A program made the translations under genes and the position numbers. A DNA stretch of 64,000 nt. Source: Vicinamibacterales bacterium (GTDB taxonomy: Bacteria > Acidobacteriota > Vicinamibacteria > Vicinamibacterales > UBA8438). The DNA is taken from assembly GCA_965221595.1 (NCBI GenBank), contig OZ244900.1, positions 2,918,687 to 2,982,686 on the forward strand. Reading direction: 5' to 3'. This document shows, one piece after another, positions 1-64,000 of this stretch; positions within the stretch are counted from its first letter, which is position 1, and every line of letters starts with the position of its first letter. Below the pieces are notes generated by a model that saw nothing but the letters and a program-made list of their open reading frames with translations, was not told the DNA's origin and ran no database searches.

Positions 1-88
1 TCCCCTGGCACCACAGCGTAATGGCCTTGCGCCAGTCGACGATCTTGAGAGGCTCGTACGTAGCGTTCAGCAGCAGGGCCTGTTCCAT
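1..88 (-). CDS. HNH endonuclease family protein, N-terminal fragment (gene runs off the left edge)
   Basis: ATG at 86-88 on the minus strand gives MEQALLLNATYEPLKIVDWRKAITLWCQG. This resembles the N-terminus of small McrA-like HNH endonucleases. Only 29 codons are visible, and the fragment is not in the ORF track. Confidence 0.45.
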   Translation of the reverse strand, partial: MEQALLLNATYEPLKIVDWRKAITLWCQG

Positions 89-172
89 GATCGCCCGCGC
101 ATTCTCACCCGACGACGGCCGGGTGTCAAGCCCCGATATCCTTGTAAAACGCTTTTGGGCAGCAATTTACAG

Positions 173-1648
173 TCATTCGAGGGTTCCTGGCACGACGATC
201 TTGAGCCACTTCCCCGGGGGCGGCGGGTCGTCGGGCGCATGGCCGTTCAGGATGGCCAGCGTCGCCGCCGTCACGGTCCCCGCCCCGGCGTGGCGGGCAA
301 TACTTTCCCACGTATCGCCCGCGCGCGCGACGTGCAGGGCGATCTCGTCGGCAACGATGCGGTCGACGTCCTCGGCCGCAAGCGGGCGGAACGAGCGGAT
401 GCTCCGATCGACGTCGCGCTCGAAGCGCGCCGCCTCCCGCACGGGGACGAACGCCGCGAGGCGGTACACCTCCCCGGCGTGGCGGATGTACGCCACCCGT
501 ACGTGCACCCGGCCCAGTTCGTCGACATCGCGCTGGTACGAACCGACATAGGCTTCGAGGCCATTGATGATCGTCCGGTCGCCCGTGGCGGCCAGACGTC
601 CGCGTGGCATCTCGTTCTCGGCGAGCACCCCGAGATCCGCGGTCCCGCCGCCGTCGGCCAGGCGCAGCAGCAGGACGGCATCCTGCCCGGCGGGGCTCGC
701 GGCGACCGCCGCCGGGCTGTTCCGAATCTCCCAGCCGTCGGGAAACCGCACCGCGAACCGCAGCACCGGATGCAGGAACTCGCCGGCCCGCGTCACCCCG
801 TCCTCCGGATTGTCGCCGAACCGCAACCCGACGATCCGTTCGAGGTAGCCCGCCCGGTCCACCCGCAACGCCGCGGGATCGCGATCCTGCAGAAGCGTCC
901 CGACCGTCGGCCCGACCTCGGTCACGCGCGCCTGCGGCTCCGGGTGGGTCGACAGCCAGTTGGGCACCCCCCGGCGGTCGCTGGCCTCGTCGATGCGACC
1001 GAGCGTCGAGAGCATGCCGGCGACGCCCTGCGGATGCCAGCCGGCGGCGGCGGCGTACTCCGCGCCGAGCCGGTCGGCCTGTATCTCGTCGTCCCGCCCG
1101 AACTTCAGCAGCAGGATCCCGAGGCCGGACGCCGCCGCGTCCACCAGCCCGGGCCGCCCGTACGGGTTCGTGCGCATGGGAGGGACGAAGATCTGCCCCA
1201 GCGCCAGGCCGATCTGCGTACCGGCGGCGCGCGAGTACGCCTGCACCGAGTGGCGCGCCGTGACGTGACCGATCTCGTGCCCCAGTACGCCGGCCAGCTC
1301 GGACTCGTCACCGAGGTACGCCAGGATGCCGCGCGTCAGATAGATGTAGCCGCCGGGCAGGGCGAATGCGTTGACCGCGGGGGAATCGACAATCACGAAC
1401 TGCCACGGCAGATCGGGGCGGTGCGAGCGCGCTGCCAGGCGGCGGCCGAGATCCTCGACGTATGCCTGCAGTGCCGGCGAGTCGTACACACCCATCTGCT
1501 CGCGGATCTGCACGTCCGCGTCGCGCCCGATCGAGAGCTCTTGCGCTTCGGTCAGCAGCGCGAACTCCCGACCGCCGGTCACCGGATTCGTCGCGCAGGC
1601 AGCCGTCAGCACGACCGCGATGCCCGCCGCCACCCGCCAGGCGCTCAT
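173..1648 (-). CDS. M48 family zinc metallopeptidase (BepA/YfgC-like) with C-terminal LysM domain, probable lipoprotein
   Basis: 491-aa ORF with the HEIGH zinc motif (GVLGHEIGHVTARH) and a lipobox-like VLTAAC near the N-terminus. The C-terminus is LysM-like (HVARAGDTWESIARHAG...LAILNG). The ATG overlaps the stop of the upstream gene (ATGA). Confidence 0.85.
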   Translation of the reverse strand: MSAWRVAAGIAVVLTAACATNPVTGGREFALLTEAQELSIGRDADVQIREQMGVYDSPALQAYVEDLGRRLAARSHRPDLPWQFVIVDSPAVNAFALPGGYIYLTRGILAYLGDESELAGVLGHEIGHVTARHSVQAYSRAAGTQIGLALGQIFVPPMRTNPYGRPGLVDAAASGLGILLLKFGRDDEIQADRLGAEYAAAAGWHPQGVAGMLSTLGRIDEASDRRGVPNWLSTHPEPQARVTEVGPTVGTLLQDRDPAALRVDRAGYLERIVGLRFGDNPEDGVTRAGEFLHPVLRFAVRFPDGWEIRNSPAAVAASPAGQDAVLLLRLADGGGTADLGVLAENEMPRGRLAATGDRTIINGLEAYVGSYQRDVDELGRVHVRVAYIRHAGEVYRLAAFVPVREAARFERDVDRSIRSFRPLAAEDVDRIVADEIALHVARAGDTWESIARHAGAGTVTAATLAILNGHAPDDPPPPGKWLKIVVPGTLE

Positions 1649-2529
1649 GTCGCCACCGCGAGCGCTGCCAGCGCCCGGCGGATCTCGTCGACGGCAGCGG
1701 GCGCCACAGGCCGCAGGGGCGGCCGCGGATCACCGCCCGCGTACCCCGCGACGGCCAGCGCCGCCTTGAGGCCGGGCACGCCATGCACGCGCGTGACGAG
1801 CCGCGCCAGCGGGGTCAACCGGCGCTGGAGAGCGCGCGCCTCGGTGAGCCGCCGTGCGTCGACGAGGTTGAACAGCTCGACACAGAACTCCGGCACGACG
1901 GACGCGAGGGCCAGTATCCCGCCCGCCGCACCCGATAGCAGGCTCGCGTAGAAGGCGGGCGCCGAACCGGCCAGCAGCCGGAAGTCGTCCGGGGTCGCGT
2001 CGACCAGCTCCGAGATGAAGCCGATGTCGCCGCCGGATTCCTTCATGCCCGCGATGTTGGGGTGGGCCGCCAGCCGGGCCACGGTCGCCACGCGCAGGCT
2101 CACGCCGGTGAGCGCGGCGAAGTTGTACAACAGGACGGGTACCGGCGCGGCGTCGGCCACCGCGGTGTAGTGCTCGAGCAGGGCCTCGTCTGCGACCCAG
2201 GCCTTGAACATGGACGGGGTGCGCACCAGCACCGCGTCCGCGCCCAGGGCGGCTGCGCGGCGCGCGGCCTGCACGGTGCCGGCAGTGGACTCGCGCGCGA
2301 CGCCGGCAATCAGCAGCCGGTCCCGCGGTACGCACGCCCGGACGGCCTCGATGACCCGGTCGGACTCCGCGTCGTCGAGCAGCGGCGCCTCCCCGTTCGA
2401 GCCCAGCGCGACAAGTCCGCGGAGACCGGTCGCCATCCACCGCCCGCAGTTGCGCTCGAGGGCCTCGATGTCGAGCTCGCCAGCGTCGAAAGGGGTCGGA
2501 ATGGGGGGGAAGACGCCGCGCAGATCCAT
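1645..2529 (-). CDS. Dihydrodipicolinate synthase (DapA/NAL) family aldolase
   Basis: 294-aa ORF with family pattern GLVALGSNGEAPLL and Schiff-base lysine context AGMKESGGD. Whether it is true DapA or a paralogue cannot be decided here. Confidence 0.8.
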   Translation of the reverse strand: MDLRGVFPPIPTPFDAGELDIEALERNCGRWMATGLRGLVALGSNGEAPLLDDAESDRVIEAVRACVPRDRLLIAGVARESTAGTVQAARRAAALGADAVLVRTPSMFKAWVADEALLEHYTAVADAAPVPVLLYNFAALTGVSLRVATVARLAAHPNIAGMKESGGDIGFISELVDATPDDFRLLAGSAPAFYASLLSGAAGGILALASVVPEFCVELFNLVDARRLTEARALQRRLTPLARLVTRVHGVPGLKAALAVAGYAGGDPRPPLRPVAPAAVDEIRRALAALAVAT

Positions 2530-2530
2530 G

Positions 2531-2938
2531 TCATTCGCGACCGGCGGAGCCGCCGCGGAGGTCGTGCTCGGCGATGAGCAGGTCGGTCACTACCCGTCCG
2601 CCCACCAGGTGCTCCTGGATGATGCGTTCCAGCGCCGCCGGATCACACTCACGATACCACGCGCCCTCGGGATAGACGACCGCCACCGGGCCGCCCTCGC
2701 AGACCCGCAGGCAGTTGGCCTTCGTCCGCAGGACGCCGCCGCGGCCGGAGAGGCCCAGCTCGCCGAGGCGACGCTTCAGGTACTCCCAGGCCGCGAGCCC
2801 GCGATCCTGCCCGCAGCACTTCGGCTTGGTCTGATCGCAGCAGAGAAAGATGTGGCGGACCGCCGCGGCGACACCCACGGCGGCCGCAGCGCGCCGCTGG
2901 CTCTCCACGCTGCCCCACTCGGCCGCTGCTTTCGGCAT
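2531..2938 (-). CDS. Thioredoxin-like [2Fe-2S] ferredoxin domain protein
   Basis: 135-aa ORF with cysteine pattern [14 protein letters not shown] ... [10 protein letters not shown], typical of this ferredoxin family. It sits 1 nt upstream of the dapA-family gene. Confidence 0.6.
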
Positions 2939-2991
2939 CGGGAAAAGAACTGACGAGAGGCCCGCAAAAAGGAAGGTAGGATAGCACTTCG

Positions 2992-4518
2992 ATGGCCCGG
3001 CGACTCGCCTTTCTCGGCAACTGGACGACGGTCTTCCTCGGCACGGTCGAGCGCGGCGGCAACGCGCTCCCCCATCCGGCCACGCTCTTCGCCATCCTGG
3101 CCCTGCTGACCATCGTCGTCTCCGGCCTCGCGGCGGCGGCCGGCATCGCAGCCGCCCATCCCGGGACGGGGGAGACGATCCGGCCGGTCAGCCTGCTGAC
3201 GCTCGCCGGCTTCCATCGCATCGTGACGGAGATGGTGGCCAACTTCACGGGATTCGCACCGCTCGGCACCGTGCTCGTGGCGATGCTCGGCATCGGGGTG
3301 ATGGAGGCCAGCGGCCTGATCGGCGCCGCGCTCCGGCTGCTCGTGCTGTCCGCGCCGCAACGGCTGCTCACGTTCGTCATCGTGCTGGCGGGCGTCCTAT
3401 CGAACGCCGCAAGCGAAATCGGGTACGTGCTGCTGGTGCCGCTCGGCGGCATCATCTTCCTGGGGGCCGGACGACATCCCATCGCCGGCCTGGCAGCCGC
3501 GTTCGCGGGCGTGTCGGGCGGCTACAGCGCCAACCTGCTGCTGGGCACGATCGACCCGCTGCTGGCGGGGCTGTCCGAGGAAGCGGCCCAGATCGTCGAT
3601 GCCAGCTACCGGGTGAACCCGGCCGCCAACTACTTCTTCATGGTCGTGTCGACGTTCGTGGTGGCGGGCACCGGCACGTGGGTCACGGAGCGAATCGTGG
3701 TGCCGCGCCTGGGCCCGTACGAGGCCGGGGCGGATCGGACCGGGCTGCAGGCGCTCAGCGCGGCCGAGCGGCGGGGCCTGCGCTTCGCCGCAGCGGCGGC
3801 GGCGGCGTTCGCCGGGCTGTTGCTGTGGGGCACCGTCCCCGGCGACGGCTTCCTGCGCAACCCGGAGACCGGCAGCCTCCTGCGCTCGCCGTTCCTGTCC
3901 GGGATCGTCGCCTTCCTCTTTGCCGGCGGCACGGCTGTCGGCGTGGCGTACGGCGCCGGCGCCGGCACGTTCCGCAACGACACCGACGTGATGAACGGCA
4001 TGGGCAAGACGATCGGCACGCTGGGAAGCTACCTCGTGCTGGTGTTCTTCGCCGCCCAGTTCGTGGCGTACTTCAACTGGACGAATCTGGGCCTGATCAT
4101 CGCCGTCAAGGGGGCCGACACGCTGCGCGCCTCGGGGCTGGGCGGTGTTCCCCTCATGCTGGCGTTCGTGGTTCTGTCCTCGCTCATCAACCTCTTCATG
4201 GGCAGCGCGTCGGCCAAGTGGGCCGTCATGGCCCCGGTGTTCGTCCCGATGTTCATGCTGCTGGGCTACACGCCCGAGCTGACCCAGGTGGCCTACCGCG
4301 TCGGCGACAGCACGTCGAACGTGATTGCGCCGATGATGTCCTACTTCGCCCTGATCGTCGCGTTCTTCGAACGCTACGACAAGCACTCGGGAATCGGCAC
4401 CGTGGTGGCCACGATGCTGCCGTACACGGTGGCCTTCCTGATCGTCTGGTCGCTGCTCTTGATGGCCTGGATGCTGCTCGGGATCCCGGTCGGGCCCGGC
4501 GCCGGCCTGTACCTGTGA
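2992..4518 (+). CDS. AbgT family transporter (p-aminobenzoyl-glutamate / short peptide type)
   Basis: 508-aa polytopic membrane ORF. The N-terminus ([20 protein letters not shown]) and overall pattern match the AbgT/MtrF family. Confidence 0.85.
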
Positions 4519-4571
4519 CGCGTTCCGTCCGCACGCGGACGTCGCTGTCCCGCCGCGGCGCTTCTGAGATA

Positions 4572-6233
4572 ATGACCGCTGCGATGTCCGCGCGCGTGCT
4601 GCTCACCGCACTGCTTGCCTGCGCCGGGCTGCTCGGCCTGCATACAGCCGCCGGCCGCCAGCCGCCGGGCGCCGGCGATTCGATCACCGCCGCCGATCTG
4701 CAGCGCGAGGTCGCATTCCTCGCGTCGGACGAGATGCGGGGCCGGCTCACCGACACACCCGAGAACCGCCGTGCGGCCCGGCACATCGAGGAGCGGTTCG
4801 AGGCGTTCGGGCTGCGCGCGGTCGCCCCCGGGTCCAGCTATCGGCACCCAGTCGAGCTGCTGACCGCCGCGCTGGGCCCGGGCAACCTGCTGCGACTGCA
4901 CGTCGGCGGGGAGACCGAGACCGCCGCCAGCCCGCAGGACTTCTTCCCTGTGCCGTTCAGCGCCGCCGCGCAGGCTGCCGGCCCGGTCGTATTCGCCGGC
5001 TTCGGGATTGCGGCGGCCGATCTCGGACGCGACGACTACCGCGCCGCCGACGTGCGCGGCAAGGTCGTGCTGGTGCTCGACCACGAGCCCGGCGAGTTCG
5101 ATCCCGAGAGCCCGTTCGCCGGCGTCGTCGCGAGCGAGCGCGGCCGGGCGCTGCGCAAGGTGCTCGAGGCGCAACGGCGCGGTGCCGTCGCCGTCGCGAT
5201 CGTGGACGACGTCCACAACCACGCGCGCCGCTGGTCCATGCACGATCTGGCGGCCCGGGTGTGGCCGCGGCGGCCGCCGCGCATCCCCAACTACCAGCTC
5301 GCCGCCTGGGTCCGCCGGGTGCGCATACCGGCCGTCCGGATCTCGGTGGAGCTGGCAGGCCGACTGGTCGGCGCGTCCGGCTACACGCTGCGCGAGCTGG
5401 CCACAGCCGCCGAGACGCGCGGCGGCGCGGCGGCTGTGGAGATCCCGGACGTCAGGCTGGAGGTCGCCACGTCGGTCCGGCACGAGGTGACGGCGGTCGA
5501 CAACGTCGTCGGCCTGGTCGAAGGTGCCGATCCGACCCTGCGGCACGAGTGGCTGATCATCTGCGCGCACTACGACCACGAGGGGGCGACCGACACGGCC
5601 ATCTTCAACGGGGCGGACGACGATGCCTCCGGCGTGGCCGGGCTGCTGGAGATTGCCGAGGCGTACGCGGTGGCCCACGCAGCCGGCGCGCGGCCTGACC
5701 GCTCGATCCTGCTCGCGGCGTGGAACGCGGAGGAGCAGGGGCTGCTGGGCGCCTGGGCGTATACGGAGCAGCCGCTGGCGCCGCTCGGCGACACCGTCGC
5801 GGTGCTCAACATGGACATGATCGGGCGCAGCGAGGAAGTGCCTCCCGGCGCGGGCTACCGCTTCGTGGGCCTCGAGCCGCAGACCGCCGAATCGAACAGG
5901 AACGCCGTCAACATCATCGGTCACAGCTTCAGCGACGGACTGCGGGCCGCCGCCGAGGCCGCGAACCGCCACGCCCGGCTCGACCTGCGGTTCCGCTACG
6001 ACAACAACCGCTCGAACCTGTTGCGACGCAGCGACCAGTGGCCGTTCCTGTTCCGCCGGGTGCCGGCCATCTTCGTGCACACGGGCCTGCACCCCGACTA
6101 CCACACGGAACGCGACCGGCCGGAGACACTCGACTACGACAAGATGGCGCGTGTGGTCCGGCTCGTGTACGACCTCAGCTGGGATCTGGCCCAGAGCGGC
6201 GATCGGCCGACGTTCGACCGCCCGGCGCCGTAG
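4572..6233 (+). CDS. M28 family metallopeptidase, secreted
   Basis: The 851-aa ORF was trimmed to the in-frame ATG at 4572, which gives a signal peptide (MTAAMSARVLLTALLACAGLLG). M28 motifs present: FNGADDDASGVAGLLE, AWNAEEQGLLG, LNMDMIG. Confidence 0.8.
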   Translation: MTAAMSARVLLTALLACAGLLGLHTAAGRQPPGAGDSITAADLQREVAFLASDEMRGRLTDTPENRRAARHIEERFEAFGLRAVAPGSSYRHPVELLTAALGPGNLLRLHVGGETETAASPQDFFPVPFSAAAQAAGPVVFAGFGIAAADLGRDDYRAADVRGKVVLVLDHEPGEFDPESPFAGVVASERGRALRKVLEAQRRGAVAVAIVDDVHNHARRWSMHDLAARVWPRRPPRIPNYQLAAWVRRVRIPAVRISVELAGRLVGASGYTLRELATAAETRGGAAAVEIPDVRLEVATSVRHEVTAVDNVVGLVEGADPTLRHEWLIICAHYDHEGATDTAIFNGADDDASGVAGLLEIAEAYAVAHAAGARPDRSILLAAWNAEEQGLLGAWAYTEQPLAPLGDTVAVLNMDMIGRSEEVPPGAGYRFVGLEPQTAESNRNAVNIIGHSFSDGLRAAAEAANRHARLDLRFRYDNNRSNLLRRSDQWPFLFRRVPAIFVHTGLHPDYHTERDRPETLDYDKMARVVRLVYDLSWDLAQSGDRPTFDRPAP

Positions 6234-6810
6234 ACGTGCCCGCGAAGCGGCAGTCGACAGCCAGCGCCGCCGCCAGCAGCGCCAGGTAGCGGCGGCGCGG
6301 CACCTCGACAGCCCCGAAGCGGGCCAGGTGGGCGGTCAGCCACTGGACGTCCAGCAGCCGGTAGCCGCGGCTCCGCAGTCGCTCCACCAGCAGGCACAGC
6401 GCCACCTTCGAGGCGTCGGTCACCGTGTGGAACATCGACTCGCCGAAGAACGCGCCGCGCAGGCTTACCCCGTAGAGGCCTCCGGCGAGGCGGTCCCCCT
6501 GCCAGACCTCGATGGAGTGGGCGTACCCGGCGCCGTGCAGCGCCGTATAGCTGGCAATCAGGTCGGCGTCGAGCCAGGTGCCCTCACCGGGCCGCTTCGC
6601 ACACGCCGCGATGACCGCCGGGAAGGCGCGGTTCGTGGTCCCGTGGAAGCGGCCCTGCCGGAGCACCCGCGCGAGCCGGCGCGGCACGTGCAGCCCGTCA
6701 ATCGGCAGAATCCCGCGCCGCTCGGGGGAAAACCAGCCGACGCGCCCCGCGACCGCCATCGGGAAGAATCCTCGGCTGTACGCGCCCAGCAGCGTGTTGA
6801 TGGGGATCAT
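6175..6810 (-). CDS. aat: Leucyl/phenylalanyl-tRNA--protein transferase
   Basis: 211-aa ORF with family signature GGLYGVSLRGAFFGESMFH and an FPM...W.SP N-terminal pattern. Its 3' end overlaps the convergent M28 gene. Confidence 0.85.
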   Translation of the reverse strand: MIPINTLLGAYSRGFFPMAVAGRVGWFSPERRGILPIDGLHVPRRLARVLRQGRFHGTTNRAFPAVIAACAKRPGEGTWLDADLIASYTALHGAGYAHSIEVWQGDRLAGGLYGVSLRGAFFGESMFHTVTDASKVALCLLVERLRSRGYRLLDVQWLTAHLARFGAVEVPRRRYLALLAAALAVDCRFAGTSTAPGGRTSADRRSGPDPS

Positions 6811-6833
6811 TCCAACGTCGTATCATCACGCGC

Positions 6834-7247
6834 GTGTCCGAGCATCGACAGTCCGGCGTGCACACCTCGGAGGCCATCACCGGCGGGGTTCGCGTGCAGG
6901 TGACCGCGCGCTATTCGCCCGCGCGGTCCCAGCCGTTGCGCAACCTGTGGCTGTTCCTCTACACCATCGAGATCTCGAACGAGAGCACCGACACGGTCCA
7001 GCTCATCAGCCGCCACTGGATCATCACGGATGCCGAGAACCGGGTCGAGGAGGTGCGCGGGCTGGGCGTGGTCGGGCAGCAACCGACCCTGGCCCCTGGA
7101 GAGTCGTTCGAGTACACGTCCAGTTGTCCCCTCCAGACGCCCTTCGGCACCATGGGCGGCTCCTATCAGATGGTGACTTCCGCGGGCCGGCGCTTCGACG
7201 TCGAGATAGCCACCTTCACGCTCAGCGAACCCTACACGATCCACTGA
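6834..7247 (+). CDS. apaG: ApaG (DUF525) protein
   Basis: 137-aa ORF with ApaG patterns: YTIEISNES, LISRHWIITDA, GVVGQQPTLAPGESFEYTS. Confidence 0.85.
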   Translation: MSEHRQSGVHTSEAITGGVRVQVTARYSPARSQPLRNLWLFLYTIEISNESTDTVQLISRHWIITDAENRVEEVRGLGVVGQQPTLAPGESFEYTSSCPLQTPFGTMGGSYQMVTSAGRRFDVEIATFTLSEPYTIH

Positions 7248-7306
7248 AAGACAGCTGTCCGCAGGGCGCGGACCGCAGGGCGCGCCGCGGCGCGTGCGGC
7301 GCCTGG

Positions 7307-8113
7307 TCAAGGGGTCCCCGCACGCCGCCGGCGGACGTTCGGGCGCCGTCCCGTCGAGGACTGGAGCGCGACCACCTCGACGCCGGCGGCTTCGAGGCCC
7401 CGGCGCACGGCGGCCGCCAGCACGGCGGCCCCGGGCGTGTCGCCGTGGATGCACACGGTGTCCGCCCGCACCGCCACCGGCTCGCCGGTCGCCGCCGTGA
7501 CGACGCCGCGGCGGATCATCTGCAGCACGCGGTCGACGACGACGTCGGGATCGTGCACGACGGCAGCCGGCTGCGACCGCGACCGCAGCGCGCCGCCCGC
7601 CTCGTAGGCGCGATCGGCGAACACCTCCGAGGCCACCTCGACGCCAGCCGCGCGGCCGGCGTCCAGCAGGCAGCTGCCCGACAGGCCGACGAGCGTCAGG
7701 CGCGGCTCGACGGCCGCGACCGCGCGGGCCACCGCCGCGGCCAGCGTCCGGTCGCGGGAAGCCATGTTGTAGAGGGCCCCGTGCGGCTTGACGTGCCGCA
7801 GCCGGCCGCCCTCGGCCGCCACCATGCCGGCCAGTGCCGCTACCTGGTACAGGACCAGATCCTCTATCTCGCCCGGCGCCGCCTGCATCTCGCGGCGTCC
7901 GAAACCGACCAGGTCGGGGAATCCGGGATGCGCACCCACGGCGACGCCGAGCCGGGCCGCCAGCCGGACCGTGCGGCGCATGACCGACGGATCGCCGGCA
8001 TGCAGGCCGCAGGCCACGTTCGCGGACGTCACGTGGGCGAGGACGCCTTCGTCGTCGCCGAGCTCGTAGCGCCCGAACGACTCGCCGACGTCGCAGTTGA
8101 GGTCGACGCGCAA
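7307..8113 (-). CDS. pxpA: LamB/YcsF family protein (5-oxoprolinase subunit A type)
   Basis: Motifs VDLNCDVGESFG and ANVACGLHAGDP. The ORF-track start (8221) was moved to TTG at 8111-8113, which gives the canonical (M)RVDLNCD N-terminus and lies 14 nt after GGAGGGG. Confidence 0.75.
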   Translation of the reverse strand: MRVDLNCDVGESFGRYELGDDEGVLAHVTSANVACGLHAGDPSVMRRTVRLAARLGVAVGAHPGFPDLVGFGRREMQAAPGEIEDLVLYQVAALAGMVAAEGGRLRHVKPHGALYNMASRDRTLAAAVARAVAAVEPRLTLVGLSGSCLLDAGRAAGVEVASEVFADRAYEAGGALRSRSQPAAVVHDPDVVVDRVLQMIRRGVVTAATGEPVAVRADTVCIHGDTPGAAVLAAAVRRGLEAAGVEVVALQSSTGRRPNVRRRRAGTP

Positions 8114-8347
8114 CGTCGTGAATATTACCCCTCCGCGCCGCACGGGACCTTGGCGCTGGTATGATTTCCGGATGCCGGACGCGCGCCGTGCCGTCGCCGG
8201 GTACGCCTGCTCCCCCGTCACGCCTCGCGCGGGCCGTGCGCGGCAGCGTCACGACCGCGTCTCGATGCCACGTGCGGTTTCACCACGGATTGCCCCGCCC
8301 ACGGCGCCTCCGCCGCGCCGCGCGGGTGCCCGGCTCCGCTGAACGGC

Positions 8348-8956
8348 ATGTCGCAAGCGGCCACCGGCGGCGGCGTGGCACAGTGGCTCGGGCAGCGCTA
8401 TCCGCGCGCTGTCGAGCTGGCGGGCGAGCGGCGGATCCAGTTGCGGCTGATGGGCGCGGCGGACGTCGCGGCCGTGTTGGCCTTCGCCAACACACTGGCG
8501 CCGGAAGACCTCATGTTCCTGCGCGTGAACATCACGGAAGCGCCGGTCGTCGAGCGCTGGGTCGAGTCGATCAGGGCGGGCAGTGCGGTGACCGTGCTGG
8601 CCCGTGAGGCCGAGCAGGTGGTAGGCGAGGCGACCCTGCTCCACAACGAGGCCACCTGGACCCGACATCTCGGGGAGATCCGCATTCAGATCGCGCCCCG
8701 CGCCCGGCGTCACGGGCTGGCCCGCCTGCTGGCCGGCGAGATCGACGCCATTGCGAGACATCTGGGCCTGCAGCTGCTGACGGCGCGCATGACCCTGGAC
8801 CAGTCGGCGGCCCAGGCGGTTTTCCGGCACCTGGGATTCCGACGCGAGGCCGTACTGTGGGACTACTCGATTACGCCGGACGGACAGACCCGCGACGTGC
8901 TGGTTGCAACAAAGAGACTGCAGGCGTCCGCGCCGCACGGCGGCGCAGACGCCTGA
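8348..8956 (+). CDS. GNAT family N-acetyltransferase
   Basis: 202-aa ORF with GNAT core pattern ([36 protein letters not shown]). Confidence 0.7.
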
Positions 8957-9032
8957 GGGATTGGTCGGTCGGGCGGAGACCGGCGCCGCGGGCGGCGGTT
9001 TCCCGACCAGGTGGACAGCAGGAGGACAGACT

Positions 9033-10997
9033 GTGACTGACGACAAGTTGCCGGCCGGGTTCGATGCGCTGCTGACCGAGGACCGCGTCTTCGAGCCGCC
9101 GGAGGAGTTCCGCAAGAACGCCAACGTCAACGACCCCGGCGTCTACGAGCGAGCCGACCGGGATCCGGAGGGATTCTGGGCCGACTTCGCTCGTGAGCTC
9201 GAGTGGAGCCGGCCCTGGGACCGGGTGCTCGACTGGCAGCCCCCCGACGCCAAGTGGTTCGTGGGCGGCAAGATCAACGCCAGCGTCAACTGCGTCGATC
9301 GCCACGCCCTCGGCAGCCGCCGCGACAAGCGCGCCATCGTCTGGGAGGGCGAGCCGGGCGACAAGCGGACGCTGACCTACGGCGAGCTCCACGTCGAGGT
9401 CCAGAAGTGCGCCAATGTCCTCAAGCGGCTCGGCGTGGGCCACGGCGACCGCGTCGCCGTCTATCTGCCGATGATCCCCGAGCTGCCCATCGTGCTGCTG
9501 GCCTGCGCGCGCATCGGCGCCGTGCACAGCGTCGTGTTCGGCGGCTTCAGCGCCGAGTCGCTGCGCGACCGGATCAACGACATGCAGGCGAAGCTGCTGG
9601 TCACGGCCGACGGGGGCTATCGCCGCGGCGGCGTCGTGCCGCTCAAGCAGATCTCGGACGCGGCCCTCGACGGCTCGCCCAGCGTCGAGAACGTGCTGCT
9701 GGTCAAGCGTGAAGGACTGGAGACCCCGTTCGAGGTCATGGCCGGGCGCGATCACTGGTACCACGAGCTGCTGGCCGAGGTCTCCGACACCTGCGCGCCG
9801 CGCGAGAACGACGCCGAAGACCTCCTGTTCACGCTCTACACCTCCGGCACCACCGGCAAGCCGAAGGGCATCGCGCACACGACCGGCGGCTACCTGGTGG
9901 GCACCTACGCGACCTCCAAGTGGGTCTTCGATCTGCAGGAGGACGACATCTACTGGTGCACCGCCGACATCGGCTGGGTGACCGGCCACAGCTATCTGGT
10001 CTACGGGCCCCTGGCGAACGGTGCCACCTGCGTCATGTACGAGGGAGCGCCCGACACGCCCGGCCGCGACCGCTTCTGGGACATGGTGGCACGCCACAAG
10101 GTCACAGTCTTCTACACGGCACCCACGGCCATCCGGGCGTTCATGAAGTGGGGTCCGGACCACGTCCGCAAGCACGATCTGAGCTCCCTGCGCCTGCTCG
10201 GATCGGTCGGCGAGCCGATCAATCCGGAGGCGTGGATGTGGTACTACCAGCACGTCGGGGGCGGCCGCTGCCCCATCGTCGACACCTGGTGGCAGACCGA
10301 GACGGGCAGCATCCTGATTGCCCCGTTGCCCGGCATCACCCCGCTCAAGCCGGGCTCGGCGTCGCGGCCCTTCCCCGGCCTCAAGCCGGCCATCGTCACC
10401 GAGTCCGGCGAACCGGTGGAGGTGGGCGGCGGCTACCTGGTCCAGACGCGGCCGTGGCCCTCGATGCTGCGCACCATCTACGGTGACCACGACCGCTTCG
10501 TGGCCACCTACTGGAACCGCTGGGGCCGCGACGTCTACGTCACCGGCGACGGTGCCAAGGTGGACGAGGACGGCTACTTCTGGCTGCTCGGCCGCGTCGA
10601 CGACGTGCTCAACGTCGCCGGCCACCGCGTCGGCACGATGGAGGTGGAGAGCGCGCTGGTCGACCACCAACAGGTCGCCGAGGCCGCCGTGGTCGGCAAG
10701 GAGCACGAGATCAAGGGTCAGGCCGTCTGCGCCTTCGTCACCCTCAAGGAGGGGGTGACGGCCAGCGACGAGAAGCTGGCCGAGCTCAAGCAGCACGTCA
10801 CGACCAAGATCGGCGCCATCGCCCGTCCGGACGAGATCATCTGGACCGCCGACCTGCCGAAGACGCGTTCGGGCAAGATCATGCGGCGTCTGCTGCGCGA
10901 CATCGCGGCGCGCAAGGCGCTGGGCGACGTGACCACGCTGGCCGACCCGACGATCGTGGCCAAACTGCGGGAGCAGTACGAGGAAAAAGAGGGTTGA
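9033..10997 (+). CDS. acs: Acetyl-CoA synthetase (AMP-forming)
   Basis: Motifs [51 protein letters not shown]. The start was moved to GTG at 9033, 5 nt after GGAGGA, because the 697-aa ORF has a non-homologous leader. Confidence 0.9.
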
Positions 10998-11410
10998 GCG
11001 ACCGGCTCCGGCGGGCGATTGCAGTCGTCGTGCTCCTGTCGACGGGCGCGGCCGCGGCGCAGGAGAACGACGCCGACCTCTACACCTGCGGTGGCCAGTC
11101 CCCGGCGGACGCAGAGATCGTCGGCCTGACCCTTTGCGCCGCGCTGCCGACGGACGCGCTGGTGGCCCGCGCCGAACCCGAGAACCTGCAGGTGCGGGAG
11201 GGTGTGCTCGTGACGGACCTGCAGCCCGGCGGCCTCTCGATCGTCGCCGGGTTCGAAGTCGGCGACCTGATCTACCGTGTGGGCGGGATCGACGTCCGGG
11301 ACGCCGAGGCGGCCGTCGAGCACCTCGATCGCGTCAGGTCGAGAGCCGATACGATGGTGAACTTCCTGCGCGGAGGCCGGCCCTATCGCATCAAGCTGCG
11401 GCGCGAATAG
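10994..11410 (+). CDS. Secreted PDZ domain protein
   Basis: 138-aa ORF with a signal peptide ([16 protein letters not shown]) and PDZ-like [29 protein letters not shown]. The start overlaps the acs stop. Confidence 0.55.
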
Positions 11411-11460
11411 GCATCGGCGCGCGTGATATCATCGGCCTTCTATTTCACAAGGATGAACGG

Positions 11461-13668
11461 ATGATCAAGGCTACCCACAGCTTCCTGGTGCCCGTGGCCT
11501 GCCTGCTCGTCTGGTCGACGCTCCCGACTGCCGGGACCGCCTGGGGACAGGACTGGCCCAGCTGGCGCGGCCCGGGGCAGAACGGTGTGTCCGACCAGGT
11601 GTCGCTCGTATCGAGCTGGTCGAAGGACGGCGAGAACCTGATCTGGTCGGACAACTGGGTCGGCCGTTCGACGCCGGCGGTTTTCGACGGACGCGCGTGC
11701 GCGAACGGACGGACGGGCGACGGCGTCTCGAAGCAGGAAATCGTCGCCTGCTGGAACGCCGAGGACGGCACGAAGCTGTGGGAGCACGAATTCAGCGTCG
11801 CAAACACCACCGTGCCGTTCAACCGCGTCGGCTGGGGCAGCGTCACCGGCGATCCGGAGACCGGGTATCTGTACGCCCTGAATATCGACGGACACCTGAA
11901 CGTGTTCGACCGGGACGGCGGCATCGTCTGGAGCTGGCGCCTGGCCGAGGAGCTCGGCCGCGCCTCCGGCTACGGCGGCCGGACGTCGACGCCGGTCATC
12001 GACGAGGATCGGCTCGTGCTCTCGGTCATCGGGGGCATGTGGGGCGACTACGCCGGTCCGCCCCGCCACCGCTACGTCGCCTTCGACAAGCGCAGCGGCG
12101 AGGTGCTGTGGATCTCGACGCCGGGCGGCAACGTCGCCGACATGAACACGCAGTCGGTGCCGGTCGTCGCCGTCATCGAGGGGCGGCGGCTGCTGATCGA
12201 CGGCAACGCCGACGGCCACATTTATGCACTGCTCGCGCGCACCGGCGAGAAGGTCTGGGAGTTCCACCTGTCGCAGCGCGGCATCAACGTATCCCCCGTC
12301 GTCGCGGGCACCACCGTCTATGCGGCACACAGCGAGGAGAACGTCGACAGCGGCTACATGGGGCGCGTGGTGGCCATCGACGCGACCGGCAGCGGCGACG
12401 TGACCGCCACGCACGAGCTGTGGCGCGCCGACGAGCTGGCGGTGGGCTTTTCGACACCGGTGTACCGCGACGGCCGGCTGTACCTCATCGACAATTCGGC
12501 GAATCTCAGCGCGCTCGACGCCGGCAGCGGCGAGGAGCTGTGGGCCACCAGCGTCGGGACGGTCGGGAAGTCGTCGCCGGTCTGGGCGGATGGCAAGCTG
12601 TACGTCACCGAGGTGAACGGCAACGTCACCATCCTGCAGCCGACCGCGGACGGCGCCACCGTGCTCGATCACGAAGAGCTGGCGGTCGAGGACGGACGCT
12701 ACGCCGAGATCTACGGCTCGTTCGCGCCCGCGTACGGGCGGCTGTATCTGACCGCCGAGTCCGGCATCTACTGTATCGGCGACCCGGGCGCGCCGTTCGA
12801 GGCGCGCGACAGCCCGACGCCCGCGCCGGTCGAGGAACTTGCTCCAGGCGCGGCAGCCAGTCTGCAGGTCGTGCCGGCCGAGGTCGTGCTCTCGCACGGA
12901 GACTCGGTTGCATTCCGCGTCCTCGCCTTCGACGCCAACGGTGCCGCGCTCGGCGAGCGCACCGCCGAGTGGGCGCTCGACGGTCTCGCGGGCGCGGAGC
13001 TGTCGGCGGCGGGGGCCCTGTCGACGCCGGACGGCGGGCCGACGGCAAGCGGCAAGGTGACGGCGACGGTCGGCGAATTGACCGGCAGCGCACAGGTGCG
13101 CGTCTTCGGGCCGCTGCCGTGGACGGAGAACTTCGAGAACGGCCGGCCGCGGTTCTGGATCGGCGGCGGGGGCAATCTGCGCGGCGTGGACGAAGGCGGT
13201 CAACAGATGCTGCGCAAGGGGCCGTCGCGCACCGGCATCCATCGCCACGCCGTCTACCTGGGACCGACGGACATGTCCGGCTACACGATCCAGGCCGACG
13301 CCATGGCCACGCAGCGCGGCCGGCGGCGGGCCGACCTCGGGTTGATCAACAGCGGCTACACGCTCGACATGCAGGGCAACGCCCAGCGCCTGCAGCTGCA
13401 GTCGTGGGCCGCCGAGCTGCGGATCGACGAGCGCGTGCCTTTCGAGTGGGAGCCGAACGTCTGGTACACGCTGAAGCTGCGCGTGGACCACGACGGCGGA
13501 CAGGCAACCATTCGCGGCAAGGTGTGGCCGCGCGACGAGCCCGAGCCGGCGGACTGGACGATCACCACCGCAGACCCCGTGCCGGTCGACGGCGGCAGCC
13601 CCGGCCTGATCGCCTACTCGCCGGTCGACATCTTCTACGACAACGTAAGCGTGATGGAGAACCAATGA
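11461..13668 (+). CDS. PQQ-like beta-propeller repeat protein with C-terminal Ig-like and jelly-roll (LamG/DUF1080-like) region, secreted
   Basis: Trimmed to ATG at 11461 (signal MIKATHSFLVPVACLLVWSTLPTAGTAWGQ). It opens with DWPSWRGPGQNG followed by repeated propeller blades (GEKVWEF, GEELWAT). The C-terminal domain assignments are by pattern only. Confidence 0.7.
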   Translation: MIKATHSFLVPVACLLVWSTLPTAGTAWGQDWPSWRGPGQNGVSDQVSLVSSWSKDGENLIWSDNWVGRSTPAVFDGRACANGRTGDGVSKQEIVACWNAEDGTKLWEHEFSVANTTVPFNRVGWGSVTGDPETGYLYALNIDGHLNVFDRDGGIVWSWRLAEELGRASGYGGRTSTPVIDEDRLVLSVIGGMWGDYAGPPRHRYVAFDKRSGEVLWISTPGGNVADMNTQSVPVVAVIEGRRLLIDGNADGHIYALLARTGEKVWEFHLSQRGINVSPVVAGTTVYAAHSEENVDSGYMGRVVAIDATGSGDVTATHELWRADELAVGFSTPVYRDGRLYLIDNSANLSALDAGSGEELWATSVGTVGKSSPVWADGKLYVTEVNGNVTILQPTADGATVLDHEELAVEDGRYAEIYGSFAPAYGRLYLTAESGIYCIGDPGAPFEARDSPTPAPVEELAPGAAASLQVVPAEVVLSHGDSVAFRVLAFDANGAALGERTAEWALDGLAGAELSAAGALSTPDGGPTASGKVTATVGELTGSAQVRVFGPLPWTENFENGRPRFWIGGGGNLRGVDEGGQQMLRKGPSRTGIHRHAVYLGPTDMSGYTIQADAMATQRGRRRADLGLINSGYTLDMQGNAQRLQLQSWAAELRIDERVPFEWEPNVWYTLKLRVDHDGGQATIRGKVWPRDEPEPADWTITTADPVPVDGGSPGLIAYSPVDIFYDNVSVMENQ

Positions 13669-15116
13669 CTCGACACGGACTGACGACAGTTCTGACGGTA
13701 CTGCTGCTGGCGGGCGGCTCCGCAGCCCAGGGGCAGGACGTCGGCATGTTCGGCAACACGCCGTCCCGGAACATGGCCTCGGATGAGACCGGCCTGCCCG
13801 CCGAGTGGGACGTGCTCACCGGCAAGAACGTGCTCTGGTCCGAACCCGTCGGGTCGCAGGCCTACGGCGGCCCGGTCGTCGCCAGCGGGCGCGTGTTCGT
13901 CGGCACCAACAACGAGGGGCGCCGCGATCCCGCCATCGAGGGCGACAAGGGTGTAGTCATGGCCTTCGAGGCCAAGACGGGCGAGTTCCTGTGGCAGATG
14001 GTGCACGACAAGCTGCCGGCGGGGCGCGTCAACGACTGGCCGCTGCAGGGCGTCTGCTCCACCGCGTACATGGAGGGCGACCGGATCTACTATGTCTCTA
14101 ACGAGGCCCACGTCGTTTGTGTCGACGCGGAAGGCTTCAGGGACGGTGAGAACGACGGGCCGTTCACGGACGAGGCGGATACGTCGGCGATCGCCGGCGA
14201 CGTCATCTGGTCCTACGACATGATCGGCGAGCTGGACGTCTTCCCGCACAACCTGGCCACTGGCTCGCCGCTCATCATCGGCGACATGCTGTACACGGTG
14301 ACCAGCAACGGCGTCGACGAGGGGCACGTCAACGTCCCCTCGCCGTTCTCACCCAACTTCATCGCGCTGGACAAGAACACCGGCGAGCTCGTCTGGGAGA
14401 ACGCCGTCGTCGGCGAGAACGTGCTGCACGGGAGCTGGACCAACCCCGCCTATGCCGAAATCAACGGTCGGGCCCAGGTGATCTTCGCGGGCGGCGACGG
14501 CATCGTCTACAGCCTCGACGCCGCCACGGGGGAGATCATCTGGCAATTCGACTGTAATCCGGAAGACTCCATCTGGGCGTTGGGCGGCCGCGGGACCCGC
14601 AACAACATCCTCTCGACCCCCGTGATCTACGAAGACAAGGTGTACATCGGCGTCGGCCAGGACCCGGAGCACGGCGAGGCGCCCGGGCACTTCTGGGTCA
14701 TCGACGCGACCGGCACCGGCGACGTCACCGACACGCACGTCGTCTGGCACCGCGGCGGCGAAGACTTCTACCGCACGATGTCCACCGCGGCCATCCAGGA
14801 CGGCATCGTCTACATCTCGAGCCTCTCGGGCTTCCTGCACGCGCTCGACGCCCGGACCGGCGAGTACTTCTGGACGTACGACACGTTCGCCGCGGTCTGG
14901 GCCTCGCCCTTCGCAGCCGACGGCAAGGTCTACCTGGGCGACGAGGACGGTGACATCGTGGTGCTGCGAGCCGGCCGGGAGCTGGAAGTGATCGGGGAGT
15001 ACACCCTGGGCGCCGCCGTCTACAGCACCCCGGTCGTCTACGACGGCGTGATGTACATCCTGACCCGCAACCGGGTGTGGGCGCTCCAGGAAGGCGCGCA
15101 GAGCGATCCGCTGTAG
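13665..15116 (+). CDS. PQQ-like beta-propeller repeat protein, secreted
   Basis: Trimmed to ATG at 13665, which overlaps the upstream stop (ATGA). Signal peptide LTTVLTVLLLAGGSAAQG. Blade repeats: TGEFLWQ, TGELVWE, TGEIIWQF, TGEYFWTY. Confidence 0.7.
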   Translation: MTRHGLTTVLTVLLLAGGSAAQGQDVGMFGNTPSRNMASDETGLPAEWDVLTGKNVLWSEPVGSQAYGGPVVASGRVFVGTNNEGRRDPAIEGDKGVVMAFEAKTGEFLWQMVHDKLPAGRVNDWPLQGVCSTAYMEGDRIYYVSNEAHVVCVDAEGFRDGENDGPFTDEADTSAIAGDVIWSYDMIGELDVFPHNLATGSPLIIGDMLYTVTSNGVDEGHVNVPSPFSPNFIALDKNTGELVWENAVVGENVLHGSWTNPAYAEINGRAQVIFAGGDGIVYSLDAATGEIIWQFDCNPEDSIWALGGRGTRNNILSTPVIYEDKVYIGVGQDPEHGEAPGHFWVIDATGTGDVTDTHVVWHRGGEDFYRTMSTAAIQDGIVYISSLSGFLHALDARTGEYFWTYDTFAAVWASPFAADGKVYLGDEDGDIVVLRAGRELEVIGEYTLGAAVYSTPVVYDGVMYILTRNRVWALQEGAQSDPL

Positions 15117-15179
15117 CCGACCACCCGGCGAGGTTACCGTCGGACGGGCGGCAGCACAGGTCGCCCGCCTGAATCGGCA

Positions 15180-16025
15180 TCAGCGCGGCTGCCGGTTCAG
15201 GCTCCAGTCGTAGTTGTACTCGACCGCACCCGCGAAGCCTTCGAGCTGTGCCGCGAGCTCGACGTCGGCGTACTCCAGCAAGTGGGCCATGACAGCCTCC
15301 TGGGAGTCGCCGAAATCCTCGGGGTACCACTCGTAGAGGCTCGAGAGGACGACGACGTCCGCGTCCACGACGTCGACGCCCCGGGCACTGTTGACGTAGT
15401 CGCGCGCTCCCGCCTCGAGCAGCTGCTCGGTGTTCTCCGCGGTGAAGGCTGTCTGCTGCAGGTGCGGGCAGCCGTAGGCCGCGCAGTTCACCGCGTAGTG
15501 AATCCGCTCGTCGCGCCAGATGGGCCGCAGGATGCCGTGCTCGATGTCGTCCAGGGTCAGGTCCTGGCCGCCGACGTTGGCGTGCACGTCGCCCCACGGT
15601 CCGGTATACGGGACCAGGCCCTCGTGGATATCGCGAATCGTGTCCACCGGATAGGCGTCCAGCACGACCTGTACGGTCAGCGCGTTGTAGAGATTGATCC
15701 AGTAGGCCATCTGCTCCGCGCGGGAGTAGTCGCGGGGGTCGAGCGCCTGCAGGTAGTCGAGGTAGCCGGCCAGGGCTGCACGATCTCCGGCGGCGGCCGC
15801 GAGGCCCTCGTAGTCGACGAGGTTGACGCCCGCCGCATCAGGAGCCAGATAGCCGTCCAGGATGCGCTGCCAGGCGCCGTGGTCGATACGCTCGACGTTG
15901 GTCTCGTCGCTGGCGTTCCAGACGGCAATCTCGACCGCTTCCGGCGGGCCGCAGGCCCCGGCGAGCAGCGCCGCACCGAGTACGCCGGCGAGCAGGAACC
16001 TGCACCGCGCGCGAGCTGACTTCAT
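15180..16025 (-). CDS. DUF547 domain lipoprotein
   Basis: 281-aa ORF with lipobox LLAGAC and DUF547 pattern YWINLYNALTV ... IHYAVNCAAYGCPHL. Confidence 0.7.
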   Translation of the reverse strand: MKSARARCRFLLAGVLGAALLAGACGPPEAVEIAVWNASDETNVERIDHGAWQRILDGYLAPDAAGVNLVDYEGLAAAAGDRAALAGYLDYLQALDPRDYSRAEQMAYWINLYNALTVQVVLDAYPVDTIRDIHEGLVPYTGPWGDVHANVGGQDLTLDDIEHGILRPIWRDERIHYAVNCAAYGCPHLQQTAFTAENTEQLLEAGARDYVNSARGVDVVDADVVVLSSLYEWYPEDFGDSQEAVMAHLLEYADVELAAQLEGFAGAVEYNYDWSLNRQPR

Positions 16026-16115
16026 GGTCGTCGACGTCCTTCTTCTTTGGATTCAGACGGGGCTGCGCCTCGAACCCCCGGCGTTCGCCTGCGGGAACCC
16101 CGTTGCCCCGCCATT

Positions 16116-16856
16116 CTATGGCGCAGACTCCGGGTCCGGCGGGCGCCGACGGCAGCGGAGCCGGCCGATCGTCCCCAGGATGCCCACGCTGGCGCCGATG
16201 ACGCCCCGCACGGTCCCGCCGACCTTCGAGCGGCCGAACCGCCGCCGGCGCGAGCTCACCGGTTGCTCGACAACCCGCAAACCGACCTCGATGGCCTTGA
16301 TCTGCATCTCCACGGTCCAGCCGTAGGCCGTGTCGCGCATGTCGAGCCGACGCAGGGCCTCGGCGCGAATGGCACGGAACGGGCCCAGATCGGTGACCCG
16401 CCGCCGCCACAGCAGCCGGATGAGCATCGCGGCCACCTGGTTGCCGGCGATCTGGGGCGGCGACAGGGCACCCGGCTCGCGGCGGTCCGGCACGCGCGAG
16501 CCGATCACCAGATCCGCGCCGGCCGCTACCCCGCGCAACAGATCCAGTGCCTCCGCGGTAGTGGAAGACCGGTCGCCGTCGACGAACAAGACCACGTCCA
16601 CGGGCCGGAGCGCCGCGAGGGCGGTCAGGCAGGCCCGACCGTAGCCGGGCGTCGGCTCGACCACCACGCGCGCCCCCGCCGCGCGCGCCCGTTGCGCCGT
16701 GCCGTCCGTCGATCCGTTGTCGCAGACGACCACGTCGTCGATGACCGGCTCGCCGCCCGGCGTGCGCAGCGTCAGCAGTTCGGCGACCACCGCGCCGATG
16801 TTGCCGACCTCGTCCCGCGCCGGAATGACGGCGCCGACCGTCAGCCGTTCGTGCAT
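16116..16856 (-). CDS. Glycosyltransferase family 2 protein
   Basis: 246-aa ORF with GT-A pattern VIPARDE...VVCDNGSTDGT...VDGD. Confidence 0.8.
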   Translation of the reverse strand: MHERLTVGAVIPARDEVGNIGAVVAELLTLRTPGGEPVIDDVVVCDNGSTDGTAQRARAAGARVVVEPTPGYGRACLTALAALRPVDVVLFVDGDRSSTTAEALDLLRGVAAGADLVIGSRVPDRREPGALSPPQIAGNQVAAMLIRLLWRRRVTDLGPFRAIRAEALRRLDMRDTAYGWTVEMQIKAIEVGLRVVEQPVSSRRRRFGRSKVGGTVRGVIGASVGILGTIGRLRCRRRPPDPESAP

Positions 16857-16880
16857 GACGGGCCAACGGGGCGGGCGACG

Positions 16881-18719
16881 CTACTCCCGCGCGGCGGGCG
16901 TCAGCTCGGTGGTCATCCGTTCGCCGTCGCGCATGAAGACGACCTCGGCCGGCTCGCCGACCTGCAGCAGGTCGAGCGCGTAGGTGTAGTCGTAGATGTT
17001 GGTGATCGTCTGGCCGGCGAGGCCGACGACGATGTCACCGCCGCGCAATCCGGCCGCTTCCGCCGGTCCGCCGCCGACCACGCCGGACAACAGCAGGCCC
17101 TCGGCGTCGGAGGCATAGTCCGGGATGGTGCCGGTGAAGATGCGCATGACCGCCCGCCCGCCGGGACGCACGTCCGGCTCCGCGTGGACGAAGTCGGGCG
17201 CGGCGGGGCGGTTGGCGAGCGTCGCCGCCACGGCAGTCGCCAGCTCCACGATCCGGTCGAGACCGTCGTAGTTGAGCGTGTCGGCGTCGTCGGTCGGCCG
17301 GTGATAGTCCTCGTGGCTGCCGGTGAAGAACGCCAGCGTCGGCACCTCGGCCGCGTTGAAGCTGCGGCTGTCGGTCGGCAGGTAGGGGTCGCGCACGAAC
17401 GACAGTGCCAGCCCGAGCGGCGCGTTCGACTCCTCGACGAGGTCGGTCCAGATGGAACTGCTGCCCACGGCCTGCACGCTGAGCGTGTCGCGCAGGCGGC
17501 CGACCATGTCGAAGTTGAGATACGCGGCGACCTGATCCAGCGGTACCGGTGCCTGCTCGACGAAATCCTCTGACCCGAGCAGGCCCAGCTCCTCGCCGGA
17601 CCAGAACGCGAGGATGATCCCGCGTCCGCGCTCCAGCGGTGCCAGCGCGGCGCCGGCCGCCAGGACAGCGGCCACCCCCGAAGCATTATCGTCGGCGCCG
17701 TTGTGGATCTGCCCGGCCTCGTCGCCACGCGCCAGCGAGTCGCCGCCGCGCCCGTGACCGAGATGATCGTGGTGAGCGCCGAGCACGAGGTACGGCTCCT
17801 CGAGCGCCGCGAGGCGGGTCGGCGGCAGGTAGCCGAGCACGTTGTGGCCGGTGCGCTCCACGCGGTCGAGCCGCGTCTCGATGGTCGCCGCGAGGGGCAG
17901 ATCGAAGCCGGCAACGTGCGGATTGCCGCTGTCGAACGATGCCTGCACCGCCTCGATGGACCGGCCGGCGCTTTCGATGATGGCCGCGCCGAGGACGCCG
18001 TCCACCGTGGCGGCCACGATCCCCGAATCGCTCACCGCGGTGTCGAACGTCAGCGGGATCAGTTCTCCGGCGTTGGGCGACCGCGGTCCGGTGACGACGA
18101 TGATGCCCGCGGCCCCGCGCTCGCGCGCGGCCAGCGCCTTGAAGCGCAGGCCCGCGTAGCGCGCTAGCGTCCCCCGCAGCTCCCCCTCCGTATCCTCGGG
18201 GAAGTAGCGCAGCACGACGACGATCTTGCCGGTCACGTCGAGCGTGGCGTAGCTGTCGTAGCTGAATCCGTCGGTCTCCGGCACCGACAGCCCGTACCCG
18301 GCGAAGACGAGGGGACCCGCCGCCGCTCCCGTGTCCGAGAAGGACAGTGCGCGCACGGACGGTCCCGTCCCGGCCGGCGGCCGCAGCGGCGTCCCGTCGT
18401 CCGCCGTGATCTCGACCGTCGTGCCGGTGTCCGTCACGCCGGCGGTGAAGGAGAACGCCTGGCGGTAGCCCCCCACGCCCGGAAGCGGACCGGCACCGAT
18501 GGCGGCGAGCTGCTCGATGAGGTAGTCGGCCGCCTTGCGGATGCCCGGCGAGCCGGTCAGGCGGCCCTCGAGATCGTCGGCGGCCAGACGCTCGACGATC
18601 GCGCGCGTGTCCACCGCCGGCGGCGGCGTCCCCTGCGCGCTCGACAGGCGCGGCATGGACACCCCGCACACGCAGACCACGAGTCCCCACGGAAGCAGGC
18701 GTCCAATCGTCGCTGGCAT
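16881..18719 (-). CDS. M28 family metallopeptidase with PA domain and C-terminal PDZ domain, secreted
   Basis: 612-aa ORF with motifs HNGADDNASGVAAVL, FWSGEELGLLGS, LNFDMVG. The C-terminal PDZ-like segment is GGPAEAAGLRGGDIVVGLAGQTI. Confidence 0.8.
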   Translation of the reverse strand: MPATIGRLLPWGLVVCVCGVSMPRLSSAQGTPPPAVDTRAIVERLAADDLEGRLTGSPGIRKAADYLIEQLAAIGAGPLPGVGGYRQAFSFTAGVTDTGTTVEITADDGTPLRPPAGTGPSVRALSFSDTGAAAGPLVFAGYGLSVPETDGFSYDSYATLDVTGKIVVVLRYFPEDTEGELRGTLARYAGLRFKALAARERGAAGIIVVTGPRSPNAGELIPLTFDTAVSDSGIVAATVDGVLGAAIIESAGRSIEAVQASFDSGNPHVAGFDLPLAATIETRLDRVERTGHNVLGYLPPTRLAALEEPYLVLGAHHDHLGHGRGGDSLARGDEAGQIHNGADDNASGVAAVLAAGAALAPLERGRGIILAFWSGEELGLLGSEDFVEQAPVPLDQVAAYLNFDMVGRLRDTLSVQAVGSSSIWTDLVEESNAPLGLALSFVRDPYLPTDSRSFNAAEVPTLAFFTGSHEDYHRPTDDADTLNYDGLDRIVELATAVAATLANRPAAPDFVHAEPDVRPGGRAVMRIFTGTIPDYASDAEGLLLSGVVGGGPAEAAGLRGGDIVVGLAGQTITNIYDYTYALDLLQVGEPAEVVFMRDGERMTTELTPAARE

Positions 18720-18760
18720 CAGCTATTCCTCTCTGTCTCGTCCGACCGCGGGCTGCGCCG

Positions 18761-21700
18761 TCAGCCGGCGGTCAATTCCGTAGCGCGCTCGCGGATGAAG
18801 GCCGGAGGCCGCTCCAGGACCTCGACCACTGCGCCGGACAGCGCGCTGACACGCGCCCCCGGGGTGACGATACCGACCAGGTTGAGCGGATCGGCGGCGG
18901 ACAGGCGCAGGCTGTCGTCGGCCGCGGCCGGTCGCGGCGCGCGGCGCACGCTGCGCAGGACGTCGACGGCCTCGGGCCGCGCGAACTGCTCGCCGACGAA
19001 ACCGTCCACGAAGCGGCCGCCCCGGATCTCGCCCCGCGCCTCCAGCGTCCGCAGGGCCCGCAGCAGCTCCCGCCAGGGGGGCGCGAGCGCCTCGCGCGCG
19101 ATGAGGTCCCGGAACACGACGCCCCAGCGCGCGAGGAGCTGTCGAGCGAACGCCTCGACGCGCGTGCCGGCCGCCGCGCGGGATGGCGCCGCGGGCGCCG
19201 GCGGCGTCCGCAGCAGCGCCCAACGGCCGGCGGCGTGGCGCGGGCGCGCCGCCCGGAACCGGCCCTCGCCCCGGCGGCGTTTCGGATCGATCAGCGCGCG
19301 CAGGTTGTCGAAACCATCCGCCGTCACCAGGCCGGCCGCCGCCAGCTCCCACAGGCCATCCTCGACCTCGCTGGGCAGCCGTCCCGTGGCCCGCACCAGA
19401 TCGCGGAGAAACGAGGCGCCCAGCCCCGTCAGCTGCTCCAGCACGGCGCGGGCCGCATGGGAAAGCGCCGGCTGCCGGCCGCCGGTCGCGTCGACGTCCG
19501 GGACGAGCCAGCCCGCGTCCTCCCGCAGGAAGAAGGTCACGGGCGCCACCCGGGTCGGGCGCACGCGCCGACGGGCGCGCGGGCGGGCCGCCTCGTGTCC
19601 GCCCGGGGCGCCGGACGCGCCCACCTCGAACGCCGGATGCGGCGAGAGCCGCCCCCACATGACGTCTCCGGACAGACAGAGCCGATCGAGCAGCTCCGGA
19701 TCGTAATCGGCCACCCGTCGCGCCAGCACGTCGGGCTCCCAGGCCGCGGCCGAGGTCTCGTAACCCTGGAGTTGGCGCAACACCTGCAGCAGGCCCGCCG
19801 CGCCGTGCAGTTGCATGCGCGGTGCGACGTGCTGCCAACGGGCCAGGAAGCGAACGAAATCGGCCGCGCTGGCCGGCTCGATCTCGCGGCGGAGACGGCC
19901 CAGCGTCAGCCGGTGGATGCGGGCCAGCACGCGCCGGTTGCACCACTCGGTTTCGCCACCGGCACCGCCCGGCGTGAACTGCCCCCGCAGCACCTGCCCT
20001 TCCCCCTCGAGACGTGCCAGGCCGGCCTCGACCACGGGCAGCGGCAGCCCGAGGGCGTCCGCCAGCACGCTCGGTCGCTGCGGCCCGGACGACTCCAGCC
20101 ATCCGCGCAGCACCTCCGCGGCCGCGGCTTCGCGGCTGTCGGCGACCGGCTGGTCGATAGCGGGCACGTCGCAGGTGAGCGGACAGCCCGGGTGGAGCGC
20201 CTCCGCCAGGCGCTGGCGCTCGGTCGCCAGCCACAGCCGGCGGGAGCCGACGACGAGGGAGGTCGCACGCCGCGCCCGCTCCAATGTGTCGTACCACCCC
20301 TGCCAGGCGGCGACCGGCGGCGTGAGCGACAGCGTGAGCAGCGCGTCGTGGAGCTCGTCGGCGTCGCGCACCACGGGCCACGACTCGCGGGCCACCGCCG
20401 TGATTGCCGCGGCGTCCAGCGCGCCGACGTCGCGCGCGTCGCGGGGCAGGGTGCGGCGCAGTTGAACCGCCCGCGCCCGGCGCTCCTCGAGCGGCGCGTC
20501 GTCGAGAAAGGCGTACGGGTTGGCATTCAGGATCTCATGGCTGAAGACTGAAGGCTCGGCGGTCTCGATCGTCCGGGTGGCGATGCGGCCATCCTCGATG
20601 CCGGCAATCACCGCGCGCAGCCCGTCGAGATCCATGGCCTCGTGCAGGCAGTCGCGAATCGTCTCGTCGACCAGCGGATGGTGCGGTATGCGGATCTCAC
20701 CCGTCAGGTTCTCCTGACAGGCAACCTGGTCGGGAAAGACCGAGGCCAGCAAGTCATCCGACCGCATGCGCTGGATGGGCGGCGGCACCTTGCGACCGCC
20801 CGCGAACCGCAGTACGGCCAGGGCCCGCGAGGCGTTCCAGCGCCAGCGGGCGGCGAACATGGGCGCCGGCAGCATGGCCTGCGTCAGCACATCCGCGACG
20901 GTGCCGGGGGTCAGGAAGCGGTAGATCGCCTCGAGCGGGAAGCTGTGCTGCTCGGCCAGCGAGATGACGATACCGTTGTCGGTCGCCGCCGCCTGCAGTT
21001 CGAAGTTGAACGAGCGGCAGAACCGCTTGCGTAGCGCCAGGCCCCACGCGCGGTTGACCCGCGCGCCGAACGGGGCATGGATGACGAGCTGCATGCCCCC
21101 GCCTTCGTCGAAGAAGCGCTCTGCCACGACGGTCTGCGCCGTCGGCAGCGTCCCCAGGCCGGCCACCCCTGCCCGGACGTAGGCCACTGCCTGCTCCGCG
21201 CCGGCCGCGTCCAGGCCGCATTCGGCCTGCAGGAACGCCTCTGCCGGTCCGTGCCCTGCGCGCGGGGAAGCGCCGGATTCGCCCGCCAGCTCCACGATCC
21301 GGCCCCGCACCGCCGAGACCTCGGCGGACAGCTCCGGCGTGCGTCCGGGCGCTTCCCCGCGCCAGAACGGGATCGACGGCGCGGCACCACCCGCATCCTG
21401 CACCCGCACGCGGCCCGCCTCCACGCGCCGAATGCGCCATGACGTGGTGCCGAGCAGGAAGACGTCGCCTGCGAGACTCTCCACGGCGAAATCCTCGTCC
21501 ACCGTGCCGACGGTGGCGCCTTCGGGCTCGGCCACCACGAGGTAGTTGGCGTTCTCCGGAATCGCTCCGCCGGACGTCAGCGCCGCCAGCCGGCCGCCGC
21601 GCCGGCCGCGCAGCACGCGGTTGACCCGGTCGCGGTGGATGTAGGCCCCGTGCCGGCCGCGGTCGGTGGCTATCCCGTCGGAGAGCATGGCGACCACGTC

Positions 21701-23053
21701 GTCGAACTCGGACCTCGGCAGCCGCCGGTAGGGATACGCACCCCGCACCAGCTCGAACAGCGCATCTTCTTCCCACGGCTCGCAGGCAGTCGCCGCCACG
21801 AGCTGCTGCGCCAGGATGTCGCGCGGCCAGGCCGGTATCGACCGCCGGTCCAGCACACCGCGCCGTACGGCCCGCACCAAGGCCGCCGTCTCGAGCAGCT
21901 CGTCGCGTGTGGTCGGAAAGAAACGGCCCTTCGGTACATGTGACCGCTCGACCTTGTGCCCCGAGCGCCCGACGCGCTGCAGGGCCACGGCAATCGAGCG
22001 CGGGGAGCCGATCTGGCAGACCAGGTCTACCGCTCCGATGTCAATCCCCAGCTCGAGCGACGCCGTCGCCACCACCGCGCGGAGCCGGCCCGCCTTCAGC
22101 TCCGTCTCGGCCTGGTGGCGCAACTGATGGGAAAGGCTGCCATGATGCGCCAGCACCGCGTCGGTGCCGGCCCGCTCGGCCAGATGATGCGCCACGCGCT
22201 CGGCCAGGCGCCGCGTGTTGACGAAGATGAGCGTCGTGCGGTGCTCGGCCACGAGCTGCACGAGCCGATCGTAGATCTGCCCCCACATCTCGTTGGACGC
22301 CACCACCCCGAGGTCTTCCTCGGGAACCTCCACCGCCAGGTCGAGCTCGCGCCGATGACCCGCGTTGACGACCACCGGCTCGGCGGGCGCGGCGCCCTGC
22401 AGGAAGCGGGCGACCTCCGCGATGGGATTGACGGTGGCCGACAGACCGATCCGTTGCGGCCGGCTGCCGCCGGACCGGTGCACGAGACAGTCGAGCCGCT
22501 CCAGTGTCAGGGCCAGATGCGAGCCGCGTTTGTCGTCCACCGTGGCGTGGATTTCGTCGACAATCACGACCCGCGTGTGGCGCAGCGCGCGCCGACCGCG
22601 TTCGGCCGTCAGGAGAATGAAGAGCGACTCCGGCGTCGTGACCAGGACGTGGGGTGGCCGGCGCACCATCTGCTCGCGCTCCCGGCTCGGCGTATCGCCG
22701 GTGCGCACCGCGGTCCGGATGGGCGCCAGCGCTACGCCCTGCGCCTGTGCCAGCTCGGTGATCCCGGAGAGGGGCACGTCGAGGTTCTTGCGAATGTCCG
22801 TGCTCAGCGCCTTCAGCGGCGAGACGTAGACGACCTCCGTGCGGTCCGCCAGACCCGCCGGGCCGGCGGCGCGTCCGATCAGATCGTCGAGACAGATGAG
22901 GAACGCGGCCAGGGTCTTGCCCGAACCCGTCGGCGCGGCGATCAGCACGTCGCGCCCGGCGCGAATCTGCGGCCAGGCCGCGCGCTGCGGCTCGGTGGCC
23001 CCCGCGAAACGGCCGCTGAACCACGCGCCGGTCAGCGGATGGAATCCGTCCAT
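18761..23053 (-). CDS. lhr: Lhr-like large ATP-dependent DEAD/DEAH-box helicase
   Basis: About 1430 aa with Walker A APTGSGKTLAAF, DEIH box, and a long Lhr-type C-terminal extension. I prefer ATG at 23051-23053 (MDGFHPLTGAWF) to the track's TTG at 23080, which would read into a conserved noncoding repeat. Confidence 0.85.
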   Translation of the reverse strand: MDGFHPLTGAWFSGRFAGATEPQRAAWPQIRAGRDVLIAAPTGSGKTLAAFLICLDDLIGRAAGPAGLADRTEVVYVSPLKALSTDIRKNLDVPLSGITELAQAQGVALAPIRTAVRTGDTPSREREQMVRRPPHVLVTTPESLFILLTAERGRRALRHTRVVIVDEIHATVDDKRGSHLALTLERLDCLVHRSGGSRPQRIGLSATVNPIAEVARFLQGAAPAEPVVVNAGHRRELDLAVEVPEEDLGVVASNEMWGQIYDRLVQLVAEHRTTLIFVNTRRLAERVAHHLAERAGTDAVLAHHGSLSHQLRHQAETELKAGRLRAVVATASLELGIDIGAVDLVCQIGSPRSIAVALQRVGRSGHKVERSHVPKGRFFPTTRDELLETAALVRAVRRGVLDRRSIPAWPRDILAQQLVAATACEPWEEDALFELVRGAYPYRRLPRSEFDDVVAMLSDGIATDRGRHGAYIHRDRVNRVLRGRRGGRLAALTSGGAIPENANYLVVAEPEGATVGTVDEDFAVESLAGDVFLLGTTSWRIRRVEAGRVRVQDAGGAAPSIPFWRGEAPGRTPELSAEVSAVRGRIVELAGESGASPRAGHGPAEAFLQAECGLDAAGAEQAVAYVRAGVAGLGTLPTAQTVVAERFFDEGGGMQLVIHAPFGARVNRAWGLALRKRFCRSFNFELQAAATDNGIVISLAEQHSFPLEAIYRFLTPGTVADVLTQAMLPAPMFAARWRWNASRALAVLRFAGGRKVPPPIQRMRSDDLLASVFPDQVACQENLTGEIRIPHHPLVDETIRDCLHEAMDLDGLRAVIAGIEDGRIATRTIETAEPSVFSHEILNANPYAFLDDAPLEERRARAVQLRRTLPRDARDVGALDAAAITAVARESWPVVRDADELHDALLTLSLTPPVAAWQGWYDTLERARRATSLVVGSRRLWLATERQRLAEALHPGCPLTCDVPAIDQPVADSREAAAAEVLRGWLESSGPQRPSVLADALGLPLPVVEAGLARLEGEGQVLRGQFTPGGAGGETEWCNRRVLARIHRLTLGRLRREIEPASAADFVRFLARWQHVAPRMQLHGAAGLLQVLRQLQGYETSAAAWEPDVLARRVADYDPELLDRLCLSGDVMWGRLSPHPAFEVGASGAPGGHEAARPRARRRVRPTRVAPVTFFLREDAGWLVPDVDATGGRQPALSHAARAVLEQLTGLGASFLRDLVRATGRLPSEVEDGLWELAAAGLVTADGFDNLRALIDPKRRRGEGRFRAARPRHAAGRWALLRTPPAPAAPSRAAAGTRVEAFARQLLARWGVVFRDLIAREALAPPWRELLRALRTLEARGEIRGGRFVDGFVGEQFARPEAVDVLRSVRRAPRPAAADDSLRLSAADPLNLVGIVTPGARVSALSGAVVEVLERPPAFIRERATELTAG

Positions 23054-23064
23054 GCGCGCGGCTC

Positions 23065-23224
23065 GCAGCCCGTGGCGCAACCCCGCGTCGTACCGGGACA
23101 GGCGCTGTGACCGCCTGGCAAGGCGTGACGACGGAGCCTACGGGATATATTCGACCGCGGAGCAACGCAGTCAGGCGGGCTGCATCGTCCGTCGAATGCA
23201 GCAGGGATTCTTGCCACGGGCTGC
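23065..23224. repeat. Copy A of a ~160-nt structured intergenic element (12-bp terminal inverted repeat / closing stem)
   Basis: It aligns in the same orientation with 48673-48831, with about 134/160 positions identical by hand alignment. The ends GCAGCCCGTGGC and GCCACGGGCTGC are perfect reverse complements. Internal hairpins lie at 23086-23133 and 23179-23202. Confidence 0.75.
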
Positions 23225-23251
23225 TATTGTAGCGCCCGCTGGCGGCGGGCG

Positions 23252-24976
23252 TCAGCCGCGGCGGCCGCCGGCCTCGAACACCCGCTCGCACGCCTTCTGG
23301 AAGCGCTCGGCGAGACGCTGCCCCTCGGGTCCGGGAAGCTGGCCGAGTTTGCGCCGCTCCGCCTGCAGGCGCTTCACCTGCTCGATGGCGGCGCGGCGAC
23401 GGGCGCCCTCGTCGACTCGCGCCCCCATCAGGTTGTTGGCGAGCGCGTCGCGCCAGCGGGTGGCCAGTATCTGCGCCGGCGACTCCTCGGGCACGGTCTC
23501 CTCTTCGACAAGCGATTCGACGCGCTGGCAGAGATCGTCGAGCCGGGCAAGCTGTCGCGCCGGGTCGAGCTCGGTCCCGCGAAAGGCGGGCGGATAGGCC
23601 GCGACCACGCGGCTGACTGCCTGCCCGAAGCGGGCCGCGAGCCTGCGTCGCAAGGCGTGCGGCAATTCCGGAGCCTGACGCCACTGCTGCTGCACGTCCC
23701 GCACCTTCTCGGCCAGCCCCTGCGGGGGGTCGCTGGGAGGGTCGTCCACCGGCAGCAAGGCCTCGATCTCGCGGCACAGCGCCTCGCGCGCTTCCACCTT
23801 GTCGGCCGCGGCCTCGTGCTCCGCCGCCTGGGCGCGGCTGAAGACCGCGTCACAGGCAGTCCGGAACCGCTGCCAGACCGTCTCGGACCGCTTGCGCTGC
23901 ACGGCGCCGATCTGCTTCCAGTCGGCTTGCGCCTGCCGCGCCTGCGCGACCGCGTCCGCGATGTCGGTGACGGCCTCGAGCGCCTCGACACGTGCGATCA
24001 ACGCCTCCTTGCGCTCGAGGTTCCGGGACCACTCCTGCTTCCGTTTCGCGAGGTCGTCCTTGCGCCGGGCGAAGAACGCGCTGCAGGCGGCGCGGAACCG
24101 GTCCCAGGTCTCCTGCTGCCGGCGGCGCGGCACGGGACCGAGCTGCTTCCACTCGGCCTGGAGCTCGGTGATGCGTTGAACGGTCCTGAGCCAGTCGGTC
24201 GACGACGCGAGGCGCTCGGCTTCCTCGACGAGTGCGAGCCTGCGCGCGAGGTTGCGGTCGCGGTCGGCAGCCTGCCCGGCCAGGTATGTCCGGCACCGCT
24301 CGTAGACCTGCTCGTGGGCCGCCTCGAAGCGGGCGCGGAGCTGCTCGCCGCGAGCCTTCGGCACGTCGGCCGCCTGCCGCCAGCGGGCCATGATGTCCCG
24401 GTAGCGGGCGGCCAACTGCGCGTCGTCCTCGAGGCCGGCCAGCGCCTCGAGTTCGGTGCACAAGCCCTCCTGCACGCCCAGATTGGCCCAGCGCTGCCAG
24501 TCGGCGAAATCGCGCAGCTCGCGCACGCGGCCCAGCAGTGCGGTCTGCACGCGCCGCAACCGCCGGGCGAGCGCCGCGCGGGCGCGCCGCGGCGGGGCGG
24601 ATACCGCGGCGTCCGCGGCCTGCATCTCCTCCAGCGCCCGCCGGACCGCCCGCAGGTGCCGCTCCGCGACCGACAGCTCCAGCTTGTCCGAGGCCGCGGC
24701 GCCCTCGGCGGCGGCGCACAGCCGGCCGAGCTGGTCGACGTCGTCCCGCGTCCCGGCCGCGGCGGGCGGAGGCGTTTCCTCCGCAGGGGCAGCATCAGCG
24801 GCCGGGCTGTCGGCGGCGGAGACAGCCGGGGCCGCGGGCGCAGCCGGGGCCGCGCCGGGTGCGGCCGCGACGTGCTCCTCGACCGCCTCGGCGCCCTCCT
24901 CCGCTGCGGTTCCGTCGGCAGGGGGCGCCGGATCCTGGGGGTCCGGGTGCGCGTGCGGCTCGTCTAGCGGTTCCAT
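23252..24976 (-). CDS. DUF349 repeat protein with Ala/Pro-rich N-terminal region
   Basis: Repeated W(K/R)Q.G.VP....E.LW.RF..A helical DUF349 units (e.g. WKQLGPVPRRRQQETWDRFRAACSAFF). The start was set to ATG at 24976 (MEPLDEP), but the track start at 25084 is also possible. Confidence 0.65.
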   Translation of the reverse strand: MEPLDEPHAHPDPQDPAPPADGTAAEEGAEAVEEHVAAAPGAAPAAPAAPAVSAADSPAADAAPAEETPPPAAAGTRDDVDQLGRLCAAAEGAAASDKLELSVAERHLRAVRRALEEMQAADAAVSAPPRRARAALARRLRRVQTALLGRVRELRDFADWQRWANLGVQEGLCTELEALAGLEDDAQLAARYRDIMARWRQAADVPKARGEQLRARFEAAHEQVYERCRTYLAGQAADRDRNLARRLALVEEAERLASSTDWLRTVQRITELQAEWKQLGPVPRRRQQETWDRFRAACSAFFARRKDDLAKRKQEWSRNLERKEALIARVEALEAVTDIADAVAQARQAQADWKQIGAVQRKRSETVWQRFRTACDAVFSRAQAAEHEAAADKVEAREALCREIEALLPVDDPPSDPPQGLAEKVRDVQQQWRQAPELPHALRRRLAARFGQAVSRVVAAYPPAFRGTELDPARQLARLDDLCQRVESLVEEETVPEESPAQILATRWRDALANNLMGARVDEGARRRAAIEQVKRLQAERRKLGQLPGPEGQRLAERFQKACERVFEAGGRRG

Positions 24977-25195
24977 GTGGCTGCGGTGCGACCGAAGAAC
25001 CTCGGAAGAAACCTCGCTGGACAGGTTGGCAAAAGTTATGCATACTCGGGACCGAATTCGCACGTGGTCGCCGAAAGGACCCAAACCCGTGTATTACAAA
25101 GAGGATAGCCCGTTGCCACCGCTGCCGGAGCGGGACGGCAATCCCGATTATTGGATTTCCGGATCCCGCATTTTGGATGACAAGGAGAACACTTC

Positions 25196-25771
25196 ATGTC
25201 GCTTCGCATGCTGGTCGTCGCCGGAGCCGTCGTCATGACGCTGGGCGCCTCGGATTCCGTTGCGCAGACCAATCCGACGGTCGTCGTGGAGACGAGCCTC
25301 GGGAACATCACCATCGAGCTGTTCCGGGACCAGGCGCCCGTCACCGTCGCGAACTTCCTGCAGTACGCGAACGACGGCTTCTACGCCGGCACGGTCTTTC
25401 ACCGCGTCATCCAGCAGTTCATGATTCAGGGTGGCGGCCTGACGGCCGACCTGCAGCAGAAGCCCACACGCGATCCGATCCGCAACGAGGCGACCAACGG
25501 CCTCAGCAACGAGCGCGGCACGATTGCCATGGCCCGCACCAACGTCGTCGACAGCGCGACGGCACAGTTCTTCATCAATACGGTCAACAACGCGCGCAGC
25601 CTCGACAACACGGGCACCGACGCGCGCAGCTACGGCTACGCCGTGTTCGGCAGGGTGACCGACGGGATGGATGTCGTCGACCGGATCGCCGCCGTGCCCA
25701 CCGGCAGTCAGGGCCCGCACCGGGACGTTCCCATCGAGCCGGTCGTCATCAATGGCGTAAGCGTCAACTAG
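25196..25771 (+). CDS. Peptidyl-prolyl cis-trans isomerase, cyclophilin type, secreted
   Basis: 191-aa ORF with a signal peptide and motifs FHRVIQQFMIQGGG and NERGTIAMAR. AAGGAGA RBS upstream. Confidence 0.9.
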   Translation: MSLRMLVVAGAVVMTLGASDSVAQTNPTVVVETSLGNITIELFRDQAPVTVANFLQYANDGFYAGTVFHRVIQQFMIQGGGLTADLQQKPTRDPIRNEATNGLSNERGTIAMARTNVVDSATAQFFINTVNNARSLDNTGTDARSYGYAVFGRVTDGMDVVDRIAAVPTGSQGPHRDVPIEPVVINGVSVN

Positions 25772-25775
25772 GACC

Positions 25776-26381
25776 ATGCCGCGCAGCAGCCGGTTAACGT
25801 GCATCGTTCTGGTCGCAGCGCTGGCCGGCGCGGGCGCGGGCGCGACCGCGCGGGAGCGGCAGGAACCACCGCCCAATCCGCGGGTCGCGATCGAGACCAC
25901 CGCGGGCAACATCACCGTCGAGCTGTTCCCGCAGGACGCGCGCGTGACGGTCGTCAACTTCCTCACCTACGTGCAGGACGGGTTCTACACTGGGACCCTC
26001 TTCCATCGGGTCATTCGCGGCTTCATGATCCAGGGCGGCGGCTTCAACGCGGACCTGGAGCCCAAGACGGAGGGACTGCGCGGCGGCATCCTGAACGAGG
26101 CCACCAACGGCCTGCGGAACCGTCGCGGCACGCTCGCGATGGCCCGCACGGGCGACCCGAACTCGGCGCGAGCGCAGTTCTTCATCAACACCGTCGACAA
26201 CCGCAGCCTCGACCACCGGGAGCGGAGCGCCCGGGGCTTCGGCTACGCCGTATTCGGGCAGGTGGTCGACGGCATGGACGTCGTCGACCGGATCGAGCGC
26301 ACGCGCACGCACAGCCGGAACGGCCTCGACGACGTGCCCCGCGACCCGATCGTCATCATCCAGATTCGACGTCTCGACTGA
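25776..26381 (+). CDS. Peptidyl-prolyl cis-trans isomerase, cyclophilin type, secreted (tandem paralogue)
   Basis: 201-aa ORF with motifs FHRVIRGFMIQGGG and NRRGTLAMAR. Confidence 0.9.
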   Translation: MPRSSRLTCIVLVAALAGAGAGATARERQEPPPNPRVAIETTAGNITVELFPQDARVTVVNFLTYVQDGFYTGTLFHRVIRGFMIQGGGFNADLEPKTEGLRGGILNEATNGLRNRRGTLAMARTGDPNSARAQFFINTVDNRSLDHRERSARGFGYAVFGQVVDGMDVVDRIERTRTHSRNGLDDVPRDPIVIIQIRRLD

Positions 26382-26412
26382 GCCGGCGGCGACGCGGCCC
26401 GACCAGTCGTTC

Positions 26413-29214
26413 ATGTCCCCGCCGACGCACTCGACGGCACTCGCCACCGCTCAGGCCCGTGTGCTCGACGTCGTCGACACGCTCGCCAGCGAGCTGCGCG
26501 GGGGTTTCGACAGCCGGCCGGCGCGGCTGGACGACTCGCTGGAGCGCGACCTCGGCATCAGCAGCCTCGAGCGGGTCGAGCTGCTGGTGCGGCTCGAAGC
26601 GGCGTTCGGCGTGCGCCTGGGCGACGCCGCCATGGTCGAGGCGGAGACGCCGGGAGACCTCGCCGCCGCCCTCGCCGCCGCGGACCCGGCGCTGGCCACC
26701 GCCGTTCCGGAGCGTGCGGCCCCGCGCGCAGCCGCCACCACCGAACCGCAGGCGGCGGACACGGTCGTCGACGCCCTCGAGTGGCACGCGAGCCGCACCC
26801 CCGACCGCGTCCACATGCGCCTGCGCGAGGAGGACGGCGTCGAGACCCCGCTGACCTACGGCTGGTTGTGGCAGGCATCCACCGCAATTGCGAACGGGTT
26901 GACGGCCAGGGGCCTGGGCCGCCGCGAGACCGTCGCCATCATGCTCCGTACCGAGCGGGCGTTCTTTCCCGCCTTCATCGGAACCCTCATGGCCGGCTGC
27001 GTACCCGTGCCCCTGTACCCGCCCGTGAGAGCCGACCGTATCGAGGAGTACGCCGAGCGCCAGGTCGGCATCCTGCGCAACGCGTCCGCGCGCCTCCTGA
27101 TCACGTTCACCGCCGTCGAACGGCTGGCCGCCGTGCTGGTGGCCCGCGTCCCGACGCTCGCGGGCGTCGTCACCGCGGATTCGGTGACGGAGAGCGCGGC
27201 GTCCCGGTCCCCGGTTCCCTGGCGACCGCGTCGTCCCGGGGACGAACCTGCCCTGATCCAGTACACCTCCGGCAGCACGGGCAGCCCCAAGGGCGTCCTG
27301 CTCTCCCATGCGAACCTGCTGGCCAACATCCGCGCCCTGCAGGCAGCCCTGGCCTTCCGCTCGGACGACGTCGTCGCGAGCTGGCTGCCGCTCTATCACG
27401 ACATGGGCCTGATCGGCGCCTGGCTCGGCACCCTGTACGTTGGCGCCCCGCTCGTCCTGATGCCGCCGCTCGCCTTTCTCGCACGTCCGGTACGTTGGCT
27501 GCGGGCGCTCCACGACCATCGGGGCACGGTATCCCCGGCACCCAACTTCGCCTACGACCTGTGCAGCCGGCGCATCCGCGACGACGAGCTCACCGGGCTC
27601 GACCTGAGCCCGGTGAGGCGCCTGCTCAACGGATCGGAAGCCGTGCACCCGGAGACCCTGGAACGGTTCGCGGCGCGCTTCGCCGCGTACGGCCTCCAGC
27701 CGGCGGCGTTGTGTCCCGTCTACGGCCTGGCCGAGTGCTCCGTCGGCCTGACCGCGCCACCGGTGGACCGTGGGCCGCGGCTGGACCGTGTCAACCGGCG
27801 CGACCTGCAGGAGGGCGGGCGTGCCGAGCCCGTCGCAGACGGTGACGCGGCCCTGCGCATCGTCTCCTGCGGGCACCCCCTGCCGGGGCACGAGGTGCGG
27901 GTGGTGGACGCGTCGGGCGCGCGCGTTGCCGAGCGACGGGAAGGACACGTCGAGTTCCGCGGCCCGTCCGCGACGGCCGGCTACTACCGCAACCCCGCGG
28001 CCACGCGCGAGCTGATCGGGGCGGACGGCTGGCTCGCGACGGGCGACCTCGGCTACCTGGCCGACGGCGAGTTGTTCCTGACCGGCCGGCGCAAGGACTT
28101 GATCGTCAAGGGCGGACGAAACCTCCATCCGCACGAGGCCGAGGAGGTCGCCGGCCGCGTCGCCGGGGTGCGCGCGGGGTGCGTGGCGGCGTTCGGCATC
28201 ACCGACCGCGAGCGGGGCACCGAGCGCTTCGTCGTGCTTGCCGAGACGCGCCTGACGGGCGCCGCGGAACGCGCGCGACTCGAGCACACCGTCACCAAAC
28301 GCATCGCGGTGGCGCTCGGCGTGCCGCCGGACCTCGTGGTGATCCGCTCGCCGGGCGCCGTGCTCAAGACGTCGAGCGGCAAGATTCGCCGCGCCGCCAC
28401 GCGCGAGGCGTACCTCTCCGGGCGGCTGTCCGACGCGCGGCCCGCGGTCATCACGCAGTGGGCGCGCGTGCTCGCGCGGTCCGGACTGGCCGCGTGCCGC
28501 CGCTGGTGCGGGCAGGGCCTGCGCGCCGCGTACACCGCGTACGTCGCAGCGCTCCTGCTGCTGACCGCGCCCGTCATCTGGGCGGTGCTGGCCGCGGGCC
28601 CGCGGGGCCGCTGGACGACGCGCCTGGTCGGGCGCTGGGCACGGGTGATGCTGGCCGCCGCCGCGTGCCCGGTCGACGTCAGCGGCCTGGACCGGGTGAC
28701 GAAGCTCGGGCCGGCCGTCTACGTGGCCAATCACGCCAGCTACCTGGACTCGGTCCTGATGATGGCAATCCTGCCGGTGGATCTCCGCTTCGCCGCCAAG
28801 GGACGCCTGGCACGCTACCCGCTGCTGGGGACCGCAATCCGCAAGGGCGAGCACATCCCCATCGAGAAGGGCGACCTGTCGCAGCAGATGGCGGGCGCGG
28901 GCGCGGTCGTAACCCCGCTGCGGCAGGGCGAGTCGCTGTTCGTGTTTCCGGAGGGAACGTTCGTCGTCGCGCCCGGACTGCTGCCGTTCCGCCTCGGCGC
29001 GTTCCGGGCAGCCGTCGAAACCGGGCGGCCCGTCGTCCCGGTTGCCATCAGCGGCACGCGCCGAGTGCTCCCGGCCGGCACGCTGCTGCTGCGGCCCGGC
29101 CGCATCACGGTGACGATCGGGCAGCCGCTGGCCCCGGCGGCGGATGGCTGGCAGGAGATCGTCCGGCTGCGGGATCTGGCCCGCACGGCGATCGAGCAGG
29201 CGGTCCGCGAGTAG
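26413..29214 (+). CDS. Tri-domain fusion: N-terminal acyl carrier domain, fatty-acyl-AMP ligase (FAAL/AMP-binding), membrane-anchored C-terminal lysophospholipid (PlsC/AGPAT-type) acyltransferase
   Basis: 933-aa ORF. Carrier motif LGISSLERVELL (serine codon at about 26563). Adenylation motifs IQYTSGSTGSPKGV, ATGDLGY and KTSSGKIRR. A hydrophobic span (AYTAYVAALLLLTAPVIWAVLAA) is followed by HX4D NHASYLD (28729-28749) and FPEGT. Confidence 0.8.
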   Translation: MSPPTHSTALATAQARVLDVVDTLASELRGGFDSRPARLDDSLERDLGISSLERVELLVRLEAAFGVRLGDAAMVEAETPGDLAAALAAADPALATAVPERAAPRAAATTEPQAADTVVDALEWHASRTPDRVHMRLREEDGVETPLTYGWLWQASTAIANGLTARGLGRRETVAIMLRTERAFFPAFIGTLMAGCVPVPLYPPVRADRIEEYAERQVGILRNASARLLITFTAVERLAAVLVARVPTLAGVVTADSVTESAASRSPVPWRPRRPGDEPALIQYTSGSTGSPKGVLLSHANLLANIRALQAALAFRSDDVVASWLPLYHDMGLIGAWLGTLYVGAPLVLMPPLAFLARPVRWLRALHDHRGTVSPAPNFAYDLCSRRIRDDELTGLDLSPVRRLLNGSEAVHPETLERFAARFAAYGLQPAALCPVYGLAECSVGLTAPPVDRGPRLDRVNRRDLQEGGRAEPVADGDAALRIVSCGHPLPGHEVRVVDASGARVAERREGHVEFRGPSATAGYYRNPAATRELIGADGWLATGDLGYLADGELFLTGRRKDLIVKGGRNLHPHEAEEVAGRVAGVRAGCVAAFGITDRERGTERFVVLAETRLTGAAERARLEHTVTKRIAVALGVPPDLVVIRSPGAVLKTSSGKIRRAATREAYLSGRLSDARPAVITQWARVLARSGLAACRRWCGQGLRAAYTAYVAALLLLTAPVIWAVLAAGPRGRWTTRLVGRWARVMLAAAACPVDVSGLDRVTKLGPAVYVANHASYLDSVLMMAILPVDLRFAAKGRLARYPLLGTAIRKGEHIPIEKGDLSQQMAGAGAVVTPLRQGESLFVFPEGTFVVAPGLLPFRLGAFRAAVETGRPVVPVAISGTRRVLPAGTLLLRPGRITVTIGQPLAPAADGWQEIVRLRDLARTAIEQAVRE

Positions 29215-29267
29215 GGTCCGGCGGCCGTCACTCGCGGCTCCGCCGCCCCCCTCCGGTGCGCGCCTTC

Positions 29268-29298
29268 GGAGTCTGCGCGGTGTTGCGGTGCAGACTCC
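29268..29298. terminator. Hairpin between convergent genes (possible bidirectional terminator)
   Basis: GGAGTCTGC (29268-29276) and GCAGACTCC (29290-29298) form a perfect 9-bp stem. There is no clear U-tract, which is common at this GC content. Confidence 0.4.
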
Positions 29299-29303
29299 TG
29301 CAG

Positions 29304-30464
29304 TCAGACGGTGCCGGCCGCGGCCCGTGCGAGGGCCTGGGTCAGGTCGGCAATCAGATCGTCGGCGTCCTCGATGCCGAGCGACAGCCGCACCAGGTCG
29401 GCCGGCACCGGCGTCCCCGGCCCCTCGATCGGTGCGCGATGCTCCACGAGGCTCTCGACGCCGCCCAGCGAGGTTGCGTTCCTGAAGACCCGCAGCTCCG
29501 CCACGACCGCCCGCGCCGCCGCCTCGTCGGCCACGCGGAACGAGACCAGCGGGCCGAAGCCGCCCTGCATCTGACCCGCCGCGATCTCGTGGCCCCGATG
29601 CCCGGGCAGCCCCGGGTACAGCACCTGCGTTACGCTCGGCTGCCCGGTCAGCGCCTCGGCCACCCGCTGCGCGTTCTCGGACGCCCGGGCCACACGCAGA
29701 AAGAGGGTGCGCATGCCGCGCAGCAGCAGCCAGGCCTCGAACGGGCCGAGTACGGCGCCGCGATAGGCGCGGTCGTGCTTGATCTGTCCCCACGCGTCGT
29801 CGCCACGGGCGGTGACCAGCGCGCCGGCCAGCACGTCGGAATGGCCGTTGAGCTGCTTGGTCGCCGAGTGCATCACGAGGTCGGCACCGAGCCGGAGCGG
29901 CCTGCACAGCGCTGGCGTGGCCACCGTGCCGTCCACCACCACCCGGGCGCCTGCCGCGTGCGCAACTTCCGCCGTCGCCGCGATATCGGTCACGGCACAC
30001 ATGGGATTCGACGGCGTCTCCACCCACACCAGGCGGGTTGCGCCCGGACGTAACGCCCGCCGGAGCGCCGCCAGGTCGCCGTTCGGCACCAGGTCGAGCG
30101 CGATGCGGCCCCGCGCTGCAAGCTCCTGCAGCCACAGGCGAATGGTCCAGTACATCCCGACCGGCGCAACGACGTGGTCGCCCGCCGCGAGCGTTTCGAA
30201 CACCGTTGTGGCAGCTGCCATGCCCGAGCTGAACAACAGGGCCTCGTGCCCTTCCTCCAGGCGGGCCAGCAGCGCCTCCGCCGGTTCGTAGGTCGGATTC
30301 TGATCGCGCGTGTACGTGTGGCCGCCCGGATAGCTGCCGTCCGGCGCGCGTTCGTACGTGGCCGAAGGCACGACCGGCGGCACGATGGCCGCGTGCGTCG
30401 GGTCGCACCCGCCGAGCGCCTGCGCGGCGAGCGTCCGCACGCTGAGTTTCAAGGACTCTTCCAT
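29304..30464 (-). CDS. Cys/Met-metabolism PLP-dependent enzyme (cystathionine gamma-synthase / beta-lyase family)
   Basis: 386-aa ORF with PLP-lysine context HSATKQLNGHSDVLAG and C-terminal LVRLSLGIED. Confidence 0.85.
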   Translation of the reverse strand: MEESLKLSVRTLAAQALGGCDPTHAAIVPPVVPSATYERAPDGSYPGGHTYTRDQNPTYEPAEALLARLEEGHEALLFSSGMAAATTVFETLAAGDHVVAPVGMYWTIRLWLQELAARGRIALDLVPNGDLAALRRALRPGATRLVWVETPSNPMCAVTDIAATAEVAHAAGARVVVDGTVATPALCRPLRLGADLVMHSATKQLNGHSDVLAGALVTARGDDAWGQIKHDRAYRGAVLGPFEAWLLLRGMRTLFLRVARASENAQRVAEALTGQPSVTQVLYPGLPGHRGHEIAAGQMQGGFGPLVSFRVADEAAARAVVAELRVFRNATSLGGVESLVEHRAPIEGPGTPVPADLVRLSLGIEDADDLIADLTQALARAAAGTV

Positions 30465-30467
30465 CGT

Positions 30468-31898
30468 CTACGGCGCAGACTCCCGGGTGGGCGAGGGCCC
30501 GATATCGATGGTGATCTCGCGCCAGCGGCCCTGGCGGAAGCGGACGACGCTGAGCGTGGCGCGGGTCATGTGTCCCAGCACGATGGCCATCCAGATGTCT
30601 TCGGGGCGCAGCCCGGGGCCGGCCGCGAACCAGGTGCACCAGCCGATGGGCACGACGACCTGCGAGACCATGGAGATGTAGAGCGGACTCCGCGTGTCGC
30701 CGGTGCCCTGCAGGCCGCCGGTATAGATCAACGCCACGGTGACGAAGAACCCGGATACGGCCAGATAGCTCAGGAGCTGCCGTCCGAGCTCGTACGCCAC
30801 CCCTTCGTCGAGCGCAAAGATGGCCAGCAGGGGCCGCGGGACGCCGATGAAGAGCACGCCGACCACGGTCGCGCAGGCGAGACCGATGACCGTTGCGACC
30901 TGCGCGGCGCGGGCGCTGCGGGCCGGCTGCCCGGCGCCGAGATTCTGGCCTGCGACCGCCGCCGTGGCCCCCATGAGGCCCACCGAGGTCCAGGTGATCA
31001 GGGCGAACAGCTCGGTGTAGCCCACCGCGTACGCGGCCTGCGCCTCCGCGCTGTGCTCCAGCGACCCGACGAAGCGCAGCAGCAGCACACCCGCCGCGTT
31101 CATGACGATCCCCTGGAACCCGGCCGGGAGGCCGAACCTGAACAGCTCCCGGATGACGCGCCAGTCGGGCCTCCACGCCATGTCCCCGGCGAAGCGGATC
31201 ACGAGGCGGTCCGAGAACAGCAGCGTGAGGAACACCACGGCCACCAGACAGCTGGCGATGGCCGTGCCCATGGCCGCGCCTGTCGTGCCGAACGACGGGA
31301 TGGGGCCCAGGCCCCGGATGAGCACGACGTTCAGCGCGATGTTGAGGGCCGTCATCAACGCGCCGAGGCGCAGCGGTGTGCGCGCGTCGCCCGCCGCCCG
31401 CAGCGCGCCGTTCATCATGAAGAAGATCAGCATCCCGATGCTGAACACGAAGACGATGCGGATGTAGGAGAGGGCCTCCGCCTGCACCTCGGGCGCGGCG
31501 TTGATCATGTCCAGCAGGACCGGCGCCGCGAAGTAGCCGACCGGCGCCATGATGCCGACGGCCATGAAGACCGCGGTCAGGAAGGCCTGATAGACCGTCC
31601 GGTTGACCCTCTCCGCGTCGTCGGCGCCCGCGAAACGGGCGACCAGCACGCCCATGCCCGTGAAGACGGACGCCACGAAGACGATGACGAGGAGGAAGAC
31701 CTGCATGCTGACCCCGATGGCCGCATTGCCCGCATGGCCGACGTAGTGGCCGACCATCGCCTGGTCGACGATGCCCTGCAGGCCCCCGATCATGTTCGTC
31801 AGCATGGCGGGCCAGGCGAGCTTCCACACGGCCCTCCACAGGGGGCCGTCCACGATGCTGCGGTCGAAGCGCGGCTGCGGTCGTCGACTGTCGCTCAT
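30468..31898 (-). CDS. MATE family efflux transporter
   Basis: 476-aa 12-TM type ORF with MATE N-terminal pattern LWRAVWKLAWPAMLTNMIGGLQGIVDQAMVGH. Confidence 0.85.
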   Translation of the reverse strand: MSDSRRPQPRFDRSIVDGPLWRAVWKLAWPAMLTNMIGGLQGIVDQAMVGHYVGHAGNAAIGVSMQVFLLVIVFVASVFTGMGVLVARFAGADDAERVNRTVYQAFLTAVFMAVGIMAPVGYFAAPVLLDMINAAPEVQAEALSYIRIVFVFSIGMLIFFMMNGALRAAGDARTPLRLGALMTALNIALNVVLIRGLGPIPSFGTTGAAMGTAIASCLVAVVFLTLLFSDRLVIRFAGDMAWRPDWRVIRELFRFGLPAGFQGIVMNAAGVLLLRFVGSLEHSAEAQAAYAVGYTELFALITWTSVGLMGATAAVAGQNLGAGQPARSARAAQVATVIGLACATVVGVLFIGVPRPLLAIFALDEGVAYELGRQLLSYLAVSGFFVTVALIYTGGLQGTGDTRSPLYISMVSQVVVPIGWCTWFAAGPGLRPEDIWMAIVLGHMTRATLSVVRFRQGRWREITIDIGPSPTRESAP

Positions 31899-31940
31899 GC
31901 GCTGCCCGCCAACGGCGGGGGCGGAGGTCAGTAATGTAAG

Positions 31941-32699
31941 ATGGGAAGTTGCATCGTGGTGCCGGAGCCTCCGTCACTCTATCAGATCGAAACACGGATT
32001 CGGGAGGCACTCGCCCGGCCGCTGCCCGGCGCGGCGGCGCACCTCAACCTCGCGCCCCGGCCGCGGCACGGCTGGCACCCCAGTCACGTACCGGCCGGCG
32101 CCAGCGTCGCGGCCGGGCTCGTACTTCTCTACCCGCGTGACGCGCGGCCGCACGTGCTGCTCACCGTGCGCTCCGGCGCACTGCCCCGGCATGGCGGCCA
32201 GGTATCGCTCCCCGGCGGCCGGGTCGAGCCCGAAGAGACCATTCGGGATGCGGCCCTGCGCGAGGCTGCAGAGGAGGTCGGGCTGGAGCCGGCCGGCGTG
32301 CGCATCCTGGGCGTGCTCTCGACACTCTACATTCCGGTGAGCGACTTCGCGCTGCACCCGGTGGTGGGCGTGGCCGACAAGTGTCCCGCGTTCCGGCGCC
32401 GTTCGTCGGAGGTGGCGCGCATCGTCGACGTGCCGCTGGCGCTGCTGCTCGACCCGCGCGGCGCGCCCCGGCAGGGCGCCGTCTGGCGGCGCGGCGGGCG
32501 GGTGCTCGTACCCTACTTCGAGGTATCGAGCGAGCGCGTGTGGGGCGCGACCGCGATGATTCTGGCCGAGCTGCTGGCGCTGCTCGGCGCGGTGCCGGCC
32601 GACCCGTGGGACGCCGGCGCCGCGGCCGGCGCGTGCGCCGCTCCCGCAGGGCCGGGGCCGGAGGCGGCAACGGTCGGCCCGGGCGGGCGGATGCGATAA
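31941..32699 (+). CDS. Nudix hydrolase, CoA pyrophosphatase type
   Basis: Nudix box [31 protein letters not shown]. The overall length and context pattern resemble NudL-type enzymes. Confidence 0.7.
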
Positions 32700-32751
32700 T
32701 CGGCCCGGCCGCGTCGCACGACGCGGAACGCAGCCGCAGGAGAACCACCCG

Positions 32752-35172
32752 TTGCCCGAGAGGTCACGCCGGCGCCGGCAGCCCGAGGCGCCGCTGCTGG
32801 ACGCCGCCGAGGCCGGTGGCGCCGGCCCGCCGGCGGGAAGCGCCGGCCCCAGCCCGCCCGCCGGGAGCGAAGACCCCGTCGCCCTCCACGAAGCCGCGCA
32901 GTCGCGCTACCTGAACTACGCGCTGTCGGTCATCACGTCGCGGGCACTGCCCGACGTCCGCGACGGTCTCAAGCCGGTACAACGTCGCATTCTCTACACG
33001 ATGTGGCAACAGCGCCTCACCGCCGACGCCAAGCCGCGCAAGTGCGCGAAGGTGGTAGGCGACGTGATGGGCAGCTACCACCCCCACGGGGACGCGGCCA
33101 TCTACGACACCCTGGTGCGCCTGGCCCAACCGTTCGCGATGCGCTATCCGCTTGTCGAAGGCTTCGGCAACTTCGGCTCGCTGGACGGCGACAGCGCCGC
33201 CGCCATGCGCTACACGGAGTGCCGGCTCGACGGGGCCAGCGCCGAGCTGCTGTCCGAGCTGGACCGCGCGACCGTGCCGCTCAGAGCGAACTACGACGGC
33301 ACCCGCCGGGAACCGGTCGTCCTGCCCGCCCGGCTGCCCAACCTGCTGATCAACGGCGCCACCGGCATCGCCGTCGGCATGGCGACGAACATTCCGCCGC
33401 ACAACGTGCACGAGGTCTGCACCGCGCTCCTCGAGCTGCTGGCGGACCCGGCGCTCGACAGCGCGGCCCTCTGTCGGCACGTCACGGGTCCGGACTTTCC
33501 CACCGGCGGGCAGGTCGTCAACACGCCGGACGAACTGCGCGAAATCTATCGGACCGGCAGCGGCACCATCCGCCTGCGCGCGACGTGGGAGCCGGGGCCC
33601 CCGGCACGCGGCGCGCGGACGGTGCACGTGACGAGCATCCCGTACGCCGCCAACAAGGCGCAGATAGTAGAGCGGATCGCCGAGATCATCCTCGCCCGCA
33701 AGCTGCCGCCGCTCATCGACGTCACGGACCAGTCGACCGCCGAGGTACGCATCGTCCTGCAGATGAAGAGCGATGCGGACGAGCGCCTGGTCATGGCGTA
33801 CCTGTTCCGGCATACGCCGCTGCAGACCAACTTCGCCGCCAACTTCACCTGCCTGGTGCCCACCGGGCAGGCCGAGACGGCGCGGCCGGAACGACTCGAT
33901 CTGCACCAGCTTCTGTGGCACTTCCTCCACTTCCGGCTGGACGTCGTCACCCGCCGTCTCGAGCACGAGCTCGACGCCCTCCGCAAGCGCATCCACATCC
34001 TCGAAGGGTTCGCGCTGGTGTTCGACGCCCTCGACGCCATCATCGAACTGATCCGCCGCTCGGACGGCAAGGCGGACGCGGCCCGCCGGATCATGGCGCG
34101 CTTCGACCTCGACGCGGACCAGACCGACGCCATCCTCGAGCTGAAAATCTACCGGCTGGCCCGCCTGGAGATCCTGGTCATCCGTCAGGAACTGGAAACC
34201 AGGCGCGCGCGCGGCGGCGAAATCGCCCGGCTGCTCGCCGACGAGAACGCGCGCTGGTCGATGGTCGGCGACGAGCTGCGCGAGGTGCGCGACACCTACG
34301 GCGACCCGGCGGCCAACCCGCGCCGCACGCTGATCGCGGCCGTCGAAGACGACCGGTTCACCGCCGACGACTTCATCGTCGACGAGGACGCCGTCATCCT
34401 GATCTCGCGCGACGGCTGGGTGAAGCGCCAGCGCGAGGTGCGCGACGTGAAGGGCACGCGGCTGCGCGAGGGCGACGCCCTGCTGGCAGCGCTGGCCGGC
34501 AGCACACGGGCCACCTGCGTCTTCTTCAGCAACCTCGGCGCGGCATACACCTGCCGGCTGATAGACATTCCGGCGTCCACCGGCTACGGCGAGCCCATCC
34601 AGCGACTGTTCAAGCTGAAGGACGGCGAGCGCGTGGTGGCGGCATTCAGCCTCGACCCGCGCGTCACGGCGGCCATCGCCGCGCCGGCGGAAGGCGCGCC
34701 GCCGCCGACCCACGCCGCCGCCGTCAGCAGCGACGGCTTCGCCCTGCGCTTCAGCCTCGAACCGTTCGCCGAGCCGAGCACCCGCGCCGGCCGCCGCTTC
34801 GCGCGACCGGCCCGCGGCGCCGAGATCGTCGGCGTCGCGATCGTACGTGAGCAGGCGGTGATCATCGCCGCCACCCGCCAGGCGCGGGCCGTCCTCTGCC
34901 ACACCAGCGAGATCAACTTCTTGTCCGGCCCCGGCAAGGGCGTCACCCTGATCAAGCTCGACCGCCGGGAGGACGCCGTGCTCGGCTTCGTCGCCTCCAC
35001 CGGCGCCCGCGACCTGCTCACCGTGGAAACCAGCCGCGGCGCCACGCAGACCATCAGCAGCGCCAAGTACGAGATCACGAAGCGCGGCGGCCGGGGCCGC
35101 GAGCTGCTCCAGCGTGCCCGCTTCACACGCGTCGTCCCGCCACCGGTCGCAACGCCTGTGCTGAAGTCGTAG
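32752..35172 (+). CDS. parC: Type IIA topoisomerase subunit A (GyrA/ParC family; ParC-like, no GyrA box seen)
   Basis: Motifs [30 protein letters not shown], catalytic AAMRYTE, and beta-pinwheel C-terminal repeats. The exact start (TTG at 32752) is uncertain, and the ParC versus GyrA assignment is an inference. Confidence 0.8.
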
Positions 35173-35329
35173 AGACGGTGCCGCCCCGCGGACCGCACAC
35201 CGGGATCGCACGCTCCCCTTCCACGTCGCCGCCGGCACCGTCGAACACACCCACGCGCCAAACTGAACCGAGCTGACCTGCATCGGTCGACAGATTGAGG
35301 ACACATATCTTTCGTGTTATATTCGCCTA

Positions 35330-36508
35330 GTGAGCGACCGCTCAGCCATCGAATGGACGGATGCCACCTGGAACCCGGTCCGTGGCTGCTCCAAGGTCAG
35401 CGCCGGCTGCGCGCACTGCTACGCGCAGACGTTCGCCAAGCGCTTCAGAGGCGTGCCCGGACATCCGTTCGAACAGGGTTTCGACCTCCGGCTCGTGCCG
35501 GAGAAGCTGAACCAACCCTTGTCGTGGCGCCGCCCGCGAAGAATCTTCGTTAACTCCATGAGCGATCTGTTTCACGAAGACGTGCCAGTCGACTTCATCG
35601 CGTCCATCGGCGCGGTGATGCGCAGCGCCGGCTGGCACACGTTCCAGGTGTTGACCAAGCGACATGGCCGCATGCAGCGTCTGCTCGCCGGCGAACTGCG
35701 CTGGATGAGCGGTCTCCCCAACGTCTGGTACGGCGTGAGCGTGGAGAACCGAACGCCCGGACTGATGCGGCTCGACGCGCTGCGCCACACCCCCGCCGTC
35801 GTGCGCTTCGCCTCCCTGGAACCGCTTCTGGAAGACCTGGGTCCCATCGACCTGACCGGCATCCATTGGGTGATCGCCGGCGGCGAGAGCGGTCCGCGCG
35901 CCAGGCGCATGGAGCAGGACTGGGTCCTGGATATCGAACGACAGTGCAGGGAACACGGTGTGCCCTTCTTCTTCAAGCAGTGGGGCGGCGTGCGCAAGCA
36001 GTCGACCGGACGGGTGCTGAACGGCCGAACATACGACGACTTCCCGGCCACCGCCCACGAGTCCCCTCGCCGCATATCGCCGCTTCCGCATGACGACGGG
36101 CGGCGGCGCGACCCGGTACCTACTTTTACACCTTACAAATCACTCCAAGGGGCGCGAGCTTATGAAGGAATGCATGTGGAAGGTCGCGCCGGACGGCGGC
36201 TTCGAAGTATTCCAGCGCGACGATCCCAGACAGCCGTTTCTTATCAAGCCGTCACCGGACTTCGAACCGTTGCGGAAATGGCTGCTTGGACAGCTGGCAC
36301 AGGGACCGCGCAAAAGAGGCGAACTCCATCGAGAACTGCGGCTGACACTCTGGCTGCCGTCTCACCTGCAGAAGCTCGCCGGCCGACTGCGCAAGGGGGG
36401 CGAACTCGACTTCGACAAGGCGTCCGATACCTACTCTTTGCCGTCCAGGCGCCGGCTGTTCCTCTTCTGATCCGATCACGTTCGCCTTCAGGACAGCTCG
36501 CCTGGTGA
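35330..36508 (+). CDS. DUF5131 (phage Gp37/Gp68 family) protein; 3' end doubtful
   Basis: GTG start. Family pattern IEWTDATWNPVRGCSKVSAGCAHCYA, IFVNSMSDLFHE, WVIAGGESGP, FFFKQWGG. The recognisable domain ends near residue 235 (about 36035). The remaining ~155 codons are Arg/Ala/Thr-rich with poor third-position GC. Confidence 0.7.
   Translation: MSDRSAIEWTDATWNPVRGCSKVSAGCAHCYAQTFAKRFRGVPGHPFEQGFDLRLVPEKLNQPLSWRRPRRIFVNSMSDLFHEDVPVDFIASIGAVMRSAGWHTFQVLTKRHGRMQRLLAGELRWMSGLPNVWYGVSVENRTPGLMRLDALRHTPAVVRFASLEPLLEDLGPIDLTGIHWVIAGGESGPRARRMEQDWVLDIERQCREHGVPFFFKQWGGVRKQSTGRVLNGRTYDDFPATAHESPRRISPLPHDDGRRRDPVPTFTPYKSLQGARAYEGMHVEGRAGRRLRSIPARRSQTAVSYQAVTGLRTVAEMAAWTAGTGTAQKRRTPSRTAADTLAAVSPAEARRPTAQGGRTRLRQGVRYLLFAVQAPAVPLLIRSRSPSGQLAW
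36162..36470 (+). CDS. Hypothetical small protein, possible winged-helix type (candidate)
   Basis: 102-aa ORF (MKECMWKVAPDGG...) in a different frame from the DUF5131 tail. An AAGGGG sequence lies about 11 nt upstream of the ATG. Third-position GC is clearly higher than in the overlapping DUF5131 frame. I recognise no homology. Confidence 0.35.
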   Translation: MKECMWKVAPDGGFEVFQRDDPRQPFLIKPSPDFEPLRKWLLGQLAQGPRKRGELHRELRLTLWLPSHLQKLAGRLRKGGELDFDKASDTYSLPSRRRLFLF

Positions 36509-36545
36509 CGCCGGACTCGTTCGCCGGCATTTCTCGAACCGATGA

Positions 36546-37367
36546 TCACTTCTCCAGGTTGGCGGCCCCGGATTGCAGCGGCTCGGGGCCGGCCCGCCTC
36601 CCGCGGTGGAACACCAGGGTCGACCGGCCGTCGCCGGCCTGGAGCCGCTCCATGCGGACGCCGAAGACGGAGGTGACCAGGGCGTCGTCGAGCACCTGGG
36701 CCGGAGGGCCGGCGGCGCGCAGGCGGCCGTGGTGGAGCACGGCCATATCGTCCGCCCAGCGGGCCACGAGGTTGAGGTCGTGCAGCGCCAGCGCAACGGT
36801 CGTGCCGGTGGCGGCCAGCGCCCGCAGCAGCGTGAGCGTCTCGATGACGTGGTCGATGTCGAGGTTGGCGGTCGGCTCGTCGAGCAGCAGCGCCTGCGAG
36901 CCGGTGGCCAAGCTGCGAGCGATGACGGCGCGGCGACGCTCGCCCCCGGAGAGCTCGGTCACGAAGCGGTCGGCGAGGTGTGCGACATCGGCCCGCGCCA
37001 GTGCCGAGGCGACGAGCTCGGCGTCCGCGGGACCCGACGCGTCGAAACGGCCCAGGTGCGGATGGCGCCCCATCGTCACCAGCTCGCGCACCGTGAACGG
37101 GACGTCGGTACCGGTCTCCTGCGGCACGAAGCTGATGCGCTGCGCGAGCACGCGGCGCGAGAGCCGGGACAGGCGAGTCCCGTCCAGTGCGGCGTCGCCC
37201 GCGGTGGGACGCCAGAGGCCGGCCAGCAGGCGCAGCACGGTCGACTTGCCTGCCCCGTTCGGTCCGACGAAGGCCATGATGCGGCCGGGGCCGACCTCGA
37301 CCGTGACGTCACGCACCAGGTGGCGGGTGCCGATGCGGAAGCCGGCGCGGTCGAGGCGGAGACTCAT
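36546..37367 (-). CDS. ABC transporter ATP-binding protein, iron-siderophore/cobalamin (FecE/BtuD-like) type
   Basis: Trimmed to ATG at 37367, which overlaps the permease stop (ATGA). Walker A GPNGAGKST, signature LSGGERRR, Walker B LLLDEPT. Confidence 0.85.
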   Translation of the reverse strand: MSLRLDRAGFRIGTRHLVRDVTVEVGPGRIMAFVGPNGAGKSTVLRLLAGLWRPTAGDAALDGTRLSRLSRRVLAQRISFVPQETGTDVPFTVRELVTMGRHPHLGRFDASGPADAELVASALARADVAHLADRFVTELSGGERRRAVIARSLATGSQALLLDEPTANLDIDHVIETLTLLRALAATGTTVALALHDLNLVARWADDMAVLHHGRLRAAGPPAQVLDDALVTSVFGVRMERLQAGDGRSTLVFHRGRRAGPEPLQSGAANLEK

Positions 37368-38434
37368 GACGGGCCGAAGCTCCCCCGTTGGCGGCGCAGG
37401 AGATAGAGAAAGAACGGCGCGCCGAACGCGGCGGTGACGATGCCGAGCCGGATCTCCTCCGGCGGGTGGATGGTGCGGGCCAGCAGATCGCAGATGATCA
37501 GGAACGCACCCCCGCCGAGCATGGCCGCCGGGAGCAGGGTGCGGTGTGACGGTCCGAGCACCAGTCGCAGCATGTGCGGCACGATCAGGCCCACGAAGCC
37601 GATGACGCCGCTGACTGCCACGGCCGCGCCGGTCAGCATCGCCGCCGTCGTCAGGATGATGCGCCGCACCCGCTCCACCTCGACGCCGAGGCTGGCGGCG
37701 GTCTCCTCGCCGAGCACGAGCAGGTCCAGGTCGCGTGAGTACCAGCGGGCGCCGAGCGCCCCCAGCACCAGCGGCGGCAGACAGATCCACACGTGCGTCC
37801 AGGTGCGGTTGTCGAGACCGCCCATCATCCAGAAGACGATCTCGTTGGCGACCTGCCAGTTGACTACGCTCAGCGAGATCAGGAGCGACGAGACGGCGGT
37901 AGCCAACGCCCCCAGCGCGATGCCGGCGAGCAGCAGCGTGGCCACGGGGGTGCGGCCGGCCCGCGTGGCGATGGCGTAGACGGTCGCGAGCGCAGCGAGC
38001 GCGCCGACGAAAGCGAACAGCGGCAGCCAGAACACCCCCGCGGCGGACAGCCCGCTGACGAACGTGATCACGGCACCGAGGGCCGCGCCCTGGCTGATGC
38101 CGATGACGCTCGGCTCGGCCAGGGGGTTGCGGAAGAGCCCCTGGAGCTGCGTGCCGGCGACACCCAGTGCGGCGCCGGCGAGCGCAGCGACCAGCACGCG
38201 CGGCGTCCGGATGAGCCAGACGATCACCTGGTCCGCCTCGGAGACCTCGTGCAGGCCCACCCAGCCGTCCGGCAGCGTGCGGGCGGCAAGTACACGCGCG
38301 ACGGTGCCCCAAGGGATGCGCGTGCTGCCGACCGCAATCGCGGCCACCACCGCCACCGCCAACAGCACCGCCAGCAGCGGCAGACCCACCCAGGCCGCGG
38401 CGCGAACGTGCGACCGCCTGCCCGCCTCGGTCAC
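37364..38434 (-). CDS. FecCD family ABC permease (BtuC-like)
   Basis: 356-aa polytopic ORF with the FecCD pattern (RIPWGTVARVL, PRVLVAALAGAALGVAGT, GVIGFVGLIVPH). Confidence 0.85.
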   Translation of the reverse strand: MTEAGRRSHVRAAAWVGLPLLAVLLAVAVVAAIAVGSTRIPWGTVARVLAARTLPDGWVGLHEVSEADQVIVWLIRTPRVLVAALAGAALGVAGTQLQGLFRNPLAEPSVIGISQGAALGAVITFVSGLSAAGVFWLPLFAFVGALAALATVYAIATRAGRTPVATLLLAGIALGALATAVSSLLISLSVVNWQVANEIVFWMMGGLDNRTWTHVWICLPPLVLGALGARWYSRDLDLLVLGEETAASLGVEVERVRRIILTTAAMLTGAAVAVSGVIGFVGLIVPHMLRLVLGPSHRTLLPAAMLGGGAFLIICDLLARTIHPPEEIRLGIVTAAFGAPFFLYLLRRQRGSFGPS

Positions 38435-39426
38435 GACGCGTCGGGGTACAGCGCGGCCCCCACGGCCTCGATCAGACCGGCCGCGTGGTGCGACATCGTG
38501 ATGAACCGGCGGTGGTCGAGCACCAGGATCTGCCCGCTGCGCCCGGCAACCGTCACCGCGACGCCGGGCTGGCCGAGCAGGCGCCGGCGCACGGCGACAT
38601 TCTCCTCGGCGGGGCTATCGGCGATGATCCAGTCGGGGTCCCAGGCGGCTATCTGCTCGCCGCTGATCATGCCGTGCGGCCCGATGCCCTGCTCGGCAGC
38701 CACGTTGACGGCGCCCAGCTCGGTGAGGATGTGATCGAAGAGCGAGCCGGCGCCGAACGTGCCGGACAAGGCGACGTACACGAGCACACGGGGCCGCGGG
38801 GCCGACGCCGGCCGGCGCGCTGCGGCGGCGGCCACCCGCGCCCGGAAGCGCGCAATCTCCCGCTCGGCCGCGCGCTCCTCACCGGTCAGCCGCCCGACAG
38901 TCCGCAGGCCCTCGACGATCTGGTCGAAGTCGTCGAAGACGGTCTGCAGCCGGAACGTCGGGATGCCCGCGGCACGCGCCAGCGCCACCAGGTCGGCGCG
39001 GGCGGTGTGCGACGCCAGCAGCAGGTCGGGACGGCTCCGGAGCAGCGCCTCGCCGTCGTCGACGACCCCGACGTCCCGCCCGGCGAGCACGTCGGCGACG
39101 TAGCTGTAACGCGCATCGTGGGCCACCGCGCTGACCGCCGCAATCCGTGCCGGGGGCACGACGGCAAACAGGAAGTGGTCTGTCACCAGCGCCTGGGATG
39201 CGATGCGCGACGGCGGCCGCGCGAGCCGGACGGCGTCCCCGTGATGGTCGCGCACCGTGCGTGGAAACCCTGCCGCCGCGGCCGCGGCGGACCGCTCGGC
39301 GGAGAACCAGCCCGCGCGCGTGCCGGCCGCGGCGCGCCAGGCGGCCACCAGCAGCACGAGGCAGACCACGACCTCGATTGCCGCCCGCAGCCATCCCGTT
39401 CGAACACGGCGCAGCGACAGGCTCAT
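38431..39426 (-). CDS. ABC transporter periplasmic substrate-binding protein (BtuF/FhuD class)
   Basis: 331-aa ORF with an N-terminal anchor and class III binding-protein pattern (PSRIASQALVTDHFL, PDLLLAS). It overlaps the permease start. Confidence 0.7.
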   Translation of the reverse strand: MSLSLRRVRTGWLRAAIEVVVCLVLLVAAWRAAAGTRAGWFSAERSAAAAAAGFPRTVRDHHGDAVRLARPPSRIASQALVTDHFLFAVVPPARIAAVSAVAHDARYSYVADVLAGRDVGVVDDGEALLRSRPDLLLASHTARADLVALARAAGIPTFRLQTVFDDFDQIVEGLRTVGRLTGEERAAEREIARFRARVAAAAARRPASAPRPRVLVYVALSGTFGAGSLFDHILTELGAVNVAAEQGIGPHGMISGEQIAAWDPDWIIADSPAEENVAVRRRLLGQPGVAVTVAGRSGQILVLDHRRFITMSHHAAGLIEAVGAALYPDAS

Positions 39427-39457
39427 CCGCTCACCACCTGCACGACGCCGACCAGGC

Positions 39458-40033
39458 TCACCAGGCTCGCGACCACTTGGGTCCGCCCGTAGCGGGCGAC
39501 CGCAGCGTGGCGTCGATGCCGGCTTCCACCTCGATGCGGCGGCCGAGTATCCAGAGCAGATCGGAGAGGCGGTTGAGATACGCGAGTAGTTCCGGGCCTA
39601 CCTCCGCGCCCGACTCCGCCAGTTGCACGACCCGGCGCTCGGCGCGCCGGGCGACCGTGCGCGCCACGTCGAGGGCGGCGGAAGCCGCGTGCTCGCCGGG
39701 TAGCGCCCAGTCGCCGAGTACGCCGTCGATGGCCTCCGCGCGGCCGACCTCCGCGGTGAGCCGCTCCACCATGGCGGCCGTGACGGCCGGTTCCGCACCC
39801 TCCCGTGGCGCGGGCGTCGCCAACGCGCCGCCGACCGCAAACAGCTCGCGCTGTATGTCCTTGAGCAGCTCGGCGACCGCCGCGTTCGGGCAGATGGAGC
39901 GGGCGAATCCGACCTGGCTGTTCAGCTCGTCGACGGCGCCGTAGGCTTCGACTCGCAGCGACGCCTTCGAGACGCGCACGCCCCCGACCAGACCCGTCCG
40001 GCCGCGGTCCCCCTGTTTCGTGACGATGCTCAT
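39458..40033 (-). CDS. PduO-type ATP:cob(I)alamin adenosyltransferase
   Basis: Trimmed to ATG at 40033. The canonical N-terminus is MSIVTKQGDRGRTGL....KASLRVEAYGAVDELNS, and the C-terminus carries YLNRLSDLLW. Confidence 0.85.
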   Translation of the reverse strand: MSIVTKQGDRGRTGLVGGVRVSKASLRVEAYGAVDELNSQVGFARSICPNAAVAELLKDIQRELFAVGGALATPAPREGAEPAVTAAMVERLTAEVGRAEAIDGVLGDWALPGEHAASAALDVARTVARRAERRVVQLAESGAEVGPELLAYLNRLSDLLWILGRRIEVEAGIDATLRSPATGGPKWSRAW

Positions 40034-40329
40034 GCCGGTTGTCCCCCTGGGCGCCCGGGGCGAGAGGTCCCGCAGCCGCGGCCTTCCCGTATCATCTGCA
40101 ACACGATGGGTATTGCGTCCGTCGCATGCCGCCGCGTGAATCCGCCGCCCTGCACGCATGCTCGCGGGTGCAGGGAGCCGACGCCTGCGCGCGGTGAACG
40201 GGCGGCTACCAGTCGATGCGGCGCGGACGCCGACGACGAGCCATGAAGGGCAGGAACCTCCTTTCGGCGTGTCCACGCGCCGAATCTCACGGACCGGCAG
40301 ACCGGACCGCGGGGCCGTGCGACCGTCCC

Positions 40330-40505
40330 GATGAGCGGTCTCCTGACTCGCGGATCGAGGCTGGGCGGCAACGTCTTCCCGTGCTCGCCGAGCACAGTGA
40401 CTGGCGCCCCACGGCGCCGGTGTGCCGCCCGCTCCCCGCTCACAGTGGCGGGACCGTGTGGGAATTGCACCCACTTCCCGGAATCATCGGGAGCAATGCT
40501 GTCAG
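40330..40505 (-). promoter_or_regulatory. Adenosylcobalamin (cobalamin class I) riboswitch
   Basis: The minus strand reads GGGAAGTGGGTGCAATTCCCACACGGTCCCGCCACTGTGAGCGGGGAGC ... CAGTCACTGTGCTCGGCGAGCACGGGAAGACG ... AGTCAGGAGACCGCTC (B12 box at 40334-40348). It lies upstream of the adenosyltransferase and BtuFCD-like operon. Confidence 0.8.
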
Positions 40506-40580
40506 CGGGCAGTATAGCACTGCCCCGCCCGGCGGGGACGGCCGGTCGCCAGGCCGGTTGCCGGCGCGGGGGACGGGCAG

Positions 40581-41777
40581 ATGACCGGGGCGGAACGGCT
40601 GCACCCGGCGGATGTGCTGTGCCGCGGCGAGCGTTTCGTCGCGCGGCGGTCGGGGCGCTTTCTGCTGGTCGAGCTGACGGCGCCGCACCGCGTGATCAGC
40701 ACCTCCACGCAGTGCGGCGGGGAGCGCGAGGATCTGCAGTTCCTGGCCAACCACCAGAGCTGCGAGGCAACCGGCGACGCGGACCGCCACGAGCGGATTG
40801 CCGCCCTGGGACCGGCGGGGTACCACGCGCAGGTCTGTGCCGAGATGGGTGTAGCGCCGGATCGGACGGCGGTCATGGGTACCGCGGCCAACATGGCCTA
40901 CGCCGCCCACCGCGCGGCCACCTTCGAGGATCTCCGCGTGGACACGTTCGTGACGGCCGGCGTCGCCGGCAACGCCGCCCGCGCCGGCGATCCGGCGGCC
41001 TGGACCGAGGCTGCGGACGGCCGCTGGCGGCGGGTGGCGACAGCCGCCGCGGACGAGCCGGACGACAGCGACGCTGCAGCCGCCCCTCCCGACGGCACGA
41101 TCAACACGATTCTGCTGCTCGACCACCCGGTCACGCCGGCCGCCCAGGCCCGCGCTGTCGTGACGCTGACGGAGGCCAAGTCGGCGGCGCTCGCCGAACT
41201 GGCCGCGCCCAGCTGCTACTCCTCGACCATTGCCACCGGGACGGGCACGGACCAGTTCTGCGTGGCGGCCCCGCTCGATCCCCGGCGCGTGCCGAAGACA
41301 GCCACCGGCCCGCACGCCAAGCTCGGGGAGCTCATCGGCCGGGCCGTGCTGGCCGCGGTCAAGGAGGCGCTGCGCTGGCAGAACGGACTCGAGCCCTCCC
41401 TGACGCGCGGTCTGTTTCATGCGCTCGGACGCTTCGGCCTGACCGAGGGGCACGCACTCGAGCGGCTGGCCGAGCTGCTGCCGGCGGAGCAGTATGCGCT
41501 CCTCGACCGGAACCGGCAGGCGGTGTTCTGGGAGCCGGGCGTGGCGGCCGCCGCCTATGCGTACGCGGCGGTGCTCGACCGGGCGGCCTGCGGCACGCTG
41601 CCGGCCGGCGTGGCCGGCGAGTCGCTGCGGCAGCAGGCCGCCTGCCTCGCCTGTGCGCTCGCCGCACGCCCCTCAGCCTGGGAGGCATTCCGCGCCGCGC
41701 TGGGCGACGCACCGGACGATCCGGTCGAGCTGGCGCTGCACGCCGTGGCCGCGGGCTGGAGCGCCAAGTGGACCTGA
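40581..41777 (+). CDS. cbiZ: Adenosylcobinamide amidohydrolase (CbiZ family) with insertion and long C-terminal extension
   Basis: Family pattern GTINTILLLD, LTEAKSAAL, ATGTGTDQ. Located next to cbiB and the B12 riboswitch. Confidence 0.65.
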   Translation: MTGAERLHPADVLCRGERFVARRSGRFLLVELTAPHRVISTSTQCGGEREDLQFLANHQSCEATGDADRHERIAALGPAGYHAQVCAEMGVAPDRTAVMGTAANMAYAAHRAATFEDLRVDTFVTAGVAGNAARAGDPAAWTEAADGRWRRVATAAADEPDDSDAAAAPPDGTINTILLLDHPVTPAAQARAVVTLTEAKSAALAELAAPSCYSSTIATGTGTDQFCVAAPLDPRRVPKTATGPHAKLGELIGRAVLAAVKEALRWQNGLEPSLTRGLFHALGRFGLTEGHALERLAELLPAEQYALLDRNRQAVFWEPGVAAAAYAYAAVLDRAACGTLPAGVAGESLRQQAACLACALAARPSAWEAFRAALGDAPDDPVELALHAVAAGWSAKWT

Positions 41778-42763
41778 GTCCGCTGCAGCCGCGCGTCGAC
41801 CTGCTCCTGGCGGCGGCGGCACTCGATGCGGTCCTCGGCGACCCCGTCTACCGCTGGCATCCGGTGCGGCTGCTGGGCGCGTCGTTGACCTGGTGCGAGC
41901 GTGGTCTGCGCGCCGCCGGAGTGGACGGCCGCGGCGGCGGCTGCCTGCTGTTCGGCCTCCTGGGCGTGTCCTGGGTCGGCGGCATCTCCATCGTGCTGCT
42001 GGGCGCCGGACGGCTGCACCCGGCCATCGCAGGCGGCGGGCACCTGTTCATCGTCTACAGCCTGCTGGCCTACGGCGACCTGCTGGCCCACGGCCGGGCG
42101 GTGGACCGCGCGGCTGCAGCCGGCGACCTGGCAGGCGCGCGGCGGGCGGCGGGCCGGCTGGTCGGGCGCGACGTCGACGGGCTGGACGCCGCCGCCTGCC
42201 GGCGCGCCACCATCGAGAGCCTAGCCGAGAGCCTGACCGACGGCGTCGTGTCGCCGATCGCCTGGTACGCCCTGCTCGGCGTGCCGGGGCTGGTGCTCTG
42301 CAAGGTGGTCAGCACGATGGACTCGATGGTCGGTTACCGGACGCCGCACTACCGGCGCTTCGGATGGTGCGGCGCGCGGCTCGACGATCTGCTTCAGGCG
42401 GTGCCGGCGCGGGCTGCCTGGCTGCTCATCGCGGGGGCGGCCGCGGCGCTGCCGGGCTGCTCCGGGCGGCGGGCCCTCGCGGCCGGTTGGCACGACCACG
42501 GTGTGCTGCCGGGGCCCAATCCGGGCTGGAGCGAGGCCGCCATGGCCGGCGCCCTCGCGCGCCGCCTCGTCGGTCCGATCCGATTGCACGGCCGGATCGT
42601 CACCGAGGCGTGGCTCGGCGACCCGGCGGACCCGCCGGCGGGGAGCGCCGCGGACTACCGGCGGGCGCAGGCGCTCGTGCAGGTCGCCACTGCCCTCGCG
42701 TTGGCCGCCGCGGCCGGCGGCATCCACCTCGCGGGATCGCTGCGCGGCGCCGTGCTAGACTGA
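41768..42763 (+). CDS. cbiB: Adenosylcobinamide-phosphate synthase (CbiB/CobD)
   Basis: Start set to GTG at 41768, overlapping the cbiZ end. Family pattern LGDPVYRWHPVRLLG, ESLAESLTDGVVSPI, VSTMDSMVGYR, PNPGWSEAAMAGAL. Confidence 0.85.
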   Translation: MDLSPLQPRVDLLLAAAALDAVLGDPVYRWHPVRLLGASLTWCERGLRAAGVDGRGGGCLLFGLLGVSWVGGISIVLLGAGRLHPAIAGGGHLFIVYSLLAYGDLLAHGRAVDRAAAAGDLAGARRAAGRLVGRDVDGLDAAACRRATIESLAESLTDGVVSPIAWYALLGVPGLVLCKVVSTMDSMVGYRTPHYRRFGWCGARLDDLLQAVPARAAWLLIAGAAAALPGCSGRRALAAGWHDHGVLPGPNPGWSEAAMAGALARRLVGPIRLHGRIVTEAWLGDPADPPAGSAADYRRAQALVQVATALALAAAAGGIHLAGSLRGAVLD

Positions 42764-42833
42764 ACTGCCGCGGTTACAGCCCCACCCACCTCGTGGTGTC
42801 CTGAAGCCCAGCAGGGTGCCGACGCACAGGACG

Positions 42834-44756
<1,923 letters not shown>

Positions 44757-44807
44757 CGGCCCGTGGTGAAACCCCGCGTTGCACCGAGACAGGCGAGGTC
44801 GCAACGC
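44757..44807. repeat. Partial copy (5' module) of the repeat family, followed by a hairpin
   Basis: GGCCCGTGGTGAAACCCCGCGTTGCACCGAGACAGGCG matches the first ~40 nt of copy B (GCAGCCCGTGGTGAACCCCGCGTCGCACCGAGACGGGCG). GCGTTGC (44776-44782) pairs with GCAACGC (44801-44807). Confidence 0.4.
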
Positions 44808-44812
44808 CGGTC

Positions 44813-46231
44813 ATGACCATCGACCAGCTCATCGACGACACCCTGCGCCCGGTGGCCGACGCCGTCGCGGGCGTGGTCTTCTACGCGCTGCCGCTGCCGG
44901 GCGCCGAGCTGCCGCTCATCGTGGTTTGGCTCGTTGCCGGCGGGCTCTTCTTCACCGTCTATCTCCGCTTCATCAACGTCCGCGGGTTCACCCAGGCACT
45001 GCGCATCGTCTCCGGGCGCTACGCACGCGCCGGCGACCCGGGCGAGATATCCCAGTTCAGTGCGCTGACCACCGCGGTATCCGGCACGGTCGGCATCGGC
45101 AACATGGCCGGCGTGGCCGTCGCCATCTCCACCGGCGGCCCGGGCGCCACGTTCTGGCTCGTCGTCGCCGGCCTGCTCGGCATGTCGGCGAAATTCGCGG
45201 AGTGCACGCTCGGCGTGCTGTACCGGCGGCGCAACCCGGACGGTTCGGTCTCCGGTGGGCCGATGCACTATCTGGAACGCGGTCTCGCTGAGAGGGGCCG
45301 ACCGGTGCTGGGACGCCGACTCGGGGCCTTCTACGCCGCCGCCCTGGTGGTCGGCTGCCTCGGCATCGGCAACATGTTTCAGTCGAACCAGGCCGCGGCG
45401 ATCCTCACGGACATCACCGGCGCGGAGGCCAGCGTCCTCGCCGGCCGCGGCTGGCTCGTCGGCCTGCTGTTGGCGGGGGCGGTGGCACTGGTCATCGTCG
45501 GCGGCATCCGGACGATTGCCAGCACCACCGTCCGGCTGGTGCCGGCCATGGCACTGCTCTACGTGGCGCTGGCGCTGCTGGTCATCGGGCTGAACGCCGG
45601 CAGGCTGCCGGCCGCGGTTGAAGCCATCTGGCAGGGTGCCTTCACCTCGAGCGGGATGGGAGGCGGCGCGCTCGGCGCGCTCGTCATCGGGTTCCGGCGG
45701 GCGGTCTTCTCGAACGAAGCCGGCCTGGGCAGCGCGGCCATCGCCCACGCCACGGCCCGCACCCCGCAGCCAGCCAGCGAGGGCTTCGTCGCGCTGCTCG
45801 AGCCGTTCATCGACACCGTCGTCATCTGCACCATGACCGCTCTGGTCATCACCACCACGGTCTACGATCCGGCGCTCGCCGCGGGCGGCGTGAACGGCAT
45901 CGAGCTGACGACCCGCGCGTTCGCCTCCACCCTGGCCTGGTCGCCGGCGCCGCTGGCGTTCGCCGCGCTCCTGTTCGCGTTCTCGACGATGATCGCCTGG
46001 GCCTACTACGGGCTGAAAGCGTTCACGTATCTGGCTGGCGAGGGCCGCGTCCAGGACCTGGGCTTTAAAATCGTCTTCTGCCTGTTCGTCGTCGCGGGCG
46101 CCGCCGTCGACCTCGGAGCGGTCATCGATCTGTCGGATGCCCTCGTCTTCGTAGTCGCCATTCCGAACCTGCTCGGCCTCTACCTGCTGGCGCCCGTGGT
46201 CAGGCGGGAGCTCGTACGCTACCGGCCTTGA
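44813..46231 (+). CDS. Alanine/glycine:cation symporter (AGCS) family transporter
   Basis: Trimmed to ATG at 44813. AGCS pattern ISQFSALTTAVSGTVGIGNMAGVAVAISTGGPGATFW and FSNEAGLGSAAIAHA. Confidence 0.85.
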   Translation: MTIDQLIDDTLRPVADAVAGVVFYALPLPGAELPLIVVWLVAGGLFFTVYLRFINVRGFTQALRIVSGRYARAGDPGEISQFSALTTAVSGTVGIGNMAGVAVAISTGGPGATFWLVVAGLLGMSAKFAECTLGVLYRRRNPDGSVSGGPMHYLERGLAERGRPVLGRRLGAFYAAALVVGCLGIGNMFQSNQAAAILTDITGAEASVLAGRGWLVGLLLAGAVALVIVGGIRTIASTTVRLVPAMALLYVALALLVIGLNAGRLPAAVEAIWQGAFTSSGMGGGALGALVIGFRRAVFSNEAGLGSAAIAHATARTPQPASEGFVALLEPFIDTVVICTMTALVITTTVYDPALAAGGVNGIELTTRAFASTLAWSPAPLAFAALLFAFSTMIAWAYYGLKAFTYLAGEGRVQDLGFKIVFCLFVVAGAAVDLGAVIDLSDALVFVVAIPNLLGLYLLAPVVRRELVRYRP

Positions 46232-46340
46232 CAACCCGTGGCGCAAGGCCCCGCCGGCCCCGCGGGCTGCCAGGTGTCCGTCGGCCCCGACCCCGCCGGC
46301 ACGCGGGCGCCGGGGTTGATACCATAGGTGGGTTTCTCCG

Positions 46341-47483
46341 ATGCTGAACCCGTTCGACTTCCAACTGCGGACGCGGCTGGTCTTCGGCGCCGGCACCGTC
46401 GAACAGCTCGGCCACATCGCCCGCGAGCTGCGCTTCTCGAAGCCCCTCCTGGTGGCCGACCCCGGGCTGCGCGAGGCCGGGCACGTCGAGCGGGCGCTGC
46501 GCCTGCTGCGCGCCGCGGGTCTCGATCCGGTTCCCTTTCACGACTTCGACGTCAACCCGGACACCGTCATGGTCGAGCGCGGCCGCGCCTTCGCCGCACC
46601 GCACGGCGTGGACTCGATCGTCGGCGTCGGCGGGGGCAGCTCGCTCGACTGCGCCAAGGGCATCAACTTCCTGCTGACCAACGGCGGGGCGCTGGCCGAC
46701 TACCAGGGCTACGGCAAGGCATCGCAGCCGATGTTGCCGATGATCGCGGTGCCGACGACGGCGGGGACCGGGTCGGAAGCCCAGAGCTACGCCGTGATTG
46801 CGAACGCCGAGACCGGCCTGAAGATGGCCTGCGGCGACCCCAAGTGCGCGTTCCGGCTGGCGCTGCTCGACCCGGAGCTGACCCTGTCCCAGCCGGGGGC
46901 CGTGACCAGCGCGGCCGGCTTCGACGCCATCGCGCACGCGGTCGAGACCGCCGTGACCACGCGCCGCACCGCGCTCTCGACGGCCTTCTCGCACGAGGCG
47001 TTCCGTCTGCTGAGCAACAACTTCGAACGCGTCCTGGAGGCGCCGAGCGACGTCGACGCGCGCGCGGCGATGCACCTCGGCGCCGCGTTCGCCGGCATGG
47101 CCATCGAGCAGTCGATGCTGGGCGCCGCCCACGCCTGCGCCAATCCCCTGACCGCGCGCTACGGCATCACGCACGGCGTGGCGCTGGCCATCCTGCTGCC
47201 GCATATCGTGCGCCGCAACGCCGCGGCCGACCAGGACCTGTACGGCCCGCTGGTCACATCGACGATGAACGGGAGTGGCCGGGGGAGCGGCAACCATCTC
47301 GCCGAGCGGCTCGTCCAAATAGGCGAGGCCGGCGGCTTCCCGCACCGGTTGCGCGAGGCGGGCGTGGAGGAAGACGAGCTGGCGGCGCTGGCCGACCAGG
47401 CCGGCCGGCAGTGGACCGCGGCATTCAATCCGGTGCCGTTCGGCCACGTGGACGCTCTGGAGGTGTACCGATGCGCATACTGA
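46341..47483 (+). CDS. Iron-containing (group III) alcohol dehydrogenase
   Basis: 380-aa ORF with motifs GVGGGSSLDCAKG, VPTTAGTGSE, and histidines in AIAHAVE and HACANPL. Confidence 0.85.
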   Translation: MLNPFDFQLRTRLVFGAGTVEQLGHIARELRFSKPLLVADPGLREAGHVERALRLLRAAGLDPVPFHDFDVNPDTVMVERGRAFAAPHGVDSIVGVGGGSSLDCAKGINFLLTNGGALADYQGYGKASQPMLPMIAVPTTAGTGSEAQSYAVIANAETGLKMACGDPKCAFRLALLDPELTLSQPGAVTSAAGFDAIAHAVETAVTTRRTALSTAFSHEAFRLLSNNFERVLEAPSDVDARAAMHLGAAFAGMAIEQSMLGAAHACANPLTARYGITHGVALAILLPHIVRRNAAADQDLYGPLVTSTMNGSGRGSGNHLAERLVQIGEAGGFPHRLREAGVEEDELAALADQAGRQWTAAFNPVPFGHVDALEVYRCAY

Positions 47484-48601
47484 CGAGGGCATCGCTGGCA
47501 GCGGCGGTCGTCCTGCTGCCGGGTTCCCCGGCCGCGGCCCAATCGACCACCGCCGGCCCCGATGCGTGGGCCCAGTTCCGGGGTACGCCCGAGCTCAGCG
47601 GGGCGTCGCTGGCCAGCATCCCCGACGATCTCGAGCTGCTGTGGACCCTCGACGCGGGCGAATCGATAGACTCGTCCGCGGCCATCGCCGACGGCGTGGT
47701 CTACGTCGGGACCTACAGCGGCGAGCTGCTCGCCGTGGATCTCGAGACGGGGGCGGAGCGCTGGCGGTACACGGCCAGCGAGGAGATGGGGATCGGCGAG
47801 TCGTCGCCGGCGGTGAGCCACGGCCTCGTCTTCGTCGGCGATCTCGGCGGCGTCCTGCACGCGGTCGACGCCGCGACAGGCGCGGCGGTTTGGACATACC
47901 AGACCGAAGGCGAGATCAAGTCCTCGCCCGTCGTCTCGGGCGACACGGTGCTGATCGGCTCCTACGACGGCCACCTCTACGGTCTCGCGGCGGCCAGCGG
48001 AGAGTTCCTGTGGCGGCACGAGACGCTCAACTACGTGCACGCCACGCCGGCCGTGGTCGACGGTGTCGCGTACTTCGGAGGCTGCGACGAGATGTTCCGC
48101 GGCGTGCGCGTGTCCGACGGTGAAGAGGTCTTTGCCGTGCCGGCGGGCGCCTACACCGCAGCGTCGCCGACGACGGACGGCGACCGTGCCTACTTCGGCA
48201 CGTTCAACAACGAGGTGATTGGCATCGACCTGGCGTCGCAGGAGTTGCTGTGGCGCTACGAGCATCCGCGGCGGCACTTTCCGTTCTACTCGTCCGCGCT
48301 CAACATCGACGGGACCATCGTGATCGGGGGCCGCGACCGGATGGTGCACGCCATCGACCAGGCGTCCGGCGCGGCGCTGTGGACGTACATGACCCGGGCG
48401 CGCGTCGACTCTTCGCCGGCCGCAGCCGGCGGGCGCGTCTACATCGGCTCGGGCGACGGGCGCCTGTACGTGCTCGACCTGGCCACGGGCGAGAAGCTCT
48501 GGGAGTTCGATACCGGGGCGCCGCTGTCGGCGTCGCCGGCCATCGCCGCCGGCCGGCTCGTGATCGGCTCGCAGGACGGGGTGCTGTACTGTTTCGGCTG
48601 A
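47471..48601 (+). CDS. PQQ-like beta-propeller repeat protein (BamB-like fold), secreted
   Basis: Trimmed to ATG at 47471, overlapping the ADH end. Signal peptide LAAAVVLLPGSPAAAQ. Blade repeats: GAERWRY, GAAVWTY, GEFLWRH, QELLWRY, GAALWTY, GEKLWEF. Confidence 0.7.
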   Translation: MRILTRASLAAAVVLLPGSPAAAQSTTAGPDAWAQFRGTPELSGASLASIPDDLELLWTLDAGESIDSSAAIADGVVYVGTYSGELLAVDLETGAERWRYTASEEMGIGESSPAVSHGLVFVGDLGGVLHAVDAATGAAVWTYQTEGEIKSSPVVSGDTVLIGSYDGHLYGLAAASGEFLWRHETLNYVHATPAVVDGVAYFGGCDEMFRGVRVSDGEEVFAVPAGAYTAASPTTDGDRAYFGTFNNEVIGIDLASQELLWRYEHPRRHFPFYSSALNIDGTIVIGGRDRMVHAIDQASGAALWTYMTRARVDSSPAAAGGRVYIGSGDGRLYVLDLATGEKLWEFDTGAPLSASPAIAAGRLVIGSQDGVLYCFG

Positions 48602-48672
48602 TGCGCAGCCGCCGCGACCGGTGCACCCGCGCCGCCGCCGGGCAGCGCCTGCACCGGCAATCGATGCTGCCG

Positions 48673-48831
48673 GCAGCCCGTGGTGAACCCCGCGTCGCAC
48701 CGAGACGGGCGCTGTGCCTGTCTGCCAAGGCGTGACGAGGGAGCCTATCGGCCATATTCGACCGCGGAGCAACGCCATCAGACGGGATGCATCATCCGTC
48801 GAGTGCAGCGGGGGCTTTTGCCGCCGGCTGC
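48673..48831. repeat. Copy B of the ~160-nt structured intergenic element
   Basis: See copy A. The arms GCAGCCCGTGGT and GCCGCCGGCTGC pair with one mismatch and two G-U pairs. The element ends 10 nt before the radical SAM ATG. Confidence 0.75.
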
Positions 48832-48841
48832 TATAGTAGGC

Positions 48842-50176
48842 ATGATGACCGATGTTTCGCCTCCGGCGACCGCCGTCGAGACGGACGTCGGCAGCTACTT
48901 CGTCGCCAACTACCCGCCGTTCTCGGTCTGGACGTCGGAAGCCGTCGCCGAGGCGGCCCGCCCGGCGCTGGCAACCCCGCCGGCCGACGTGCCGCTCGGC
49001 CTCTACCTGCATATCCCGTTCTGCCGCAAGCGCTGCCACTTCTGCTACTTCCGGGTCTACACCGACCGCAACGCCCGCGAGGTGCAGTCGTACCTCGACG
49101 TGCTGGGCCGCGAGTGGGAGCTCTACGCCACCCAGCCCGCCATTGCCGGACGCCCGCTCGACTTCATCTACTTCGGCGGCGGTACGCCGTCGTTCCTGTC
49201 GGTCCGCCAGCTCCGGGGCCTGGTCGACCGGCTGTCGGCCGTCAGCCCCTGGTCGACCGCCGCCGAGATTACCTTCGAGTGCGAGCCGGGCACGCTCACC
49301 GAACCGAAGCTCGCCGCCATCCGCGAGCTCGGGGTCACGCGCTTGAGCCTCGGCGTCGAGCACTTCGACGACCGCATCCTGGAGCTCAACGGGCGCGCGC
49401 ATCGCTCGGCCGAGATCTTCCGCGCGTACGAGTTCGCGCGCTCGATCGGCTTCCCGCAGATCAACATCGACCTGATTGCCGGCATGCTCGGCGAGACCGA
49501 CTCCCAGTGGCGGGACGCCGTGCAGCGGGTCATCGCGCTCGACCCGGACAGCGTCACCATCTACCAGATGGAGCTGCCGTTCAACACGACGATCAGCGGC
49601 GACAAGCTGAGCGGCGGCGGCCAGTTCCAGGAGACCGTAGCGCCCTGGGCCACCAAGCGCCGCTGGGTGGACGAAGCCTTCGCCGCGCTCGAGCGCGCGG
49701 GCTACGCCATAGGCAGCGCGTACACCGCCGTCAAGGACCCGGCGCGTACCCGGTTCGTCTACCGCGACCGGCTCTGGGAGGGCGCCGACCTGGCGGGGCT
49801 CGGCGTGGCGTCGTTCGGCCACGTCAACGGCGTCCACATGCAGAACCTCGACTCGTGGGGCGCCTACGCCGCAGCGGTCGAGGCCGGCCGCATCCCGCTG
49901 AACCGCGCCTACCGCCCGACGGAGGAGGAGCGCCTCATCCGCGAGCTCGTGCTGCAGCTCAAGCTGGGCTCCATCCGTCCCGCCTACTTCCGGGACAAGT
50001 ACGGCGTCGACCCGCGCGACCGGTTTCCCGGCCAGCTCGCATCGCTCGACCGCGACGGCTACCTGGCCGAAGCGTCGCCGGACGCGGTTCGCCTGTCGCG
50101 CGACGGCCTGCTGCGCGTCGACAGCCTGCTGCCCCGCTTCTTCCTCCCGGCGCACACGGACATCCGCTACACGTAG
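48842..50176 (+). CDS. HemN-like (class C) radical SAM protein, coproporphyrinogen-III oxidase family
   Basis: Trimmed to ATG at 48842. The CX3CX2C motif occurs in LYLHIPFCRKRCHFCYF, with further motifs YFGGGTPS and INIDLIAG, and a HemN_C-like tail. The function cannot be told from sequence alone (HemN/HemW versus methyltransferase type). Confidence 0.8.
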   Translation: MMTDVSPPATAVETDVGSYFVANYPPFSVWTSEAVAEAARPALATPPADVPLGLYLHIPFCRKRCHFCYFRVYTDRNAREVQSYLDVLGREWELYATQPAIAGRPLDFIYFGGGTPSFLSVRQLRGLVDRLSAVSPWSTAAEITFECEPGTLTEPKLAAIRELGVTRLSLGVEHFDDRILELNGRAHRSAEIFRAYEFARSIGFPQINIDLIAGMLGETDSQWRDAVQRVIALDPDSVTIYQMELPFNTTISGDKLSGGGQFQETVAPWATKRRWVDEAFAALERAGYAIGSAYTAVKDPARTRFVYRDRLWEGADLAGLGVASFGHVNGVHMQNLDSWGAYAAAVEAGRIPLNRAYRPTEEERLIRELVLQLKLGSIRPAYFRDKYGVDPRDRFPGQLASLDRDGYLAEASPDAVRLSRDGLLRVDSLLPRFFLPAHTDIRYT

Positions 50177-50425
50177 GTGGTGCGCAAGCAGGCTCGGGAA
50201 CTTTCCGTGGAACTTCAGCGCACCCCCTCCGTGCCGAGTCGAGACGAGGCACTGCGTCGCAATCCGAAGATCGACGTCGCGCTGGTGGCCGCGCACGAGC
50301 GTCTGGAGCACCAGCTCAGACGACTCGGCGTAATAATCAAGCCCGACTACGGCATCGAGCCGCCCTTCGGTCGACGGCCGCGCAGGCTGCACAATCACAG
50401 CCGCCCGATGACGCGCAATTCTTGA
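50177..50425 (+). CDS. Hypothetical 82-aa basic protein (candidate)
   Basis: The GTG start directly follows the radical SAM stop, and the ORF ends 19 nt before the next gene, so it fills what would otherwise be a 268-nt gap in a tightly packed array. Third-position GC is moderate and there are no cysteines. I recognise no homology. Confidence 0.4.
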   Translation: MVRKQARELSVELQRTPSVPSRDEALRRNPKIDVALVAAHERLEHQLRRLGVIIKPDYGIEPPFGRRPRRLHNHSRPMTRNS

Positions 50426-50444
50426 CTGCTGACGACGACTCCAC

Positions 50445-51005
50445 ATGCCGAGGCCCAAGGGAACAACGAGCCGGCGCGGGCCGCTGTATCCGCTCGACCT
50501 GGTCTACCGGCGGGCCGGCATCGCTGTCCCGGCGTTCGAAGTAGTGGCGCCGGACGACATCCCGCTGCCCTACCGCGCGCTGCTGGTGCACGACGCCGAC
50601 ATGACGCTGACCCTCGAACGGCACTTCGGCGGGCGCGTGGTGCTGCGGCCGTTGTCGACCTTCGCGCTGGGCGGCTCGTACTTCCGCCGCGTGCTGCTCG
50701 TGCAGGAGTACGCGGGCCAGCCGGTCGAGATGGGGGCAATCCGGATGGAGCTCGACGCGTTCGATGCGCCGCTGCGCCGGCAGATTCTCGACAACGAGAT
50801 CCCGCTCGGGAGCATCCTGCGCGACGGGCGCTTCGAGTACACCAGCCGTGTCAAGGCGTTCCTGCAACTGCTGCCCAACCCCGAGATGATGGGCGTCTTC
50901 TGGATGCGCGAGCCGCGCGTGCTCTACGGCCGGCGCACCGAGATCGTCCGCCGCGGCCGGAAGATCGGCGACATCGTCGAGGTGCTGCCGCTGGTGATAC
51001 GATGA
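50445..51005 (+). CDS. Chorismate lyase-like (UbiC / DUF98 fold) protein
   Basis: 186-aa ORF whose pattern (LLVHDADMTLTLERHFG, YFRRVLL, IPLGSILRD, YGRRTEI) resembles the Chor_lyase family. The assignment is from memory only. The stop overlaps the next ATG (ATGA). Confidence 0.5.
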   Translation: MPRPKGTTSRRGPLYPLDLVYRRAGIAVPAFEVVAPDDIPLPYRALLVHDADMTLTLERHFGGRVVLRPLSTFALGGSYFRRVLLVQEYAGQPVEMGAIRMELDAFDAPLRRQILDNEIPLGSILRDGRFEYTSRVKAFLQLLPNPEMMGVFWMREPRVLYGRRTEIVRRGRKIGDIVEVLPLVIR

Positions 51006-52327
51006 ACGGGATGGGCACGCGGGGCAACGGCGCGGGGTACGACTGCGTCGTCATCGGCGGCGGACCGGCAGGCAGCACGACGGCGACGGTGCTGGCCCAG
51101 CACGGGCGGCGCGTGCTGCTCCTCGAACGCGAGCCGTTTCCGCGCTACCACATCGGCGAGTCGCTGATGCCGTACACCTGGTTCACCTTCGAGCGGCTGG
51201 GCGTCCTCGACTGGTTCCCGCAAGCGGCGTGCCCCAAGAAGTACTCCGTGCAGTTCGTCTCGACGACGGGCGCGGTCTCGCAGCCGTTCTACTTCTTCGA
51301 GACGATCAAGCACGAGTGCTCCACCACCTGGCAGGTGGTCCGCAGCGACTTCGACCGCATGCTGCTGGAGAACGCCCGCGACAAGGGCGTCGACGTGCGC
51401 CAGGGGGTTGCGGTGCGTGACCTCGTGATGCAGGGCGGCCGGGCGGTGGGGGTGACCGCGGACGTCAAGGGCGGCAGCCGGGAGGAGTTCCGCGCGGACG
51501 CCGTCGTCGATGCCTCGGGACGCGACACGCTGCTGGCCGGGCGGCTGGGTTGGAAGCGGCGCGACCCGGACCTGAACAAGATCGCCATCTTCACCTACTT
51601 CAAGGGTGCGGTACGCGACCCGGGCCTGGACGAGGGGGCCACGACGGTCGCCTACATCCCGGACAAGGGCTGGTTCTGGTACATCCCGCTCCCCGCCGAC
51701 GTGGTCAGCGTCGGCGTCGTGGCCGAGGCCGACTATCTCTATCGCGGCACGCGCGACCCGCGGGCGATCTTCTTCCGCGAGGCGGAAGACTGCCTCTGGA
51801 TTCGCGACCACCTGCGCCCGGCCGAGCACATCGCGCCGGTGCGGGTCACCGGCGAGTTCAGCTACCGCTCGACGGAGATCGGCGGCGACGGCTTCTGTCT
51901 GGCCGGCGACGCGTTCTCCTTTCTCGATCCCGTCTTCTCGACCGGCGTCTTCCTGGCGCTCAAGAGCGGCGAGATGGCCGGCGACGCAATCCACCGCGGC
52001 CTGGACGCGGGCGCCATCAACGCGTCCACGTTCGGGGACTACCGGCGCGACCTCAACTGGGCGCTGGACCAGTTCCGCCGGCTCGTCCTGTCGTTCTATG
52101 ATCAGACGTTCAGCTTCCGGGAATTCGTCAAGGCGCACCCGGATCTGCATCCGCGGCTGGTGGACGCGCTGGTGGGCAATGTCTTCGCCGACCTGCGCGA
52201 GCTGTTCGACGCGCTCGGCCGGTTCGCCGAGCGCTCCCCGCGCGCGGACGGCGCGAGCGACGGCGCATGTCAACCACAGGCTCCGGAACAGACCCCGGCC
52301 ACCCCGTGGTCAGCCGGCACCGGCTGA
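51002..52327 (+). CDS. FAD-dependent oxidoreductase of the flavin-dependent halogenase-like family
   Basis: Motifs GXGXXG (VVIGGGPAGS), FPRYHIGESLMP, WxWxIP (GWFWYIPL, 51671-51688), and FSFLDPVFSTGV. Confidence 0.7.
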   Translation: MNGMGTRGNGAGYDCVVIGGGPAGSTTATVLAQHGRRVLLLEREPFPRYHIGESLMPYTWFTFERLGVLDWFPQAACPKKYSVQFVSTTGAVSQPFYFFETIKHECSTTWQVVRSDFDRMLLENARDKGVDVRQGVAVRDLVMQGGRAVGVTADVKGGSREEFRADAVVDASGRDTLLAGRLGWKRRDPDLNKIAIFTYFKGAVRDPGLDEGATTVAYIPDKGWFWYIPLPADVVSVGVVAEADYLYRGTRDPRAIFFREAEDCLWIRDHLRPAEHIAPVRVTGEFSYRSTEIGGDGFCLAGDAFSFLDPVFSTGVFLALKSGEMAGDAIHRGLDAGAINASTFGDYRRDLNWALDQFRRLVLSFYDQTFSFREFVKAHPDLHPRLVDALVGNVFADLRELFDALGRFAERSPRADGASDGACQPQAPEQTPATPWSAGTG

Positions 52328-52731
52328 GCCGGCGCGTCCAGTTCTACGAGACCGACGCCGCCGGGATCGTCCACTTCAGCTGGTTCTACCGCTACATGGA
52401 AGAGGCCGAGCACGCCCTCTGGCGCGCCGCCGGCCTCAGCATCACCCCGCCGCCCGAAGCCGGCATCGGCTTTCCCCGGGTCGCGGCGTCGTTCGACTTC
52501 CGCCGGCCGCTGCGTTTCGAGGACGAGTTCGAGGTCGAGATTGCCATCGCCGCCATCGGCGAGAAGTCCATCCGCTACAGCGCGCGCGTCGAGAAGGACG
52601 GGACGGTAATCGCCACCGGCAGCCTGACCATCGCCTGCGTGCGCAAGCAGGCCGGCGAGCCCATGCGGGCCACGGCCATACCCGCCGCGATCGCCCGGCG
52701 CCTGCAGGTGGACGGCGCGGCCTCAGCCTGA
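52267..52731 (+). CDS. 4HBT (YbgC/4-hydroxybenzoyl-CoA thioesterase-like) hotdog thioesterase
   Basis: Pattern RVQFYETDAAGIVHFSWFYRYMEEAEHALWR. An alternative GTG start at 52306 would shorten the overlap with the upstream gene. Confidence 0.75.
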   Translation: MSTTGSGTDPGHPVVSRHRLSRRVQFYETDAAGIVHFSWFYRYMEEAEHALWRAAGLSITPPPEAGIGFPRVAASFDFRRPLRFEDEFEVEIAIAAIGEKSIRYSARVEKDGTVIATGSLTIACVRKQAGEPMRATAIPAAIARRLQVDGAASA

Positions 52732-52741
52732 GCGTGAACCG

Positions 52742-54055
52742 ATGCCGGACGAGACGCCGGTCCCGGCCGGCGAACGTCAGCCGCGCGAGGCACTCGCCGC
52801 GCAACAGGCCGAGCGGCTGCGGCAGCTGCTGCGCGCCATCGACGGGCACAACCCGTTCTACACCGCCAAGCTGCGGCAGGGCGGCATCGCGCCGACGGAC
52901 CTCGTCCTGCCCCGCGACCTCGACCGGCTCCCGCTGACCACCAAGGCGGAGCTGGTCGCGGACCAGGACGCGGCGCCGCCGTGGGGCACGGTGCTCACGT
53001 ATCCGCTCGCATGCTACACGCGCTACAACCAGACCTCGTCGACGACGGGGCGCCCGCTCCGGTGGCTCGACACGACGGAGAGCTGGCAGTGGATGCTCGA
53101 CTGCTGGCGGGCCGTGTACCGCGGGGCACGCGTCGGGCCGGACGACCGCATCCTGTTCCCGTTCTCGTTCGGGCCGTTCCTCGGATTCTGGACCGCATTC
53201 GACGCCGGCACCCAGCTCGGCGCCCACTGCGTGCCGGCGGGCGGGATGACGAGCGAGGCGCGCCTGGCCCTGATCGACGTCGTGCGTCCGACGGTAGTCT
53301 GCTGCACGCCGACCTACGCCCTGCGGCTGGTCGAGGTGGCCCGGCAGGTGCGCCGCGCCGCCCCCCCGCTGGCGGATGGCCCGGTGCGCGTGCTGATCGT
53401 GGCGGGCGAGCCGGGCGGCAGCATCCCCGCCACCCGCGCGCAGATCGAGCGGGGCTGGGGAGCGCGCGTCATCGATCACCACGGCCTGACCGAGGTCGGA
53501 CCCGTCAGCTTCGAGTGCTGGGACAACCCGGGGGCCGTGCATCTCAACGAGTGCGAGTACATCGCCGAGGTGCTCGACCCGGACAGCGGACAGCCGGTGC
53601 CAACCGGTGAGCCGGGCGAGCTGGTCCTCACCAACCTGGGCCGCACGGCCAGTCCCCTGATCCGCTATCGGACCGGCGACCTCGTGGTTCTCGATACGGA
53701 CCGCTGCGCCTGCGGCCGGACGCTCGCCCGGCTCGACGGCGGCATCCGCTCCCGCATCGACGACATGGTCCACGTGAGCGGCGTGAACGTCTACCCGGCC
53801 GCCATCGAGTCCGTGGTGCGCGCCGTTGCCGAGGTGGTCGAGTACCGGGCAACCATCGCCCCGCGCGGCGCGCTGCGGGCAGTGACGGTCGAGGTCGAGA
53901 TCGACCCGGCGGTTGCGCGGCCCGAGGCCGTCTGCCGGCGCACCGAGCAGCAGCTGCGGGCAGCGCTGGGCCTGACGGTCCCGGTCACGGCGGTGGCCGC
54001 CGGCAGCCTGCCGCGCTTCGAGATGAAGGCCCGGCGCTGTGTCGTAGTACCATAG
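52742..54055 (+). CDS. Phenylacetate-CoA ligase (PaaK) / F390-synthetase-like adenylating enzyme
   Basis: 437-aa ORF with patterns NPFYTAKL, LPLTTKAEL, YNQTSSTTGRPL, VVCCTPTYALRL, TNLGRTASPLIRYRTGDL. Confidence 0.8.
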   Translation: MPDETPVPAGERQPREALAAQQAERLRQLLRAIDGHNPFYTAKLRQGGIAPTDLVLPRDLDRLPLTTKAELVADQDAAPPWGTVLTYPLACYTRYNQTSSTTGRPLRWLDTTESWQWMLDCWRAVYRGARVGPDDRILFPFSFGPFLGFWTAFDAGTQLGAHCVPAGGMTSEARLALIDVVRPTVVCCTPTYALRLVEVARQVRRAAPPLADGPVRVLIVAGEPGGSIPATRAQIERGWGARVIDHHGLTEVGPVSFECWDNPGAVHLNECEYIAEVLDPDSGQPVPTGEPGELVLTNLGRTASPLIRYRTGDLVVLDTDRCACGRTLARLDGGIRSRIDDMVHVSGVNVYPAAIESVVRAVAEVVEYRATIAPRGALRAVTVEVEIDPAVARPEAVCRRTEQQLRAALGLTVPVTAVAAGSLPRFEMKARRCVVVP

Positions 54056-54061
54056 GCGGAT

Positions 54062-55060
54062 ATGCAACGCCACGTACCGCTCGCCTCACGGCTGCTGCCG
54101 CTTCTCGTCGTGCTCGCGCTGACCGCTGCCTGCGGCGGCGGAGACGCGGGGGACGCCGGCGATGCGCCGCAGCGCCGGTTCCTCAGCATGGGCACCGCAC
54201 CCCCCGGCGGCGCCTTCTTCGTAGTCGGGAGCGCACTCGCGGAGGCGCTCAACGAGACGGCCACGGCGCTCGGCTACAGCGTGACGGCCGAGGCGACGAG
54301 CGGGTCGCAGGAGAACATCCGGCGGCTCGCGAGCGGCGAGCTCGATCTGGCGCTGTCGAACGCGGCCATCACGTACTTCGCCGTGCGCGGGACCGAGGGC
54401 TGGGACCGCGCCTATCCCGTCCGCTCGGTCATGACGCTCGCGCCCAACGTGGCCCTGTTCGTGACGCAGACCTCGTCGGGCATCGCCGCCCTCGACGACC
54501 TGCGCGGACGGCGCGTCACGGTGGGTCCGGCGGGAGCCGGCTTCGAGTACTTCGTGGGGCCGCTGCTCGCAGCGCACGGGGTCACCTACGACGACTTCTC
54601 GCCGCTCAACGCCACGCAGCAGGCGGCCGTCGACATGCTCACGGACGGATCGGCGGACGCGACCTTTCTCGGAGGCGCGGTGCCGACGGCCTCAATCACG
54701 CAGGCGGCGGCCTCGCTGGAGCTGACGTTCATCCCGTTCGGGGAGACGGCGAAGCAACAACTGATCGACGAGTACCTCTTCTTCCGGCCGGCAACCATCC
54801 CGGCCGAGACGTACCGCGGGCAGGCCGAGGCATTCGAAGGACTCGACGTCGGTTCGATGCATCTCATCACGTCGGCCGACGCGCCCGACGACCTGATCTA
54901 CAACACGACCAGGCTGCTGTATGAGAATCAGGCGCTGGTCGTCGAGAAGCACGCAGCCGGGCGGGCGATCAACGCGCGCAATGTCGTGCGCGACACCGGC
55001 ACGCAGTTCCATCCCGCCGCGATTCGCTTCTACCAGGAAGTCGGGATCTGGCCGCAGTAG
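54062..55060 (+). CDS. TAXI family TRAP transporter solute-binding lipoprotein
   Basis: Lipobox LALTAAC. TAXI pattern MGTAPPGGAFFVVGSALAE, SGSQENIRRL, HPAAIRFYQEVG. Confidence 0.85.
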   Translation: MQRHVPLASRLLPLLVVLALTAACGGGDAGDAGDAPQRRFLSMGTAPPGGAFFVVGSALAEALNETATALGYSVTAEATSGSQENIRRLASGELDLALSNAAITYFAVRGTEGWDRAYPVRSVMTLAPNVALFVTQTSSGIAALDDLRGRRVTVGPAGAGFEYFVGPLLAAHGVTYDDFSPLNATQQAAVDMLTDGSADATFLGGAVPTASITQAAASLELTFIPFGETAKQQLIDEYLFFRPATIPAETYRGQAEAFEGLDVGSMHLITSADAPDDLIYNTTRLLYENQALVVEKHAAGRAINARNVVRDTGTQFHPAAIRFYQEVGIWPQ

Positions 55061-55068
55061 GCCGCGCC

Positions 55069-57039
55069 GTGCCTGACACCCGGCCCCCACGTGATCTCAG
55101 GCTGGCAGTGAGCGGCGGGCTCGGCGTGCTGTTGTGCGCCTTCACGCTGCTCGAGGTCAACTACCCGCTGCTGGCCCCGCAGAGCCGCCTCGCCTTCTTC
55201 GCACTGGTGGGGCTGGCGCTCTGCTTCCTCAACATCCCGGCCCACCCCCGGCTGAAGGACCATCCGCGCGCGCGCGCCGGCGATCTTGTGCTGGCGTTCC
55301 TGGCGGTCTGCTGCTGCGGCTACATCGTCGTGCAGACCGACCCGATCTTCGAGGCGTGGTGGATCGATGGGCAGGCGCTCGGCAACCGCGCCGGCTTCGA
55401 GACGGCGCTCGACACCCTGATCGGCCTGGCGGGGCTGCTGCTCGTCGTCGAGGCAGCCCGGCGCGCCCTCGGCTTGGCGCTGCCGCTGCTGGCCGGGGCG
55501 TTCATCCTCTACGCACTGTTCGGCGCCGCGTTTCCGGACTGGCTGTTCCCGCACCGCGGCTACAGCATTCCGCGCGTCGTGGCGCAGACGTTCCTCCACA
55601 GCCAGGGCATCTTCGGTGTGGCGCTGAACGTCATGTTCACGTACGTCTTCCTGTTCGTCATCTTCGGGGCGTTCCTGGAAGCCACCGGCGCGACACGCTT
55701 CATCGTCGACTTCGCACAGCGCGTCTTCGGCCGCAGTTCGGGTGGCCCGGCGAAGGTGGCGGTGCTGAGCAGCGGCCTGATGGGGTCGCTCTCGGGCAGC
55801 GCGGTCGCCAACACGGCCACCACCGGGACGTTCACCATCCCGATGATGCGGAGCGCCGGCTTCCAGCCGGTCACGGCGGCCGGCGTGCAGGCCGCCGCCA
55901 GCTCGGGCGGCGCGCTGATGCCGCCGGTGATGGGCGCGGGCGCGTACATGATGCTCGAGATCGTCGACCCGCCGGTGACGTACCTGGAGATCATCCGGGC
56001 GGCGCTGATCCCGGCCATCCTGTACTACCTGTCGTTGCTGCTCATCGTGCACTTCCACGCCCGGCGGATGTCGATTACGGGGACGGGCGCGCCCGCCGAA
56101 CCGGTCGCCGCACCCGCCGCGACGCGCGACACGCGCGCGGCAGGCATCGTCTTCTTCACCGCGCTGGGCAGCCTCATCCTGTTCCTGATCCTGGGCTATA
56201 CGGCGTTCCGCGCCGTCACGCTCTCGCTGGTCGCCATCGTGCTGGTGAGCAGCATCGACCCGGCCACCCGGCTCGATCCGCGTCGCACCCTCACCGGCCT
56301 CGTCAACGCGGCCCGCGGCGTCGTCCCGCTGGTGGCCGCCGCCGCGTGCGTCGGCATCATCATCGGCATCGTCACGCTGACCGGCGTGGGCACCCGCCTG
56401 CCGGCAACAATCATTCCGCTGGCCGAGCAGAGCCTGTTCCTGGCGCTCGTCCTGATCATGGTGTCGTCGATCATCCTGGGGATGGGACTGCCGTCGGCGG
56501 TCTGCTACCTGCTGATGGCGACGCTCATCGGTCCGGTGCTGGGCAACCTCGGCGTGATCCCGTTGGCGGCGCACCTGTTCATCTTCTACTTCGGAATGAT
56601 GTCGATGGTGACACCGCCGGTGGCGCTCGCCGCCTACGCCGCGTCGTCCATCGCGGGCACGCGCATCATGCCCACCGGCATCGCCGCATTCCGCTTCGCC
56701 CTCGTCGGCTTCACGCTGCCCTACATGTTCATCTACCGGCCGGAGCTGCTGATGCTGACGGCCACGGGCGCGCCGGCCGGACTGCTCGACATGCTGCTCC
56801 CGGTGGCCATCGCCACGCTCGGTGTCACCTGTTTCGCCGCCGGCATCGCGGGTCAGTTCCGCCATCCGCTCACGCTCGGACTGCGGCTGGCAGTCTTCGG
56901 GGCGGCCGGCCTGCTTCTGGCCCCCGGTCCGACCCTGACCGCGGCCGGCGTGGGCGTGCCGGTCTTCGACGTGGCAGGCGTTGCGCTGGCCGGCGCCGTG
57001 CTCGCCGCCAACCGCCCGTCCGGCGCGCTGCGGCGGTAG
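55069..57039 (+). CDS. TRAP transporter fused permease (TAXI-associated 4TM/12TM type)
   Basis: 656-aa polytopic ORF with pattern GPAKVAVLSSGLMGSLSGSAVANTATTGTFTIPMM. Confidence 0.85.
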   Translation: MPDTRPPRDLRLAVSGGLGVLLCAFTLLEVNYPLLAPQSRLAFFALVGLALCFLNIPAHPRLKDHPRARAGDLVLAFLAVCCCGYIVVQTDPIFEAWWIDGQALGNRAGFETALDTLIGLAGLLLVVEAARRALGLALPLLAGAFILYALFGAAFPDWLFPHRGYSIPRVVAQTFLHSQGIFGVALNVMFTYVFLFVIFGAFLEATGATRFIVDFAQRVFGRSSGGPAKVAVLSSGLMGSLSGSAVANTATTGTFTIPMMRSAGFQPVTAAGVQAAASSGGALMPPVMGAGAYMMLEIVDPPVTYLEIIRAALIPAILYYLSLLLIVHFHARRMSITGTGAPAEPVAAPAATRDTRAAGIVFFTALGSLILFLILGYTAFRAVTLSLVAIVLVSSIDPATRLDPRRTLTGLVNAARGVVPLVAAAACVGIIIGIVTLTGVGTRLPATIIPLAEQSLFLALVLIMVSSIILGMGLPSAVCYLLMATLIGPVLGNLGVIPLAAHLFIFYFGMMSMVTPPVALAAYAASSIAGTRIMPTGIAAFRFALVGFTLPYMFIYRPELLMLTATGAPAGLLDMLLPVAIATLGVTCFAAGIAGQFRHPLTLGLRLAVFGAAGLLLAPGPTLTAAGVGVPVFDVAGVALAGAVLAANRPSGALRR

Positions 57040-57066
57040 CCCTGCGGGCGCAGGGATGCCCGCGAC

Positions 57067-58914
<1,848 letters not shown>

Positions 58915-58942
58915 GCGCGGCCCAGCCGCGGCTGTATACTGA

Positions 58943-60268
<1,326 letters not shown>

Positions 60269-60290
60269 CCGCGGCTCTCTGACGGCGACC

Positions 60291-60323
60291 GCGGGGGAAC
60301 CGGCGCGGTCCCGGTCCCCCCGC
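60291..60323. terminator. Hairpin between convergent genes (possible terminator)
   Basis: GCGGGGG (60291-60297) pairs with CCCCCGC (60317-60323), with an inner ACCG/CGGT stem. No clear U-tract. Confidence 0.35.
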
Positions 60324-60330
60324 TCGCTTC

Positions 60331-61335
60331 TCAGTGGCGCGTGTAGTGCGTGCGGCGCCGGCTCGCGCGGCGGTACGGCCCGGGTTCGAGCGCTTCCGGC
60401 CCGTCCTCGCGGCCGAAAGCCGCCAGGTGCAGCACCGCGTCGTCGGCCACCAGGGCCGCGCCGGCCACAGTCGGGCTGTCGATGCGCACGTCCCGGCCCA
60501 GGCCCACCGCAGGGTGGTCGCGGCTGCCCGCCGCCGCGACGGCAGCCATCAGTCGCTGCGCCGTGGCCGCCGGTGGCACGGCCCCCTCCTTCGCATCCAA
60601 CTCCAGCGCGTCGAGTGCGTAGCCGCGCAGCAGCTTCGGCAACAGCACGGCGAAGGTGGACTCGTGCGCGAACAGGTCGAGGCCCGCGAAGCGGGCGCCC
60701 ACCAGGAACACGGCGCCGACCTGTCCGGGCCGCTGGCGAAACCCCGTGACGTAGTCCTCGAGGGGCACCCGGTGCCGCTCGTAGATGTCCGCCATCGCGG
60801 CGGTGGCCGAGCGCGCGGACAGCGCCGACATCTTCTTGTCGATCGCGTTCCACACGGCGCCCTGGTCTGCCCGGCGGTCGGCCGGGGCGCGCTGCATGCC
60901 GCGGTTGACGGACTCCAGCTTGTTGCGGCGGCCGCGGGCGAAGTGGGTGCGGTCCGAGCGCTGGAACGCGACGTCGTCGCCGTATCCCCAGCGGCCGCGC
61001 TCGACGCACGACACCGGAATCCGCGTGTCCTGCTTCGGCGGCGCCAGGATGGAGACGTTGAGCGTCCGGTTCTGCCGGGCGCCGACCAGCTCCTCGCCCT
61101 CGACCAGCAGCACCGGCCGGTCGCCCCCGTTCCTGAACAGCAGCTCCGGCACGCTCCCGTCGTGCGATACCTCGGTCACTTCCGCCGTGCCCGCCGCCAG
61201 CGCCTCGTCCAGCGTCAGGTACGTGCACGTGTCGGCGTCCGACCCGCCGCCGAGCAGCGGAAACATCGCCAACTGCTGCTGCACGACCGGTTCGCCGAGC
61301 TTCAGGCCGTTCAGGGTGTCCTGGATGATCTGCAT
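60331..61335 (-). CDS. Conserved hypothetical protein (I recall this pattern being labelled DUF6569 / ARPP-1 family; unverified)
   Basis: Start moved to ATG at 61335 (MQIIQDTL), 6 nt after GGAGGGGG. The pattern is LAMFPLLGG....YLTLDEALAAG.AEVTEV...GSVPELLF.N.GDRPVLLVEGEELVGARQNR..N.S......T.IPVSCVERGRW. Confidence 0.5.
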   Translation of the reverse strand: MQIIQDTLNGLKLGEPVVQQQLAMFPLLGGGSDADTCTYLTLDEALAAGTAEVTEVSHDGSVPELLFRNGGDRPVLLVEGEELVGARQNRTLNVSILAPPKQDTRIPVSCVERGRWGYGDDVAFQRSDRTHFARGRRNKLESVNRGMQRAPADRRADQGAVWNAIDKKMSALSARSATAAMADIYERHRVPLEDYVTGFRQRPGQVGAVFLVGARFAGLDLFAHESTFAVLLPKLLRGYALDALELDAKEGAVPPAATAQRLMAAVAAAGSRDHPAVGLGRDVRIDSPTVAGAALVADDAVLHLAAFGREDGPEALEPGPYRRASRRRTHYTRH

Positions 61336-61556
61336 GGTCGCCCCCTCCTTCTCCACTTGCGGCATGCCGTGGATCCGTCAGGGTAGTTACGGGCCGTGTC
61401 AGAACCTGTCAGTCCGCAGGTAGAATCGCGCCTGCGTTGACGAAAATCGCCGGCGCCGCGTCAGCTACTGCTTCGCTGTTCCGCGGCTGGGCCGCTACAT
61501 CCGCCGGCAGGCACTCGAAACGGAAGGTTGATCCGAGCCCGCAGCGGCCTGGCGGA

Positions 61557-63200
61557 CTACGACCCGCTCCGCACGTCGGCGGCGGGACGGAAGTAGCGGG
61601 CCAGCGTGACGGCGCTCGGCGGGGGCGTCAGCCAGGAGACGACGACCATCAGGAGCGCGGAGACGAGCGTCATCGGCACCACCGGCATGTAGCCCCAGAC
61701 GGCGGTCCCACCCGGCGTGCGCGTGATGACGTCGACGGTGCCGACTGTCCAGAACGGCACGACGGTGCCGGGCGGCGGCGCGGGCACGACGGCCTGGAAT
61801 ACGGCGATGGCCGCCACGGACCCGGCGGTCCACAGCGTGACGGCCAGCGCGCCCCACTTCGTGCTGCGCCGCCAGAACAGCGCCGCCACGAGCAGCGGCA
61901 CCAACGCCGCGAAGCCGGAGAAGGCGTACTGCACGGCCAGGTTGAAGATGCCCGGCGGGGCCTGCAGCGCGATGGCATAGGCCACGGCCGCGATCAGCAC
62001 CACGAACAGCCGCCCGGTCTGCACCTGCGCCCGCTCGCCGAAACGCCGCCTGCCGCCGTAGAACGCGAACACGTCCTCCGTGAACATGGTGGAGAGCGCG
62101 AGGATCTGGGAGTCGCTGGCCATCACGGCGGCCATGATCCCGGCACCCAGCATGCCGGCCAGCCACAGCGGCGCGTAGTGCTCGAGCATCAGGATGATGA
62201 CGTCGTCGCCGGCCGCCGCCTGCCGCAGCTCGGCCAGCTGCGCCGCCGTCAGCGACGCATCGCCCGCGGCCAGCAGCGCCCGCGCGTCGAGCTTCGCGGC
62301 GATGGCCGGGACGTCGTGCATCGCGTTGGCCGCGACGCCGAGGAAGACGCAGGGCAGCCAGATGGCCAGGATGCAGAGCGGGTAGTAGGTCACGGTGCTC
62401 TTGAACTGCTGCATCCGGCGCGCCGTGAGACAGAAGATGATGATGTGCGGGAAGACGATGGTCGACAGCGGGATGAACATGTAGCTCAGGAAGAAGCGCG
62501 GGGAAATGCGCTCGCGGGTGAGCAGCGACGCGGTGCCCTCGCTCCCCAGCAGCGACTCCATCGCCTGCGGGTAGCCCCCGATGCTCGATCCGACCAGGAT
62601 CAGCGCGCCCGCCCCGAAGCAGAGGAACAGCACCGTCTGGAAGGTGTTGACCCATGCGGTGCCGCGCATGCCGCCGAAGAACACGTAGCTCATCACGACG
62701 ACGGCCACGACGCCGCCGCCCAGCCAGTAGGGCACGGCGCCGCCGCTGACCGCGCTGAGCGTGGTGCCGCCGCCCATGACGGCGATGATGATGTAGGGCA
62801 CCAGCAGCGCCGCCTGCACGACGAAGATCGCCGTTCCGATGTGCGCGCACTCCCAGCGGTCGCGGAACATCTGCACCGGGGTGATGAAGCCATGGCGCTT
62901 GCCCAGCGCCCACATGCGCGTGCCGATGAGGAACAACGCAACCGGGATGATCAGGGCCGACGACGACGCCATCAGCCCGAACGTGACGATGCCGTTCGAG
63001 AACGCGTGGCCCGCCGAGCCGAGGATGGTGAAGGCGGTCATGTTCGTCCCGAACAGCGACAGGAGGAACACGGCCGGGCCCAGCGAGCGGCCGGCCAGGA
63101 AGTAGCCCTCGGCGTCGACCTGCTGGTGGCGGCGGAACGCGAAGATGCCGATGTAGAGGATGACGCCGAGGTAGGCGAACACCACCAGCGCGGGGATCAT
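61557..63200 (-). CDS. Sodium:solute symporter (SSF) family transporter
   Basis: Trimmed to the ATG at residue 71 of the track ORF ([24 protein letters not shown]...YFLAGRSLG). The ATG overlaps the stop of the upstream small membrane ORF (ATGA). Confidence 0.85.
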
Positions 63201-63469
63201 CGTGCGCCCGACTCCCGCGCCCGGTCCGCCGTGCCGCCGCCCGCACCCGGCCCACCGCGCCCCTCGGCCTCGCGTTCCAGTTCCGCCGGCCACGCAAAGC
63301 GGATGAGCAGCACCATGAGGCCGGCCACGGCGACCGAGTACGCCGCATGGTAGAACAGGCCGATCGGCAGGAACCCGAACACCAGCGGCCGGGCGGTGTC
63401 CCAGAACCACACGTCCTGGTGCAGGACGTAGAGCGCCGCGACCGCGAGAGCAAGCATCCAGCGCGTCAT
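63197..63469 (-). CDS. Small membrane protein preceding the SSF symporter (DUF3311-like accessory subunit)
   Basis: 90-aa ORF with two hydrophobic helices ([31 protein letters not shown]), translationally coupled to the symporter. The family name is from memory. Confidence 0.5.
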
Positions 63470-63512
63470 GAGCTCGGGAACCCCAGGGACCCTACCATAC
63501 TAGAATGACGGC

Positions 63513-63968
63513 ATGAATACTTGGCTGCTGTTCGTCATTCTCACCGTCGTGAGCTGGGGCACGTACATCCCGACGCTGCACAGGGGACAGGCCGCGCTGG
63601 GTGGCAGCGGGGTCCACTCGTTCCTGCTGGTGGGGCTGGCGTACCTGGTGGTGGCCATCGCCGTCCCGGGCGCCATGGTGGCCCGCGCGGGAAGCTGGAA
63701 CGTGTTTGCGTCGACCAGCGGCGTGGCCTTCTCGTTCGGCGCCGGCGTGCTGGGCGCAGTGGGCGCGCTGGGCATCGTGCTGGCGCTCGTCTACGGCGGC
63801 CGCCCGTCGGTAGTGCCGCCGCTTGTCTTCGCCGGCGCCCCCGTCGTCAGCGTTTTCGTGGCCATGCTCTACAACCCGCCGCGCGAGAGCCCGTCGCCGC
63901 TGTTCTACCTGGGTATCGTCATGGCTGCCGCCGGCGTGGGGCTGTTCATGGCCAACCGCCCGCACTGA
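63513..63968 (+). CDS. Small integral membrane protein (about 5 TM, DMT/EamA-half-like), function unknown
   Basis: 151-aa hydrophobic ORF with good third-position GC. I recognise no specific family. Confidence 0.45.
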   Translation: MNTWLLFVILTVVSWGTYIPTLHRGQAALGGSGVHSFLLVGLAYLVVAIAVPGAMVARAGSWNVFASTSGVAFSFGAGVLGAVGALGIVLALVYGGRPSVVPPLVFAGAPVVSVFVAMLYNPPRESPSPLFYLGIVMAAAGVGLFMANRPH

Positions 63969-64000
63969 TGCCGGGCTTCGGGTTTCAATCAGACCCCTCC

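Follow-up and report, generated by a model that had tools for sequence, protein, structure and literature searches.

The locus and the copies in the window

The genes for a DUF349 protein and for lhr follow one another on the minus strand of the window, that is, of the whole 64-kb stretch of DNA analysed here (71% G+C), and the spacer between them holds an element, copy A, that is antisense to both neighbours. A related element in the same orientation, copy B, reads sense between a PQQ-repeat-like gene (stop codon at 48601) and a radical-SAM coproporphyrinogen-oxidase-like gene (ATG at 48842). The two are 83.9% identical over 168 nt (E = 3e-47), or at 133 of 159 positions on the family alignment, and differ in length by a lone 1-nt indel. 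The blocks TATTCGACCGCGGAGCAACGC (21 nt) and CAAGGCGTGACGA (13 nt) are shared by both without change, and the ends of copy A, GCAGCCCGTGGC (23065-23076) and GCCACGGGCTGC (23213-23224), form a perfect 12-bp inverted repeat. The alignment in the same orientation, the indel, the shared blocks and the inverted repeat had been described in the original prediction and were all reproduced; the limits proposed there for the element (23065-23224 and 48673-48831) were one base too wide on each side. The element proper runs from CAG to CTG in both copies, and the bases beyond belong to a target-site duplication and to the native flank.

The two copies first reported do not make up the whole set in the window. 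Two further ones, C and D, were located by local BLAST and by a degenerate pattern from the 5' part of the element, which has four matches in the window against 0.00 expected. A family HMM (nhmmer) was then applied and finds exactly four copies in the 64 kb, to which a possible mini remnant can be added as a fifth. The copies and their parts are the following.

23066..23223, plus strand: copy A, full-length MITE of 158 bp, CAG...CTG (nhmmer 133.5 bits, E = 4e-39, model 2-158)
23066..23080, plus strand: left terminal inverted repeat of copy A, CAGCCCGTGGCGCAA, corresponding to helix 1 of the family structure (98.8% paired)
23209..23223, minus strand: right terminal inverted repeat of copy A, read on the minus strand as CAGCCCGTGGCAAGA, partner in helix 1
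48674..48830, plus strand: copy B, full-length MITE of 157 bp (nhmmer 134.0 bits, E = 3e-39)
44757..44799, plus strand: copy C, a fragment with the 5' 44 nt of the element (nhmmer 31.3 bits, E = 1e-7, model 3-44)
8208..8292 (approximate), minus strand: copy D, decayed, with the 5' 74 nt recognisable (nhmmer 20.3 bits, E = 3e-4)
46232..46269, plus strand: possible mini remnant of 38 nt with both ends alone, CAACCCGTGG...CCGCGGGCTG (match to the terminal inverted repeats with 3 mismatches; uncertain)

Copy C adjoins a CTAG (44753-44756) that supplies the upstream gene with its TAG stop codon, and copy D belongs to a subfamily with the variant GGTCGTGAC.... The possible mini remnant lies immediately 3' of a TGA stop codon, and its flanks are unlike each other. 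Copies A and B are merely 82% and 84% identical to the family consensus, respectively, and have 11 derived states in common, which marks both as old members of a lineage-specific subfamily.

Spread and forms of the family

The distribution of the family outside the window was assessed with an exact 26-nt pattern from the 5' part of the element, CCGTGGNGN{1,2}ACCCCGCGTNGNACCG, scanned over one genome per species. It matches at least 117 loci in 40 species-level genomes, which, among the matches listed, are 38 MAGs labelled Vicinamibacterales, Vicinamibacteria, Vicinamibacteraceae or Acidobacteria and 2 labelled Bryobacterales. Single chromosomes hold at least 10-13 copies, with at least 13 each in OZ252008.1 and OZ253576.1, dispersed along their length. 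The search for further copies suggested in the original prediction was thus rewarded amply, and the family HMM returned 170 matches in the fetched DNA, 4 of these in the window. The window itself is only about 75% identical in nucleotide sequence to one of the pattern-matching loci, and probably comes from an uncultured relative of Vicinamibacterales.

The modal length of the copies is about 158 bp. Forty-eight distinct full-length copies were aligned, with a mean column identity of 90%, and copies are about 91% identical to one consensus across some 30 to at least 40 species. The ends are inverted repeats of about 15 bp, CAGCCCGTGGTGAAA ... TTTCRCCACGGGCTG, which correspond in the alignment to helix 1, with 14 pairs (columns 2-15 with 148-161) that are 98.8% paired over the 48 copies. 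The family has no coding capacity, single-base indels between copies disrupting every reading frame. In the consensus, an internal sigma-70-like promoter (CTGACA-N16-CATATT) was spotted by eye, which is degenerate in the window copies. Besides the full-length copies there are short forms that have lost the middle symmetrically and kept both ends, long forms with other repeats nested inside, and fragments with the 5' or the 3' part alone, all of which are the forms expected of a decaying transposon family.

Known collections hold nothing similar. With Rfam 15 at the gathering threshold, the sole match in the whole window is a cobalamin riboswitch (40316-40521, minus strand), and the search of both copies against Rfam that had been proposed to identify an RNA gives no relevant family even at E <= 10. 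The 5' pattern has 0 matches in IMG/VR, and the family consensus finds nothing among PLSDB plasmids and GenBank phages (blastn, E <= 1e-3). In the literature searched on Acidobacteria MITEs, on Vicinamibacter repeats and on the sequence itself, no description of the family was found. The family is a previously undescribed small non-coding transposable element (MITE).

A partner that could mobilize it was sought in the copies whose first right-end-like match lies more than 300 nt from the 5' module and among the genes beside 25 solo 5' ends, the translations of the neighbours being judged by reading. Within the roughly 0.94 Mb of DNA retrieved, no autonomous partner or transposase with the ends of the family was recognized inside the long copies or around the solo ends; the neighbours read as housekeeping proteins of ordinary kinds, among them HemB, ribosomal protein S1, SufS and an aldehyde dehydrogenase. 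Likewise, no transposase was seen in the translations of two poorly called stretches of the window.

Target-site duplication and target choice

The consensus junctions of the family read CTAG, then CAGCCC...GGGCTG, then CTAG again. Both ends are present in 167 copies; comparison of their two flanks shows identity over 4 bp in 63 copies, over 5 bp in 2 and over 6 bp in 0. CTAG is the commonest flank on either side (66/167 and 52/167), with CTAT, CTGG, CCAG, TCAG and TTGA among the variants. CTAG being a palindrome, it might in principle have belonged to the inverted repeat. The variant flanks, however, agree with each other as direct repeats and are not complementary, so that CTAG is a duplication lying outside the inverted repeat. 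In the 91 copies that have CTAG on neither side, the flanks still match in 21 cases against 1.7 expected (permutation, p < 1e-4; 0/10,000 permutations reach 21), and the matched duplications include ATAG, CAAG, CCAG, CTAT, CTGA, CTGG, TCAG, TTGA and TTTA. Insertion duplicates exactly 4 bp, with a preference for CTAG and related T/A-containing tetramers. Models with a duplication of 2 bp (TA) or 3 bp were also considered and dropped, the comparison of flanks favouring 4 bp.

In a genome of 71% G+C, such CTAG-like targets sit mostly at TAG stop codons and in the -10 boxes of promoters. The target of copy A was ATAG, between a -10-like TACAAT box and the ATG of lhr, and that of copy B was CTAT, at the upstream edge of the TATAGT box of the radical-SAM gene. 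The features that flank the two copies are the following.

23224..23227, plus strand: intact target-site duplication of copy A, CTAT (ATAG in gene orientation), from the comparison with empty sites
23062..23065, plus strand: decayed target-site duplication of copy A, CTCG, from the 4 bases present beyond the 158 nt relative to empty sites
48831..48834, plus strand: intact target-site duplication of copy B, CTAT, followed by native AGTAGG(N)3-4ATG, from L126 and L127, which lack the element
48670..48673, plus strand: presumed left duplication of copy B, decayed, CCGG, from its position alone
23226..23255, minus strand: native promoter-like site upstream of lhr, CTGACG-18-TACAAT (promoter scan, 1 site against 0.0 expected)

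The duplications of the window copies themselves have decayed, the left one matching CTAT at 2 of 4 positions in copy A and at 1 of 4 in copy B.

Empty sites and native flanks

Orthologous DUF349-lhr loci were reached via homologues of the window DUF349 protein, which has relatives in soil-type assemblies. At four of these loci (L119, L120, L121 and L123) the spacer is merely 26-30 nt long and ends in ...GCTACAATAGCCGCGCGC directly before the ATG. The minus strand of the window reads GCTACAATAG, 158 nt of element and CGAGCCGCGCGC before the same ATG, so that its spacer has exactly 162 nt extra, or 158 + 4, when compared with L119, L120 and L123. The 4 added bases are a decayed copy of ATAG. 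At a further locus (L118) the ATAG site is intact and another copy, turned the other way with respect to the genes, lies some 45 nt upstream; it is inserted at the DUF349 stop codon with CTAG on both sides and represents an independent insertion. The DUF349-lhr locus of L124 contains other repeats and a remnant of the MITE family.

Empty sites exist at the radical-SAM locus as well. L125 lacks copy B, as do L126 and L127, whose spacers measure 46 nt, and all three keep CTATAGTAGG or GTATAGTAGG upstream of the ATG. The upstream ends in these three are ...CTGCTATAGTAGGTCG or ...GGTATAGTAGGAACG directly before the ATG, and L126 and L127, which have no element, read ...GGACTGCTATAGTAGGTCG up to it. 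The left flank of copy B is too diverged for alignment to the empty sites.

These comparisons also bear on the 8 nt of conservation past the right arm, TATTGTAG in copy A and TATAGTAG in copy B, in which a -10-like box on the minus strand had been recognized. The conservation is real and so is the resemblance to a -10 box, and on the gene strand the boxes TACAAT (lhr) and TATAGT (radical-SAM) are found 4-10 nt from the start codons; the attribution of the box to the element did not hold. CTACAATAG is conserved at five related loci without the copy A insertion (L118, L119, L120, L121 and L123), and the promoter-like site at 23226..23255 lies wholly in native flank, with copy A between its -10 box and the lhr ATG at 23053. 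The 8 nt are thus native DNA at two independent targets, which look alike because the element picks T/A-containing tetramers, rare here outside -10 boxes and stop codons. An origin of TATTGTAG and TATAGTAG as part of the element, or as its promoter, is ruled out by their presence at empty sites. The suspicion that the TTG-extended start of lhr (23080) runs into noncoding DNA proved well founded, as the orthologues begin at the ATG equivalent to 23053.

Structure and strand asymmetry

The consensus fold of the 48 copies (RNAalifold) is a rod in which the two halves of the element, 5' and 3', pair over its full length, at -64.2 kcal/mol and with compensatory changes in 17 of 49 pairs. After slight completion to 54 pairs, 97.5% of the cells are standard pairs, and double-sided changes occur in 17 pairs and 87 cells. 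None of 500 shuffles reaches the rod in any of five measures, and sliding the partners by 1-3 columns lowers pairing to 31-42%. The centre of the rod contains three almost invariant tandem G·A/A·G motifs (columns 63/98 and 64/97, 66/95 and 67/94, 70/91 and 71/90), set between covarying Watson-Crick pairs, and a fourth is found at columns 31/133 and 32/132. Covariation, for which the original prediction had proposed a test, is thus strong, and the notion that the fold matters stands in part, with the difference that the signal is strand-specific and resides in the rod. The local hairpins that had been drawn (CGTCGT/ACGACG, CAGGCG/CGCCTG and GCTGCAT/ATGCAGC) had to be abandoned: they are 76.6% paired, no better than shuffles, and show no covariation.

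The exceptions to Watson-Crick pairing in the stem are distributed unequally, with 211 cells of G·T/T·G against 15 of A·C/C·A, and in a looser set of 81 copies with 338 of G·U against 62 of A·C. Folded as an alignment, the plus strand reaches an energy of -40, against -13 for the minus strand. In paired columns, changes per column amount to 3.08 for C>T and 3.33 for A>G against 1.17 for G>A and 1.36 for T>C; in unpaired columns they are 1.75 for C>T against 1.88 for G>A, and 0.74 for A>G against 1.60 for T>C. Mutation biased towards one strand is ruled out as the source of the G·U excess, there being no such bias in unpaired columns. Individual copies differ in this respect, since copy B folds better on the plus strand (-75.8 kcal/mol, z = -2.9) than on the minus strand (-67.6 kcal/mol, z = -0.9), whereas copy A shows no asymmetry (plus -75.8, minus -78.0 kcal/mol).

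The rod is maintained across species by compensatory changes, and the mismatches that it tolerates are G·U on one strand only. The strand bias depends on pairing, and selection therefore seems to act on the plus strand in a single-stranded form; a cruciform, which double-stranded DNA could adopt, is symmetric and would not yield a strand bias. The selected form could be RNA, produced when transcription of the upstream gene continues through the element, or a hairpin of DNA, and selection could act on the proliferation or on the retention of copies. The 2:1 sense bias described below (p = 0.004) speaks slightly for RNA, and the symmetry of the internal deletions speaks for a DNA hairpin. Hairpin-templated repair is another route by which a palindrome can acquire compensatory changes, with no need for selection.

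Nature of the element

Copy A is, with a probability of about 0.85, an insertion of a MITE that is dispersed in Vicinamibacterales and has a strand-specific fold, and not an RNA gene. Every testable defining feature of a MITE was observed, whereas the element lacks the fixed position and orientation of a positionally conserved RNA gene and the marks of REP/REPIN and IS200/IS605 elements. Many copies with 4-bp duplications at unrelated loci, together with the empty sites, identify a mobile MITE. The original prediction had left two models standing, and had regarded target-site duplications at unrelated loci as the mark of an ordinary MITE. With at least 117 loci, 4-bp duplications and empty sites, the MITE-like model is upheld and the structured RNA gene is set aside.

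As for the mechanism, a DDE transposase of the IS5 type acting in trans would make a 4-bp staggered cut at CTAG. This assignment to the IS5 type is suggested by the length and sequence of the duplication, IS5 having been reported to duplicate the tetranucleotide CTAG (PMC10379815). At the locus of copy A, transcripts of lhr that start at its native promoter would now begin with a 5' leader of about 165 nt, made up of the element in antisense.

Plain double-strand cut-and-paste does not predict structural selection on one strand, nor does it predict about 91% identity to a consensus across species or a 2:1 sense bias. One extension of the MITE model, which we consider possible if rather tentative, is that the copies, or many of them, additionally act as RNA when they are transcribed in sense within a 3' UTR or an intergenic region, stabilizing or processing mRNA or binding a protein; selection at the level of the host would then account for the sense bias as well as for the fold on one strand. 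Such behaviour has been reported for ERIC, Correia and pneumococcal BOX/RUP repeats. The family has a rod that is stable (about -60 to -76 kcal/mol) and includes the tandem G·A/A·G motifs, it tolerates G·U and not A·C in paired columns only, and its alignment folds better on the plus strand, all of which an RNA would account for. According to crude gene calls from GC3, 48 copies are sense, 23 antisense, 23 divergent and 19 convergent, so that between co-directional genes sense copies outnumber antisense ones by 48 to 23 (p = 0.004), at a median distance of 11 nt from the upstream stop codon. Against an RNA role, many copies lie antisense to their neighbours or between divergent or convergent genes, copies in sense have not been preserved better than those in antisense (Mann-Whitney p = 0.39), the element has no terminator-like site or U-tract tail, and copy A folds equally well on either strand; moreover, the CTAG target by itself accounts for the nearness to stop codons.

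A broader formulation takes the family as more than a selfish repeat, namely as a structure-dependent, strand-specific element that has changed little throughout an order of Acidobacteriota and either passes through a single-stranded intermediate or has been adopted by its hosts as a dispersed RNA module. We hold this to be unlikely. If true, the former version would be unusual for an element making 4-bp duplications, and in the latter dozens of loci would have in the rod, with its three invariant tandem G·A motifs, a binding site for a protein or a means of controlling mRNA ends.

Movement of the element as single-stranded DNA by a strand-specific HUH/Y1 enzyme, as in IS200/IS605 or REP/REPIN-RAYT systems, with the rod as the recognition structure, is improbable. 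It would agree with the strand-specific selection on folding, with the long conservation of the sequence over many species and with the symmetry of the internal deletions around the axis of the hairpin, which would follow from its formation in vivo. However, the HUH/Y1 systems known to us make no target-site duplication and lack terminal inverted repeats, whereas here exactly 4 bp are duplicated, including the 21 matched pairs away from the consensus, and the insertion in the window amounts to 158 + 4 nt; nor was a RAYT-like, TnpA-like or Y1 gene seen near any copy examined.

A chromosomal family of small RNA or cis-regulatory RNA genes with few duplications, transcribed from the minus-strand TACAAT/TACTAT box, can be given almost no credence despite the strong covariation in a defined structure and the promoter-like site that adjoins copy A on the minus strand, as that box is native flank found at empty sites, the strand favoured for folding is the plus strand and thus opposite to the promoter, Rfam offers no family, copies are many per genome and have target-site duplications, and neither position among relatives, with its independent insertions, nor orientation to the neighbouring genes (both orientations, four contexts) is conserved.

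Significance for genome annotation and MITE biology

Vicinamibacterales are abundant in soil and known almost only from MAGs, in which repeats break assemblies and mislead gene callers. Recognition of the MITE family removes a false candidate for an RNA gene and explains odd intergenic regions and over-extended ORF starts in this order, such as the TTG of lhr. The points of note are the spread and conservation of the element in an order that has been little studied, the -10 boxes and stop codons in which it tends to land, and the clean evidence for structural selection on one strand.

The landing sites follow from the preference for CTAG-like targets, and insertion there would alter the leaders and the 3' ends of transcripts. 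For lhr in the window this would mean an additional leader of about 165 nt, and for the radical-SAM gene the loss of whatever stood upstream of its -10 box. Selection on the fold of one strand, confined to paired positions, makes the family a clean case for asking which single-stranded form a MITE needs for its spread or its retention.

Comparison with known systems

Correia (NEMIS), ERIC and RUP/BOX elements are palindromic MITEs of 100-160 bp that fold as RNA and have no ORF, with terminal inverted repeats, a short fixed duplication and dozens to hundreds of intergenic copies. The element resembles them in its size, its lack of an ORF, its inverted ends and its short duplication of fixed length, as well as in its multiple intergenic copies, its insertion beside promoters and gene ends, and the potential of the whole element to form a hairpin. 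It differs in that its sequence is unrelated and its host belongs to the Acidobacteriota, and in that it duplicates 4 bp at CTAG, in contrast to the TA of Correia and RUP. Further differences are a consensus shared at about 91% across some 30 to at least 40 species, the strand-asymmetric covariation and the three invariant tandem G·A motifs.

With the IS5 group, which uses a DDE transposase, the element has in common the 4-bp duplication, the preference for CTAG, a YTAR-like target, and terminal inverted repeats of about 15 bp. Unlike IS5 members, it has no transposase gene, and no IS with matching ends (CAG/GAGCCCGTGG...) was found; other families that duplicate 4 bp are also a possible source.

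REP/REPIN-RAYT systems are likewise intergenic hairpin repeats with long persistence in lineages and evidence for selection on the hairpin, but the element has true 4-bp duplications and a unit of 158 bp that is not a doublet of 20-40-nt REPs, lacks a GTAG-type head and has no RAYT gene that was seen. The structured RNAs of Rfam share with it a defined secondary structure with compensatory changes, whereas the element matches no family, is mobile and present in many copies, and has no fixed genomic context.

In its sequence the element appears unrelated to anything in the collections searched. Its closest counterparts in behaviour are the palindromic MITEs Correia, ERIC and RUP, and in target choice the IS5 group.

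Start codons and -10-like boxes beside the element

The longest open reading frame of lhr begins at a TTG at 23080 on the minus strand, within the inserted element (window 23053-23080). Its orthologues at six related loci start at an ATG (MDGFHPLT...) equivalent to window position 23053. It is therefore the insertion that creates the extended TTG start, an artefact which runs into noncoding sequence, as the original prediction had held. Two genes that lie next to a full copy of the element, lhr and the radical-SAM gene, are each preceded by a conserved -10-like box:

23226-23231, minus strand: TACAAT, box of lhr
48832-48837, plus strand: TATAGT, box of the radical-SAM gene, with TGC just before it

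Both boxes are located just 4-10 nt 5' of the start codon, and the same arrangement is found in relatives at the DUF349-lhr (L119, L120, L123) and radical-SAM (L126, L127) loci. This arrangement suggests that transcripts in this lineage may be leaderless, or nearly so.

Other repeats in and around the element

A different repeat, with a unit of about 110 nt (CAGATGGGGCTGTGCCCCAAGCCCCCGGCGTCCGCTTGCGGGGACCCC...), also occupies the DUF349-lhr spacer of two relatives, in several tandem copies in L124 (3430-3800) and in one copy in L122 (3358-3469). The spacer is therefore a repeat hot spot. Copies of the element itself can also host repeats. Another short hairpin repeat (...GTAGGGGCAACCCTTGTGGTTGCCC..., unit length about 49 nt) is nested within those at L013, L016, L024, L038, L065, L073, and L053, where nine or more units follow one another in tandem (about 5880-6390). 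A further unit, ACCGCGGACTG(N)CGCAGTCCG, enlarges the central loop of the copies from chromosome OZ252008.1.

Fragments and remnants

Fragments consisting only of the 5' part of the element, with a near-identical internal break, are found at L044, L061, L080, L106 (three fragments), and in the window at 44757-44799 (plus strand). The break falls at about position 36-53 of the family model, just 3' of the third helix's 5' strand, and past the break the fragments run on into unrelated sequence. Because the pattern used for the genome scan was drawn from the 5' part of the element, fragments holding only the 3' part are under-sampled.

Immediately 3' of a TGA stop codon, at 46232-46269 (plus strand), lies a hairpin of 38 nt, CAACCCGTGGCGCAAGGCCCCGCCGGCCCCGCGGGCTG, which looks like the two ends of the element fused together. 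It may represent an extreme deletion derivative, although its two flanks differ from each other.

Copies labelled Bryobacterales

The copies at L033, L035, and L059 come from two MAGs labelled Bryobacterales, which belong to a different class of Acidobacteriota from Vicinamibacterales. These copies match the consensus as closely as those from Vicinamibacterales do, which points to either horizontal spread or mis-binned contigs.

Other features of the window

A cobalamin riboswitch is found upstream, on the minus strand, of putative ABC-transporter genes, whose functions were read from translation only. A separate stretch, in which a GC3-based gene caller places no normal gene, holds two overlapping reading frames on the plus strand.

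40316-40521, minus strand: cobalamin riboswitch (Rfam RF00174, 76 bits, E = 6e-17)
about 37364-38434, minus strand: putative FecCD-type permease
about 36546-37400, minus strand: ATPase-like ORF
35330-36508, plus strand: ORF
36090-36470, plus strand: small partner ORF overlapping the preceding one

The larger of the two plus-strand frames shows a putative likeness to the phage Gp37/Gp68 (DUF5131) family.

What the first reader, a model, noticed from the sequence alone, without database searches (positions are those of the whole stretch)
48842..57039. Tightly packed array combining a class C radical SAM, a UbiC-like lyase, a halogenase-like flavoenzyme, a 4HBT thioesterase, a PaaK-like ligase and a TAXI-TRAP transporter
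Eight co-directional genes are separated by 0, 19, -4, -61 (or -22), 10, 6 and 8 nt. recQ follows after 27 nt.

The enzyme set points to aromatic-acid handling. A chorismate-lyase-fold protein can make or bind hydroxybenzoate-type acids. A PaaK-type adenylating ligase and a 4-hydroxybenzoyl-CoA-type thioesterase make and break aryl-CoA thioesters. A flavin-dependent halogenase-like enzyme and a HemN-like radical SAM are also present; members of the latter family act as C-methyltransferases in natural-product and methylmenaquinone pathways.

There is no ketosynthase, NRPS or carrier protein in the array, so it is not a standard aryl-polyene or flexirubin cluster. I do not know of a described pathway with exactly this composition. 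The fused TAXI-TRAP importer suggests that an imported acid is the substrate.
Basis: partly seen in the sequence, partly recalled or inferred. Interest (0 to 1): 0.65.

Follow-up and report, generated by a model that had tools for sequence, protein, structure and literature searches.

The report
Conserved halogenase–radical SAM aryl-acid operon
This is a real, co-transcribed and widely conserved but uncharacterised gene set in a sponge-associated acidobacterium that most likely makes a halogenated, ring-modified hydroxybenzoate-type acid through a CoA thioester; its product and role are unknown.

Summary
The window is from a Vicinamibacterales (Acidobacteriota) genome found in sponge-related sequencing runs.

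- **Synteny:** 59 of 80 related species keep rSAM, UbiC-fold protein, halogenase, thioesterase, PaaK-type ligase, TAXI and TRAP in this order. RecQ stays adjacent in 5 of 80.
- **Core:** Halogenase, thioesterase and ligase usually accompany them.
- **Fusions:** rSAM+UbiC-fold and UbiC-fold+ligase fusion proteins exist.
- **Add-ons:** TAXI-TRAP is specific to Vicinamibacterales. Other lineages carry a GT4 glycosyltransferase, a MacB-type exporter and a TonB receptor instead. The 82-aa ORF is in about 9 of 80 loci.
- **Enzymes:** The flavoenzyme has every halogenase signature. The 186-aa protein has a chorismate-lyase fold and matching motifs. The rSAM fails the HemN, HemW and ChuW thresholds.

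Most likely mechanism, largely inferred: chorismate to 4-hydroxybenzoate, then the CoA ester, then halogenation and radical-SAM tailoring, then hydrolysis. A 2026 preprint lists such "Halo_AMP" clusters as orphans.

The parts
46341..47483 (+). Group-III iron alcohol dehydrogenase. It overlaps the propeller start by 13 nt. It is a lineage-specific upstream neighbour, not part of the cross-phylum core.
   Evidence: Best NCBIfam hit is ErcA at 254.6 bits, below the 550 cutoff. It lies upstream of the rSAM in 55 of 70 Vicinamibacterales loci and is absent from the Verrucomicrobiota-type loci.
47471..48601 (+). Secreted PQQ-like / BamB-like eight-bladed beta-propeller of 376 aa. It has a signal peptide and no lipobox Cys. 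It is part of the conserved core; its function is unknown.
   Evidence: Pfam Beta-prop_ACSF4 scores 244.7 (cutoff 133) and PQQ_2 164.9. BamB TIGR03300 scores 153.6, below 285. The start codon was read. It sits directly upstream of the rSAM in 49 of 70 Vicinamibacterales loci and in most Verrucomicrobiota-type loci. In L167 it lies next to the fused rSAM-p186 gene.
48673..48839 (.). Copy of a dispersed, structured intergenic repeat of about 170 nt with inverted termini. It is not part of the pathway.
48842..50176 (+). HemN-like (class C type) radical SAM enzyme of 444 aa. It forms its own orthologue family.
   Evidence: PF04055 scores 81.6. NCBIfam scores are hemN 173.8/325, HutW 165.8/400 and HemW 153.1/205, all below cutoff. 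PDB hits are HemN 1olt (3e-34) and NocN 9p2u (6e-28). It is 54% identical to the Verrucomicrobiota-type orthologue and 25-26% identical to E. coli HemN and HemW. It has CxxxCxxC and GGGTPS but no fourth Cys and no HNxxYW.
50177..50425 (+). Small ORF of 82 aa (conserved part about 69 aa). It is a lineage-specific insert, not core.
   Evidence: No family hit. It is intact and conserved as an ORF in about 9 of 80 loci and absent from the closest relatives. RNA contigs of relatives join 50176 to 50476 without it.
50445..51005 (+). p186: a chorismate-lyase (UbiC / DUF98 / UTRA) fold protein and the putative 4-hydroxybenzoate-forming lyase. Its stop overlaps the halogenase start by 4 nt.
   Evidence: AF2 pLDDT is 89. 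Foldseek top hit is 2nwi DUF98 (TM 0.65-0.78); UbiC scores 0.51-0.60. The profile against PDB gives 2nwi at 4.4e-5. hhalign against E. coli UbiC gives E 2.6e-5 with DxMT, the Arg, PLG and GRR aligned. The family has 1265 clusters at 50% identity. It is fused to the rSAM (P0332) and to the ligase (P0338).
51002..52327 (+). Flavin-dependent halogenase of the phenol/pyrrole 'variant B' type.
   Evidence: PF04820 scores 96.2. PDB hits are 8zop (2e-60), CndH 3e1t, PltA, 5buk/5bva halogenases, ChlB4 and CmlS. It has GGGPAGS, a Lys aligned to CndH K76, WFWYIP and GDAFSFLDPVFSTG. These motifs are conserved in 102 of 103 orthologues across both phyla.
52267..52731 (+). Hotdog-fold acyl/aryl-CoA thioesterase (4HBT / YbgC type). 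An alternative start lies at 52306.
   Evidence: PF13279 scores 57 and PF03061 41.9. PDB hits include 4-hydroxybenzoyl-CoA thioesterase 5wh9 (1e-12) and YbgC. The YETD motif was read.
52742..54055 (+). PaaK-family adenylating CoA ligase.
   Evidence: AMP-binding and AMP-binding_C_2 domains. PaaK TIGR02155 scores 207/646. PDB hits are 2-hydroxyisobutyryl-CoA synthetase 6hdw (6e-55) and PaaK 2y27 (4e-51); the ester-forming PaaK-like enzymes reach only 1e-21.
54062..55060 (+). TAXI-family TRAP solute-binding protein, a probable lipoprotein. It is an add-on specific to Vicinamibacterales.
   Evidence: TIGR02122 scores 243.8 (cutoff 84). It is present in 60 of 80 Vicinamibacterales loci and in none of the Verrucomicrobiota-type loci.
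55069..57039 (+). Fused DctQM-type TRAP permease, the partner of the TAXI protein.
   Evidence: TIGR02123 scores 555.9 (cutoff 320). RNA contigs span the TAXI-TRAP junction.

Best explanation
This is a conserved, co-transcribed biosynthetic operon that tailors a hydroxybenzoate-type aromatic acid on a CoA thioester.

**Proposed steps**
1. The UbiC-fold protein p186 makes 4-hydroxybenzoate, or a close analogue, from chorismate. This is inferred from the fold and the conserved ligand-contact motifs.
2. The PaaK-type ligase converts the acid to its CoA thioester. This is inferred from the family, from the nearest solved relatives being CoA ligases, and from p186-ligase fusions.
3. The flavin-dependent halogenase chlorinates or brominates the activated ring. 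The motifs are shown; the substrate is inferred from relatives that act on thioester-tethered aryl or pyrrolyl groups.
4. The HemN-like radical SAM enzyme works physically with p186, to which it is fused in some genomes. It performs a class-C-type radical modification, most plausibly ring C-methylation. This is the weakest inference.
5. The hotdog thioesterase releases or proof-reads the product.

**Lineage-specific parts.** The TAXI-TRAP pair in Vicinamibacterales probably takes up the acid or a precursor for the same ligase. In other lineages a GT4 glycosyltransferase, a MacB-type ABC exporter and a TonB receptor take its place, which suggests the product is glycosylated and trafficked across the envelope.

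**Open point.** The constant secreted beta-propeller partner has no assigned role.
For: **Synteny**
- 59 of 80 species keep the seven-gene order. Module proteins are as conserved as enolase: medians are 69-81% against 75%.
- The core recurs in Verrucomicrobiota-type loci as propeller-rSAM-p186-FDH-GT4-TE...membrane protein-PaaK.
- It also recurs as one compact operon followed by an ABC/FtsX exporter and a TonB receptor in L170.
- The L069-type loci have GT4, FtsX, propeller, rSAM, p186, TE, membrane protein and PaaK.

**Fusions**
- rSAM+p186: P0332 occurs on 3 contigs, and a second cluster member (P0510, 653 aa) exists.
- p186+PaaK: P0338.

**p186**
- Chorismate-lyase fold, DUF98 profile hit and UbiC alignment.
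- The aligned UbiC positions M34, R76 and L114 are the 4-hydroxybenzoate contacts in the UbiC crystal structures. That assignment is from my own knowledge of the literature.

**Other enzymes**
- Halogenase motifs are present and conserved in 102 of 103 orthologues.
- The ligase is closest to true CoA ligases.
- The thioesterase hits 4-hydroxybenzoyl-CoA thioesterases and YbgC.
- The rSAM is not HemN, HemW or ChuW by curated cutoffs or motifs. It resembles the class C methyltransferase NocN.

**Transcription and precedent**
- RNA contigs span rSAM-p186, FDH-TE, TE-ligase, ligase-TAXI and TAXI-TRAP.
- A chorismate-lyase + halogenase logic has been proposed for dibromo-anisic acid in a planctomycete.
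Against: - No product is known and no enzyme was assayed.
- p186 has no Pfam or NCBIfam hit. The UbiC alignment is weak (probability 75%), and the fold is shared with ligand-binding UTRA domains.
- The most invariant unit is propeller-rSAM-p186. In several Verrucomicrobiota-type loci it is followed by unrelated genes, with no FDH, TE or ligase nearby. p186 may therefore be an accessory subunit of the rSAM rather than the supplier of the ligase substrate.
- Conservation as strong as enolase, together with vertical inheritance, looks more like primary metabolism than a typical natural-product cluster.
- No flavin reductase and no carrier protein are present.
- Seven Vicinamibacterales loci have p186 alone.
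- The role assigned to the rSAM is a guess by family analogy.
Confidence: 0.45

Rival explanations
1. Primary-metabolic module. The propeller-rSAM-p186 core, with the ligase, thioesterase and halogenase as helpers, makes a small aromatic cofactor, prosthetic group or envelope constituent. This product is used by, or delivered to, the periplasmic PQQ-like beta-propeller protein. It would not be a secreted secondary metabolite.
For: - Module proteins evolve as slowly as enolase.
- Order and orientation are kept across two phyla, with 54% rSAM identity.
- The secreted propeller is the most constant neighbour, including beside the fused rSAM-p186 gene.
- The cluster sits among housekeeping genes (recQ, enolase, amino-acid carrier).
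- NCBIfam lists 'acido-empty-quinoprotein' propellers among the weaker hits.
Against: - The propeller is BamB-sized and highly regular (best PDB hits are designed 'Cake' propellers and BamB). It does not resemble a 600-aa PQQ dehydrogenase with a cofactor pocket.
- The halogenase, GT4, exporters and TonB receptor look like secondary metabolism.
- Seven of 80 species show p186 without the rest.
- There is no direct evidence of any cofactor.
Confidence: 0.2
2. One reading: a salvage or catabolic route for an imported aromatic acid. TAXI-TRAP imports it, the PaaK-type ligase activates it, and the other enzymes transform or degrade the CoA ester.
For: - TRAP systems are importers.
- TAXI and the permease directly follow the ligase (gaps of 6 and 8 nt), are co-transcribed, and are kept in about 60 of 80 Vicinamibacterales loci.
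- In other lineages a membrane protein also sits next to the ligase: v181, and a cation/proton-antiporter-family protein.
- PaaK plus a hotdog thioesterase is the pairing found in the phenylacetate catabolic pathway (own knowledge).
Against: - TAXI-TRAP is absent from all Verrucomicrobiota-type loci and from the L069-type loci.
- MacB-type exporters accompany the module elsewhere.
- There are no ring-cleavage, reductase or beta-oxidation genes.
- Flavin halogenases with intact motifs are anabolic tailoring enzymes.
- A chorismate-lyase-type protein, fused to the ligase in some genomes, provides an internal source of the acid.
Confidence: 0.15
3. Not one pathway. The rSAM is simply the housekeeping HemN or HemW of these bacteria, and the neighbours are unrelated genes held together by phylogenetic inertia.
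For: - Sources name the protein 'coproporphyrinogen III oxidase family'.
- The HemW model score is the closest to its cutoff. It reaches 180/205 for the Verrucomicrobiota-type orthologue.
Against: - All HemN, HemW, HemZ and ChuW cutoffs are failed.
- HemN's fourth Cys and the HNxxYW motif are absent.
- Gene fusions to p186 exist.
- Adjacency is kept across phyla while true housekeeping neighbours (recQ, enolase) are not.
Confidence: 0.05
4. RiPP-type system. The 82-aa ORF after the rSAM is a precursor peptide modified by the rSAM and by a QhpG/LodB-like flavoenzyme.
For: - A small ORF lies directly after a radical SAM gene (gap 0).
- The flavoenzyme gives sub-threshold hits to the peptide-modifying QhpG, LodB and GoxB.
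Against: - The ORF is absent from about 70 of 80 related loci, from all Verrucomicrobiota-type loci, and from transcripts of relatives.
- The flavoenzyme has halogenase motifs and much stronger halogenase hits.
Confidence: 0.03

Closest known systems
'Halo_AMP' orphan gene clusters of sponge microbiomes (bioRxiv 10.64898/2026.08.03.742642)
   Same: These clusters pair a flavin-dependent halogenase with a PaaK/BagE/YtkN-like adenylating enzyme. They frequently carry PQQ-like domain genes, rSAM, thioesterase, GT and TonB genes. 16% of the families come from Acidobacteriota. All are uncharacterised and none matches MIBiG.
   Different: That survey defines the class by two domains only. It focuses on a P450-containing family (CC A), which the window lacks. 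It does not recognise the UbiC-fold protein, the propeller-rSAM-p186 core, the fusions, or the presence of the module in Verrucomicrobiota-type metagenome loci. Whether this exact cluster is in their set was not checked, because the figures and tables were not readable here.
Chorismate lyase + halogenase routes to halogenated 4-hydroxybenzoate derivatives: BaaA/BaaB for dibromo-p-anisic acid, Bmp5/Bmp6, and ambigol Ab5-Ab10
   Same: A UbiC-like lyase sits next to a flavin halogenase. In ambigol biosynthesis the acid is adenylated, halogenated as a thioester and released. The Baa and Bmp details come; the ambigol details come from my own knowledge.
   Different: BaaB and Bmp5 are single-component Bmp5-type enzymes acting on the free acid. 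Ambigol uses a carrier protein. Here there is no carrier protein; instead there is a CoA ligase plus a CoA thioesterase, an extra HemN-like rSAM, and a secreted propeller. The Baa assignment itself is unverified.
E. coli UbiC, M. tuberculosis Rv2949c, and DUF98 (AF1396, PDB 2nwi)
   Same: They share the fold (TM 0.5-0.78). The DxMT, Arg, PLG and GRR motifs align with UbiC. The size is similar, about 165-200 aa.
   Different: There is no hit to the curated Pfam or NCBIfam models and identity is about 15-20%. p186 is always partnered with a HemN-like rSAM, unlike UbiC, which pairs with UbiA.
Class C (HemN-like) radical SAM enzymes: HemN, HemW, ChuW/HutW, NosN/NocN, MenK/MqnK
   Same: It aligns to HemN over its full length. 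It has CxxxCxxC, GGGTPS and a weak HemN_C domain. NosN and NocN act on aryl thioesters (own knowledge).
   Different: It falls below every curated cutoff. It is 25-26% identical to E. coli HemN and HemW, and it lacks HemN's fourth Cys and the HNxxYW motif. No phylogeny against MenK, MqnK or NosN was possible here.
PaaK/PaaI of phenylacetate catabolism, and the FlxY ligase/halogenase/4HBT genes of flexirubin clusters
   Same: A PaaK-family ligase is paired with a hotdog thioesterase. The solved protein 3nix (Flavoprotein/dehydrogenase), which from my own memory is Bacteroidota flexirubin-type, is among the relatives.
   Different: PaaK scores 207/646 and FlxY 129/520, so it is not an equivalog of either. 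The array has no ketosynthase, ACP, ring epoxidase or polyene machinery.

Membership tests
HemN (coproporphyrinogen III dehydrogenase) | Score at or above the curated equivalog cutoff of TIGR00538, and the CxxxCxxCxC motif with a fourth Cys | tested here: not met
   The score is 173.8 bits against a cutoff of 324.95. The motif reads CRKRCHFCYF, with no fourth Cys, where E. coli HemN has CHKLCYFCGC.
HemW (heme chaperone) | Score at or above the TIGR00539 cutoff, a length of about 380 aa without the HemN N-terminal extension, and the HNxxYW motif | tested here: not met
   The score is 153.1 against 205.4. The protein is 444 aa with a HemN-like N-terminus. The motif position reads YRDRLW where E. 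coli HemW has HNLNYW.
ChuW/HutW anaerobic heme-degrading methyltransferase | Score at or above the TIGR04107 cutoff | tested here: not met
   165.8 against 400.
Radical SAM superfamily, HemN-like (class C) architecture | CxxxCxxC cluster motif, GGGTP SAM motif, and a full-length HemN-type alignment | tested here: met
   PF04055 scores 81.6 against a cutoff of 29.5. The alignment to the hemN model covers positions 20-427 of 454. The motifs were seen.
Class C radical SAM methyltransferases (NosN/NocN, MenK/MqnK) | Methyl transfer using two SAM molecules (5'-dA + SAH formed), or clade membership in a phylogeny | not testable with these tools
   Only similarity to NocN 9p2u is available (6e-28, residues 49-259). 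No reference set for a tree was on hand.
Chorismate pyruvate-lyase (UbiC / Rv2949c-DUF98) | Hit to the curated family HMMs | tested here: not met
   No Pfam or NCBIfam family at E <= 0.01.
Chorismate pyruvate-lyase (UbiC / Rv2949c-DUF98) | Chorismate-lyase fold, with the product-contacting Met, Arg and Leu(PLG) positions conserved | tested here: met
   Foldseek gives 2nwi at TM 0.65-0.78 and UbiC at 0.51-0.60. The profile hits 2nwi at E 4.4e-5. hhalign to E. coli UbiC gives E 2.6e-5 with DxMT, R81, PLG and GRR aligned. R81, P120 and G122 are invariant across 40 diverse members, and M53 and L121 are nearly so.
Chorismate pyruvate-lyase (UbiC / Rv2949c-DUF98) | Catalysis of chorismate to 4-hydroxybenzoate + pyruvate | not testable with these tools
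   Needs an enzyme assay.
Flavin-dependent halogenase | GxGxxG motif, catalytic Lys, WxWxIP motif, and a PF04820 score above cutoff | tested here: met
   PF04820 scores 96.2 against 21. GGGPAGS, a Lys aligned to CndH K76, WFWYIP and GDAFSFLDPVFSTG are present. These are conserved in 102 of 103 orthologues.
PaaK (phenylacetate-CoA ligase equivalog) | Score at or above the TIGR02155 cutoff | tested here: not met
   207.4 against 646.3. Family-level membership is met: AMP-binding scores 65.4 and AMP-binding_C_2 55.1.
4HBT/YbgC hotdog thioesterases | Pfam 4HBT_2 or 4HBT above cutoff, and an N-terminal catalytic Asp motif | tested here: met
   PF13279 scores 57 against 25.5. The motif reads 'YETDAAGIVH'. 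The YbgC/FadM subfamily model TIGR00051 scores 57.2, below 68.7, so that subfamily is not met.
TAXI-TRAP transporter | TAXI solute-binding protein plus a fused DctQM permease above the curated cutoffs, with the two genes adjacent | tested here: met
   TIGR02122 scores 243.8 against 84.35 and TIGR02123 scores 555.9 against 320.65. The gap between the genes is 8 nt.
Flexirubin / aryl-polyene clusters | Ketosynthase and ACP genes, and a FlxY equivalog | tested here: not met
   No KS or PP-binding domain is present in the array. FlxY scores 129.1 against 520.
'Halo_AMP' pseudoclass (2026 preprint) | A flavin-dependent halogenase and an AMP-binding enzyme in one cluster | tested here: met
   Both are present within 1.7 kb. 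The rule is described.

The most novel reading that the evidence does not exclude
The invariant trio is a secreted PQQ-like beta-propeller, a HemN-like radical SAM and a UbiC-fold protein. It is helped by a CoA ligase, a thioesterase and a halogenase. In this reading it is an ancient, vertically inherited pathway of two abundant environmental phyla. It would build a previously unknown, sometimes halogenated, chorismate-derived small molecule with a physiological role. That role could be a cofactor or ligand of the periplasmic propeller, or an envelope or signalling compound that is exported and re-imported. It would not be an ordinary antibiotic-type natural product.
Probability: 0.12. Interest if true: 0.85.

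Novelty: new variant of a known kind. Interest (0 to 1): 0.55.

Why it matters
Vicinamibacterales and Verrucomicrobiota are abundant in sponges, soils and waters. A halogenase-containing operon that they conserve as tightly as enolase would be a widespread, unrecognised source of organohalogen or aryl-acid metabolites.

The module also offers three enzymological points of interest:
- a HemN-like radical SAM family of unknown chemistry with a defined partner protein;
- a CoA-based rather than carrier-protein-based route for a 'variant B' halogenase;
- a recurrent link to a secreted PQQ-like propeller, a feature the 2026 sponge survey flagged as puzzling.

The gene fusions and the compact operon in L170 give a clear minimal gene set for heterologous expression.

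Tried and rejected
- **Single-sequence PDB search with p186:** no meaningful hit. A family profile was needed.
- **Metagenome scan with the broad alignment A4:** it failed because no stretch was conserved enough. It was repeated with the closer alignment A5.
- **Promoter and terminator scan of 46000-60500:** nothing above the shuffled expectation.
- **Rfam scan of 46000-58000 at E <= 1:** no match. No riboswitch explains the RNA pile-up upstream of the rSAM, which turned out to be a multi-copy repeat.
- **v181 (the protein before the ligase in the Verrucomicrobiota-type loci) as a p186 paralogue:** rejected. It is a small multi-pass membrane protein.
- **The p186+4HBT 'fusion' P0281:** its contig shows truncated genes, so it is probably a frameshift artefact and was not used as evidence.
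- **GT4 or FtsX orthologues in the 64-kb window:** none found.
- **The RiPP reading of the 82-aa ORF:** rejected.
- **Locus L169:** p186-like and rSAM genes inside an NRPS/PKS-type cluster. This is a different context and was not pursued.
- **Literature searches:** searches for the gene combination and for flexirubin with a HemN-like gene found no described pathway.
- **Fe-ADH upstream:** generic, with no link to shikimate-pathway DHQS-like enzymes.

Full report
**Observation**

- rSAM 48842-50176
- an 82-aa ORF 50177-50425
- a 186-aa protein (p186) 50445-51005
- a flavoenzyme 51002-52327
- a thioesterase 52267/52306-52731
- a ligase 52742-54055
- TAXI 54062-55060
- a fused TRAP permease 55069-57039
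- recQ 57067-58914

The spacings are 0, 19, -4, -61 (or -22), 10, 6, 8 and 27 nt. Pfam and NCBIfam give these assignments:
- a HemN-like radical SAM
- a Trp_halogenase-family flavoenzyme
- a 4HBT_2 hotdog thioesterase
- a PaaK-family ligase
- a TAXI protein and a fused TRAP permease, both above curated cutoffs
- RecQ

The 82-aa ORF and p186 have no family hit.

**Source and synteny**

p186 has 967 close homologues, mostly unnamed; some are called 'chorismate-pyruvate lyase' by JGI. A scan of one genome per species returned 80 loci, nearly all titled Vicinamibacterales, Vicinamibacteria or Acidobacteria.

tblastn of the window's proteins on these loci shows the following:
- 59 of 80 have rSAM, p186, flavoenzyme, thioesterase, ligase, TAXI and TRAP in the same order. 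Most of the rest are cut by contig ends.
- Five loci have rSAM-p186-TE-(membrane protein)-ligase without the halogenase or TRAP.
- Seven loci have p186 alone.
- RecQ is adjacent in only 5 of 80 and enolase in 19 of 80, so the array is not simply frozen gene order.
- Median identities to the window are 69-81% for module proteins and 75% for enolase in the same loci.

The window DNA itself is held at 98% in two runs. Relatives appear in sponge and coral-reef metagenomes.

Sponge metatranscriptome contigs at 85-95% identity cover every gene. They span the FDH-TE, TE-ligase, ligase-TAXI and TAXI-TRAP junctions. They also span the rSAM-p186 junction in a form that lacks the 82-aa ORF region. Two caveats apply: these are contigs of relatives, and DNA carry-over is possible.

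**Beyond the order**

A full HMMER search found 1265 clusters (at 50% identity) of p186 relatives. Among them are a 613-aa protein with a HemN-like rSAM followed by a p186 domain (P0332) and a 613-aa protein with p186 followed by a PaaK-type ligase (P0338). Both occur on several contigs.

Distant members are named Verrucomicrobia in NCBI records. Their loci read propeller - rSAM - p186 - halogenase - GT4 glycosyltransferase - thioesterase. A small membrane protein and a PaaK-type ligase lie adjacent or a few kb away.

- **L170** is a compact operon: propeller-rSAM-p186-FDH-GT4-TE-membrane protein-ligase. An ABC ATPase, a MacB-like FtsX permease and a TonB-dependent receptor follow it.
- **L167** has the fused rSAM-p186 gene next to a propeller and a thioesterase.
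- **L069-type Vicinamibacterales** have GT4 (40% identical to the GT4 of the Verrucomicrobiota-type loci), FtsX/MacB, propeller, rSAM, p186, TE, a Na_H_Exchanger-family protein, ligase and a second propeller.

In some Verrucomicrobiota-type loci only propeller-rSAM-p186 are together, followed by unrelated genes.

The window has the propeller at 47471-48601. It has a signal peptide and no lipobox. Propellers lie directly upstream of the rSAM in 49 of 70 Vicinamibacterales loci and a few kb upstream in about a dozen more.

The picture is therefore layered:
- The invariant core is propeller + rSAM + p186.
- Halogenase, thioesterase and ligase are usual companions.
- Transport and glycosylation genes are lineage-specific.
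- TAXI-TRAP belongs to the last category.

**The individual proteins**

*p186.*
- The AlphaFold2 model has pLDDT 89.
- Foldseek finds AF1396/DUF98 (2nwi, TM 0.65-0.78) first, then GntR-type UTRA domains and E. coli chorismate lyase (TM 0.51-0.60).
- A family profile hits 2nwi by sequence at E 4.4e-5.
- hhalign against the annotated E. coli UbiC gives E 2.6e-5 and probability 75%.
- That alignment places DxMT, the Arg of 'YWLRE', 'PLG' and 'GRR' on invariant or near-invariant p186 positions.
- From the UbiC crystal-structure literature (own knowledge), M34, R76, L114 and E155 contact the bound 4-hydroxybenzoate.

So the 'UbiC-like' call is supported at fold and motif level, though not by curated HMMs.

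*Flavoenzyme.*
- The best solved relatives are halogenases: 8zop 2e-60, CndH, PltA, ChlB4 and CmlS.
- The alignments show GGGPAGS, a Lys aligned with CndH K76, WFWYIP and GDAFSFLDPVFSTG.
- These motifs are kept in 102 of 103 orthologues of both phyla.

*rSAM.*
- It aligns along the whole HemN model but fails every curated cutoff: HemN 174/325, HutW 166/400, HemZ 160/321, HemW 153/205.
- It is 25-26% identical to E. coli HemN and HemW.
- It lacks HemN's fourth Cys and the HNxxYW motif.
- It is 54% identical to the Verrucomicrobiota-type orthologue.
- It resembles the class C methyltransferase NocN.

*Ligase.* It is closest to genuine CoA ligases: 2-hydroxyisobutyryl-CoA synthetase at 6e-55 and PaaK at 4e-51. 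It is far from the ester-forming PaaK-like enzymes, which reach 1e-21.

*Thioesterase.* It hits 4-hydroxybenzoyl-CoA thioesterase and YbgC structures.

*82-aa ORF.* It is an intact, conserved ORF in about 9 of 80 loci and is missing from the closest relatives. It is a lineage-specific insert.

**Mechanism**

The reading best supported by these results has five steps:
1. p186 supplies a 4-hydroxybenzoate-type acid from chorismate.
2. The ligase makes the CoA ester.
3. The halogenase acts on the thioester, like its CndH, PltA and ChlB4 relatives, but with CoA instead of a carrier protein.
4. The rSAM, acting with p186, adds a radical modification, most plausibly C-methylation.
5. The thioesterase releases or proof-reads the product.

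What is shown: the gene content, order, conservation, fusions, fold, motifs and transcription. What is inferred: every substrate and reaction.

TAXI-TRAP would feed the acid or a precursor from outside in Vicinamibacterales. GT4, MacB and TonB genes elsewhere suggest glycosylation and trafficking.

Two facts keep my confidence at about 0.45. First, the module is conserved like primary metabolism. Second, the constant trio is propeller-rSAM-p186 rather than lyase-ligase-halogenase.

**Comparison with what is known**

No curated family covers the rSAM, p186 or the small membrane protein. Literature searches for the combination found nothing.

The nearest published description is a 2026 preprint that defines 'Halo_AMP' clusters in sponge microbiomes. 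These pair an FDH with a PaaK-like adenylating enzyme and frequently carry PQQ-like, rSAM, TE, GT and TonB genes. 16% of the families are acidobacterial, and all are orphans.

The nearest mechanistic precedents are lyase + halogenase routes to halogenated hydroxybenzoates:
- Baa and Bmp
- ambigol (own knowledge)

They differ in halogenase type or in using a carrier protein, and they lack the rSAM and the propeller.

I therefore rate this as a new variant of a known kind, already sighted in a survey but unexplained.

**Seen in passing**

A structured repeat of about 170 nt with inverted termini lies in the propeller-rSAM gap (48673-48839). It has a second copy at 23065-23232. Copies sit at different intergenic places of the same operon in other species.

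Noticed in passing
window 48673-48839; second copy 23065-23232; partial copy 44756-44795: This is a dispersed intergenic repeat of about 170 nt with inverted termini (CTAGCAGCCCGTGG...CCACGGGCTGCTAG). It folds into a long hairpin of 52 pairs, 15 of them with compensatory changes. It has no Rfam match. Copies lie at different intergenic positions of the same operon in other Vicinamibacterales (L066, L051, L004), in either orientation. Many DNA and RNA contigs pile up on it. It looks like a REP/MITE-like element or an unknown structured RNA.
   Followed up: partly
window 50177-50425: The small ORF (conserved core about 69 aa, ending ...HNHSRxMTRNS) is present between the rSAM and p186 in only about 9 of 80 related loci. 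In L001 it sits beside an NfeD/SDH-protease-like gene. It has no family hit and its function is unknown.
   Followed up: partly
window 46341-47483: An iron-type alcohol dehydrogenase overlaps the propeller start by 13 nt. It lies upstream of the rSAM in 55 of 70 Vicinamibacterales loci but not in the Verrucomicrobiota-type loci. Its best, sub-threshold NCBIfam hit is ErcA, a regulator-like ADH.
   Followed up: partly
L002/L045, L044, L046, L049, L055, L067, L072: Seven loci carry a p186 orthologue (72-75% identical) with none of the other module genes within 10 kb. Six are titled Vicinamibacterales and one (L072) is titled Latescibacterota. In L002 it follows a GT4 glycosyltransferase and lies among other GT4 genes. 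Whether the rest of the module lies elsewhere in those genomes is unknown.
   Followed up: no
L085 17062-17607; L170 6126-6674: A conserved protein of about 180 aa, apparently multi-pass membrane and with no Pfam or NCBIfam family, sits immediately before the PaaK-type ligase and overlaps its start. It is seen in the Verrucomicrobiota-type loci and is unrelated to p186.
   Followed up: partly
L169 8956-11784: A p186-like protein preceded by a 314-aa radical SAM gene sits inside an NRPS/PKS-type cluster with a B12-rSAM, a carbamoyltransferase, a GT2 and an AMP-PP-KS protein. The rSAM + UbiC-fold pair has therefore also been recruited into a classical secondary-metabolite cluster.
   Followed up: no
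window 48983-49066: Many unrelated contigs match this stretch, which encodes the HIPFCRKRCHFCYF cluster motif of the rSAM. The samples therefore hold many HemN-like paralogues. Depth here is not a measure of this gene's expression.
   Followed up: no
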